A stretch of 64,000 nucleotides of DNA, taken from NCBI GenBank assembly GCA_010405405.1, contig MU004234.1:763818-827817 (forward strand), written 5' to 3'. Position numbers and translations under genes: made by a program. Below the pieces are notes generated by a model, which had not been told where the DNA came from, ran no database searches, and was given only the letters and a program-made list of their open reading frames with translations. Each line of letters begins with the position of its first letter. The stretch's first letter is position 1. Below, in pieces: positions 1 to 64,000 of this stretch. Source of the DNA: Microthyrium microscopicum. Lineage: Eukaryota.

Positions 1-3000
1 AAAAAATATATAATTAATAAACTACTAATATTCTATATTCTAAAGAAATATTTATTTATATTATATTAGAAGTTTTTTAAGCTACTAAGTTAACTTTACT
101 AATACTAGCCTATTATTAATACTATATTTAAGTTATAATAAAGGTTTTATTATATTTATAAAATAATTCTTCTTAGGCTTAATTATTACTTACTATTAAT
201 ACTATTTATATATACTCTTTTTCTTAAATAACTAGAAGCTTAGATTTAGACTAAGCTATTTATACTAATATATTCTTAGAGTAATCTCTTAATAAATAGA
301 TATTTAAGATATAAGAGAAAAGTCTATAAGGCAAAAAGGTAGCTTAAGAAGTTATAAAAGAAATTATTATATTTCTATTTTATTAGTCTAACTATATAAA
401 AAAAACTTATAGTAATAAGTTAAAGACTTATAACTAATAAGAGTAGTATAAATCTATAATATAGCTTATAAATTAAAAGTCTTAGCTTTTAAAATAAAAT
501 TAGCATTTTTAATTAAAGCTAATAATAAATAATTAGAAAATATAACTATTTATATTAAAGCTTAACTATTTATTATATTAGGATTATAAAGTTAAAAATA
601 GTAAGTTAGATTTATATAAGTTAGAATAAATAATTCTATTTTAGTATTCTAATACTTTAAATAGTACTATGTCTATAATCTTATTTTCTAATTAATATTT
701 AATTATACTTTATTAGAAAAATATTATTTTCTAGAACTCTAATTAAAGCTAATACTAATTAATAAGTATTCTTATTTTATCTAAATTAAGTATTAGTTAT
801 AATAAACTAACTTATATTTACTAAAGAAACTAAAAAGAATCTTACGCTTAAAGCTAAATATAAGTAAATCTTTACTACTAACTTCTTAAACTTTATTAGT
901 ATTTTTTATATTAACTTCTAAGCCTCTTTTTAAAGCTCTAGGGTAAATAAACTATTAATTTCTTAAACTTTTTAATCCTCTATTTCCTAAATTACTTTAT
1001 TAAATAATATTTCCTCTTAGAAGTTAAGATACTAAGTTATTAAATTTATAATTATTCTTTACTTTATCTTAATAAAAATAAGACTAGTACTAGGAAAATA
1101 ACTACTATATTTATAATAAGTTTAGAAATTTATTAGTATTAATTTTAGTATTAGCTTTATTATATCTTATAATTATTTTATAAAATAATTTTAGAAATTT
1201 CTTCTAAGTATAAGTTAATAGCTAATATCTATAGTTAAAGTCTATTAACTTTTAATCCTCTTTCTAATTCTCTATAGTATATAATCTAGTAAAGTCTAGA
1301 AAGTATTTCTTATATAGTATTAGTTAAATTTATATATACTAAGTATAAAAAACTTATATTAAGAGTTTTTATAAGAATAAGAATCTAAAAATAGTAATAG
1401 TCCTTAATAAGGCTAGTTTTCTTATTAGCTAAATTTCTAATAACGTAACTAATAAGAAAAACGTTATAAATAGCTTCTTACTATTTATAAGTAAAGTTAA
1501 CCTAAGAGAAAAATAAAATTTATAAATTACGCTCTTAGTAACTACGCTTATAGAGAAGTTAATAAAATTTTAGATTAAAGATAATTTAAGAAGCCTCTTT
1601 AGAAATAATATAGCTAGTAGTAATATTATAATTATAAGTAACGCTTTTATTAACGTTAACGTATATATTATACTACTTAGACTTCTTATACTTTATTTTT
1701 ATTAATTTTTAATAATAAGCTAATAAAGTAATAATAGTAAAATATAGTCTAGTTTAATAAATAGCATACTTAAGTTTCTAGCTAAGTAATTCTATAGATT
1801 TACTAGTATTAATACTAAGAAAAATTAATAAAGAAAATCTAATAGTAAAAAAGTATATACTACTCTTATCTAAAAAGTCTTATATAAGTAGAAAAAATAG
1901 TAATATATTAGTCTTTAGAAGCTTCTTAATATTCTATAGTCTTATACTCTTTATTATTTTTATAATTAATATAAGTATTATTATTCTTCTTAAGGTAATT
2001 ATATTCTATAGTATAGCTATTAAGATTAGTATAATAAGTATAATTCTTAATTACGTAAAGATTTTAAGATAATTAATTTATAAGCTTCTTAGTACTTATA
2101 CTAAGAGAATAAAGTTTTAAGAAGTTAAATAAGTATTAATTAAGCTAAGAAACTAAAACTAAGACTAATAGAAAAAATATAGGAATTATTATTACTAATT
2201 AAAAGAGAGTATATAAAAGAAATTAAAGTATATAAGTAATATAAAGTAGTATATACGTATAGTCTTTTAAGTAATACTCTTTAGAATATATTAATTCTAG
2301 TACTAGATTATAATACTCTTATTATTTTAAATTAACTCTACTATTACTTATTCTTCTTTATTACTTTACTCTTTTTAATTAATTAAGCTTTTAAAGTTTT
2401 AAATTATACTAGTTTAATACTTTAAATATTTTCTCTTTATAAAAAAATATTAAAAGATAGTTTTTAATAAGTAATAAGCTTACTTCTTACGTCTTTAAAA
2501 AATTTATTTATTCTTCTTTCTTTAACTTTTTCTACTTCTTTAAGATCTCTAAGTCTTTTTTACTTTTACTATCTAAACCTTTACTATTTTAAAGAGCTTT
2601 ATTACTACTATAATATACCTAAATAACCTTAATTCTTTTCTCTCTATACTTCTCTAGACTCTAATAAACTTTATAATACTCTAAACCTTCTTATATAACT
2701 TCTATAAACTATTCTAACCTAGTAATAACTTTTATAGCTTTTAAATTTCTTTATAAATTCTTTATAAACTACTCTAACCTAGTAGTAACTTTTATAGTCT
2801 TTAAACCTCTTTATACTATCTTTATAAACTACTCTAACCTAGCTATAACCTTTATAAACTTCTATATATTAATAGTAATCTTAATAAACTACTTTATACT
2901 AATAACTAACTTCTTAATGCTAATAAAACCTAGCTATAGCTTATAGAAACTATTATAAAAAAGCTTTAACTTATAGAAACTATTATAATTAGTAGAATAC

Positions 3001-3845
3001 TTATTATTATATATCTTAATATACTAAACCTAGTAGTAAGTTTTATACGCTTTATTTTTTTTATAAATATTAACTATAATACTAGTAAAGGCTCTATATA
3101 AAATCTACTAAATTTAGAAAGCTTATAATCTTCTAATTCCTAAAATACTATTTATAAAATTAGTTTATAAGATTTACGTTACGTTCTAAGGAACTTTTAG
3201 TAATAATAGTAGTTTAATAAATCTAAATACGTATTAGTAAAGTAGTATAATTTAATATTTATAAGAATTAGTAGAAGCTTATTTTATTATATACTTTAAA
3301 AGTAAGTTATACTTTTATTTTCTAGATTATAAGTTATTAATTTTTATAGATACTAATCTTTATATAATTTATATAAAGAGAGTAATAATCTAGTAAAAGG
3401 ATATAAACTTAATAAAAGCTCTATATACTAGCTAGGTTATAGACTATTAGATAAGTATTTAAAATTAACTAATAACTTTATTATAGAAAGGTAATTAGAA
3501 CTAGCAAACTTTAGAAAATAAGAAGAGAATTATAGTTATATAATTATTTATAAATAATAAAACTAATAAACTAATTCTAAATCTTAATTAATACTTTTAT
3601 AACTTACTAAAAAATTAGTAGTAAGATATAATTATTAAATACTATACTAAACTTTTTAGGTTAACCTAAATTATATAGTATTAGTCCTTTATTTAGGTTA
3701 TCTATTAATAAATATAATCTATAGGCTAGACTTATAGAAACCTAACCTATTTAGGTTAGGTCGTAATATTTCTAAAACCTAACCTATGCAGGTTATAAAA
3801 ATATTTAGAGAAACCTATACCTAACCCGACCCAACCCATGCCCTA
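1..3845. mobile_element. AT-rich, RIP-degraded transposon-derived block ending in a hAT-like terminus
   Basis: Very AT-rich, CpA/TpG strongly depleted and TpA enriched, no ORFs. The right end reads TAGGGCATGGGTTGGGTCGGGTTAGG on the minus strand from 3845, with subterminal (A)ACCYAACC repeats at ~3740-3840 and an abrupt switch to normal composition. Confidence 0.8.
2701..2900. repeat. ~60-bp degenerate tandem repeat within the RIP block
   Basis: tataaactaYtctaacctag recurs at ~2703, ~2763 and ~2823, with a weaker copy at ~2883. Confidence 0.6.
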
Positions 3846-4323
3846 GCATACTCGAGCCTGGATTAAGCTCATTCATACATCTTGGATTGACACTAGCTGC
3901 AACCAGACACTGGACGGTATCCAAGCATCCCTCCTTCGCTGCAACTCTGGCCATCTGGTTTGCTATGGTAAGCCCTTTGTCATCTAGCTTGGCCCCGGCC
4001 TCTATCAGAAAGCGGACAATATCGAGATGCATGTGGTCCACTGCAGTTAGAAGTGCATTCATTCGCGTCGGATTTCTTCCCCGGTCCAGTATTATGCTCA
4101 TGTCAGCGCCAGCCTGGACAAGACTTCTGGTAACCTCAAGATAGCCTTTGTTGCAAGCTGCAAGCAAAGCCGTTTCTTCACATTCTCCATGTCTTGAATC
4201 TAAGTCGGGTTTTGATATTTGAGTCAGGAGCTCATTAACGATATCAACGTTGTTTTCATTTACTGCTTCGAAGAGGCGTTCGCTTATTTCTATGTATCGA
4301 TTAGACTTATAATCCGCAAATGA
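3846..4323 (-). pseudogene. Ankyrin-repeat protein gene truncated at the 3' end by the repeat block
   Basis: Open frame from a probable CAG acceptor (~4324): RLFEAVNENNVDIVNELL...ETALLAACNKGYLEVTRSLVQAGAD...NALLTAVDHMHLDIVRFLIEAGA...VAAKEGCLDTVQCLV, i.e. 4 ankyrin-like repeats. The frame runs into the transposon terminus at 3845 and stops at 3805. The 5' exon is unresolved (possibly ~4340-4490). Confidence 0.75.
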
Positions 4324-7300
4324 CTGTGATCAATATCTCAACCTCTCGGTATTGGATCCTCGATGCTTGCAGATGGGTCCGGCGCCGTAGCGACGTGAGC
4401 TGAAACAGAGTCCGACGCAGTAACGTTTGTGATAGAAGGAATAATATAACCAGAGGCGGAAGGAGGATCAGAGTCTGTCAAAGACATCGCGATGGCCGAA
4501 TCAAGTCGAAAAAGAATGCTTAGTGAAAGACTTAACAATGGAAGGATTATCAAAAATGCTTCTCGGAGCTCATCACCAGAGAAGTCGGGCGAAATTTGGG
4601 TGACCATTCATATTGGCGCTACTTCTGTGCTTCGGTACACAGTGTAGATGTTACAGTTACAATTGGCTTGTATACAGCTCTTTCTGGTTAGCAACGTACG
4701 AAAGAGCCCGTAGAAATCAAGTACCATGGTATACAAGATCTAATAGTGACTCCCAAAATGCTGCTCTCCTCGTAATCCTCGAAGCAAGTCAGTTCTTGAG
4801 CCTGTCTTGCTTTCCGAAGGATGTAGAGAAAACTCCCGAGTGCCCACGAGGTCGAGATATTCGCGCGTCAAATTTAAACCCTTCAATATGTCATTACCAT
4901 AGCGTGATCGATAAAAAAATAATGCGGCTCCGGATGCCGTACTTTCCGACTCCTATGAAGGTTAATTATACTTCGAGTCGCCTGATTGCCCGTCTTCAAG
5001 AGTGTAACCGACAAGTCCTTAACTTCCAGATTCACCACTTAGCAGCCATGAGCCAGCAATCATCTCCACTAGATCTAACTAGTTCGCCAACCCATTCATT
5101 CAAGAAGACGTCCTACCTAGTAGTCACTCATCGAGCCCAGAGACTGCTCACTAGCAGCCTAGCATCGTGACTTAGCACATGCTATAACCTCAACGAATGG
5201 ACTAGAGTTTGATGGCACGAGTATCTATGAACTTTGTTCTATACCTCTATCCGACTTCCTTCTTCGTTAAGATTTGCTTTGAGAATTCCCAGTACAGCTG
5301 TTTGACTGAAATGCCAATAATGTCTATTATTACTTACATGCGCTGTCGTATCATCAAGTATCCTAGTCATACGCTATTCACATATTCCTTGGCCGAAATA
5401 TCAACAACATCAGAGCACAGCCAGAATTTTACTGTCCCTAAAGATATTTCTCATCATCAATTTCATCACGTAAAGCACGCCGTTGCGCTGACGGGACGAA
5501 CCTTTGACAGGGAGGACGGTACTGGCGAAGATGAGACATATGTGGATGATTTGATCGAGTACGGAGGGCGTGCAAACGCGGTTGATGAAGAGAGAGTTCA
5601 CTAACACGGTAGTAGTACTGGCGACAAGATGACATAGTTGATATGTGTTGTCATTTCTAATTTGGACGGTTCCCAGAGACAAAAAGGTCTTTTCGGATTT
5701 ATAACAGCTGCTTGTACACTTTTCTTAGGAACCGCAATTTTTCCGGCGTGGAGGAAGGGATTTGACATATAATGTAGGCAGATAATGGTGAATGATGAGG
5801 TGGATTGACAAGTTTTCTGGCTTTATAATGGCTCGTTTGCTGTTTTATTGAGTAGTGTGATATTGCTAATATACCCTTCTCTATGGAACGATAACGCTGG
5901 ATGCGAAGGAATTTGGCTACGTTCATGGGAGCTACTTCAATACTTTACCTTGGTTTATATTGTGCTAGCGTGAACCATTTTTGATGGTATCTGGGAGTCT
6001 GGTAGAACCAGAAAAAAAATCCGATATCTGGTAAACGGGAGCAGCCAAGCTGAGGAGCGACCGCAAATTAGTTTTACCGCAGTGGCAAACTGGAATTGCG
6101 AAAGAACCAGAAGCTTCTACGACATTCACCTGATACACACTCTCATTGACTGAGTCATTTCAGGTGCTGAGGCAGGTAAAGGTCGCCTGAACCAACCGCC
6201 CAAGCTTTCAGATACCGGCAATGACATCAAGCTCCAGTCACCAGTCAGGTGGAGACATTGACACCTCATGACGCTAACGAGCTTTTCAAACGCTCATTCA
6301 ATCGCAGAATGTTTGTCCAGCTCCATGGCAACCATCTCCCTCTCAACGCACAATCACCCTCACTTTGAGCCAAAATATCCGATACAGAGCCGCATCTCAC
6401 GTTTCGCAACAGCGGCTCGCAAGTTCATCGCGCCAGTTCCAGAATCTCCATTGGGTTCATTGGGAAGAGTGGGTCCAGTTGTTTTCCAAGGCCTCGAAGA
6501 TTGCGCGGTCCCCGCAGGCTGACGCACTGTGCTGTTGACGCCAGCGCCTCTTCAGCAGTAGGTTTCCCAGCACTCTATTGCCTCTCGGAGCATCGCTTAA
6601 CCTTGCACAGATATATTTTTGCCGATGCGTCCTTCACTTGTCCGTTGGAAGGCCCTGCGCATACCATCTGATGCGATGCAGCGGTCCTACGAGGCTTTGC
6701 GCATGCGCCGTACTTGCCACAGTCCGATCTCCAATGCAATCCGAAGCGCGATATCAGTCCTGGTCAGAGAGTCCTTCACATAGGTTGTGCGCATTGCGAT
6801 GGTGCGGATGTTGTGGTGTGGTGTGTTGAGTGGAGGGTTGCAGTTGGAAGGAGAATGGGGCAAATACGAACGGCAAAACGCACGACAAGATGAACGACGC
6901 AGGTCTTCCAGCGACTAGAAAATGCACGTCAGCAGAAAATGGTTGCAGATGTGCGAGAGAAACGAGAGAAGATTCAATTTCGTAAAATGCAACAGGCGGA
7001 TTTCCGGTTGATGGCAGAGAATGACTGCTGTTGATACCAAATATGTCCATGGACATGCAGCATGTCGTATATATACGCCAAAGATATAATACCTCTCACT
7101 CAAGCTAGATGGGTGTGAGAGAAATAAGTCGAGCGGCAGAGAGAAAGTTGGAAAGAGGGAAAAAGTTGTAGAGCTGAGGTTGGAAAGAACGGAGGGGGAA
7201 GACCCTCACTATATGTAGTAGGCACATAGGCAAGACAGGGTTGACCCTGGTTCCTCAAGGTCCAAGCCTCCAAGGTCCATTTAATTGGTCCAAGGGATAC

Positions 7301-7556
7301 GAGTTGGCACTTGGCACTTGGCACTCAGAAATACTAGCAGGTACTGTACAGTAGTAGCCTATAGGCTGTAGCCTATAGAGTAGCATAACAGGTAGCTTGT
7401 AGCTTGTAGCTATAAGCTTATAGCTTATAACCTGTACTCCATAGTATGTACTATGTACATGCCAAGACCATGCATGGTAGACTATTTTGATTTTGACTGA
7501 ATATCACTTGAACCTTGGTTGAAGGTTCTCACTAAGGTTCTGGGCAACCTCAACTT

Positions 7557-7614
7557 TGAGAAATTAAGAAATTGAGAAATTGAGAAATTGAGATATTGAG
7601 ATATTGAGATATTT
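7557..7614. repeat. 8-bp microsatellite (GAGAWATT)n
   Basis: About 7 copies of gagaaatt/gagatatt. Confidence 0.8.
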
Positions 7615-8082
7615 AAAGGCTGTCGGCCATCTTGTTACTTGTACTTCATCTTGATTGTTACCTTATACTTATCAAGTTATCATTTGATGTTTTCAACTTG
7701 ACACTACGCTCGTCAACAACATCTTGATCTCCCTCAAACTGTTCAGGAAGCACCCGAAGCACCACTGACTACTCCGTACTAGGTAGTGACCAGCCAAGCC
7801 ACCTGCTCCTGCTCGGCGTGCTCGCTAGCTTTTACTAGTCTGAAGTCATCGCCATTCGCTCCTTCCCAGTGATCCACATCAAAGATTAAAGATCAAAGAG
7901 TCCGTTCCATTTCGTCTACGGTCTACCCCACTACTTCTACCTCACCTCCAGGCTTTTTTGTCCTCAACTCCTAAACTCCTCAACTCCTCAACTCCTCAAC
8001 TCTACTCACCTGTTCAACACACTGTCATTTCTTGAACTTGTCAAGTACCCCTCACCCACCAATCCACCAATCCACCGCAGCA

Positions 8083-9240
8083 ATGAGGTTGACAAATCAT
8101 CGGACAAATCATCATCCCCCTGGCTTCCGAACCTCGCCCATCAAGAAGCTCTGGGAGGCCGCCATCACTGACGTTGTTGCTCTGATAAACGACATGCTAG
8201 ATACCACTTTAGTCTCCTTCAAGATCGAATTCCAAGGTATGACTAGTGATATTCGCGAATTCGGCATCGCCATCCTACCACCTACCAATGAAGGACTCCG
8301 CTTCCGTCCAGGAAGACATGAAGTCTACCAGGACAACAATATTGAGGCCTTCACTTACAAATTACACGACACAGCAACCATCCAAGATCCCCGAAATTAT
8401 CAACGCGAGCATTTCCTACATGGCTCAGTTACTGTCACAAACAGTCACCAAGAAACTGGTCAAGCGATTGAGAAAGTGCTTGCTCCCTTTCAGGAACGCG
8501 GACAAAAAACCATCCTTGTTGGCTACAATTTGTCTCGTGAGTTCAAATGGCTATCCAAACACTGTCCAGATCTCGCAAAGAAATTCGATGCCTGGCTGGA
8601 TATCTTCGAGCTTGTGCATCCTGATAAACAAATTAAACCTCCTTCATACCGCAATGTTCTCCGCGGCATGGGAATACTCGACAATAGCCACCTCTTCAAT
8701 CACCGCAACGCAGCCAACGACGCAGTACGAAATCTCGCTATTCTCGCTGGCTTTATGCAAGGCCGTCAAGTTCAGCCCGAAAAATTCAAAGGAAGTAAAC
8801 CGAAATCCCAACACAAACAGGAGGAACGGGCGGCTTTATCTGCCTCCAAGGCTGCTCTCCACTCGGAGGCTTGCAAGAAAACTTCACTCGCCTGGAAGGA
8901 TCCTACCGACAAGAGGGTTCCTTGCAAGCAAATGGTTTTCTCTTATGACAAGGAAGGTCAATTCGTCGAGGCTGATGCTGATTGCTACCCGCCGTCTCCT
9001 GTTTTGACGTCTTTACGCGCCAGGGAGGTGTGTCACGACGATGTCCGCCTCCTCCTTGGAATGCACTGGTTCTTGCTCGACGAGAAATCGCCGGATGAGA
9101 GACTACCAAACGAGGGGGAGCCTTTGTACATGATGCCTCTCTTGACTGCTGAGGTACCCTCCATGCCGAAGACCAAGTCCAATTCCCGTGCAAAGAAGAA
9201 CTTGTTGCGCGAGAAAACTTCGATCGAGCAGAAAGCCTAG
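8083..9240 (+). CDS. QIP/Gfd2(YDR514C)-like DEDD-fold exonuclease homologue; degenerate motif I, possible premature stop
   Basis: LVSFKIEF (where DxE is expected), IREFGIA, EHFLHG, ILVGYNLSREFKWL, WLDIFEL and NHRNAANDAV match the layout of fungal QDE-2-interacting-protein-like nucleases. The frame continues past TAG 9238-9240 to 9642. Confidence 0.6.
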   Translation: MRLTNHRTNHHPPGFRTSPIKKLWEAAITDVVALINDMLDTTLVSFKIEFQGMTSDIREFGIAILPPTNEGLRFRPGRHEVYQDNNIEAFTYKLHDTATIQDPRNYQREHFLHGSVTVTNSHQETGQAIEKVLAPFQERGQKTILVGYNLSREFKWLSKHCPDLAKKFDAWLDIFELVHPDKQIKPPSYRNVLRGMGILDNSHLFNHRNAANDAVRNLAILAGFMQGRQVQPEKFKGSKPKSQHKQEERAALSASKAALHSEACKKTSLAWKDPTDKRVPCKQMVFSYDKEGQFVEADADCYPPSPVLTSLRAREVCHDDVRLLLGMHWFLLDEKSPDERLPNEGEPLYMMPLLTAEVPSMPKTKSNSRAKKNLLREKTSIEQKA

Positions 9241-9976
9241 AAGGCTCTCCACTCGAAGGATCGCCACCAAAAGGCTTCTCGCAAGGTTGTTCGCAAGGTT
9301 CTAGATTTGAAGTCCGGTTCTCACTCCAAGTATGGTGTTCTCCCTGCTGAGACTCATCGGGTCCCAATGTCCCCCAAAAAGCATACCCTTACGCCTCCAA
9401 GAAGCTCTTCGCCTGAAAAAAAACAGGCACCTTACGAGTCGCCTCCACTGTCCGACGCTTCAGTCAAGGGAATCGAGATGCTGAACTCTTCGTCGCCTAC
9501 CAGCCTGACTTCTACTTCCGGTTCCAAGTCTTCTAACACTTCATGTTCATCTGACGAGGCTCTGCCTGCATTTTCCAAGTCGATTACCTCTCAACGAGCC
9601 ATGTTGAAGAAGAAGAAGCAGATGGAGCAGCTGGAGGAGTAGCAGATGACGAAAGATGTCGAACTGTCTTCTGAATGAGTTTTAGGGATGGAATGAATAG
9701 TATTATGTAAACCCTCAGTGATGGAATGGTGGATGGCTTCACAAACCTAGACTCGTAGAAGCCCTTTGTTGTTAACAAAAAATATCAAATCCAAAAAAAA
9801 AACCTGAAAGCTGTGCATGTGAACAAGTAATAAATTGAGTAAAGTTTGCAAAGGAATCAACACAATTGTAAATCCGGCATAATCATTCCAATTATAGGGC
9901 CGTAGCAATTATATTGTTATCTTGATCTCAATACTTGTAAAAGTTTTCCATAGCTTTGCACGCCTCTCATGCATCA

Positions 9977-12900
9977 TCATCCCCTGCCATGGATTTTCAA
10001 CTGCTCCTTCATCATCGCCACCAAATCTTTACTCTTGAACGGTTTCGACATGACGGTATCCTAAGAGGTCAAAAAACCTTTATTAGCCTTGGCAAAAATC
10101 TTCTCACACCTCATTCTTCCACAAGTACACCACACACATCACCCTCATAACCGCCAACCTGCAACCTCACCACACCCACACAAACAAGCAAGACAAGTCC
10201 ACAGGAATAAAAGAGAACGCAATCAACATACCGAACCAGCCGCTACCATCTCCTCCCTCTGCTCAACCCTCGCATTTGCTGTGACGGCAATAATTGGCAC
10301 ATGGCGTTTCAAAAGGCCCTTGTTTTGCATACTGCGTATTCGGCGGGTACATTCTAGACCGCCCATTATGGGCATTTGGGCGTCCATTAGGATTATATCT
10401 AGCGGAATTTTTTGCACTTCTGCTACAGTTTCTTCTTGCACTTCTTCTCCTATTATGTCTGTTTTGGGGTGGCTGGTGATGCTCTGTTCGGTGGCGTCAT
10501 TCCCATTCCCTCCAGTCGTATTTGCGTAGCAGGAGAATTTCGGTAGGAGGGATAATGCGTCTGCGCCGTGGTTGGCGGTGTGGACTATGCAGTTTAGGCG
10601 CTGGAGTTGTTTGCGCAGAACGGTCTGGTTTACTAGGTTGTCTTCTACTAGGAGGACGTGTATCGGGACATCATCGTCGATTTCTTGGGCGGCGGGAAGG
10701 CTTTCTGGCGAACGGACTGGCGTGCGGGACATGGGGATTTGGGATTTGATGGGGCCTTTTGAGTGAGGAGATGTATGGAGAGCGGTGGGTGCTCGGCGGA
10801 CGAGAATGTAGAAGATGAAGGTGCTTCCCTGCCCGGGCGCGGAGCGAATGCCGATTTCACCTCCTTGTTTCTCGGTAAGTTGTTTGGATATGAAGAGACC
10901 GAGGCCGGAGCCGCCGTAGAAGACGTGGGTTTTGATGTTGGCTTGTTTGAAACGTTCGAAGATGCGGGATTGTTGGGCTTGGTCGACGCCTATGCCGCTG
11001 TCTTTGACGCTGAATGTGAGATATATCTGTTCGCCGTCGCCCCATTCTTCGCGGAGGGTGGCATCTTCTGCTTTGTCACCCTTTTCGGCCCAGTGAGTGT
11101 CTGTAGGGAAGGATAGGCGTGGGTGGGTTTTGCAGGCGCCATATTGGACTTTGATGTGTCGGTTAACTTCATTTTTGACGAATTTTATGGCGTTCGTAAG
11201 AAGGTTTATGAGGATTTGCGTTATGCGTGATGCGTCTGCTAGGACTTGGTCGATTTCTAGTTGTGCGTATGAGGGGTGCGCGACGAGTTGGAGGGAGATG
11301 TTGCTATATTCCATTTCTTTGGCGAACATGGCGATGATGGATTCGGTGAGACTTTCTAGGAGGACTACGCGTGGTGTTATGGAAAGCATTTCGGATTCCA
11401 TGCGGCCTAGAGTCAAGACGCTGTCGATAATGTAGCGTTGATGTTCAACGCAGGTTTCGATGATACGTGCCGCAGATACATTCTCGGTCAAGGCATCGAC
11501 ATAAGGCTGTGGTATAGAAGTATGATCATGAAGGTCCTCGAATGAAGTGATAATGCTATCCACGCAATGAACTATTGCGGAGAGAGGATTTCTCATTTCA
11601 TGGGATACGATATCGATGAAGGCTTCTTGTTGGCGTTTTGCTTCTTGGGCATCTTTTGCAATTCTTGCTTGCCATGTTTCTGCCCACTTTAAGCGACTAA
11701 CATCAGTGGCACATGCCATGACAGATCGTACAGTATCATTCTCTCGATAAGGGAAAGCAAGAAGTAAGACCGTTGCTGGGACTGAGTCGCCAATAGGTGG
11801 GACGTATGGACGCTTGAGTCTGACTTCAGCTGAAACACGCTCTTCGCCATTTACGACTTGTTGCCAGGCATTTTCTGCAATGGGCAAATCCTCTTCCAAG
11901 ACGAATTGAAAGATACCATAGTCGTGTTGTAGTTCCGTTGGTTCTTGTTCAACCATTGCAAAGTATTGATTGTTCGCCCATATAGTTGTACCATCCACGA
12001 GAAGATGAACCATTGCGACAGAAGCATGTTGTACGAGATGTTGTATTTTGATATCGCTATTTGCAAGATCTCGCTCGAGCCGTTCCTGCCGGCGCCTGGA
12101 TTGTGTGACACTGACTGCCAAAGTCATGACACCGGATACCATTCTACTCAAGTCCTGAAGAAATTGAGTGTTTTGTTCGTCAAGCAACAAGGGATTGGTC
12201 CCAGTGATGAGAAAACCAAGAAGGCGAGTTCCAGAGGAGAGTGGGATGATAGCAACGCTCCTAGATGGTCCTCCTGGGCCTCTCCAAATAATATCATGGA
12301 ACATTTCGTTTACGGTAAATACCATGGGCGTTCCTCTTGATCGTGCTAGTCGGCACAAGGGAATAAGTCCTTTCGAACTGCTCCAGCTTTGACCATCCAC
12401 CAAAAGGGGGTGTTCTTCCGGTACTCCCAATTGACCGCGAAGATGAAAGACGTTTTCCGGTTCATCTTCACCATCCAGCTGATACATAATGGCCATTGTG
12501 ATATCATTCTCATTAGTTTCCAGACAATCCATTACATGTCTACAGACACTTTCAGTAGTAAGGTTTGTTGATGAAGCAATCCGGTTAAGCACTGCAGTTC
12601 TTCTGTCATTGATCTTCTGCTTCGTCACTTCGAAAAGGGCATTGTAAAATCCAACGATCTCGCCTTCACTATCTCGAATGGGAGTGAAATTGCCAGTAAA
12701 AAATGTCTCTTCAGGATATCCATTTCGTTCCACAGTCATAGGCGCCTCTATAACATCCGCTGCTGCACCCGTACTCGTCGCCAATTCAAAGAGTGGACCG
12801 ATTCCTTGCCATATTTCGGGGAAACCTTGCTTAAAGGTAGAGCCCATGAGAGATGGATGGGTTTTGCCGGCTAGAGGTACAAAAGCCTCGTTGTATATCG

Positions 12901-13258
12901 GGACATATTCCGGACCCCTATGACGTGCATGTTAGAGCTTGAGAGCGTGCTAGAGAACCATATCCTACCAATACAGCGTTGCTGGACGCGAATCTGCGAT
13001 AACTTGATAAAATGATTGTCGCAAACCGGGCGGCCAATTTTCTATGGGTCCGACATGTGTTTTTGACCAATCAACTGATTTTATGAAACGGATATGGTCG
13101 GTATCTGGCAGGAATCGTGTCCAGGAATTCTTATCATTTCGAGTCTCTTTGGATGTATGCGTATCTTGAGGCAAATCGGGCGGGGGAGCTTCTGAGCCAG
13201 CCTCGACAGTATCGACGAGGGAAGCTCCAGCTAGAGCCGCATCAATTGAAGAAGTCAT
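9977..13258 (-). CDS. Hybrid sensor histidine kinase (PAS/GAF-like sensors, HisKA, HATPase, receiver)
   Basis: H-box SHEMRNPL, N-box NLLTNAIKF, DSGIG, GGSGLGL, receiver LLVEDN and ILMDAQMP. Exons ~13258-12968, ~12918-10232 and 10060-9977 (last exon DTVMSKPFKSKDLV...), with GT-AG introns. Confidence 0.93.
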
Positions 13259-14583
13259 GGAGCAGCCAAGTGGCAGTTCCCCTAGAAGAAGATAGATGTA
13301 CGATCGTGTCGAGGGTTGTCATGGTGGGGGCGATCGAGGCGACTGGCAAGAGATAAGAACCTGAGCGTTTCCTGTCACTGTACTACTCGAACCATGTCGG
13401 TGTATAAGTGGAACATGTATCGAAGATAGACATGGTCAAGGACTGGATAGAGGCCTTTGCAGGACTCGAAGTGAGAATGTTTGGCATCGGAGTTGGTCCC
13501 GAGGCACGTTCTGGCAGGTTGGCGATTATCGGATACCGGATCCGGCGGAAGGAGACGACGCGTGGTTGCTTCCGAGGTTGGTTAAGAAATGAAGAGCGCG
13601 CTGAAAGCATTTCATCCATCTTCATGTATTTGTGCGTTCTCAACCGCTCTATTATTTTTCTATCTCCTCATAGTAGCTACTGGTGATGATATCTGAGGAT
13701 GCTAAAGCTTATATCTCATGAGGAAGTGTGTTTCGGCCATTCCCGCGCCATCATCGACATCCTGATGCAGCATTACAGTACTCTACACGGGCATATCAAA
13801 GCAATTGATATCGAACCATTTGAAAATCCTTTCCACAAGCACAGTAATTTGGAGGTCTAGGTGTTAGATGTAAGACATATCCGTCATTGCGCATGAACCG
13901 CAAAAGGGAATTCCACAACCCGCCAATTGACATGTTGGCGTGGTTGGCTGCATCCATCCTTCATGCCATACGGTCAAGACTCAAGGTTTATAGACAACTT
14001 ATACAGAGTGGCCTCGAGGTTGTATTGCATATATCCTGGTATTTGAGGCCGCTTCTCAAGCAATGCTACAATCTTTATGCATACCATGTAATTCAGCAGT
14101 ACCAAGGTCGGAACATCAGATTGAGTGGAACGGTCAGTCCATGAACCTGGTATAGATCGTTGCACTAACAAGGCGCCGTAAGCCGGACATCCAAGATATC
14201 GGGATTTCAGCTGGAAATAGCATGCCATTCAGCCAACCAGATGCCCTGATTTCACCCAAGAAAGGCTGAAATCTTCAAGAACTTTCAGCCGTACATTTTG
14301 TGAACGTTAACTGACATGACTGACTCCAAGAAAAAGCAAAAAAAAGCGGTTGGGATTCTCCCCGCCTTCTCTCCCCATCTCTATTCTTCGAAGGATTCTT
14401 AAATCAAGCTCGCGGTCAACCACACCGCCACTGATTACAATCAATTGCCTCTCCTCCACCTTAGTCTGTCTCTATCGACTGCCCATCACTCGGCCTTCTT
14501 CCCTATAACTCCTCAACTCGCCTCCTATCCCTCCAACTCATGCTATCATCACCATATCTCTAATCTTCCAACCTCTCAGCACC

Positions 14584-17513
14584 ATGTCCGCGCCCAGATA
14601 TCCTATCGTCGAGCGTACAATCCGCGGCGAACATCCAATCCATACATCCGTCCTAACCCAACGCGCCCTCCCACCATCAAGCCGACCCCCCTCTCCAGGT
14701 CGAACTCCCCTCCCCTCACGCCCCGCATCACCAACCATACAGCCCACCGGTCCAACCTCAATCACCCAAATCGCACACTCCTCCAGCAAGCGCCCAAAGC
14801 GCCGCGCCCCAAAAAACCAACATGCGCAAGTAGCAATCGACCAATTCTGGGCCCGCTTCACAGCACCCACCCCCGGCAAACCCTTCACCCTCCTCCCCGA
14901 CAACGCCCACGCAGCCCGCGCACACTCCGCAACCCAACTCCCCTCCTCCAAAACCGCTCTCGCATCCTACTCTGAAGCGCGCGCCGCCTGTGCCGCCAAA
15001 GTGCGGAAAATCGTGCGCGAATGTCGACGCTTGAACATCAAATACCGTGACCCGCATTTCGACATTGAAGATGATTTTCGCAAATGGATGGGTAAGGAGA
15101 GGGCGTATAGCGATTGTTTGATGGGTTTGAATGAGATAAGAGAGGATTTGAGACCTGCGAGCGTGAAGAGGGTTGAAGATATTTTTGAGGAGCCGTGTTT
15201 TTTTATCGACGGGGCTACGGCGAATGATGTGAGGCAGGGGAAGGAGGGGGATTGCTGGTTTATGAGTGCGTTGTGTACTTTGAGTAATAAGGAGGGGTTG
15301 ATTCAGAGGGTTTGTGTGGAGAGGGATGAGCAGGTTGGTGTTTATGGGTTTGTTTTTCATCGCGGTTCGTATGAGAGCGATAGCTTGTGGAGGTTGTGAC
15401 TGATCAATTGTGTACAGATGGCGAGTGGATGAGTGAGGTTATTGATGATAAGCTGTATCTTATTAAGGAGGACTTTGATGATTCGACGCTGGAAAGGAAT
15501 CGTTGGCTTGAGTTGCAGAATCGGACTATGCCGGCTGATGAGTGGAAGTCGGTTATGCAGACTGGTTCGAGGGCGTTGTATTTTGCTCAGTGTGAGAATC
15601 AGAATGAGACTTGGTTTGTACAGCTCTTTCGGGGCCAGGAGGATCAATGCTGACTGTGCAAGGCTCCCTCTTCTCGAAAAAGCATACGCAAAAGCTCATG
15701 GCGACTTTTCAGCACTCGAAAGCGGCTTTGTTGGAGAAGGTATCGAGGATTTGACAGGAGGCGTGACAACCGAGCTATTTTCTACCGACATTCTCGATAA
15801 AGACAAATTCTGGCGCGAGGAACTGATGAATGTTAATAAACAATTCCTATTTGGTTGCGGTCAGATGAACGGAGCATACGGATCACGAAGTGGTATCATT
15901 GAGAAACACGCCTATTCTATCATGGAAGCACGAGAAATCAATGGTCAGCGACTAGTCAAGTTACGCAATCCGTGGGGTAGTGGTGGTGAATGGCAGGGTG
16001 CTTGGTCAGATGGTAGCGCAGAATGGACACCGGAATGGATGACACTGTTGGATCATAAATTCGGTGATGATGGTGTAAGTGATGTCAAGATTGACGCAAG
16101 GAGAAATACTGACAATCGACTTAGGTCTTCTGGATTGCATATAAAGATCTACTACGAAACTATCAACATTTCGATCGAACCCGCCTCTTTGGACCCGAAT
16201 GGACAATAACTCAACAATGGACAAGTGTAGAAGTTCCATGGACGGTAGACTATCTCGACACCAAATTCAAAGTCACCATTCCCAAAGCTGGGCCAGTCGT
16301 AATTGTCCTATCCCAACTCGATGACCGCTACTTCCGTGGCCTCGAAGGCAAATACGATTTCCATTTACAGTTCAGGCTACACAAAGATGATGAGGAAGAA
16401 TATATTGTGAGAAGTAATGCAGCTTACTACATGAAACGCTCCATTAGCACAGAACTCGATCTAGAGCCAGGAATCTACTGGGTCCTTCTAAAAATCACAG
16501 CCAAACGCTACCCCGAAGCCGCCACCGTCGAAGACGTGATTGAAAAGACGTGCCAATTTCGACGTGAAAAGTTACTTCAAGTTGGGCTCAGTTATGACAT
16601 GGCCCATGCAAAAGGCAACTTTCTCGAACTTGAGACTGAAAAGGTTCGGCAAGCGAAGCAAGAGCGCAGGAAGCGGAGGATAGAAATGGCAAAGAAAATG
16701 CACGACGCAAGAACAAAAGAACACAAAAAGCGTAAACTGCGCGCCCTCAAGATGGATTTGAAAAAGAGTGAGAAGATGATGAAGAAGATGGTAGCTGAGG
16801 CGGATCGAAGAGCTCAAGAAGAGACGTATGAAGCTGCTGCAAAACTGGAAGAGTTCAAGATACGTGATACCAATGGTGTGGAGGGCGGACCAGTGCGTCA
16901 GCCACGAAGGGATACGCTGAACGGCAATGGACGCCAGGGCAGATCTGAGAGCCCCATGCGTGTGCCAGTCGCAAGGAGAGATACGCTGACCGTTGAACCA
17001 CCACGCACCACCTCCCTGCCAGTCACAGGCCGCCACGCACCAGATATCAGAGTCCAGAGAGCTAGTATAGCCTCCGGCGGCAAACTAACGCTAAGCGATA
17101 TCAGTGATGATGACCTAGATTGGGATTCCGAGCTCGATGCCCCCTCAGATAGCGAAGATGACCAACCAACTCAACCATTCCGCCAATCCTCCGCGCTCTG
17201 CAACAGCTGCGGTAGAGACGACGGCAACGACAATGGTAATGACAACGACGAAGACGAATTCGAAAAAGATCCCTGGAACGCAGTCTGCGTAGTCGGACTC
17301 CGCGTCTACGCCGAAAACCAAGAAGTCGACATTTCCGTCCATCGAGGCGAAGACTTGCACGAGGAAGATGAGCAGAAACGTCTAGATGTTGATGATGCGT
17401 CCAAGGATGCAGTGGAGGCTATGCGGACGCCGATGAACAGTCCGATTACGCCGCAGGTTAGGAACCGTGGCTTCTCCGGGTTGGATGCGCTGCTACGGAT
17501 GGCGGAGACATAA
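14584..17513 (+). CDS. Calpain-like cysteine protease (peptidase C2)
   Basis: Catalytic motifs QGKEGDCWFMSAL (Cys), HAYSI (His), LRNPWG (Asn), plus LLEKAYAKAHG. Exons 14584-15364, 15418-15613, 15663-16074 and 16125-17513 join in frame. Confidence 0.92.
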
Positions 17514-17677
17514 TGAATTGAAGGTTAATGAAATGTAGGATGTCTATCACGACAAAGCATAATATATACATGTATATACACTAATAAGGAGAGATTGGGG
17601 GTATCTTGACGCTAATATCATTTTGTCTAATGGACCTACCATGCTATTCTATCTTATGCTTTGGAGTACATGGTCTC

Positions 17678-17905
17678 TTACATGACATTGCAAGACCAAT
17701 ATGTATGCATGAATTCATTCTCGTTGACGGGAAGAGCCATCTCGGAGTCTGCAGAGCGCATTACTGTGCAGAGTTGCCAGTTGCTGCCCCAATCAGCGTT
17801 CATGTTGACGGGCAGAGCCTCTTCGGTACGCATAACGGTGCAGAGCTGCCAGTTACTGCCCCAATCAGCATTTGAGTTAACGGGGGATGTGGTGTTTGAG
17901 ATCAT
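17678..17905 (-). CDS. Tandem CAAX-repeat peptide precursor (candidate a-class/h-type prenylated pheromone precursor), 75 aa
   Basis: MISNTTSPVNSNADWGSNWQLCTVMRTEEALPVNMNADWGSNWQLCTVMRSADSEMALPVNENEFMHTYWSCNVM*. ATG in a CACAATG context, terminal CAAX (CNVM) and two internal CTVM. The two 15-codon repeats differ at 6 synonymous and 0 non-synonymous positions. Confidence 0.85.
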   Translation of the reverse strand: MISNTTSPVNSNADWGSNWQLCTVMRTEEALPVNMNADWGSNWQLCTVMRSADSEMALPVNENEFMHTYWSCNVM

Positions 17906-18160
17906 TGTGTGGCTTGGTTGTGGTGTGTTTCTTTGTGGGTAGTTTGTGTTTTTCGGTATGGTTGTGGATGTGTTATGGGTGAACGTGTTTGGAATTGCGA
18001 TTGAAGACTTGATGGGCTTAAATACTAGTAGTACAGTGGTAATAGGTTGGAACATAGCGGATTGTTTGGGATAATGGTTCTTTCGGGGAATGAAAGAGGC
18101 TTGGTGGCTGCTTTGATGAACAGTATAAAAGTTTGTTGGTGATGAGCTTTATGTGAGCTT

Positions 18161-18262
18161 CATATTGTTTCCTTGAGTGCTTAGTATTGTCTCCATGGCA
18201 GAGCGAGGTTTGGTTAGTATTGTCTCCCTAGAAAGACGAGGCTGCTTAGTATTGTTGACCTG
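18161..18262 (-). promoter_or_regulatory. Array of ACAATA(CTAA) motifs upstream of the CAAX precursor (putative HMG-box sites)
   Basis: Plus strand ttagtattgt at 18181, 18214 and 18246 (32-33 bp spacing) plus tattgt at 18163. A TATA-like TATTTAA lies on the minus strand at ~18019-18025. Confidence 0.5.
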
Positions 18263-19080
18263 GTAAGTCAGGTCGCTTTGTGTGTTGTGACATTGAAAGT
18301 AGAATGGAATTGTAAGTGTTTCCAGCCGCGAGAGATCAAAAGCTTTCTACTTGGATACTCGGTTCCTGACCATGTGGATCGCAAGCATAAGTCTTGCTCT
18401 GAATAAAGCTTAACTCCTTTCTTGCATAAAGCTGTTAATCTGGAACCTTAACGGATTTGGCAGGTTCTCGTAGAGGCGTGATTCCAAATCATTTTCTAAC
18501 GTTACCGATGTAACTTTATAAAGCGATATCAAATCTAGTCATGGCCCCTCAGGGGTGGTTATACCTTATGTTCGTTGGTTCTTTGGTTTGTGGAATCCTC
18601 ATACTCTAGCGGACGAATTTACTTGACAGACCTTTTGACTTTACTTGTTGGTGATCTTGTCTTCCACAATGTTTTGGAATGAGATGCTACTTTACTATCT
18701 ATCCGTACTAGGGACAACTGAATTGATGAGCAAGATACTTACGTGGCGGGTGAAAACAGATAAATATCTTGCAGTGTGTGCACAAAGAAAAATTGAATTT
18801 TAATGTTGCCCGAAACGAGTTGTATTTATGGAGCTAGACCTGAAGGTCGGCACAGTGGAGGAATTGGTGCCTGGAAAGATTAGGAATAGGCCTAAAGAGG
18901 CCCTGGCTATGGGCATCTCGGTTCGCTGAAATTGTACTGCGTGTCATGTTGTGATATATAACCGTAAGCGCTAGTTCTCCGTCCTTGCCGACAACCTCTC
19001 ATCGCCCAAAGCTCATCAAGACAAGAAAACACCACATCAAATCTCTGAAAGCAACCATTAACTGTATCGATCTCGTCAGA

Positions 19081-19976
19081 ATGAACGCCTCAACAGCCTA
19101 CACCCCCAAGCAGGCCCTTGCTCTGGATACACCAGAAGGTTACGACAAGTCCGGAGGTGCTATAACCGCAGAGTATGCAAAACACTGCATCTCTCGTTGT
19201 CTGCCGTTCGGAGCTGATTCGATAATTTTGGACAATGCGTGCGGTACAGGAGCGGTATGCTTTTCCTCGTAACTATCAGTTATCATATAGTGTCAAACTA
19301 AGAGTCTCAGATCACAGACGCCATCATAGCCTCCGAACCACCAAGCAGTATCCAACTTAACCTCGCCGACAAATCTCCAGCTTACACTGCCTTCTGCCAA
19401 GCCAAATACGCCAACATCCAATTGTCAATCGGAACATACACAATGCCCTCAGAAGCACTGCGAATTGCCTACGGCTCATTAACCCATTCTTTCAATAACT
19501 TTGGCATCTTCATGACTACCAATAGTGGACGCGACGGTGCCTCGGAAATCTACCGCACTCTCGAGCCGGGTGGCATCGCGGTCACGACCTGTTGGGAAAG
19601 TCTCACTTGGCTTGGACCCGCCAAAGCGGTGCATGAGCGCACTAGACCTGGTGCGCCGTGGCCGAATCCAGTGGTTAGTTGGAGCGACGGAAACCATTTG
19701 GTGGGGATTTTGAAGGAGGCTGGATTTAGCAATGTGGAGTTAAGGACTGAGGAGGTTTGGGCGAAGACGAGAGATTTGAGATCTTGGGCGGAGCAATCTT
19801 GGGCGATTCTTGGTGGACCACCGACAGGTGGGTGGAAGGAGGGAGATGAAGAGAAATGGGATGAAGCTGTGGACATATTTGTAGAGGAATTGAGGAAGGC
19901 GGATGGGTTTAAGGAGATGGATGATGGGGAAATTAGGATGAGGTGCTCGGCACATATTGTGACTGCAGTCAGATAA
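19081..19976 (+). CDS. Class I SAM-dependent methyltransferase
   Basis: Motif I ILDNACGTGA, HSFNNFGIF, EIYRTLEPGG. Exons 19081-19254 and 19311-19976. Confidence 0.88.
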
Positions 19977-20002
19977 TGACTTGCATTTGATGCTGTATAT
20001 AC

Positions 20003-21037
20003 TCAAAGATCGATGAGCTTTGCGACTTCTGTTGATATATCTTCAAAAGCTTTAGATCTTGAGCTGTTCGGCTCCGCAACGACGGTTGGCTTTCCATGGT
20101 CCGAGCTATCATTGATCAAAGGGTGTAATGGAACATCGCCCAGGAAGTTGACATCCCATTCTTTGCAAGTTCGCTTGACTCCATCGTGGCCGAAGATATG
20201 CTCTTCATGTCCACACTTGGAGCATTGAAACAACGACATGTTCTGTACCATACCCAGTATTGGTACCTGCATTTGCTTGAACATGTTTATGCCTTTGACG
20301 CTATCAATCAACGATAGGGACTGGGGTGTCGACACAATCACAGCCCCATTCAAGATGATCTGCTGTGCGATTGTCAATTGCACATCGCCTGTGCCTGGAG
20401 GCAGATCAAGCACGAGAACGTCGAGGCCACCCCATTCAACGTTGTGGAGAAGATCTTGGAGGGCCTTTTGTAGCATTGGACCACGCCAGGCTACATGAGA
20501 GTCTTTGCCAACGAGAAACTCCATTGACATGGCTTTTACGCCATAATTGGTCAGGGGTAGTAGCTTGTTTCCTATGGTTGAATCAGCCACTGAGATCAAT
20601 ACATGATCATACAACTGACCTTCTGTGAGCCTAGGCTCTCCAGAAAGATTCATGAGAGTCGGTATCGAAGGTCCAAAGATATCAGTATCCAAGATACCAG
20701 CCCGTAGTCCACGTTTCGCAAAAGCCAACGCAAGATTTACTACACATCCGGTCAACTTCCATCCCTTTGCAAAGAAACTCTTCATCTACCTGCAATAGTT
20801 GATTTTCCGACACCGCCTTTCGCCGAGGACACGGCAATGACCTTATTTACATCCTTAATAGCTCGCTTTTGTGGTAAACCACGCTGCATACGCGCCAGTC
20901 GTGGTGGTGTTCCACTGCGGGCAATTCCCTATTCTTTTCGTGAGTCTTAGAACCTCTACTTTGCAATGTCAGATCTTTACCTGTGTCGCCTCATTTCGCA
21001 AGCATTTCAGCGTTGAGAACAGACGCCGTGAAATCAT
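20003..21037 (-). CDS. IND1: Mitochondrial Mrp/NBP35-family P-loop Fe-S protein (Ind1/NUBPL)
   Basis: Presequence-like MISRRLFSTL, VSSAKGGVGKST, DTDIFGPSIP, WRGPM, LDLPPGTGD, QNMS..QCSKC. Several short introns. Confidence 0.9.
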
Positions 21038-21509
21038 GGAGATGTGGTTGAGTTTGATAAACTTATCTGGAGAATGGTCAATGCCCATGCTGCGCGGCAA
21101 TTGCCATGTTCCTGGTTTGACGCGATCTGATGACGCGCTTATCGGAAGACGCAACATCACTCATTGAGTCATTCCTCAAATGGCGAATTCTGGGATATCA
21201 GATCTTGGATCGTCAAATATAACATGCTTAAATTAGCTCCGAGCTTGCAAAATCACACAACTCCTAAAGGTACAACTTGACTTCAAGGTCTTTGTTTGAA
21301 TGTAGAAGGGAACTGGTTATGCGCTAGTGCGGAAACGGAATGGTGCGGTTTTGCGTGCCAAGATTTCGACATTTTTTTTCCTGAAGACTTTGGATCTTAG
21401 CTTTCGTCAAAGGATTTTCAACTTTCCACCTCTTCCGCCAGAAATAATGCGATAAACGCCTCAAAATCCAAGACAACTTCGAAAACCCTCTCCTTCTTAC
21501 CGATTGAGC

Positions 21510-22997
21510 ATGGCTCCCTCGAAAAAGAAAACCCTAGCGCAGCAAATCGCAGATTTGAACGACACAACCCCTCGCGACGTGGACCCCGAAGACTTGGATC
21601 TCTACAATAAAAACGCAGACGACTCTTCAGATCCAGGAAGCGAAGAGAATGAGAATGCCGGGCGCGAGCACTACGAAGAGGTGGAGAAAAGCAAGCTCCG
21701 GAAGCCTGTGCAAGCAGCTCTAGGTGCAGCCTATCGTGGATCCAGAGTGTCTCGAGATGCTGTCGATGAATCTGATGAGGACGACCCGTTTGCGCGAGAA
21801 TATTCGGATTCTGACCGCGATGGAGAAAAGATGGACGATGATGATGACGACGAAATCTTACAAGACTTTGACACTGACGATTCCGATGTTGATATGGACG
21901 TGGAAAACAATTCAACTGGATCGCAAGATGAGCAAGGCTCGGAAGAGGATCAATCAAGGCAAAGAAATGGTGACACGACTATGGATATGAGCGAATTGCG
22001 TCGACTTGTTACGGAAGATCAGAAAACCGTTGCCGCAACGCTCACGAATGCTGCCAAAACAGACGTTTCCAAAGGCGAGGCTATCAAGACACAACGGTCG
22101 ACATTTGACTCGTTGTTGAATGTCAGAATAAAGCTACAACGAGCTCTGATATCGACAAATTCATTAGTGGAAGCTCCCGAGGAGAATGTGGATGAAGCAC
22201 AAGATGCATTGAAAGGTGCAGAAATGGCTGCTATGAGGCTCTGGAATACGCTTGATTCCCTCAAAATGTCTTTACTAGAAGAACGAACTGGCAAAAAAAG
22301 AAAACACGTCGAATTGGATGAATCCTCGCTCACCTCAACTTGGACTGGAATGCAAGCTTATGAGAAGGAAATCAAGCGCCAACGCAACTCAAATATGGAC
22401 ATGTGGGCTTCCAAAACTCGCGCTGCTGCAACAGTCTCACAAAGCCGGCGTTTGAATGATAGCGCTCCACAACAATCACTCAGTGATGTGCTAGCAAGCC
22501 AAATGTCCGAAATGTCTCGACTAGTCGCCAAAACCACAATCCCAAGATCGTGTGCCCCCATTCAAGCAGCAGCAAGCAAGTCCAAATCGAAAGCAGGAGT
22601 CGACGACGAAAACTCTGTCCCCATCTACGATGATGCTGATTTTTATGGACCATTGCTTCAAGCGCTAGTCGCACAACGGAGCTCTGATGCAGCTGCACTT
22701 TCTGCCATGAACGTATCGTTTGTTAGTCAACCATGGCAAGCAGCACGAGAGGCGAGAACTCGAAAGATTGTGGATACAAAGGCGAGCAAAGGCAGAAAGC
22801 TCAGATACACGGTACATGAGAAGCTACAGAACATCATGGCACCAGAGAATCGCGCATCATGGAGTGATAGGCAATGCGATGAGCTGTTCGCCAGTCTCCA
22901 AGGACGAAAGGTTGCTTTACAGGATCACGACTCGGACGCCGAGGAGGGTTCTAGAGATGTAGCGGCGGAGGGACTTCGTCTCTTTGCGACCGCTTGA
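21510..22997 (+). CDS. BFR2: Bfr2/AATF (TRAUB) ribosome biogenesis protein
   Basis: Acidic N-terminus, REHYEEVEKSKLR, IYDDADFY, VDTKASKGRKLRYTVHEKLQNIMAP, DELFASL. Confidence 0.93.
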   Translation: MAPSKKKTLAQQIADLNDTTPRDVDPEDLDLYNKNADDSSDPGSEENENAGREHYEEVEKSKLRKPVQAALGAAYRGSRVSRDAVDESDEDDPFAREYSDSDRDGEKMDDDDDDEILQDFDTDDSDVDMDVENNSTGSQDEQGSEEDQSRQRNGDTTMDMSELRRLVTEDQKTVAATLTNAAKTDVSKGEAIKTQRSTFDSLLNVRIKLQRALISTNSLVEAPEENVDEAQDALKGAEMAAMRLWNTLDSLKMSLLEERTGKKRKHVELDESSLTSTWTGMQAYEKEIKRQRNSNMDMWASKTRAAATVSQSRRLNDSAPQQSLSDVLASQMSEMSRLVAKTTIPRSCAPIQAAASKSKSKAGVDDENSVPIYDDADFYGPLLQALVAQRSSDAAALSAMNVSFVSQPWQAAREARTRKIVDTKASKGRKLRYTVHEKLQNIMAPENRASWSDRQCDELFASLQGRKVALQDHDSDAEEGSRDVAAEGLRLFATA

Positions 22998-23313
22998 AGA
23001 AATTAAACGAGTCTGAACTCAATTATGGATTGTCTTTGGAAAAGATATTGATACAATAAATTTAGCAACAACCTCAAATGCAGGTAAATTCGCTCGTCAA
23101 GCTATGATCCTAGCTAGATAAGGAAGCATAGGCTCAGATACTCCAAGCTACATACCTGCATCACTTTCTCTACAGTCTAGATTTCCAATACTAGAGTACC
23201 TAGGTACTTCGGATAGCACCACCGTCAAGTTCGATACTCACCACATCTTATCTCCTACCGAAATCAAATCAACCCCCAAGCTCCGTGTTCGAGGATTGGC
23301 TCTCTACCCCACT

Positions 23314-24381
23314 ATGCCACTACCGACTATCGCCCTCGTCGGCGCAATCTACATCGACACAATCCTCACAGTGCCATACTATCCCTCAGAAGATGACAAA
23401 CTACGTGCAACAACTCAACACATTCGACGCGGAGGCAACGTCGGCAACAGCGCCGAAGTGCTCGCCCAACTACACAAATCACCACCCAGCGTCGTCGCGC
23501 CCATATCAACACAGAACCCAGGAGACTATCCCATGATTCGCGAATCACTTCCTGGCGTAGAGCTATGGGGTATAGACCGTAAAGATACCGAAACACCTCG
23601 CAGCTACATTATCCGCAGCAAGGAGACCGGCTCACGCACGATTGTCAGCTTAAACAACATGGGCGAGTTGCAGCTCGATGAGTTTGTGCGCGTTGCTGAA
23701 GAGAAAGGAGAGGGTGTCATGTGGTGGCACTTTGAAGGAAGAAATAATCCGGAGGGGCTATATGAGATTTTGAGCTGGCTGAGACGCGCAAAGGGACGCG
23801 ATGTGGTCATAAGTTTGGAGTGTGAGAAGCCGGAGCGTAGAGGACTTCATGCGTGCAAAGCGTTGGCGGATGTGTTGTTCTACTCCAAGACATGGGCCGT
23901 GTTTTACATGAAAGAGTGGAGAGCTGCTGGTGCGAAGATTGGGGGATGGAGTGGGAATTGCAAGGCTCAGCAGCTGGGCGCTTTTCTTGATCTTGAGGCT
24001 GCTGAAGTTCGCAAGTTGAAGTCGGAGTGTACGAAGTACTTGTTTGGGACGTTTTCTGAGGGTGGTTCTGCTGTTTACAACCTGAAGGGGAGCGATGAAG
24101 AGGAGCAGAAGCATCATGTACCGGAAGTCTGGACTCCTGATGGTGGAGTTGTTGTTGATACTATTGGGGCTGGTGATGTGTTCATTGCTGCTGTCATTGC
24201 TGGTATGCTCGAACGATCCAAAGATGACTTGACTGTGCCTTGGGAGCAGCTACAAGACGTTCTAAGAAATGCAAACAAGATTGCTGGCGCTAAAGTGTGT
24301 CAGGAGGGATTTGCTGAGCTGTTGAAGAAGTGTGAAGAGGGATACTGGACAACCTGGTATCGCGATGAGGGAGAGTTTTGA
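23314..24381 (+). CDS. PfkB-family carbohydrate kinase (ketohexokinase-like)
   Basis: RRGGNVGNSAEVL, GSRTIV, WWHFEGRN, VDTIGAGDVFIA, ANKIAGAKVCQEG. Confidence 0.9.
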   Translation: MPLPTIALVGAIYIDTILTVPYYPSEDDKLRATTQHIRRGGNVGNSAEVLAQLHKSPPSVVAPISTQNPGDYPMIRESLPGVELWGIDRKDTETPRSYIIRSKETGSRTIVSLNNMGELQLDEFVRVAEEKGEGVMWWHFEGRNNPEGLYEILSWLRRAKGRDVVISLECEKPERRGLHACKALADVLFYSKTWAVFYMKEWRAAGAKIGGWSGNCKAQQLGAFLDLEAAEVRKLKSECTKYLFGTFSEGGSAVYNLKGSDEEEQKHHVPEVWTPDGGVVVDTIGAGDVFIAAVIAGMLERSKDDLTVPWEQLQDVLRNANKIAGAKVCQEGFAELLKKCEEGYWTTWYRDEGEF

Positions 24382-24723
24382 GGTAGAGCATTGTGCGTAA
24401 ACAGCTATAATTGAAAGGCTTTAAAGTTTCCATCCCAATCAGCAGTTCAGCATTAATTGCTACTGAGCTTCTGAACATGGAATATCTGCAAAATCACAAG
24501 ATTGATCACTGAGTCCTGTGATTTCTCAGAATAATATATCATGAAATTTGAGTCTCTTGGTTGTAGTATGAAGTCTCATGACGCTGACATGAAAGTTTTC
24601 TAAGCTTACATGGTCGGCCGTGACTGCTTCAAAACCCAGGAGACGCCAACAACCATTTCAAGCTTACTTTCATGACCTAGCAGCTTCCCACCCTCCAATA
24701 GTGTCCAACCCGGGGAGCTTGAT

Positions 24724-26526
24724 ATGGACCGCCTACCATTGGAAATCTTCGAGCAGATTACCTCGTACCTATGGCGCGAGAAGGAAGACACAAGAGATGG
24801 GCCAACACCAGTCAGAGTCCAACCCGCCCTCGCGAATCTTGCTTGTGTTTCAGCACAATATCAACAACTTGTGGAGCAGCAAACTTTCAACTACATTCAC
24901 CTCAGGAGCACCGAACTTGAAGCTTTCGAGAAAATATTCCAGCAAAAATCTCGACGTCAGACATGCTTGAAAACGCTAGATTTTCACGTTATGCTGCCCA
25001 AATATGGGCAGAGTCAATGGGCACGATATGTAGGTTCGCTGGTTGAATTGACGGACGGATAGCTGTCTTGCACGTCCTGAATCACTCATGTTCAATTGCT
25101 GATGGCTAATCGTGCAGCGCTATGGCGTTCTTATGCTAACAATCTTACAGGAACGGGAGCACGACCGAAACAAGAATAACGAAGCTTTTCATGACGTTAT
25201 CAGGGATTTATTTGATATACTACACTCTTGGGAATTAACCAATGGGCTATCTTCTAACAGCTCTTCATCTGGATCACCAAGTTTCTCATTGATCCTAACC
25301 GCAGAAAGTCCTGGAGATTACGACCGAATAGAAGAATCTCTCGACGATATTGGGCGACGAAGATGGGCGAAATCTTTCCTTAAGATTGACGGTTTTCAGG
25401 ATATCAAGTCCGTTCGGTCGATTGCGAAGTTTAGAACGCCGTATAGCTTTGGGGGTAGAGCTTTAGACCCAGCATCGATGGCTATTCTTTCGTCTAAAAT
25501 GATTGGATTGCAACAGGTGGATTGGTCTTTTGTAGATGAGCAACGACGAACGCTGTCTATGGACGATAGGCGGGATCGACGATATAGTGAGCATATCGTA
25601 CCATTCACAATAATTGGCTAACGTGCGAGATAGAATTCTCACAATGTCTTACGCAGTTGCCACTCCAGAGTCTCACACATCTCAAACTTGCACTTCGATA
25701 CATCGTTCCAGCTAATCATTCATGGAAGATACCCAGCGTTCTTCATCCAGCTGATCAAGAGATTGATTCTCTTAGCCGGGCCATACATGCGGTGTCCCAA
25801 GCTCCGAATCTCCGACTGCTCATTTTGGAGAACGGAATGGTCCTTTCTACATCCATATTTGGACCTGTACAAACCAAAGCTCCCGTCACTGCAAGTCACC
25901 CTGAAGCTGGAACCGACAAAGCTAAACAACCACTGTGGCCTTCCCTTGAGCATTTTATAATCCAGCTTAGCCCAGTCACTCCCGAAGGATCATGGCTACT
26001 GGAAGGTAACGCTAACTCAATGAATCCACAATATGAATACTCGAGTGAGGACTTTGATGATGTTGACGATGAATTGATGATTGATTTTGATATCGAGAAT
26101 ACTGACGAGCCGGATCGCATAAACGAAAGAGCGGAAGCTATTGAAGCGGGTGATGAACCAATTTGGTTCTATCGATCGCAAATGAACACAGCATTATTTG
26201 AGCCGTGGGTGACACAGATGGCCTTGGCCACAAATCATATGCCAAAGCTGAAATGGGGAGCCTTGTCCATGACTACGAAATGGAGGGATACTGATGATGG
26301 AGAAAAGCAAGAGTTTATGGTTGACGTTGAGTGTAAAACCGTTGCAGCTGGTAGGAAGAACTGGGAAGTTCGTGTTGGGAAAAGTTTGGAGTATGTTCCA
26401 GATGAAAAGTTGGTACGTTTTCTTGATAATGATGCTGGCGATGAAGGCAGCGTTATTGTTCAGTTTGATTCAAGCGGCCGGGAGAAGTTGATGAGATGGA
26501 GCTATCAATCTCTGCCGCCGTTCTAG
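24724..26526 (+). CDS. F-box-like domain protein
   Basis: N-terminal MDRLPLEIFEQITSYL...LACVSAQYQQLVEQQTF. Exons 24724-25029, 25151-25586 and 25634-26526 join in frame. Confidence 0.75.
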
Positions 26527-26555
26527 CTTCATCTTGTCAAGAGCGTCAACGGCAT

Positions 26556-26753
26556 GGCAAAATAAATTGCAAAATGAATGGCGTTCTCCCATCAACTCTG
26601 ATGGCTGCCACCAACGCTCTTCAGCAAAAGGTGCTATACTTCTCATTGTATTCGATAGATTATTCGAACTGAAACAGGAAAGCAACCACCCGAGAAAAGA
26701 GAGTGACGTCTGGGAGCCAACGACGCCGATGGGAGCGCGCCATTTGTTTTGCC
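26556..26753. repeat. Hairpin/MITE-like element, copy A
   Basis: Imperfect terminal inverted repeats (gcaaaatgaatggcgttctccca ... tgggagcgcgccatttgttttgc). Homologous to 60907-61105. Confidence 0.7.
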
Positions 26754-26938
26754 GACCAATTGACCGTATCAACTCGAATTAAACAGCCCGAATTTGCCTC
26801 CTTAGCCACCTCTCATCCTTGTTTATCCCCAAGATCTTGAATACAGTGTTTAAAAAGATATACTCTGTACACCGACCATTCAATCATACTCTATGGCGAT
26901 GCTACAACCCATCCTCGGTGCGCATCACCAGAGCACCC

Positions 26939-27364
26939 TCATTCTCTCCTCAACTCACGACTCGGAGGCCAATCCATCCAGACATAGCCTTGTCTGCGGC
27001 ACTTTTTGGCACACTGGATATACCAGCAGAAAAAGCACAGAAACCCTTCCAGGGCAGCACATACCAGTGCCAGTTTGACGCGTTCTTGGTAGGGAAACCT
27101 TTTTGAAGCGTAGTCAACGATGAACCAGGAAATGGCATTTGCGACAGAGAGCGCCATAAACAATTCAGCAAGAATGAGTCCCTCCTCGACTTGGAGGCGG
27201 GGCGGTCCGGGTGCGAAGAAGCCATAGCGATCAGGTACATGGAGATACGATTGGATCTTGTATCCTTTTGTGGCGATGGATAGGTAAACGGGACTGAGGT
27301 TATTGTCGATGATTCGTCGCCGACCTAGGAATAGTCGAATGTTTTAGAGAATCGTGGTGGCCAT
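26939..27364 (-). pseudogene. Small putative membrane protein ORF with in-frame TAA at codon 7
   Basis: caaATGGCC start, MATTIL*NIRLFLG..., then 134 open codons with two hydrophobic segments (LILAELFMALSVANAISWFIV; LALVCAALEGFLCFFCWYI). Confidence 0.35.
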
Positions 27365-29554
27365 TTGATGTCGATGGTTAAAGCCCTTTCGATATGAAGA
27401 AGGGCAATGAATGGTTGTAGAGGAGTGGGATCAAGGAGTTGGTATATGTAAGTACTTACTAGTATCAGGCAAACATCGCGGTACTGCTCAATACAGTATT
27501 TGGGTAAAGTACTCTAGCACAAGCTGCTCCACCTCGGATTACATGTCTGGTACCTAAGATGCTGGAAACACTAACTAATGGACTGAGTGCTCCTGCTACA
27601 GGGCGAATCTCCGCGCATTTCCCTTCGTTCAAACGTTAGGTCGATCTGATATGTACACAACGGTTTGAAGCATGGTGTCAAAGGTAGGCCACGCAAAAGG
27701 CCAGCAATACGGCTCATCTGGACAGCGAGTATCCGTAGAAGGTAGTTGCATCAAGTCATCTACTCTTCTCGACATGGGGAGGTGCTGTCTTGCAGATTCT
27801 TCCACGAGCAACAGATGGTCATGACCATAATATCGAGAAATAGCAACACCACGTCAACTATCATAACATCAGGCAGCAAGAACCCAACAGTTGCTATTAT
27901 GGTGATCACATCAACAATAACGCGTTGTGATGATATGCCAACCATGAAAATCTTCAAGAAACAAAACAAGAAACTTGCCAGCACACAAAACAGGATCAAG
28001 GAGAGAGGTTGGAGCAACGCGGCTCCAGGAGCAAGCGATCACCAACCAGCTGGAAAGGGACCAGGCTAGACCAAACCGGGCCCATGGAAGACAGATGGAG
28101 GCGTCCAAAGTGGGCAGATCAGGGTTAGCGGATCGATTGCGGAGAGGACAAGTGCCTGTTAGAACTTAGTGGAGGGATAATTTCCCGATGTGTGGAGAGT
28201 GGTCCAAGTGTGCATCTTGGGAATCCTTGAAATGGAGAAAGTGAGTTAAGGTACGGAGTACCTACCGTACAGTAACATTGGGATATCGTGATGCTGTACC
28301 TGGCTAGCAAATATAGCTGCAGGACAAGATCATGATAGGTCGATATTGGTGGCTGTAAATGCTTTGCTGCAAGTTACTGCAGGTAAGAAAGCCAGTGATA
28401 TTGCAGCGAGGCATTGTTGGGTGTGATGAAGTGTAAGGGGTTTGAAGGCAAAAGAAGAAACACCGATAGACTGTTGGCGTTTTGATCAGCAATAAAATAG
28501 AATTATTCTGTTTATGTTTAGTTATTATTTTGTGTGAGAAACGCGACTCTTTATAAATTCGAGGAGAAGAGACGCGACGAATTTATGGATCGGTGGCGCC
28601 TCCCCCAAAGCAAAAGTTGGTTGTCAAACGTGGAAGTGACGAATGATGTGTACGACAGAGTCAGGGTCCAAGGAGAGAAAGAACGACGATGGGCGGCGGG
28701 CCAGACACGGTGGGTCAATTTATGGCAGGCGCATCTGACAACTTCTGGCTCGCTCTTGCCTCAGTTTATCCATCGTTCATTCCTCATCTGTTTTGGGCCC
28801 CAAACTCAACTACAACTCCAAATATCTCCTTTCTTCCCTATATCCTATTTACAGTCATAAATCCTCGGAATCGCCGTCGCCTTATCCGTTCTATTCTGAT
28901 CTGTCACTTGTTTGCGCTCGTTGCACTACTGTATCCTGCAGCCCTGCCCACTTCAAGCTGAGCCCCCGCTTTGACTTGCCTCCTAACCTCTGGTTTGACC
29001 TGCACATGCAGCTGACCTGACCAACAATCATCTGTTCTGTACATCTGCACTGCTTATTTACCACTACTGCTGCTCTACCAAAACCGATTCGATTCTGGAG
29101 CGTTACATCTCCAACCTCTTATCCTCCCATTGTCACCCTTTCGGCCCTTCTCCCTCCAATTTCGACTTCAAAACTCATCCTCGGCCCCCTCTACATCTTG
29201 CAACGCACAACCGGTTTCTGAAACATTTCTTCTCCTTGACTTGCGCTGGAGCCTGTCTTTCCTCTAAGACCAGTTTCTACCGAACGACAGATACTTAACA
29301 ACCTGCCCTATATACAGAACAAACAGCTCTGTGCCCGTTGCACGCGCGAGCCTTTTCCGAATCCCTTACCACTTGTACTGCTTCAGACGGCCTTGCAACA
29401 AACCACAACTACTCGCTACATCGGATATCCCGTATTCAAGTATCACTGTAACTTTCGGCTACCTGTCAATTCGTAGCCGACTGTAAGCCCAGCAGTTGTG
29501 TGACTTTTACTGGTCACGTACTACCGTGGCATGCGTGGTGATATGACATAGAAC

Positions 29555-30745
29555 ATGCCGTCAAACGGAAGCTTTCCACCGGTCTTTGAGCGCTCCTCAT
29601 CACCCATGCAAGGAAACTTTCCGGAGCATACAATGGTCTATGATCAGAACGAACCTATGGATCAAGTTTTGGACGGTCTGACTGCCCTACGAGTCGAACA
29701 ACGGACACCAGAACGAGAAGAGAATACAGAAGCCATGTACGATGCACAACTTCGAATGCCACGTCCAAGACCACTTCCATTCGGTCAACGTAATTACTCT
29801 CAGCCATCAATACCACAAGTTCGACCAAATACTCCTCCACGCTCCACCAATTCGTCCTCCCCCTTGCTTCCTTTACCCACACCGCCGACTATTACAAAGA
29901 CACCCCCGCGGCTTTCAAGCCACGCAAACTTTCCAATGGGAAATGCTCCTGCAATGGTTCGGGCACATTCTTCACCGACGTGTCTGTCTCCAACACTTGC
30001 TCCTTCTTTGGCACCACGCTCCTCTAGTCCAATGCGTTCACCAAAGCGGGTACGAAGTCCATTCAGACACGCATCAGTAGAAGAAGCTCCCATGAGTAGC
30101 TTAGGCATACCAATGTCTCTCGAAATTGGTAGCATTTCCGAAGACGCAGAGCTTGAAATAACTCCACGAAGCCACCACAATACAAACTTCAGTCTACCTG
30201 GTGCAACGGGTAGCACATCACCATACGGAAGTCTTACATTTCCACGAACTTTGCGTAGACGCCCAGCTTCACCATTACGTTCGCTAAATAGTTCTCGAGC
30301 ATCAAGTGTTCCAGCATCTCCTAACTTGTCTGCAACCTCCATTCCTTCTTCAGCAAGCCTTTCATCCAGTTTCAGTTCAGAGAGTATCAAATTCAACGAA
30401 ACGTTCCCTTCGGATTTCCCATACTATTACTCTACTTCATCACGATCACTCTCTCTTTCAATGCCATCAACGCCAACTTCAATTCGATCTCGATCACCAT
30501 CAATCTCATCTCTTGAGACTATACCCGATAGCCCGGACGCAGAGGATCTTGCTGTAGAGGAGGATCAGAAAGATCGCCAAGAGCGCAAGAGACTGTGGGA
30601 GACAGATAGCAGCACCCAAACTGCAACTGGAGCTACTGATAGACCACGGTCTGGATTTGGAAGCCGAGATAAGAGAAAGCGCTGGAGTGTTTGTGGAGCT
30701 GAGAAGCGGAGCGATCTGAACTTGGAAACCATTTGGGAAGATTAA
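29555..30745 (+). CDS. Ser/Pro-rich fungal protein with C-terminal KRWSVCGAE..DL.LETIWED motif
   Basis: 396-aa intronless low-complexity ORF with RSRSPSISSLETIPDSPDAE and a C-terminus I recall from a conserved Pezizomycotina hypothetical family. Confidence 0.8.
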   Translation: MPSNGSFPPVFERSSSPMQGNFPEHTMVYDQNEPMDQVLDGLTALRVEQRTPEREENTEAMYDAQLRMPRPRPLPFGQRNYSQPSIPQVRPNTPPRSTNSSSPLLPLPTPPTITKTPPRLSSHANFPMGNAPAMVRAHSSPTCLSPTLAPSLAPRSSSPMRSPKRVRSPFRHASVEEAPMSSLGIPMSLEIGSISEDAELEITPRSHHNTNFSLPGATGSTSPYGSLTFPRTLRRRPASPLRSLNSSRASSVPASPNLSATSIPSSASLSSSFSSESIKFNETFPSDFPYYYSTSSRSLSLSMPSTPTSIRSRSPSISSLETIPDSPDAEDLAVEEDQKDRQERKRLWETDSSTQTATGATDRPRSGFGSRDKRKRWSVCGAEKRSDLNLETIWED

Positions 30746-31432
30746 AGCATAGCCCAGTACCACGTCTCCCACCCTACCATTGCACAGAGTTGCAAAATCA
30801 CCCACGATATCACAAGCCTCAGACCAACAGGACGAAAACCGAAATCACGGATACGAAGAAAAGAATTAAAGCAGAAACTCGCATAGCATACAAAAACGGC
30901 GTTTGAGAGGGATCATGACTTTGACCCACAAGGTTTTGCATTGGATATAGTTTGTATTTTGCTTTTTTATTTGCATTTGTCGTTTGATGGACGGCGTAAT
31001 TGATACCCAAATCCGCTCTGACTGAGCGTTCTTATGTTCGGCATTTGATATTTACTCGATTCCTTTCAAGGCAGATTGAAGGCTCGAGAACAGACTCTTG
31101 AATCTGAATCAAGTAGTCGACGCGCATTTAGCTCAGGTAGCAATTGACAACATCGTAGTTTCTGATATGACGTTTGGATGGTGCGGTAGAGTTGTGAATG
31201 TCGAGTGGAGTAGCCGGATGTGCTGGTAGATACCAGAGTTTCTTCGTGTGTCGACATGGACCATTGAGCCTATGGTGTTGGGAGTGCTTCTCTGGAATTA
31301 TTCTCGAGCGCTTCGAGGATCCTTCCAAAGTGCTCCAGATCCATCTTCAATAACACCTTCAGTGCCGCCCACTGCTAAGCAAGGTCCATTTGGCTCATGA
31401 GAGCAATTGTCATGATATCCTCCCATCCAACA

Positions 31433-32050
31433 TCAATCAACATCCCCCTCCTCAACCCTCACCATCCCATCACTCCCCTCCAAACCCCTCAAATTCCACC
31501 AATAATCCTCCCCAACAGCCACAACCTTCCCAATAATCAACCCCATCGCCAACGGCCCATAATGTCTCGAATCCACACTCCAAGGCACATTATCCCCCGC
31601 CACCCAAACATGACCCGCCGGCACCTTAGCATACCTCCTTTCCCTCCCTCTCCCACCAAACAATGGCACCCACCCCCCCCCCCCATCCTTCCCTTGATCC
31701 TCCTCCACATTCCCAACGTATTCACACGCATCCCCATCAACACAAACCACATCCCCCGGCAATCCCACCACCCTCTTCACAATCCCGCCTCCCTGGTACG
31801 GACTTTTGGCCACCACGACATCGCCGACGCGTACATTGCGGCCCCGTTTTGTGAGGGGGTTGTAGAGGACTATGCCGTTGTGGACGGGTAGGAAGGGGAG
31901 CATGGAGGGGCCGGTGGTGGGGTAGATGGGCGTGGTGTGGTAGACTGCTAGGGCGAGGAGAGCGCTGGAGGTGTAGATTTTGAGGGACCGGGGGAGTAGG
32001 AATTGGCGGAAGGGGGAGGCTTTGGGGAGATGGGGAAGACGGGGCGGCAT
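31433..32050 (-). CDS. IMP1: Mitochondrial inner membrane peptidase subunit (S26, Imp1-like)
   Basis: GPSMLP (catalytic Ser), VKRVVGLPGD (Lys), VPAGHVWVAGDN, SVDSRHYGP. Confidence 0.85.
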   Translation of the reverse strand: MPPRLPHLPKASPFRQFLLPRSLKIYTSSALLALAVYHTTPIYPTTGPSMLPFLPVHNGIVLYNPLTKRGRNVRVGDVVVAKSPYQGGGIVKRVVGLPGDVVCVDGDACEYVGNVEEDQGKDGGGGWVPLFGGRGRERRYAKVPAGHVWVAGDNVPWSVDSRHYGPLAMGLIIGKVVAVGEDYWWNLRGLEGSDGMVRVEEGDVD

Positions 32051-32775
32051 TGTGGTAAGTGAAAGAGGAGGAGAGGAGGGAGATGGGTGAAGAGTGTGGG
32101 TTGTGATGGTTTTGGTGGTGGTGTTGGTGGTGGTGAGAAAATGTTGAGATGGAGATGTTTGGTGCCAAGGGGCTAGGGGGGTATTGCATGGTTGGCGTGT
32201 GTTTTGAGCCGCGTTAGGCTAGGTTTGGGGCGTATATTTCGGGCGATGGCTATATTGGCATTAGGGTGGTTACAGCCTCAACCTCTTGTTGTAGAACTTT
32301 GGTTCTTGGCCATATTCCGTTCGCCATTGATGATTCTAGATCTGTTAAGTGATTCGATCTTGAAGAGCCAGCGTTCACAGTCGTTCATGGCCCAACACCC
32401 CCGATGCTGGCCGAAATCCTGGCCGAAATCCTGCCCGCTGCATTCGAGCCATTTTCTTTCGCGGCAGTGAGCAATTCAAAATGAGGTTAACGTCTTGAAA
32501 TGGTGTTATCGAGCTCAATGGAAGACTTGAGGGTGATGCTCCTAGTCCGAAGTTGTACAAGAGCCGCAGCCTCATATATCCAGAGCTCAAAGAACCTGAC
32601 GTTGATCTTTGATATATCCGAGATATCCGGGTTGCAGCCTAGCCTGCTATATAAAGGGCTGTTGACGGCCCTACTGATAGCTATCAGGACAATCTGGAAC
32701 CGAGAGTCCAAGACCATAGCGCATCTACTGTCTGAATAGAAACCGTGCAGCAGCGAAGGCTTATCAGGGATCATT

Positions 32776-33774
32776 ATGCCTTATCCACCAGTAGATAATG
32801 GTACGTCTATTGTTCTATATCGAGACAACGTACAGCTTGCTATGAAATTATACTGACGATCTGAAGGGAGAACATTCATCAAAACCACCCACAAAGACAC
32901 CTACCCATTCATCAACCCAGCCAAATCAGACCATACCGGCCACTATGTCCTCATCACCGGTGGATCCAAAGGAATCGGTCTCGCAACAGCAATATCCTTC
33001 GCGCAAGCAGGAGCAGCCGGCATAGCAATTACAGGCCGCTCTGACCTCACCGACGCAGGAAAGCAAATCTTCGTCGCAGCCGCAAAGGCAGGAAAACCTT
33101 CGCCTAAAATAGTGGCTCTACCCATGGACGTTCTAGATCTCGAATCCGTCAACAACGCTATGGCCGATCTGGAAAAAGTATTTCCCAAACTCGACATTTT
33201 GATCAACAATGCTGGGTATCTCAGTCCGTTCGATCCTATTATGCAGTCCGAGCCCGCAGATTGGTGGAAGAATTGGGAAGTTAATGTTCGAGGCGTGTAC
33301 TGGGTCACGAAGGCGATATTACCATTCCTATTGAACGGCGGCGAGAAGACGATTGTGAACGTTTCTAGTGCTGGTGCTCATGGAGTTCGCCATGGCGGAA
33401 GTGGCTATCAGACGACCAAGTTTGCGCTGTTGAGATTCACAGAGTATTTGATGGTTGAGCATTTTGATGATGGATTACTGGCTTATTCGGTGCATCCTTG
33501 TGGGAATGTTACAAAATTAGGGTCAAGTATGCCGAAGGATTTACATCACCGTAAGTGAAAATTGAATTCTGGAAAGGATGTGGTGCTGACGATGTGTCTA
33601 GTTCTGACGGATACATTGGAGATTGCCAGTGATACGATGTGTTTTCTGACACAAACGAGGCGCGAGTGGTTAGCTGGTAGGTACGTGAGTTGTACCTGGG
33701 ATATGGAGGAATTCTTGAGCAGGGAGCAGGAGATTGTTGAGGGCGACAAGCTGAAGATGAGGATGACTTTTTAA
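32776..33774 (+). CDS. Short-chain dehydrogenase/reductase
   Basis: TGGSKGIG, ILINNAG, VNVSS, YQTTK, HPCG. Introns ~32800-32866 and 33551-33602. Confidence 0.9.
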
Positions 33775-33956
33775 AAATGATGAAGATGTATAGAAATATG
33801 TTCAGTCTAGCTTTTGATGCAATATAAAATCTCAACTCCGATACCATGATACCGATCCTTCCTTCCCAAAGACATAGGAAATGTAACACAGACATAAGAA
33901 TGACAAAAGAATAGCTCCAAACCCAACCAGAAACCAACCAGAAACCAAAGCATTTT

Positions 33957-34084
33957 GATGAGATACAAGACTGATGAGATAAAAGACCGACGAGGTACAA
34001 GACTGATGAAATACAGGACTGATGAGATACAAGACTGACGAGGTACAAGATTGATGAGATGAAAGACCGATGAGATAAGAAAAT
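33957..34084. repeat. 16-bp minisatellite (GATGAGATACAAGACT) x ~8
   Basis: Eight adjacent variant copies between the convergent SDR and PKS 3' ends. Confidence 0.85.
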
Positions 34085-34245
34085 GAAATAGAAGAAAATC
34101 ATGATGTCAATTTAGATGACTGCAAAAGTTAGCGTCGTTCAATTGTGCTTTGATGGTAAGACTTACACATTCGTCCATCGGCTATGCTTGTGGACAAGTA
34201 TTAGAAATGTAGTCATATAAAGCACACATTCTGTTTATCGTCCAT

Positions 34246-37200
34246 TTAAGCAACAACTCCGATAATCTTTCCGACATCGCGAGCAGCGTGCTGGATGTGA
34301 GTAGCATAGTCTTTGCAGCCGCCATTAGCGCCAACAATGAGAAACTGCAGTCTAGAAAGCTATTAGTGTATGGTCAATAAAGAGCAGCAGGATCAACATA
34401 CTTATCAGGACGAATCATGTTTCCAATACCCATACCATCTTCAACAACTTGCCAGAAACCATAAGAATGGCTATGCTTAGATGGCAAGAAAGAAGCGCTG
34501 AGATACCATTGTTGGGACTTCTGGTGCAATGGGTCCTTGAAGAGCTCTGGAGCCTCTTCACCATCGCGTATCATCTCTTTGAGAGCGAGTAAGTGAGCTT
34601 CAGTGTTCTCGGTACCATCTGCAGCAGTCGTGACGTTCTTGCCATGAGCAATGAGAGCGGCATCAAAGGCAGCCTTGCGAGCTGCTTGGTCGGCAGTGGG
34701 ATCATCAGCAAGCTGGCAGAACTTGAGAACTTCTTCAATGACCATGGAACAACTGGTCCAGCGACCATCGTTGAAGGAGGTAAGAGCGACAGGTTCGTAG
34801 TTGGGTTTCAATTCGCCGTACATGCGGTAAGCAGCAAGGTTGAGAACGACTTGGACGAAGGTGTTGGAATTAGTCTTCTTGGAGGAGAGAGCGATATCTC
34901 CGAAACCTTCGCAGGAGATAGATACCATGTCTTCGGTGCTGATGGTCTTGTCGAATTGAGCGCGAGCCTTGGTGACGATCTCCGAGAGTTCTGTGGTAGC
35001 AGGGAATTGGAGGCTGTCGACTTGCAGACGATAGGCTTCAAGGCCAGCAGTGTTGCGAATTGGTTGGTTCTTGGCCTTCCGGATAAACTCTTGCACGTAG
35101 TCGTTCAGTCTCAAACTTGGTCCCCCATCAGAGGCGGAATGTTCTCCAATATATCCAGTGTGGCCGTTGTCGTTGACTGTAAATTGGACTGGCTTGTCAA
35201 AGAATCGATTGAGACCTTTGCCGTACCAGACTTGAGCAGCTTCTTCCTCGAGAGTCTTGGGTGTCTCGTTGTCAAGGCAGAGGATAAAGCATGAACTCTG
35301 GACATCCTCGAGTGATTGACCCGCTTCGGGAGAAGACTCCATGAGCTTGATTCGAGCGTCTGCCCAGTCATCTCTATTCATGGTAGTAAAGGCACCAACT
35401 TCGAGTGTAGATCCAAGATCTTTCTCGATGATAGCTTCGAGTGCAGCCTTCAACTGACTCTGATCAAGCCGTTGTCCTTTATACTCATAGTTCAACTTGA
35501 AAAAATGACCACCTCGTATCACAGTAATGTGGCGATGAGATGCGGCGTCGAATCTTACCAAGTAATCCTTGGGCTTTCCAGGGATACGACAAGCGTTGAA
35601 CATGTTCTTGTACTGCTGCATATCGGCTTGGGCATCTCTGAGCAAGTCTCGTTCCATGGTACCATTCTCGACTTCTTCTTGGAAATTGAGAACGGCGGCG
35701 CAGATGTATGATGCTGCTTCGCTCATGGTCTGGATGGTGCTTGGCTCGTGAACACCAAAGTAGTTGGTGAATGGTGCAATTGGAGCACGGTTGTCAAAGT
35801 ATTGTCGGTCCATCCATAGATCAGAGTGCCAATTCTTGGTGGTATTGGTGTAGTCCATAAGGCGAGCTTGGAGTTTGTGGCCGACTCCTGTTGGAGCGAT
35901 AAAATTCTCAACACAGGCTTTGGAGCGGAGGTATTCCTCATCGCTAGAGATTAAACGCAGTGATTTGAGTAGTGCAGATGTAGTCACGTCGAGTGTTGGA
36001 ACTGGTAGGCTTGGCAAATCGGACTTGATGTTCGTCGAGTTCAGAGAAACAGTGGTTGGAGTGGAATCCGAGATAACAGAGCCAGTATCAGAGTCTGTGG
36101 ATGATGCTTCTTCAGCCTTTGCGCCTGGTCCATCTTGGAACTCAGCTTCTGCTAGCCATCTGGATCTCTGAGCTGCAAGTTCACCAAGAGCAGCAATCGT
36201 TTTGGATCCGAGGATTTCGAAAGTTCCCAAGTTGCAACCAAGCTCTTGCCTCATCCAGTTTCTGATCTCAATGGCAATGAGTGAATCGATACCATAGTCA
36301 GAGACAGATGCTTCCAGTTTGAGACTCGACAATTGAATGGCCATCAAGGATGCAATCTTCTCAAGAAGCTTTTGACCGATGAAAGTAGTCGCTTCATTGT
36401 AAGACTTGCAGCTTTGAATAACCTGTTGAGCACTTCGAGTTTGAGTGGGACCAGCAGCGGTAACACCAGCCGAGACTGACTGGCGGACTCTCAAGAATGA
36501 GAATCTACCAACTCGAGTGAGGCGTTCCTTCATGGTATGGGAGAGTCCAATCATAAGCTGACTTTGAGAAGCGTTCTCTGGCTTTCGTTTGATGGCGTAT
36601 GAGAGAGCGCGGAAGAAAGTGTCCATGCTGACTGGTTGCATGCCTTGACTTGCAACGTAGTCGCTTGCAAACTTGTTCTCTTCGACATATCCAGCACCCT
36701 TCATCCATCCAAGATCCAAAGATGTGACAGGTTGACCCATACTGGTGAGGTAGCGGGCATACGAGTCTTGGAATGTGGAAGCAGCCACGTAGTTACCTTG
36801 AGTGGGGCCACCGATAATTCCCACAACTGAAGAAAGGATGATGAAGAAATCGAGAGTGCATGGAGGTAGATACTTGACCAAGTTTTGAGTTCCTTGGACC
36901 TTGGGAACAACCACTTCATGGAATTGATCCTTGGTCATGGTTTCGAATGGGCAATCCTTCAAAATGTCAGCTCTATCAAAATCAACTCATGCGCAGCACT
37001 TACTCTTAGAACCATGGCACCTTGCACAACACCACGAATTGGTGGCAAGGTCTTCCTACACTCTTCAATGGCTTCGCGGACTTGGTCCTCGTTACCAACA
37101 TCGCAAGTCATGATAGTCAGAATTGCACCATGCTTCAGCAACTCAGCAGTAAGAGATTGTGCTGCCTTGGAGGGTGTCTTTGATCTGGAGAATGCAACTA

Positions 37201-40200
37201 GATTGACCGTATCGTCATGGGTCGCCATCCAGCGGCAGATTTCTCTTCCAAGACCACCTAGACCACCAGAGATGAGATAGGTTGCTGAGCCACGAATTGG
37301 CTTCTCAGCAAAGTCTGGAATAGTGACCTGAAATGAAGCGTTAGTGATGAGTGACGCGGGGGGCTTTCTTTCACTTACCTTGAGATCAGCTTGGGTTGAC
37401 AAGTCCAGAACCATTTTTCCGATATGCTTGCCAGTACTCATGTAACGGAAAGCATCAGGACAGTCACCAAAGTTGCGAACGTGGAGTGGACCGGCCCACT
37501 TGAGGCTTCCATCTTGAAGCATGTCAATAACCTTCTGAAGCATAGTACCAATTGTCTCTGGCTCAAGTTCATAAACACGAGACAAATCCAAAGCGATAAA
37601 GCTGGTGGATTTGTTGAAGATTGCCATGTTGAGTTTACTGCCGCTCAAGATATCGTTCTTGCCAATCTCAATGAATCGGCCGAATGTTCCAAGACAGCGA
37701 CAGCTTTCGGTAATGAACTCTCCACTCAAAGAATTGAGAATGATATCAATACCCTTGCCATTGGTGATGTTCATGATTCCGTCCACGAAACGGTAGTTTT
37801 TGCTGGAGAAGATGTTCTCTTCTGGAATGCCGAATTTGTCGACCAAGAACTGTTTCTTCTCGTCATTACCACAAGTGGCAAAGACATTGGCGCCAAAGTG
37901 TTGAGCAATAGTGATGGCAGATTGACCAACTGCACCAGTTCCAGAATGAATCAGGACATTGTCTCCTTTACGGATATGTGCCAGGTTGACAAGAGAGTAC
38001 CAGGAGGTGAGATATGTCAGAGGGAATTGTGCAGCCTCAACAAAACTCATAGAATCTGGAATTCTTCTGGTGCTGATTGCAGGTATTCTAACGGCAGTGG
38101 TGAATGCATTGAAGATACCACTGCTGACAACTCGGTCTCCAACCTGGAATTGGTCTTTGACATTATCGCCTACAGCTGTGACAACACCACTGCACTCGCC
38201 TGCAGGTCTTTCGGCGTATTCAGCAGCACTGAATTTTCCAAGAGCATATAGAACATGTCTGAAGTTGACACCAGCGGCCTTGACCTCGACTTGGATCTGA
38301 TCTGGGTTGAGAGGTCCTTTGATCAAATCATCGGGAACGAATCGAAGACTTTCAAGGAAGCCTAGAGTTCTGAAATCCAGCTTCACAGCGGCAACAGATG
38401 ACTCGGCGATTGGTCCCGTCTCTTCAACATCTCCAGTGTTGAGATATTTGGTGAAGGTTGTCTCAGGTATGACACGTGGAACTTGAACGGTGTTCTCTCG
38501 GATAGCGAATTCAGTCTCGTTCGACTCGCCTAAGAATGACTTGGCGAGGATAGAGGAGAGCGGGCTGACATCCAGTTGTGATTCGATATCGACTGTAATG
38601 AACTTCATCGAGTCGGTCTCGGATCGGATGTTGCGAGACAGGCCGGTAAGAACCGCTTGAGTTGGTACTCCACTGTCTCCGATAGCTCCAGAAGTGAGAA
38701 CAACAGCGCCAGAAGATGCAGAGATCATCTTTTGGAATTGCTTGAAACGATCTTCATTACCAGCAATGAGCAGCGAAGAGGTCGAGGCGCCAACAAAGAT
38801 GCAAACTTGATCTGGCGAAAGCTCAGTCGCCCAGTCAATAATCTCGCAGGGCGATGAAAGATTTTCTCTAACAGCGCGCTGTAGCTCTTGAGGCTTGATC
38901 AAATTGTACTCGACATCCGGAACAATCACAAACGATGTCGTGGAGGCAGGTAGGGGCTCATGCGGCATGGTGGCCACGATGACTGACATACTGCTGTCAA
39001 TCTCGCTCGCAGCATCCGGAACGCAAATGGAGGAACCGAAGCCAACATTGCCCAGAGTCTTGATCCAGCTCTCTCCTGACAAGCATGGACCTTCTGTACG
39101 CTTCACTGTGTAGTCCTCACTGCCGAGCCACCAACCAGCAAGACATCCGAAAACGAGATGCAGATATCTTGTTGGACGAGTGACCTCCAGCAGCAACAAC
39201 TGACCGCCTGGTCTCAGAAGCTTGCCAGTGTTTGAAAGAGTCGTCTCTATGTATTTTGTGGCGTGAAGAACGTTGGAAGCAATGATCAAGTCATAGTCGC
39301 CAGCTTCAAAACCTTGTTCCACAGGATCTGACTCAATATCAAGCTTCTTGTAGATGATGGAGTCGTTCCATTTGGAAAGAACCTCGCGAGCCTGGATGAA
39401 GAAACCAGCAGAAATGTCTGTGAATGTGTATGAGAATCCGTGATCAGCTGGCATGCTGTTGAGAATGGCCATGGTTGTACCACCAGTACCAGCACCAATT
39501 TCCAGAATCTTCATAGTTGGCTTCTTCTTGGCAAGCAAGTTGACATATGCTGCCATTTGCTCGTAATAGTGGTCGATCCAGTCACCGGCATAGTACTTGT
39601 AGAGTAAGTTGTCCTCCAACATGAGAGACAAAGGATCAACTTCGCCGCGGAGAATGCCAGGTAGAGCAATACCCATCCGTCGGAGCATAGTAGCTTCAGT
39701 AGAGGTTTCTTGCAATTTCGAGAGATCGAAAGCCTCTGCTGGTTCAGGCGTGGAAGCGAGCACTGATCGCATATAATCATGCAGGTGGCGAAGATAGTCC
39801 ACCTTGACTTCTTCGAGAGGAACCTGAGATACAGCTTCTCTGTAGAAATGCAGTGCTGCTTGAACATAGAGTGGGTTCGTTGGGCAAGGGATCGAGTTTG
39901 GCGTGGACTTTAGACAAAAGTCTTGGATTTGCTTGGTGTCAAACATGGAAGGATCTTGAATCCATTCCATTCGGTAACAGCCATGATCTTCAGACGATTC
40001 GATTGCGAGTTCGCCTTCAAGCACAACGGCCGCAAAGTTGTCAATGCGAATAGCTAGCCCATCAGATTTGGTGACTGTTGCATAAGCGTTCAAGTTCGTC
40101 TTTCCAAGGAATCGGGATGTAGCGTGAACATGGAGCAATTCAGCATCAGTGGTTGTACCACATGAGATGGTCAAAGAATCCATCGAAGTTGGGACCATGG

Positions 40201-43200
40201 CAGTAGAAGCATTGCGATTGTAAACATTTGGTGCCACCATTGCCTGGAAGATTCCATCGAGGGTAGCTGGATGCACAATGTAGCTGTTATGGTTGTGGGT
40301 ACCATTCTCGTCGACCATTTGCTTGACGTGACCATCGAATACGGTATCATCAATGAATCCATCTACGATAGTCCTGAAGTTGGGTCCGTAGTTGAGGCCG
40401 ACTTGTTGGAACTTTTGGTATGCTTCTTTGCGGTCTAGCGGCCGGGCAGAAGCGTCTGTCAAACCGGTTTGTGGAAGCTCTCCTTGGTCCGCCTGTGGGA
40501 TTGCAACAATAGTACCGCGGCAGTGTTTGTGCCAAGTAGTGGCATCAGAGCTAGAAACAACTCGGAATTCGTATCTCGTGTCAGAGGCTTCGCGCAATTG
40601 TTCAAGGACTGGGCGAAGGTAGCAAACTATCTCAACTTCCATTGAAGGGTCATCGAGTAGAAGACCTCTTTCGAAAACAATGTCTCGGAGTTCGAGGAAC
40701 TTGGGTTGCTCTGGTCGGAAGTTCTTCTCGCTGTAATTTTGATAGAATGCTTGCATGGCAATGCAAAGATATCCGGCACCTGGAAAGATGATGTTATCGT
40801 TCACGCGATGGTCACTCAACCAATCGAGCGCGGAGATCTTCAGGATGTTTCGCCATTGTGGTTCCAGTGATGTTGATTGCGGTACCCGAGATCCAAGAAG
40901 TTCGTGATATGGGAAAGCACGTCGGAGATGACGAGTCGTTACAGCAGATTCGTGCCAGTATCTGTTAGAATGATCCCAGCAATACTGAGGTAGATCCGTG
41001 AGAAGATGAGTAGTTTGTTCGTCGACAAGAGGGTATGTGGTGCATTCAACGTCAACAGAAACACCCGACTCCAGCATCTTTTGTGCAGCTTGTAGTGCAG
41101 TCTCAGCGGCGTTAAAGTTGCGTTTGAGCATAGATGCATAGGGAACCGCACGTTCTGGGCCAAGTGTCTGTTTGATGGGGCCTTCAAAAACAGAATGAGG
41201 GCTGACTTCGATGAGCATTCCCAAGTTGGTGGTTTGTTGGCTCATGGCTCCAAGTCCCTGGCAGAATTTAACCTGTGAGACAAGGTTCTCGATCCAATAC
41301 TGCGGCTGTAGTTCTGAGGCCGAGATGCGTTCGGCTCGAACAGAAGACCAAAACTCTACATGACTGGGAGTTTCCGATGGAATGCAATGGGCAATGGAGC
41401 TCAGATAGGCATCGGCAATGAGTTGCATGTCGCTGCTGTGGTAAGCAACGTCCACCTTTAGAGCCCTTGCGAAGACTCCGCGCTGCTCCAGAATGTCCTT
41501 GTACTGCAGTATAGCCTGGCGGGCACCTGAGACTGTAACGCTCGACGGACTGTTCACGCAAGCTACTACAAGCTTGCTGCCGATATCTGTTGGTAAGCTG
41601 GCGATTTCTGCTTCTGCTTCAGTCACTGACAGCCCAGCGGCCATCATAGAACCGTCTGGGGCATTTTCGAGTTGACGCATTCGTGACGTATGAAGACCGC
41701 GGAAGTATGCTATTGTCAAGGCGTGTTCGAGGCTCAAAGCTCCAGTAGCATAAGCCGCTGCGATTTCACCACTCGAGTGTCCGATCACACAGTCGGGTTC
41801 TACTTTCCAAGATTTCAGGAGCTCAACTAAAGCGACCTGTAGTGCTGTGGAAAGAGGTTGCCCAATAGCAGCGTCGTCAACTCGTGAAGTGTCCTTATCG
41901 CGAGATAGTTCCTCTAGAATAAGATCGTTAGTTCATGCTAGAAGCGATACAGGCAATGACTTACCAAGTAATGACCATTCAGCACCTAAACTTTTATAGA
42001 TTCCATCAGCTGCCTCCATGGTGCGCTGGAAACTGGGGTAAGAGCCCAAAAGTTCTCGACCCATGGCAAACCATTGAGCGCCTTGGCCAGCGAAGACGAA
42101 GCCAGTTTTCGATGCGGTTGAGGCTAGTTTGGGAGCAGCATCTTCCATCTTTGCTACAAGGTCTTTCATGCTAGACGCAGTGACTGACCAGCGCCATGGG
42201 AAGCCCTCGTATCTTTTCGAAAGAGTGTACGCTAGAGAGTCGAAATTCTCCTCCGGTTGATCTTGGCAATGGGCTTTCAACGCCTGTATTCTCTTTTTGC
42301 ATGAAATTTCAGTCATTGCAGAGAGGACAAAGAGCCGATGTTGAGTATTTGACCCCGTCAAACCAGATTTTGCCTCGATCACATCTTGTCGAACATGAGA
42401 TGGTGCTTGTTGTCCGAGGGTCTGGAGAAATGATGGGAAACTCTCAATAACGACATGACTGTTTGAACCTCCAACACCGAGATTGTTGATGGAGATACGC
42501 TGAGGCAAGCCGGCTTGCCATTTTTCGTCCGTTATGGGAATCTGGCGCACGTTAGCTTGTGAACTGGCTCTGAGATTGTTTGAAAAATTGTACCTTGACG
42601 TTCCATCGCTCCAGCTGGGCTTTGGGATTGGGTTTCTCGAAATTGAGAGATGCAGGTATTACACCCTTCTCTAGTATCAAGATGGACTTGATCAGTGACG
42701 CCAAACCACTCACAGGTTCTAGATGACCGATGTTCGTCTTGACTGAGCCAACGATGGTTTTGGTGCTTCTCTCTGTAGCGTCACCAAAGATCGTACCAAT
42801 TGCTTCAATTTCGAGAGGATCGCCGGCAGCAGTTCCTGTTCCATGAGCTTCGACATATAGCGTCTCCTTTGGATCAAGACCACAGCTCTGATAAGCCGCT
42901 AGAGCAACTTCTACCTGAGCTGGTGCACTTGGGATTGTGATTGTGGAAGTACGTCCATTCTGATTTGTTGCAGTACCGCGAACAAGAGCCCGAATTGGAT
43001 CTCCGTCTCGGAGGGCAGCAGCTAGAGGTTTAAGTACCACACAAGCGGCACCTTCACCTCGTCCGTAGCCACCAGCTCGACAGTCGAAAGCGAATGATCT
43101 GCCCTCTTTGGAGAAGAATCTTGGGCCATAGTTAGCAAATAGCAAAAGATTGAGTTTCGATATACATACTGCAGTCTGTTCATGCCGTTAACTGCGTCCG

Positions 43201-43939
43201 GTTCTAGCATGAGAGTGCAACCAGAGACAAGTGCCTGGTCAGCTTCGCCAGTTTTCAGACTTTGGCAAGCCAAGTGGAGTGCATTTGAACTTCCTGAGCA
43301 TGCGGTATCCAAAGTCATACTGGGGCCTTTGAAGTCGAAGAAATAAGCAATACGATTTGCAGCGACGACCTGGTTACCAGTGCTATGGTAATGAGCCATG
43401 TTATCGGCATCTCGGAACTGCATGATTTCGTAGTCATGATTGAATGTGCTGGTGTATACTGCAGTCTTGCTTCCTCTTAGTTTCCGTAGAGGTATTGAAG
43501 CTAGAGCAGGATTAGTTTTCATTCAATTCCCGACATCTGTTCCACTTGCCAGATTCGAAAGCTTCATAAGCACACTCTAATTGGATTCTCTGCTGAGGAT
43601 CGATTGCTGTTGCTTCGCTTTCTGTAATGTTAAAGAAAGAGGGATCAAACTTTCCAACATCTCCTTGAAGAAAGTATGCTCCTTTGAAGCTGACCTGAAG
43701 GTTTGAAATCAGTAACTCGCTATTTGGAATTTGTGTTGTGATAAACTCACCGATCCACCAGTTCCAATAGTTGGTTGATAGAAGGATTTGGCATTGAATC
43801 TCTCCTCTGGTATTTCTGTCCAGGTATCTCTCTTTTCGATCATATGCTTCCAGAATTCCTCTGGACTGTTGGCATCACCTGGAAAACGACAGTTCATTGC
43901 CACCACCGCAATCGGCATGTCATTATGTTGAGAGGCCAT
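34246..43939 (-). CDS. Highly reducing iterative type I PKS, KS-AT-DH-cMT-ER-KR-ACP, with C-terminal carnitine O-acyltransferase-like domain
   Basis: [44 protein letters not shown] and [59 protein letters not shown]; c[25 protein letters not shown]. Multiple short GT-AG introns; last exon ends ...GVVA* at 34246. Confidence 0.95.
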
Positions 43940-45714
43940 GATTAACTCTGTATTATGTCGTATAAAATATGTGGTCGACAAGTGTATGCCAAGAGTTGTT
44001 GTGTAATGTTCAAGAGAGTGTAATCGTAATTATAATTGGCCTTTAAAGATTGAAAAGAATATGTTGAAAGCTTCCAGAAGGCTGAACTATCAGATTGCAT
44101 ACATTACCTTCCAAGAATTTCTGATCAGTACACCAACATGGCCAGCATATTGCGATAGATTTTCTAGTCTATTTGGAGACCAAGGCCAAGTTTATACCAG
44201 TCCAATCCAGCCACCTTTCATCCATATTTCTCGCATACTATCACTAAAACATACAGTTTTAGTCCTCGAACATTATTCTCAAAGTTCCACGTTCCAGAAT
44301 TCATGCTGCTCCTTTGACTTGAACTCGTCGCTGGTAGCCTACAGAGACGCTGCAGGATAGCGAAACGGAAGACAAAAAGCATGGCAGCTCATCTAGCGTG
44401 ACAGGGTCCATGCCGATAGCGAATGTTTGCGTATACATTATAGACTAGAAACCTCCAAAGTGTTGAGATACTTCTAGACTTGCATGTTTGTACACTATCA
44501 CATATTGGTAAAGGTTCTCCAGAGACGTGTCGTCAACCGCCACTGGGGTAGAAGGATGCCATTGGATATGTTGACGGAAACAATCGGTGCTGTCGTGCCG
44601 GGTTTCCTTGATGGACCAACAGGAACATCAGGCATGCTGAGTATGCTCTTAAGCTAGCCTGCATTTGTTCCCTCGCTGTCAGAGCCAGATGGTGGCTTCA
44701 TGCGGATTATCGGATCGGGTTATAGTTGAGATGGTACTGCGCGGCTTGCCGCTTGCCGCTCTGAACAAATGCAAGATGCGGATAACTGCGATCCACCTTG
44801 CACTGCAGGCTGCAGCTGGAAAGAGAATGGATAGCCATCCGTAGTAGTAGGTTGAGACAAGGTGTGTCGTGAAGAGTTGAAAGATGCAGCAGTCGTTCAA
44901 TGCAGTTGCTGCTGGGTTGTACTGCTAACACCAATGTGTCTTAGCGCGAAATTGAAGAATCTACCGTGATGCTTTTTGCTTTTTTCTACGCGTCAACTTC
45001 ATCAACTTAAGTCTTTCTAGCTTCATTCTGCTGACAACAATCGGAGTGTTCACGATAAACACGAAGCTGATGTCTTGTCAATTGAAGATATAGTCTCTTG
45101 CCCTGCTTGAACTGCTTTACCCTCGAGCTTCGGCAAGAATACAAGCTCTGGCCGGCTGCCGTTTCTACTATTCTGAAGATCACATCCAAGCTTCAGTTCC
45201 TTGTGTTGATTTTGTTCCAGCTTCCATCGAACTGAATACAAGAAGGGCTACCCCTCATTGAGACCAATCAAGTCTTGGTCTGACAGCTTGCGACTCAGAT
45301 ACCAGGAGAAAGCCCGGGGAAAGGGTTTGCGAACCTCCCCGAACAACTCAAGAGAACTGTTTCCAATCCTTGTGTCTCATCATTGTCTCATCCCAGACTA
45401 CACTCCCAATGCGAGCTCACGAAATCAGTGTTTTCCACCATATTCTGTCAATGCTCCCAGCTTTGTAAGTTCTCCATAGCAGTCCCAAATGGGGACAACT
45501 CTTTACGGCCGCGGACCGCGAATGGTCAATTTCGCGAGGAAAATGCTTGGTCTGGTGAGTAGAGTTACCTCTAGGATTTTGGACCTAGAATGCAATCTTT
45601 CTATCCTAACATACCTCGTGATTTTCTTTCCTTCCTTCTGATTCTGTGAATCGAAGCTTGTAGCCTGGTCGCATACATGGCTATTTGATTTTTGAATTCA
45701 TTTGCAAATACACC

Positions 45715-47309
45715 ATGGCTCGGGCGAAAAAGCCATCAACGGATGCCGGAAAGAGGGAGAAGGCTCTTTCATGGCGGAGTTCGAAATGGTTTATACAACT
45801 TGCAGTAGGAATGGCTGTATTCACAGACATCTTCCTATATGCACTTATTGTGCCTGTTATGCCCTTTGCTTTGCAGTCAAGAACAGACTTGAAGGAAGAT
45901 GAAAGTCAGTATTGTGCATGTACAAACTGACCCTGCATCACCTCTAACATATGATTCTAGTCGATTCCTGGGTTTCCATACTCATCGCAGTATACGGTGG
46001 AGCTCTTGCTGTCGCATCTCGTAAGTCCTTGCCAATGTAGCTACCGTCAAGCAACTTCTAATCTTCAATAGCTATCTGTGGATGGGCCGCCGACCACTCA
46101 ACAAACCGACGGATACCACTACTAGCTGGCCTAATTGCTCTAGCTGGAGCTACAGTATTACTTCAAGTAGGACCCAATATCGGCATTCTAGTCCTCGGCC
46201 GCATCTTGCAAGGCGTCTCGGCAGCCGTGGTATGGGTCGTCGGACTCGCGCTTCTCGTGGATACCGTACCACGTGCTGAAGTGGGCCAGGCCATGGGCTA
46301 TGTCTTCCTTGCAATGAGTCTAGGTGTCCTAGTAGGACCGCTCTTTGGAGGTTTTATTTTTGAAAAGGCTGGATATGATGCTGTTTATGCAATGGCCTAT
46401 GGGTTCATTGGAGTTGATATTGTTATGCGAATACTGATGTTGGAACCAAAGCCTCAAGAGATACTGGACAATAAGAAGTTGCAAACTCGGAGTCGATCTG
46501 CATCCGAATCATCGGTTGATCTTGAAATGAAGACAGGCACAGAGAAAATAGAACACGCAACAACAGAAGTTACTATCGACCCCAAAGAAGCCGAAGAGTT
46601 TCCATCACGAGGCAAGCCGTCCAAGAAAGTGCCCGCCATTTTTATCCTGCTTCGATCTCGTCGCCTACTATCATGTCTCTGGGGTGTCATGATCACAGCC
46701 ATTCTCGGCTCACAATTCGACTCCGTCTTACCAATTCATGTAAGAGATACTTTCAACTGGGGCTCGACGGCCGCAGGACTCATTTTCCTCCCTATTACAC
46801 TTACCGCCTTCCTCTCACCAGCCGTAGGATTGGGCGTCGACAAATACGGTCCTCGCTGGTTCGCCACGGCTGGATTCGTTACTCTTGCTCCATTCGAAAT
46901 TCTTCTTAGCCTGGTCATTCGCAATACGATAGGCCAAAAAGTCCTACTTTGTTTTCTCCTCGCCATGATCGGAATCAGTTTCGATCTGACGATAACACCA
47001 CTTCTCGTAGAGATCACTGCCGTTGTCGAAGCCAAAGAAACTGCGTCTCCAGGCATTTTCGGAAAGAAGGGTGCCATGGCTCAAGCATACGGCTTGTTCA
47101 ACTTTGCATGGGCGTGTGGCTCACTCGTTGGGCCAATCTGGGCTGGCTTCCTAAACGAAAGATCTGGATGGAAGGCCATGACTTGGAGTCTGGCGCTGTT
47201 GAGTATTGTTTCGGCGATCCCAGTGGCGATATGGATAGGAGGTTCATGGTTTGATCCTGATAAGAGGAGAAGGATACGAAAGCCACATGGCGAGGAGGCG
47301 GATGCTTGA
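45715..47309 (+). CDS. MFS transporter (vesicular amine transporter-like), divergent from the PKS
   Basis: AVFTDIFLYALIVPVMPF, GRILQGVSAAVVWVVGLALLVDTV, AQAYGLFN, many hydrophobic helices. Exons ~45715-45904, 45961-46021 and 46072-47309. Confidence 0.9.
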
Positions 47310-47518
47310 TTCAGCCTTTGGTGGATCATTTGCGTTTTCATTCAATTGTATTATATTTGCATAACAGATATCTTGGCTAGAGCCAAGACCAAAATATATA
47401 GACTCTATACATGACTAGAACTTTCCAAACAAGTGCTACCTCTAATATGTGCTTGGCCCAGGATGTCAAAATTACTTGCCCCTGGCATCTTTTCATGCCA
47501 GTCGTTCATGACTAGCAG

Positions 47519-49290
47519 TCATCCCAAAAGCGCACTCTTAAAAGGAACCTTACCGTGGGTTTTGCATTGACAAACTAAAGCTTTATCGCAAAGCTCCGTA
47601 GAGGCAAACATGAAGAAGCATTCAACATTAGCTTCCACATTTAAGTTGTTCATCTCAGTTATGATCCGGTGGTCTCGAGACTGATCTGAACAGCTTAAAG
47701 GAACACCAAATACAATAAGTCGGAAGTTTGCAAACTGTTCCTTTTTCCGACAAGTCCGCAGAAATGGGTTAATGAACAAGTCGATATAGTCGATCGTCGT
47801 CAGGTTTATGTCGGCGGCTTTCGACTCCACATCCAGGTTTCTGATGAATAACTCTTCCAGATTTGGAGGAAGTGTCTCCGCCAACGAAGGCATGATGGCG
47901 ACTTGCTGTTCATTTGAATGTCTCGCGTCTTGATTTAGCGGGTTACGCAATGTTACGCTACCATATAACATCTGCAAATCCACCTCTAGCTTGCGCACAT
48001 TGTCAAGAGCGCGAATATAGTCTCCAACGCTGCCACGGGCATAGGCGCTCGAAAATGAAGCATTTTGACGGACCAGGAAACTGAAGGACGTTAAAGAGTG
48101 TACATGTCGTCCAGCCGCTGCTACCATGGACCGAAACGTCCCGGCGGTATGTATGTCGAAAATGTTTTCTGGGCGGTATGCACCTTGCAGATGTATACTC
48201 TTTAGTGCTGTGCAGGCTCCTAGGAGCACCTCTACACTTTCCTTGTCGAAAATTGCTTGTTTAATAGACAGCTTCTCCACGGGTGATGTTGCGTTCGGAA
48301 ACGGTGCTTCGAAATCGCCCTCATTGCCGCTTCCAAGTCGGACTTGTAGCCATTTCTCTGTTATAAAAACTCCGCTAATCTCCACCTCTCTCATATTGGG
48401 GAGGTAGAACAAAGGCTTCAGAAGAAAACCAGGATGAATATAAGGTTCCCCAAAGTCGAGTCGTATGCGACGCAGTTTCCAGAACGGCAGGTTGAGTTTA
48501 CCCATATCAGGGCTTTCCATGATTCTCCGAGCCGTCTCTTGCAGAAGCAACCACGGAGCAAACGGCCTTGAATATTTATTTGTGCTGATCTCCAAGTTCT
48601 CCAAGTTGGGCAGCATAGCCTGGAATCTGTAAGTATAACGTCACAATCAGAGATAACGCTCCAGTCATGGTGGAACACCCATCGCACTCAGTGGGAACCA
48701 TAGCACTCAATTGGAATCGCATCCTATGGTAGCCATTGAGTGCCATGGTGAAATGATGTGTTTCGGGTTTGTCAGGTGTGGTCAAAAATATCTGATTCCA
48801 CACGGGAAAATCTTACCAATAGGAGAGTGGCGTATGCATGTGGGCAGTTGGCTTTTTTATATGACTGCCAAATTGTGGAAGTGCTTAGCACCTTAGCATA
48901 CACTCGTGCGTCCTGGGCGGAAGACTTCATGAGCCTTTTCCGCTCCTTGATCCTTCTCCGTTTGCCAGGTCCCTGCTGCTCTTTGACCGGGTGAAAGTTG
49001 TACTCTAGGTCGTCCCAGTTTGTCAAGCAGAAGCTTTTGACATATTTTCGAAGTACCGGATATACCCCGAGGTATTTGTAGAATACCAACAGCCTGCGAA
49101 CACTATGGTTGTCCCAACATTGTATTAGGCGACGGGTGGCGACGTCGTTTAACAACTTGCAGGTCAAGCACAACGAGCGATAGGTAGACCAGGTCAAATC
49201 GTCACGAAGCCCAATTTCCGCATCGATGAGATCGAAAATGCGATCGAGAATTTCGTTCGGAAGACTTGTTAGGCTGGTTTTTGGCGCCAT
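47519..49290 (-). CDS. F-box-like / leucine-rich protein
   Basis: MAPKTSLTSLPNEILDRIFDLI...YRSLCLTCKLLNDVATRRL. Intron 48816-48620 joins YATLLL|AMLPNLENLEI, followed by LRR-like repeats. Confidence 0.75.
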
Positions 49291-49807
49291 ATTTCGAGAG
49301 AGAAGGTTGGTACAGCCAACAATAGCTGGTTTGTCTGTGGTGGAGACTCGGTGCGACCTTGAGACTGAAGTTGTGATTAATATCAATGTATAATTGATGG
49401 CAACTTCAAGTTGAAGAAGTTGGCAAGGTTGAACATCTGCTGGATTAAATGGTAGCTTATTAGTGATGGGGGAATGAAGGCAGACACTTGATGCGCCTTT
49501 AATTGGAAGGACAACCATGGTTGAGTTCACGATGTCAACCACGGTTTGTACCAAGCTCTCACATAAAATACAACACTCATATATTAATCACATCCGTATT
49601 TCAGGTTCCAAGCTTTAGTGAGAGTAGTCTATTTGTACTTCCACTGATAGCGTGGTAAATACTGGCACGCTAAGCTGGGTATGGTCGGTTCCTCAGACAT
49701 ATGCAACTTTGATCTTAGCTCTGATGTGGATTACTACCAGCAACTGGAGATCATATTCAGCAAGGTCGAGATATTTGTTTTCGATGGTTGGAGTACTCAA
49801 AAGTCCT

Positions 49808-50473
49808 TCAAAACAAGGTAAATATGAACTTGGCCAACTCCTCTCCGAAAAAGTCATACCCCTCTGTAGTCATATGCAACCCATCCAAAGACCAGAGCGG
49901 CTCCTCTCCATCTTCCTCAATATGTGGACACAGCGGAGCAAGATCCATAAGAAATATTTTGGAATAGTCCTTTGCATGTTCCGCAATCTTCTCATTGAGT
50001 TTTATACGAGACTTTCGCGCCTTTTCATACGCGCTGCTCATAGTCCTGTCAAGAGCCCGCTCAGGGACAGTGACACAGACAACTGATGCACCAGATATCA
50101 ACACCTCGTCGTGCAGTGCTTTCAGGCCCTCGCAGATTTCACCCGCGCAATCATCTGAGAGCTTATAGCCAAGGTCATTGGTTCCGCCAAGGATGACTAC
50201 TATATCGTAAGGTGTGTCCTTCTCGCTCAATGCTGATTTAAGACGTTGTTGAAAAGAGCCTGCAAGGGAGAGCAGTACGCGGTCGCCGCCGAGGCCGTTG
50301 ACATCAACTGTTATTTCCGTGCCAGGAAGTAATTCGGACAATTTGTTCTGGAGTGCCGGACCATAGGGATGCGTGGTCAAGCCAAAATCTGTATGGCCTT
50401 CCGTGAGAGAATCCCCAAACGCCAATATGCTGATCTGGTCAACATTGGCAAGCGTCAACTGTTTGGGGGCCAT
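49808..50473 (-). CDS. SGNH/GDSL hydrolase
   Basis: Block I FGDSLT, block II G, block III GGTND, block V DGLH. Confidence 0.9.
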   Translation of the reverse strand: MAPKQLTLANVDQISILAFGDSLTEGHTDFGLTTHPYGPALQNKLSELLPGTEITVDVNGLGGDRVLLSLAGSFQQRLKSALSEKDTPYDIVVILGGTNDLGYKLSDDCAGEICEGLKALHDEVLISGASVVCVTVPERALDRTMSSAYEKARKSRIKLNEKIAEHAKDYSKIFLMDLAPLCPHIEEDGEEPLWSLDGLHMTTEGYDFFGEELAKFIFTLF

Positions 50474-51345
50474 ATTGAGTAGACTCCAGTGTTCACTGGT
50501 TGGCTAGTGCTGCTGTCAGCCATTGACCTTTGAAAGCGGGCATCGGGAATTAGATGCTAGGCCATACCTTTGTACCGCTCAAAAACGGCTATAGCGATTA
50601 GGAGAGAGGTGAACTGAGGTAAGACCAAGTGCAACATGGAGAATGATACAAAAAGGTCCGTGCTTGGTGCTGCATTTGGTAGTTCGATAATTTTCTTCAT
50701 CCATTTAAATATTTGATAATTGTAAGGTAAGCTTTTCACTGGGTCCTACTCTTGCCATCAGCATTGTTCTTCGTGTTCAAAGTGGCAGAGGTTTAGATGC
50801 GTTTAATTGCTTCAAAAGGTGTTGTAGAAACTAGGAGGATGGAGCTATTCTGCCCCCCTAAATAAGCAACACAGAGGCCCTGAAACGCACCTAGGGGCGG
50901 TCTTGCTCCATCAGCATCGAAGCATGATTCGAAGTATCCATGGTTATGGGGCGCCGCAGATGCGGACATGCTCAAGGAAGTATAAAAGAGTTCTCATTAC
51001 TCACACACAAAAACAAGAAGAATGCATTTTTTATATTACTGCTCTAAGTAAATAAGGTTTGCCAAAAAGTATTCCTGTAAACTTCAAAAGATAGTGCAAT
51101 GATATTTGCGAGCAGCCTGCCTCGAAGCGTGACGAATCAGTGGTGAAAGAGGCCAAAGTAGATCAGATCTAGAATATCTAGGAAGGACTCATGAAAAAGT
51201 CTATCCGGTCCTCTTTTGCACAACCATAACCATCGTCTGGGGTGAATCGAAGCCAGAAGTTCGATTACATCGGATTTGGCGATAGTACGTCTTGATGGGA
51301 CCTTTCAGGACCAGCCATTCATAGATTTTGTTCTGGGAACTTTGG

Positions 51346-52743
51346 TCATCCTGATTCTCCCTCATTTACTTCCTCTGCGTTCTCGCGCGTCTGGCGATTG
51401 GCAAATACTGCAAGAAGGCTAAGGTCATATACGACCTTCATTCCTCCCGCCATCAAGAAAGCAATCCAAAACATATCCCTCTCCACCAGTTGTCCCGTAA
51501 TTACTGGACCAATACTCTGGGAGGCAGTCTTGACCACATTGATTGCACCCATAATGGCTGTCCTTTCGTTCGGTAATAGTATCGCAGCCAAGAAAGCACT
51601 ACGAGGGGCAGAGTCCATAGATTGAGTACTCGCTCGGAACAACAATAAAGCCATGGCCACAGGAAGCGAGGCAGGTAAGCCCAGTGCTGCAAGAGCAATG
51701 GAAGACGGTAGGTGGGTGAAAACCATGGTTTTAACGTTCCCGATACGCCTTGCCAGACTAGCAGCTACAAGCACAGAGATTGCTTGAATGATTGAGGTGG
51801 TGAAAAAAAGAGAGCCAAGTAGATTTTCGCTTAATCCGAATCTCCGTTTAAAGTAGTTCGTGATCCAGGCCAACGGCGCAATACTGGATCCTAGATTGTC
51901 CAAGGCAAATAGCAGTGCCAATGTGAGAAATATGCCCCGACTCTCCCTACTGATTTGAGGAAGCAGTGGTCTTCTCTGTTGCTTGGACCTCGCACTCGAT
52001 TGCAAAGTTTGGTTTCCTAGTAGAGGTGTCTCTTCATTGTGAATGGGTTTCGGCTCTGGTTGGAGCTCGCAAGCGTTGCTTAATATCATTGTAAGGCCCA
52101 ATTTGATCAGGCCAACGCCGGCGTAGGCAAAGAAAATGACTCGGTACGAAGCAATAATTTCAAATCCATGGTGAGCTTGGAGTGTATGGACGACCCATCC
52201 ACAAGCCATCATCCCAATTGCAGCTCCCAGTGATCCAATGAGGTTGTAGTATGCAAAGATAGAAGCTCTATCGTCCGGCAGAGAAAGATGAGCCAGTGTT
52301 GATTCTTCGATAGCTCTGAAAGGGCCGATTTCGTTGCCTGATGGACTGATGATACCCAGTATTGCTGCAGCAAGGAGAATGAAATAGTTGTCAAATAAAG
52401 CAAAAATGACACCACTACCAGCCATCATAGCAGCTCCCAAAGCGAGCATGAAGCGTCTTCCAATACTGTCCGTAATCAAAGTGAGGAAGAAACTGATGAA
52501 CACATCGCCTATCAGGGTCAATGTCATGAAAAGTCCTATGCGTGTATCTGATATGCCGAGTGTTGATAGGTAGGAGACGAGGATGAGTGTCGAGCCTCCA
52601 TATGCGATTAAACGGACAAATCTTTGCGCAATCAGCAACTTAATGTCAATGTTAGAATTGATCAACGCCATCAGCCCAAGCTCTTGAAGAATGTTGACAC
52701 CAAGCCGAGAGAGCCAGGGCGTCTGCGATGCTTCTTGATCCAT
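51346..52743 (-). CDS. MFS transporter
   Basis: ~465 aa with about 12 hydrophobic segments, DSIGRR motif-A-like, SPSGNEIGPFRAIEES, TMVFTHLPS. Confidence 0.88.
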   Translation of the reverse strand: MDQEASQTPWLSRLGVNILQELGLMALINSNIDIKLLIAQRFVRLIAYGGSTLILVSYLSTLGISDTRIGLFMTLTLIGDVFISFFLTLITDSIGRRFMLALGAAMMAGSGVIFALFDNYFILLAAAILGIISPSGNEIGPFRAIEESTLAHLSLPDDRASIFAYYNLIGSLGAAIGMMACGWVVHTLQAHHGFEIIASYRVIFFAYAGVGLIKLGLTMILSNACELQPEPKPIHNEETPLLGNQTLQSSARSKQQRRPLLPQISRESRGIFLTLALLFALDNLGSSIAPLAWITNYFKRRFGLSENLLGSLFFTTSIIQAISVLVAASLARRIGNVKTMVFTHLPSSIALAALGLPASLPVAMALLLFRASTQSMDSAPRSAFLAAILLPNERTAIMGAINVVKTASQSIGPVITGQLVERDMFWIAFLMAGGMKVVYDLSLLAVFANRQTRENAEEVNEGESG

Positions 52744-53429
52744 CGTCGAGGATATAATGAGATCGTTGGATTTTCCGCAGTCCAGGTACAGTGATGGAGT
52801 CAAGCCGTTCGCATTGTCTTGGTCGGCGGCTTCGCCTTATTATAGTGGTGAGAAGAGTTTCAACCCTTCCTTGATCTGCCAGTGGCGGATCGCTGTAGCC
52901 TAAGAGTCGCTTGAACCTTCCGCATTAGGCAATTGCGACGGCATTTCCATGGCTGTTCGCGAGTCTCGCGCGAGTCACAGCCTCCACAAAGTGGATCGAA
53001 GAATATCCTGCTTATCAAGAACCCTCTCCTAGAAATCCTTTTGATTTTTTCAATTCAAAAACGAAGTCCGCCAATATCTAAGCAGACTCCATGGTAGAGA
53101 ACCGCGACTTCGCGAGTATGACAATTTCTCGCGATGGACAATTTTAACAAGATAAAAGAAAAGGAGGGTCTCATTCCTACAGAGCTATAGATTGCTGATC
53201 AAACTGTTTTCCAAGTAGTCTTGGAATACAGTGTTAAATAGGTTGTGAATTTATGTTTCACTAGGGTTGTCAACTTGTCAATACTAACAAGGTAAGCGAA
53301 CTACTCTCGCCTCGGAAGGATTTGCTTATGAGTCAACGTCTGTTCAACCACCACGACTACAACTACCCCTTAAAGTTGCACGCCTAGTTTTCATCAAGAC
53401 AATATACCAAAAGCTTCTGGAGCTTAACT

Positions 53430-54390
53430 ATGCCGAGACCCACGCCAACTGAAATTACGTTTCGTGAATGGACTGGAAGCGATATCGTCGGTGTCGCAGA
53501 GCTCTTTCTTGTTGCTCCGGACGACGGCACTCTATATCAATTTCCAGAAGCCAAGAAACATCATCAGGAAATGCTCAGCAAGTTCATACGATATCTGAAG
53601 AGTGAGCTATTTAACCGGAAGACTCTCACGCGAATTGCGGACTTACGAACAGAGTCTGGTGAAAAGATCGTGGGTTTCTCACAGTGGCATCAAAGGGTGA
53701 AAGATCCAAAAGGTTCCGACACTTATATGCCAATAGAAGTCTTCCGACCATTGAGTTTGCAAGACCGTAAGTGTGTATTTTTATCTTTCCGAAATGCCTC
53801 TCGGCAGCGTAGCTGTCTTGCAGTCTTTCGTTCAACTCTTTGATTCCGCTCCTAGATTCTTTCATGAATAGTGTTTGACTGTAACAGTGATAAATTGGCC
53901 ACTGATGGCACTTGAGGCAACATACAAACAACTCTACTCGTGGCTACACCAAGAGGCAAATCTAGGCCTCCAGAGGAACCCAAAGAAATCAGAGGCAATT
54001 AGAGCAGGAAGGAACCGATCTCCACAATTAGAAAAGTCCATACCATGCTTTCAACTCTCTGGATTGGCGGTTCACCCGGATCACCAAGGGTTCGGAATTG
54101 CAACAAAGCTTGTTCGCTGGGGCATGGATCAAGCAAAAGCTAAGGGCGTCCCAGTCATCACTGGCGGAGAGGAAAGTGGACTGAAGTTTTACCAGAATGC
54201 ACTTGGTTTCAAACGCATTCGAGAAAGCGAGTATTGGATCGATCCCGAGGGGAATAACATTGATAGAGAAGAAGTTGAGAAAGGCAATGATTTATGGAAG
54301 AAAGTCAATGGTGGTGTTTCTGGTAGCGATGCCATATGGTGTCCTGACGGAATAGAGGTTGATTTGAAAGGATTAACACCTGGTAGTTGA
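53430..54390 (+). CDS. GNAT-family N-acetyltransferase
   Basis: KIVGFSQW, LAVHPDHQGFGIATKLVRWG (acetyl-CoA motif A), GLKFYQNALGF. Intron 53767-53887 restores the frame. Confidence 0.85.
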
Positions 54391-54801
54391 ATGGGAGAAG
54401 TACGATTCAATGCATCTTTCGACTAATGCAGCAATGCGCGAGTATTGAGCACTTCCCAGTAAGCCGGCAAATGTTGCAGTTGCTCGTGGATGGTTCTTAT
54501 GTTCCCCCTTTTGTCTACAAAATGCCTTTCTTCTCATACTAATCTCTATCGCAAAGCTTGGATTTTTTTTTGCAGTTAGTATGCCAGTCAATCCATATCG
54601 TGTTGAACACATTGTCCTTTTAATTTTGATATGGGATCGGCACACGGTGGCTTGCCAGCCATTCGATTTCACTGTACATACGGTTGACAACAAATGCCCG
54701 CCATCCTCTTTTCCTTCCGTTCTATAGCTTGTTGCGTATGTCTCTAGACTTCTGGCTTATTGCACTCTTTTATCAGAAGTCCTAGACTACAGCCTGACAC
54801 C

Positions 54802-56534
54802 ATGGGAGTCAGCCAATCGACCCATAGCGAAGACGTTGAGGCTCAACAAGAGCGAGCTGGTATCAATGCCGGCAAGGCTGATGAGAATACGCCTTTACTC
54901 TACTACTTGGAGCCGAGACAGCTCGACTTTGAACAATGTGCCAAATTGCACAACGGGATTCTCGATCTAGGATGGAATGCCGTGGGCGAGGTTCGTCCTC
55001 ACAGATCGTGGTGGGAGTACTACTTTGGTCCGCAAGATACAGGTAGGAAAAAGCCAACTGACCCGGGGCGCTCAATAATTATTAAAGCACAGAACCACAA
55101 AACAGCTGGGAGAGGTATAACCGGGATCCCAGTACGGCTACCGAGCTTGAAAAGCGCTTACCTGAATCCTTGATCAAATTTTTGAAACTGGCTGGTCATG
55201 ATTATCCAGGACACGATGAAGAAAGAAGTTTCTTTCTATATGTGAAAAGACTATGGGAGCCGGCAAATATGATTGCCTGCTTAAATGGGGATGGAGCATA
55301 TTGGAGTATCAAGAACAAATACATATGCCTATATGAGAGCAACTTTGGAGGATTCGTAGTGTGATTATCCACAGCCCTTATTTGTTGTTGTGTTACTGAC
55401 CTTTTTGCTGCATAGATTCAATATAATCGACATGACGGCGCGAATCACGCATGAGGCGGAAAACAAATTATCGCAAATTGTACCTGAGTAAGCTGGTCCT
55501 CTTAAATCCGAATGATCATGGTTTTTGGAACATCCAAACGACTGAGAAATGCCAAGCTAACTCTACATAGAGATGATGAACTCATGCAGCCAGGTATGAA
55601 ATGGATGACTTTAGAATCGATAATAGAAGCCTTCGTGGAAATGATCGAGCAGAACCGAGTCATGGTACTACGTGAGGATCCAGATCCCAAAACGCAGTCC
55701 CTTGAGGTTAATGGATTTTTCTTCTTATCAACACTGCCTTGGCATCTTTCCTTAGATGATGAAACTATTGTCAACATAACAGTCGCAGCCTGGGATACCC
55801 TTTTATCGGCAGTCGAGTCACGCTTGCCAGCTCAAAAGTCACACCTTATCGAGTACCAATCTTCTTATAGCGAAGACATTATCGCTTCTTGCGATATTCA
55901 CGGTTTCTTTCTGAAGAAGTTCCTTCTCAAGGCCAAAGTCCCAAGCTTCAAATACGTCGCGCCAGGTCTCAGGACAATACCATCAGAGGAGCTCCACGCC
56001 AGCCAACCATTTCAGAATACAGATCTATCTATGCTCTGCACAGATATGTGGAAGGACCAATGGACCCAGCGTCGATTTAAATACTACCCATTTCTGTTCC
56101 TCCATGGCGACACAACTATTTCAGGAGGAAAGAGAGTGCTAGGCTATCCGTGGGAAAACGCTTCAAAATTCGAGACCGGATTATATCTTCAGCCTTCAGG
56201 GTACATTGAGCGACCAGATGGATGTCGGCTCCTCCTCCCATTCTCTATGGCACCTGGTGAATGGCAAACATCAAGCCCGATTAAGTTGCGCTATGGTTAC
56301 GATGGACTGTATCAACCCAAATCATTGACGGTTCAGCATGATCTACTTCCCGAAGTCCAAGATGAAATAGAGTGTGCGTTACGATTAGAACTTCTGTTCA
56401 AGAATTGGACAAGTATGATTGAAAATGGACATTGGGAAGTTGGTGCAGATGGAGTGATGGGTGGACTTGAGAAGTTCAAAGAAGCTGACACGGGAGGGAA
56501 TTGGCATCTATATTTTCTAGGAAGAACATGGTGA
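54802..56534 (+). CDS. Fungal hypothetical protein (multi-exon)
   Basis: Exons join across GT-AG introns (e.g. ~55043-55092). Motifs CAKLHNGIL..GW, WMTLESII and FKNWTSMIENGHWEVGADGVMGG..FKEAD resemble a recurrent fungal family of unknown function. Confidence 0.7.
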
Positions 56535-56571
56535 AAATCCTTAAAGCTGTAACTCAATTTGCAGTATCCGT

Positions 56572-57421
56572 TGTGAAGGGGCGACCAACAGGGGCTGTTT
56601 CAGCCAAGAATAGGTGTTATTTAGATCTCTGAAGGGGCTAAGATTCTGGTTCCTTAAGCATATTTTAACCAATACAATTACCATTAAATCCTCTATTGCC
56701 GCTCCAAGAACTATTAAATTGGGGGCTAAACCATGGACGGCAATATGATCTTTTATCCTCACATTCTCTTATTAAACGATTTACTACGTTTAAACTAACG
56801 GACGCTGACGACGACTAGCCTTTCGTTGCCTTTACCATCATATCTTCATTATCGAACGACGACGTCCTTTATTAAGCACTCATTAAAATCCATTAGAACT
56901 AGCTGCGTTTGAACTGACGGCAGCATCTTACTCTATAAATTTACTATAAAATGGCCCATAGAGAGACAAAGAAGCATAAACCAAACTAGAGCTAATTACA
57001 TAGTGTTAAACGCATGGGATCACCTGAGTTGAGTCGCTATGGGCTGTTTTGATAACTAAATAGAACGGAATGGTTACGGGATTTATATTTGAACGAGGGT
57101 CGACGATTCTGGCTATGATTTGGTAGTATGAGGACCTTAGGAGGAATTAGTGCTTTTAACGAACGAAAAGGGCTGCTAACGAGTGTAATTGAAGGGATGG
57201 GCAACAACAACAAACGAGCAAGCTTTTGCTACGAAGATTAAGATTGTATCTTGACCTTAATTGTCTATGGAATAGTTGTGAAGGGGCGACCAACAGGGGC
57301 TGTTTTAGCCAAGAACAGGTATTATTTAGATCTCTGAAGGGGCTGAGATTCTAGTTCCTTAAGCATATTTTAACCAATACAATTACCATCAAATCCTCTA
57401 TTGCCGCTCCAAGAACTATCA
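56572..57421 (+). mobile_element. TRIM-like non-autonomous LTR retroelement (850 bp, 145-bp LTRs)
   Basis: LTRs at 56572-56716 and 57277-57421 (TG...TA and TG...CA), CCGT target-site duplication (56568-56571 and 57422-57425), PBS-like TGGGGGCT just after the 5' LTR, no internal ORF. Confidence 0.88.
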
Positions 57422-59338
57422 CCGTATGATTATATTTTCTGCACCAACTGAATAGAAGAATGACTTGTCGAGCCACTAATAAATAGTGGCTTCGCACCGT
57501 GCCGCTCGCTCCCGCCACTTGAAAGACACTAGCCCGATGTCTGTGACCAATCGAAACCAGGAGCAAAACCGGCTCCCTGCGTGTTTTCCCTTCGACGCAT
57601 TTTCGTGCTTCCAACGGTGTACCCATTTAGTATAGGTGCATCCTGAGGTGGATCCTACCTACAGTGTAAGTCGTCAAAGGCCCCTAGGTGTCAAAACATC
57701 AACCTGGCCAACACTACCAACCTCATTTCTCAGTCCTACTGAATACTGACACTGGCAAACTGCAAACACCAACAGATTCCAACACTACTACTCAAACTAC
57801 CGAGATCGTTCATCTTCCTATGGAACACGATTTGAACGATGATCATAGCCAGGTCATGAAGTGGTACTTCGAGCGTATGGGTGCTGGAGGAGGTTTTCGT
57901 CTTCCATGGTGGCGCTTCTATACATAACAAAGGAGATGGCGGGGATAGCAATTGGCGATATTCTGGCAACGTAAAAGCTGCGAATGAGAGCTTTGCTCAG
58001 TTCGGATCTATTGCATGTTCAAGTTTCGCTTTGATTAAGAATACAGTAATGGCTTCATAGAGTATCGCAGCCCAGACTGTTGATGTTAAGGATGGGGTCT
58101 GCTCTGTAGAATACACCCACACACCCGGACACCCCCTGGCATATGTTCGAAGGTTGTTACGGGCCAATCACAAGAAGAATAGTTGCTTCGATTAGCAATC
58201 CCTACTAATGCAGTATTCTAGATGACGATTAGACTATATCCCATTGAAAACTAAGATTCCATTTCTCCATAATCGTCCAGTCACTTGCACGCGAGCACAT
58301 CGAGCCTTACAGCCTTTTGTGGATTACGACTTGCATACTTCCACATGGCTACCTAGGTACACAACGGCATGGCAAAATTAATGGCGTACTCCCATCAAGT
58401 TTGATGGCGCGCAGACGCTACGGTCTGTCATCGAGTGCTTTATTTGCTATAAAGGGCGTTCGGATTGGGAATATTTATCAGATAGGATGGGAATTCAAGC
58501 ACCTTTTGGCTAGCAGCGCTAGCGGTAGCCATTAGAGTTGATGGGATTACGCCATTTATTTCGCCATGCCGTTGGTACATTACCGATGACCATTGAGCAG
58601 ACTTCCAAAGTTCTGATATACCCTCTATTGCTTATGACACAACTCCCAACCCCTTATCTTTTCTTCAGTTTATCGCTCCTAGACCATCATAAATATCATG
58701 AATAGCGAGTAAGAGGGCTGATAGAAAACCAAGACGACAAGAATAAGTATCTATAGTTAGATCAAATTGATGACTTGTGCACCGCACCTAACGATATTAT
58801 ATTACCATTTTATCGGAAGATGCCGCCGATGATGCGTCTATTCCTAGATTCTGTATTGAAGTGCGAAACTGCTACTCATCAATTTTCAAATTAGTTTTGC
58901 TATGCGATCCTTTTGATTATATTTTCTATTCCAAAAAGCAGTCTTCAAGATTATATGTCCGCGATTCGAATCAAAATATGATAACGACAAGGCTAAATGC
59001 TCAATATAGAAATAAGCGGGTTGATAGAGCGCTTGGCAATTGCCCTATAAGGTTCTTGTATTTGGTCATTGCTTAATATACACAGATGCAATGACTTCAT
59101 TTACACCGTGATAAAATAGGTAGATATCCGGACTTGAATTGTATCTCCGTACTATCTCTGAGACAGCACAGTCTATCGCTACACCAAGATCGTACCTTGA
59201 TAATTGGTTTCGTCACTATTTCCGGAAAGTGTCTATAAAGACTTTGATGAGCAATCGCGCCGATTGTCAAATAATTGATTCTTCGATTTCCATCACTCGC
59301 TAAATCAGCCATATTAACCGATTTGGATTTGCGTCATT

Positions 59339-60892
59339 ATGACTTTCTCATCGCAAGCAACTGCGACAATTTTGGTTGCGCTTGCTCTGTTCAGCGGATC
59401 TCAAGCCCAGACTTGCGCCGGCGTTGGCAACGGCACAGCTGTAACTGCTGCAAAAGGATTTTCTGCGTATCTTCTAGCCAAAGGACTCACATCGCCACGA
59501 GGGCTTGTCTTCGATCCTGAGGGTCATCTGCTCGTTTCCCAAAGAGTCACCGAAGGCAATTCCAAAGATAATGGTATCTTCGCTTTGAAGCTGAAGGATG
59601 AGGGTGGCTGCGTCACTGTAGTATCCAAGGAGCTCATCGCGGCGCATCCACAAGGAGCTGTAAGCAATTTCGGATGCGGTGGATAAGTTTTGAGATGCTA
59701 ATGAACAATTCGTCAGCCCAAAGACGAGCCTCTTAACCATGGCTTGACACTATCTCCAGATGGAAAGACGCTATATGCGTCTAGTATGACGCATGTTTAT
59801 GCATGGCCATATGATGCTAAGTCGATGAAGACAACCGGCGAAGCCAAATCCATCATCACTGGATTTGGTGCGAGAGGAGGCCATTCTACTCGCACACTTT
59901 TGGCTCTAAAGAAAACCCCTGGAACCATTTTGGTTAGTCGAGGCTCCGTGGGGAATCTGGACCCGGAAGCTCGAAACGTCAACTCCGGCGATAGTCAAAT
60001 CCGGGCATTTGATGTGTCGGATCCTTTCAAAGAGCATAAGTATACCGACGGTTATTTGGTCGGCTGGGGGCTACGCAACAGTGTTGGCTTAGGCGAGCAC
60101 CCAGTAGATGGTGGAATCTGGAGCAACGAAAATGGAAATGATAACATGAATAGAACTGGTCAGGGTATTCACAACGATTCTCCAGGCGAGGAAATTAACT
60201 ACCACGGTACGATGAAAAACAAGGAACGCCATGGAAAGAACTTTGGCTATCCAGACTGCGTTGCTGCATGGAACATCCAAGGAATCCCAAACAATGAAGG
60301 CCTTTCAATCGGAAAGCAGTTTACTCACGATTACTCGGTATCCAATGGCGTTACAGATGGGAAGTGTCAAAAGGATTATATCCCACCAGCAATCACTCTT
60401 CCAGCACATTGGGCTCCTATAGATATCGCATTTAACACAAATGGAACTGTAGCTTATATGACAAGCAAGGGCAGCTGGTTCGTTGACTTCTTTACGCTCA
60501 ACATGAACATCAAACTAATTATCAACAGGAACCGTAATCCTCCCGATGGTTTCAAGCTCTTTGCAATCACTTTCAAAAACGGCAAGCCAATTCACTCAAG
60601 CTCAAGCAAAGATGCAGTGATTCCAATCTTGTCTTCTACACACCTTCCCAAGGGTCCAGTCGCAGGCAATCCTTCGAAAATGAACAGTGCAGACTGCCCC
60701 GATTGCATTCGACCCACTGGAGTCACATTTGATTCCAAGGGCCGATTGTTTGTTGCAAGCTCTGGAGCCACTCGAGGTGAAATCTTCATTGTTGTACGAA
60801 ATGATGGGAAATCAGTAGATTCATCGACAGCTGAAGAGTTGGAGACACTGGAAAAGTCGACGTCTGTACCGGCTATGGGCATGCATATGTAA
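59339..60892 (+). CDS. Secreted PQQ-dependent sugar/sorbosone dehydrogenase (AA12-like beta-propeller)
   Basis: Signal-peptide-like MTFSSQATATILVALALFSGSQA, GLTSPRGLVFD, NHGLTLS, GHSTRTL, GWGLRNSVG, NENGND, PAHWAP, CIRPTG. Introns 59660-59716 and ~60479-60528. Confidence 0.88.
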
Positions 60893-60906
60893 GGACAGAC
60901 AGCTAC

Positions 60907-61105
60907 ATGACAAAATAACTGGCGTTCTCCCATTAGCGTCGATGGCTCCTACGAACGCTGTCAATCAAAAGATGTTATATTTCCCATCGCATTCAATAAA
61001 TTGCCCAAGTCTGAACGCACTTAGTAGTTGATAAAGCACTTAATAACAGCTCGTCTTATATAGGAGCCATCGTACTCGCTGGGAGCGCGCCATTTGTTTT
61101 GTCAT
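60907..61105. repeat. Hairpin/MITE-like element, copy B
   Basis: ~45-bp imperfect TIR: left ATGACAAAATAACTGGCGTTCTCCCATTAGCGTCGATGGCTCCTA versus right (reverse complement) ATGACAAAACAAATGGCGCGCTCCCAGCGAGTACGATGGCTCCTA. Confidence 0.75.
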
Positions 61106-61619
61106 CCCCTTGGACAGAGTAGCTCATAGCAAGAGAACCCGAGATAGGAATAACTCTTCTGCTTCTATACAATACTTGATTTTACCTTGCTCGCCCTTAT
61201 CAGCAGGGATAACGTTACCGAATGCTCCTCTAGCCTCGAGGTTTTCCCTTCTCCAGTAATTTCCTCAACGAAGCACTACTTCCAAAGAAGGAGCTACAGG
61301 TCACTTACGCTTCCTAAGGTACAGATCTATTGCATAAAGAAGGTTGCTCTCGTGAACAGGATAGATTCGAGATCTTGGCTTGGGTCAATGAGAACCATGA
61401 CATACAGTCAAACTTTTCCCCTAGAAAATGAGAGGGAGGTTGGGCGCTGTACAACTTAACAATTGGTGCCCTATGACAGTGGTTCTGGTCCTTTGCTAGA
61501 TAGGAAGGCGTTTTCTGTCCAAAAGTAGCACTTATACACTAGAGTCTAGCCTAGATACCTACCTTAGGTACTTACCTGCCTTAGGTACCATAGCGCGCGA
61601 CGGGGGGTAGAGGACATAA

Positions 61620-64000
61620 TATCTACAATCTCTCTATAGTATTCTTTCCAGCCAGTACCTAGTATATACTTAATCAAAAAATACTATCATAGGAGACATA
61701 GTTTTATTTATAAAAAAGTATGTCTATAATAAATCATGTCCTAGTATTCTATATAGGCAAAAAAAATATGTATAAGAAGATTAGTTAATAAATAAAGAAG
61801 GCGCAAATTTATAAGGTTCTAAGAAAGGAAAACACGAAAATACGAAAATACGAAAATATAATGACACTATAAAAATACGGAATTACGAAAATTATAAGAT
61901 ATAACGAGTTGGGTTAGGCTACGTAATCTAAATAATAAATATCTTTACTAAAATATTAGGCTAAGATTACTAATACTAAAATAGATACTAGTATCTTTAT
62001 AAATATATACCCCTTTATATCTTATCCTTTAGCTACCCTTTCTAAAATTCTTTTTACTTTTTCTTTATCTCTTATCGTAATCCTTCTAAACTTATTAAAG
62101 TATATAAGCAGTATATAATGTCGTAAAGTAGATATAATAGCTTCTTTATGTCTTATTTTAGACATTGTAGCTATACTCTAGCTAAAGTAGAACATTGTAA
62201 GATTTACTAACACTACTTTAGCATTATTACCTCTTCCCTCCCCCTCCGCCCTATAGTATTTAAGTTAGATACTCTGTAGTTACTATAAGGTTTATTCTAA
62301 TATTAGTCCGTCGTTCTAGAACTTAGTACCTCTTACTTGCAATCTATAGATGCTTTTTTATTTATTTTTCGTAGTGCTTGCATGTCTAATAATATATAAG
62401 GCGTATAGGTAAACTTGTATTATAAGAATATAAGAAATAAAGCGTAGTTGATTACTATGAGAGTCTAAAGGCTTAATATAGTTTTTAGGATATACTAATT
62501 AGGAGATTATATTATCTTTAATTAGGTTCTATAATTATCTAATTTCTTAATATATTCTTTATTATAATATTCTTCTTTACTAGTATAAACTCTTTTAAAA
62601 TTATAAATCCTATAACTATAACTTTAATAAATAAGTAAAATAAAAAGAATATTATAATAACTAATAAAGAACCTTTACTTAGGAACTAGGTTTATTACTT
62701 TAGCTATACTAGATAGTAATCTTAAAAATATTATTCTCTAAGAACTTTTCTTAAGATCTTAGTTAACCTATTATAAATAGTATTTAAGTATTTATAGCTC
62801 TTTAATCCTTTTAGAAAGATTTATCTATATAGGAGCTATTAGTAGTAATATATTAAGAAATTATAAGAAGTTTATATAAGTATACTAAGGTTACTTAATT
62901 TAGTAAAGAATATATATAATCTACGTATTAAGGCTTTAAAAAGTAAAGTTTATAAAAAGTAATATATAAGTAGTAATAAAAAACTAGGTAGTAATTACTA
63001 GTTTAAGTAAATATAAGAATAAGAGCTTAATTTTATATTTATAAAGCTTTATAATTTATTATCTTTTCTTTTTCTTTTTTATTATACTTTTATAATACTT
63101 TTAAGCTATTATGAATCTTATTTATTATCTTTTAGCTACGCTAATGGGCTATGTAGACGCTACTCTTACTTTTAGAAAAACCCCTATAGGGAAACCTATA
63201 ATATTCCTTTAGTTACCTTCTAGTAGCCTTATTCTATTATTGTTGTGATACCCTCTTAGTCTATTGCTTCTAAATAGAAGGACTTATATTATCTCTCTAT
63301 AAACTATAAGCCTACTAAAGGAATTTTAGTTAGTAGGTTAATATAGTGGGTAACTAGTAGTTGCTAATCGCTAAAGGCCCTATGTAGCTTAAGTATGCTA
63401 TACGTTATATAGATTCTATGCTACGCGTTAGGATCTTAATCCTTAATACTATCCCTATTACTAGTTTCCCTTTTAGGACTTATTTATTACTTAATTACTT
63501 AAGGCTATAGCGTCCCTTAAAATAAGTTAGATCTAGCTTCTTAGCGCCTATTTCTATTTAGTGTTGCCTTATTATTAAGTTTTACTATTATAGTTTGACG
63601 AGTTCTTATTAATCTTTCCCTTCTTAAGAGCTTATAGCTATTATCCTCGTATAGTTAATTTTCTATGTAATTTTATAATAGGCGTATATAATGTATATTT
63701 CTAAGTTTTTATAATTAATTTCTGCCCTTAATAGGCTTTAGTATTATTATAACCCTTAGCTATATTAAGCCCTCTCTTTTAATACTTATTAAGCGAGGTA
63801 TCTATAATACCCCTTAGCTAAGTTTTCCCTATTAATTTATACTCTTTAATACTATATAATAGGCTACTAAATAGCTACCTCTAAGTTTCTAGTAGTCTAT
63901 ATAGTCTACCTTTAGAGTATAAAGCATTTTAAATCTGCGTAGTTTTAGTTACTTCTTTTTTTCTAAGTTTCTATTATATCTTCTACTCTTCTTAATTCCT
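61620..64000. mobile_element. AT-rich RIP-degraded repeat block
   Basis: Progressive loss of CpA/TpG, TpA excess and no ORFs. The element family cannot be recognised. Confidence 0.75.

Follow-up and report, generated by a model that had tools for sequence, protein, structure and literature searches.

A candidate multi-unit CAAX lipopeptide pheromone precursor encoded in Microthyrium microscopicum

Introduction

For whole fungal classes, which include many plant pathogens, no a-type pheromone ligand is known, and a small open reading frame (ORF) in Microthyrium microscopicum raises the question of whether it encodes one. Within the filamentous ascomycetes, a-type pheromones had been found solely in Sordariomycetes until a putative Leotiomycete one was described in 2023, according to the available text of PMC10569646. 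Ste3-type receptors are conserved, and that of Colletotrichum senses host signals, as far as the excerpted sources go. A literature search, which had most subscription journals outside it and for which the peptide itself is unsearchable, returned no report of an a-type pheromone in Dothideomycetes. A candidate gene with defined peptides renders the question of the missing ligand testable. Here, we scrutinized such a candidate on a 64,000-nt stretch of DNA analyzed as a whole, referred to as the window.

Results

Architecture of the candidate precursor

Translation bore out the minus-strand ORF of 75 aa proposed by the initial annotation, in which three units each consist of PVN-x-N, a core, and C-x-V-M (Table 1). 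The stretch ahead of unit 1 reads MISNTTS, the spacers TEEAL and SADSEMAL precede units 2 and 3, respectively, and the terminal CNVM is followed by a TAA stop codon. Asn stands immediately ahead of every core, and the cores are 10, 10, and 9 residues long. Asn is located 9 to 10 residues before each Cys, inside the 5 to 20 residue sieve of preprint 10.1101/2021.09.28.462209, although the residue after Asn in unit 3 is Glu, where the cited N-X pattern has an aromatic or uncharged residue. At 75 aa from ATG 17905, the product is also within the <100 aa criterion for a-factors. The three tetrapeptides, CTVM, CTVM, and CNVM, are all CpaX motifs, as described in a-pheromones of ascomycetes. With models trained on yeast enzymes, CTVM was positive in four of four prenylation predictors and both cleavage predictors, while CNVM was positive in three of four and two of two, respectively.

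The 75-aa ORF encodes no Lys and two Arg, one after each internal CTVM. Because Lys is absent and both Arg are isolated, there is no dibasic site, in agreement with the earlier claim that KR and RR sites are lacking and that a single Arg follows each internal CAAX. By inspection, the N-terminus MISNTTSPVNSN is polar, and it is rich in Ser/Thr, which occupy four of the six residues 2 to 7; a 125-aa form initiated further upstream would open with a short hydrophobic stretch. The GY motif of Sordariomycete and Leotiomycete a-factors is absent from the 75-aa ORF. At the DNA level, units 1 and 2 form a direct repeat of 65 nt (80% identity, 72-nt spacing), and the PVN regions of units 2 and 3 share a 28-nt match. 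In a six-frame scan of 967 kb, comprising the 64-kb window and 80 metagenome loci, 187 ORFs ended in a CAAX-like tetrapeptide and 10 of these carried at least two such motifs. Among these ten, the candidate contained 12 repeated 5-mers and the other nine contained none.

Table 1. Positions of the candidate precursor, its units, and surrounding features in the window
Feature	Position	Strand	Description
Candidate multi-unit CAAX precursor	17678..17905	minus	ATG to stop, 75 aa plus stop; stop at 17678-17680
Unit 1	aa 8-26, 17828..17884	minus	PVNSN-ADWGSNWQLC-TVM-R; core 17840-17869; CAAX CTVM 17831-17842
Unit 2	aa 32-50, 17756..17812	minus	PVNMN-ADWGSNWQLC-TVM-R; core 17768-17797
Unit 3	aa 59-75, 17681..17731	minus	PVNEN-EFMHTYWSC-NVM; core 17690-17716; CNVM adjoins stop
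Antisense rival ORF, 90 aa	17670..17942	plus	Judged non-coding from codon score and no Pfam match
In-frame upstream stretch	17906..18055	minus	50-aa extension or, more likely, CA-rich 5' leader
Contig of transcriptome-like run X5, 615 nt	17494..18108	not given	No differences, no splice joint
Three tandem 32-33-nt repeats	18178..18273	minus	Each with (G/A)ACAATACTAA(G/C); upstream of the ORF
ATCAAAG HMG-box core	18111..18117	minus	Single exact match, chance frequency

Coding frame and start codon

Across their 57 nt, units 1 and 2 differ at 10 positions, seven of them synonymous third positions and the remaining three within one codon (tca/atg), the only one replaced. The 45-nt N-ADWGSNWQLCTVM-R segment holds six third-position differences, every one synonymous, and the seventh (gtt/gtc) is in the Val codon of PVN. 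When six random substitutions were simulated in 45 nt, the sense (minus) peptide was kept in 0 of 50,000 trials and that of the plus-strand ORF 17670-17942 in 20 of 50,000. The initial annotation took the six silent differences as a sign of selection on the minus frame. The differences are real and synonymous, but they are equally silent antisense, as the third codon positions of the two ORFs coincide, and over the 57-nt unit one residue is replaced in each frame. Being silent in both frames, the six differences indicate constraint on one of the two and not on the minus frame specifically.

The minus frame is very likely the translated one, favored by codon usage, base composition, and gene layout. 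Using a codon table of 6,079 codons from Pfam-supported ORFs within the window, the minus ORF scored -3.983 (mean log frequency), comparable to real coding windows (-3.992 ± 0.08, n = 74), while the plus ORF scored -4.206, 0.22 log units per codon below the minus frame. Of the 74 control coding windows, 73 scored higher in the true frame than in the equivalent antisense phase. The G content of the 75-codon ORF (23.1%) was close to the coding mean (23.6%). On its 5' side, the minus ORF has approximately 1.2 kb of intergenic DNA, reaching to a divergent gene at 19081, and at its 3' end it converges with a calpain gene; the plus ORF begins 157 nt past the stop of that calpain gene. Pfam returned no match for either ORF, and Rfam none in 17000-19200. 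The plus ORF has no recognizable architecture.

The minus frame is open upstream to 18148, and the sole ATG between 18148 and 17905 is an in-frame one at 18055. Starting there would yield 125 aa, above the <100-aa limit used for a-factors; this longer form is the one entered for the locus in the protein collection. We favor ATG 17905 as the start because the G content of 17906..18055 (6.7%) falls under the coding minimum, the lowest value among 118 coding windows, each 150 nt long, being 13.3%. A depth-2 contig from an unrelated metagenome run (X6) is missing one base at 17995. A transcript beginning upstream of 18055 would meet that AUG first.

Additional copies, homolog searches, and genomic neighborhood

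Copies of unit 3 were also found in a DNA run (X1) that is a possible source of the present assembly. Its contig record 2 aligned twice to unit 3, at 17681-17731 with no differences and at 17678-17731 with five, and the two copies, separated by 21 nt, are in frame because of this spacing. By hand translation, the 21-nt spacer reads as a basic residue followed by Ser, Glu, Glu, Ile, Ala, and Leu, which resembles the Arg-TEEAL and Arg-SADSEMAL spacers of the candidate ORF. The genome has, by this translation, at least one further predicted multi-unit gene, in which an internal CNVM is followed by a basic residue. As a discriminator between the frames, the paralog spacer failed, since its hand translation reads conservatively in both. 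Record 2 also carries a copy of the 18214-18255 element 347 nt further upstream, while a third contig (record 3) shares the upstream element only. With the unit-3 copies, the mature region occurs in more than one genomic copy, a criterion applied to a-factors. The yeast a-factor search of preprint 10.1101/2021.09.28.462209 used, in the portion of its text available, multiple gene copies as a filter alongside an Asn 5 to 20 residues before Cys, and the candidate ORF passes both.

Searches of protein and metagenome collections gave no homolog. A word-indexed protein search with the 75-aa query (lengths 41 to 132) matched solely the window's own 125-aa ORF, and the 125-aa query (lengths 68 to 219, seven candidates) matched only itself. 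A HMMER search of 1.84 billion representatives returned the query and two further matches, a 3739-aa, probably bacterial protein that consists of long tandem repeats and a 408-aa repeat sequence, both of which were rejected as spurious sums of weak repeat matches. Scanning metagenomes with the ORF gave 158 pattern stretches, none confirmed, and the best ESM Atlas score was 0.76, under any useful level. Because these collections are not fungal genome collections and the unit is short, the blank searches do not confine the gene to the species; as they yielded no homolog, they provide no cross-species conservation of the Cys or CAAX.

The neighboring genes encode a calpain, a NUBPL-type ATPase, BFR2, and a pfkB kinase. 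Among the matches listed for BFR2, the best named ones reach at most 48% identity, and all named matches among the 120 listed are presumably Dothideomycetes except for Xylona. No multi-CAAX ORF was found at 80 metagenome loci carrying BFR2 relatives (36 to 52% identity), a result that says little given how distant these relatives and how short many of the loci are. The window also encodes a highly reducing polyketide synthase (HR-PKS) with a carnitine-acyltransferase domain, whose cluster is 16 kb from the ORF, and a hybrid histidine kinase, alongside other genes typical of filamentous ascomycetes; no STE3 or MAT gene was found in the 64 kb. The protease encoded next door belongs to a cytosolic family (calpain), and nothing ties it to the precursor gene.

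Transcription and the upstream region

A contig of run X5 spans the entire ORF (Table 1). This run is taken as RNA by guess, its contigs bridging introns and some ending in adapter sequence. Other contigs of the run bridge six short GT..AG / CT..AC introns in neighboring genes, and because these are spliced, 17494-18108 is very probably present in RNA, in unspliced form, the contig itself giving neither strand, ends, nor level. It overlaps the contig of the calpain gene by 30 nt. Depth was given contig by contig, which does not allow parts of one gene to be ranked; a fall in depth upstream of 18108 and two uncovered bins were rejected as evidence of a transcript start or of the absence of DNA background.

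Upstream of the ORF, the three tandem repeats are accompanied by a fourth ACAATA at 18163, and 18211-18255, within the repeats, is also present on two further contigs of the genome. The repeat 12-mer was not overrepresented in the window, with seven matches at up to two mismatches vs. 5.3 expected. The core of the tandem element resembles HMG-box sites but is without the final G of A(A/T)CAA(A/T)G. ATCAAAG is described as the HMG-box core in both Podospora pheromone genes in the available text of PMC3730723. The 64-kb window has 19 instances of this core, one of which falls in the 1.175 kb upstream of the ORF. The degenerate A(A/T)CAA(A/T)G was likewise not enriched, occurring once in the 1.175 kb vs. 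0.81 per kb window-wide, and the MAT1-1-1 motif (T/C)(T/C)ATTGA(G/T/C) was not found in the 1.175 kb. Because the HMG-box core occurs at chance frequency, regulation by mating-type factors is put forward only as a hypothesis.

Discussion

A putative a-factor-class precursor and its proposed maturation

We consider the ORF to be probably, though far from certainly, a real precursor of the a-factor class (CAAX/CpaX lipopeptide pheromones), encoded by a small intronless minus-strand gene of three units. This agrees with the initial annotation, which proposed a multi-copy a-class precursor. Its architecture, CpaX motifs, Asn sites, codon usage, gene layout, paralog, and the contig of run X5 all speak for this reading, as do the six silent differences, although these do not single out the minus frame. 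Counting against it are the blank homolog searches of the collections covered, the missing GY motif, the absence of STE3 and MAT from the window, the missing strand of the presumed RNA contig, and the 125-aa product that a transcript from upstream of 18055 would give.

Judging from the sequence and the yeast pathway, the precursor would be translated in the cytosol from ATG 17905 without a signal peptide. Its terminal CNVM would be farnesylated, lose NVM, and be carboxymethylated, and cleavage of the Axl1/Ste23 type behind the conserved Asn of PVN-x-N would yield an EFMHTYWSC lipopeptide. Each internal CTVM would be exposed by cleavage at, or adjacent to, the single Arg that follows it, which would give two copies of an ADWGSNWQLC lipopeptide. 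We think that the internal units are probably released, not discarded, mainly because their peptide sequence, CTVM-Arg included, was kept despite six silent changes. We know of no enzyme established for exposing internal CAAX motifs, and the candidate design bears on how such exposure in multi-unit precursors may take place in the cytosol. Export would be by a Ste6-type ABC transporter and the target a Ste3-type receptor; the paralog elsewhere in the genome may add further EFMHTYWSC-type units.

Alternative readings

The main alternative on processing keeps the gene in the a-factor class but has only the C-terminal EFMHTYWSC prenylated and released, the ADWGSNWQLCTVM-R units serving as a long pro-region. 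Farnesyltransferase requires a C-terminal CAAX and no protease is established for internal ones, and the paralog repeats the terminal-type unit, not the ADW-type. Trichoderma, moreover, still mates when the Kex2 sites of HPP1 are mutated, which leaves HPP1 processing open in the available text of PMC3068285. This alternative is nevertheless unlikely: six synonymous and no replacement differences in the 15 codons of the internal units, including CTVM and Arg, would be odd for a discarded pro-region, and the identity of the removed N-terminal sequence is irrelevant in yeast, as excerpted from preprint 10.1101/2021.09.28.462209. By hand translation, a basic residue also comes after an internal CNVM in the paralog. 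We regard it as rather more unlikely that the product is real, small, and prenylated but serves no mating function, acting for example in autocrine or quorum-type signaling or hyphal adhesion or as a membrane-anchored micro-protein. Short repeated cores, each set between an Asn site and a CAAX, correspond in design to a released pheromone and not to an anchored protein, and a-factors typically have their mature region in several gene copies, according to the accessible parts of PMC10182648/PMC13037118 and preprint 10.1101/2021.09.28.462209. A non-mating role would fit the coverage of the locus by run X5 without any known mating condition, as well as the Leotiomycete a-factor, for which the available text of PMC10569646 reports no mating-type-dependent expression, discusses co-opted functions, and cites autocrine and other non-mating uses of the pheromone pathway in Fusarium oxysporum.

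That the minus ORF is untranslated, with the constraint residing in plus ORF 17670-17942, in a repeat of the calpain 3' UTR, or in a non-coding RNA, is very unlikely. The shared silence of the six core differences would suit the plus ORF, the run X5 contig adjoins the calpain contig through its 30-nt overlap with no strand given, and neither frame has a supporting homolog in the searched collections. Yet codon usage prefers the minus frame by 0.22 log units per codon, the true frame outscores the antisense phase in 73 of 74 controls, and the plus ORF, 157 nt past the calpain stop, has no promoter room, no Pfam match, and no recognizable design. Three in-register C-x-V-M motifs on its antisense, the last at a stop codon, would then be due to chance, and a non-coding RNA is countered by the blank Rfam search. 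Other known fungal RiPP precursors have a signal peptide and dibasic sites flanking repeated cores. A precursor of such a different class, its Trp-rich cores modified by non-CAAX enzymes, could explain several short repeated cores in one precursor and would have an HR-PKS cluster 16 kb away, but is highly improbable: by inspection the candidate seems to lack a signal peptide, it has no dibasic sites, its neighbors (calpain, NUBPL-type ATPase, BFR2, and pfkB kinase) are housekeeping genes, and the invariant feature of all units is the CAAX itself.

If the a-factor-class reading with released internal units is taken further, the locus might represent the first a-factor-class family in a Dothideomycete-type fungus. 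Under this proposal, which we hold only tentatively and with more doubt than conviction, a single cytosolic precursor, cut at CAAX-Arg/Lys junctions and at the PVN-x-N of each unit, would yield ADWGSNWQLC and EFMHTYWSC as chemically distinct farnesylated products, a mode of action so far undescribed in ascomycetes. The pair might form a two-signal code for at least one Ste3-type receptor, and the tandem upstream element would coregulate the copies. The repeated pattern of PVN-x-N, a 9 to 10 residue core, and CpaX also lends itself to searching related genomes.

Comparison with known pheromone precursors

Rhodotorucine A precursors of Basidiomycota offer one parallel. In these precursors, a single basic residue reportedly closes each internal spacer. 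In Rhodosporidium toruloides, as described in the available text of PMC3068285, they contain tandem pheromones with CAAX-like spacers and give several farnesylated peptides. The candidate, compared here by description, shares the prospect of several farnesylated peptides from one precursor and the CAAX-like spacers, but the rhodotorucine A repeats are identical, have no pro-segment per unit, and bear no sequence relation to it.

The proposed mechanism is modeled on the biogenesis of Saccharomyces cerevisiae a-factor (MFA1/MFA2), which involves farnesylation, AAX removal, methylation, N-terminal cuts of which the last is after Asn, and export by Ste6, as outlined in the accessible text of PMC2134810 and preprint 10.1101/2021.09.28.462209. 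Unlike the candidate, the yeast precursors give one mature peptide each and have no internal CAAX to expose. The putative Leotiomycete a-factor (Botrytis cinerea BCIN_13g03330 and homologs) is a single-unit precursor of 45 to 64 aa, mostly ending in CTVM and with GY near the C-terminus, according to the available text of PMC10569646. By these descriptions, both are small unannotated ORFs outside Sordariomycetes with a Ser/Thr-rich N-terminus and CTVM; they differ, as compared by description, in that the Leotiomycete precursor has one CAAX and GY, while the candidate has three CAAX and no GY.

Sordariomycete precursors offer further parallels. The initial annotation held multi-CAAX precursors to be uncommon, a view that the literature contradicts: besides Trichoderma HPP1, examples come from Fusarium, Verticillium, Huntiella, and other Ceratocystidaceae in the accessible portions of PMC3068285, PMC10182648, and PMC13037118. 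HPP1 of Trichoderma reesei, the h-type (hybrid) pheromone precursor, has three (L/I)GC(T/S)VM copies and two Kex2 sites and is required for male fertility; its authors considered up to three prenylated peptides possible by analogy with rhodotorucine A, according to the available text of PMC3068285. HPP1 and the candidate each have three C-x-V-M motifs, one at the extreme C-terminus. They differ, within what is described of HPP1, in its dibasic Kex2 sites and (L/I)G before Cys, where the candidate has QL, QL, and WS, a terminal CNVM, and no dibasic site.

The a-factor genes of Huntiella, of which there may be seven at most, contain as many as five 12-aa repeats apiece. These start with Arg and end with CpaX, and the authors compared them with the Fusarium a-factor and with the h-type of Verticillium and Trichoderma (PMC10182648/PMC13037118, text available in part). 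In Ceratocystidaceae, according to the same excerpts (PMC10182648/PMC13037118), each predicted mature peptide has its own CaaX/CpaX, and the polar residue is usually Asn, Ser, or Thr. In the parts described, Huntiella and the candidate share an Arg directly after the internal CpaX and several gene copies per genome, and the candidate motifs CTVM, CTVM, and CNVM agree with the motif of the Ceratocystidaceae/Fusarium type. In contrast, the 12-aa units of Ceratocystidaceae and the Fusarium fujikuroi complex abut and are nearly identical, as far as the excerpts show, whereas the candidate has a pro-segment of 9 to 13 aa per unit (acidic residues, A-L, and PVN-x-N) and a third core unrelated to the first two. 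The N-terminus of the Ceratocystidaceae/Fusarium type is described as hydrophobic and that of the 75-aa form is polar; the two belong to different fungal classes, with no sequence similarity detected. Since multi-CAAX a-factor precursors are established in Sordariomycetes, the kind counts as known, and what is new in the candidate is its lineage, the pro-segment of each unit, and the pairing of two unlike cores in one precursor.

Element upstream of the candidate precursor and signal in run X5

Part of the tandem upstream repeat, 45 nt at 18211-18255 on the 5' side of the candidate multi-CAAX precursor ORF, turns up again in two further contigs of this genome, one of which is the paralogue contig carrying two more copies of precursor unit 3. 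Its flanks are also shared, as loose ends, by contigs of X5, a transcriptome-like run taken as RNA by guess only. The element may belong to a transcribed leader, act as a promoter module, or represent a small dispersed repeat. Contig depth in X5, summed rather than itemized by contig, was present across 18213-19014, a stretch supposed to be intergenic. Paralogue contigs, a leader belonging to the divergent gene that lies at 19081, or some other transcript may be its source.

A contig from the air metagenome run X6 matches 17872-18034 apart from two substitutions and a single deleted base, and therefore the fungus or a close relative occurs in the X6 air sample. All of these differences fall upstream of the ATG at 17905, at a contig depth (2) that is too low for reliance.

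Gene content of the window

Across the window, the annotated features include a secondary-metabolite locus, with two transporter genes nearby, and a hybrid histidine kinase. The polyketide synthase, represented by several minus-strand ORF pieces, contains KS, AT, DH, methyltransferase, ER, KR, and ACP domains and ends in a C-terminal choline/carnitine acyltransferase domain.

Features annotated in the window
Feature	Coordinates	Strand	Description
Hybrid histidine kinase	10223-12931	-	GAF, PAS, HisKA, HATPase, and receiver domains
Calpain-family (Peptidase_C2) gene	14455-17523	+	Three short introns; long Lys/Glu/Asp-rich tail
Secondary-metabolite locus	32857-43874		Highly reducing polyketide synthase and adjoining short-chain dehydrogenase
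Short-chain dehydrogenase	32857-33558		Adjoins polyketide synthase
MFS transporter	46062-47309		Near polyketide synthase locus
MFS transporter	51346-52836		Near polyketide synthase locus

The calpain-family gene and the candidate precursor are convergent, with 165 nt separating the end of the former from the stop codon of the latter. Family membership predicts that the calpain-family product is a cytosolic protease. Between the two converging stops, at 17550-17580, lies a near-palindromic stretch, TATATACATGTATATA. With yeast 3'-end elements as the model, we would guess that this stretch might act as a 3'-end signal shared by the calpain gene and the precursor.
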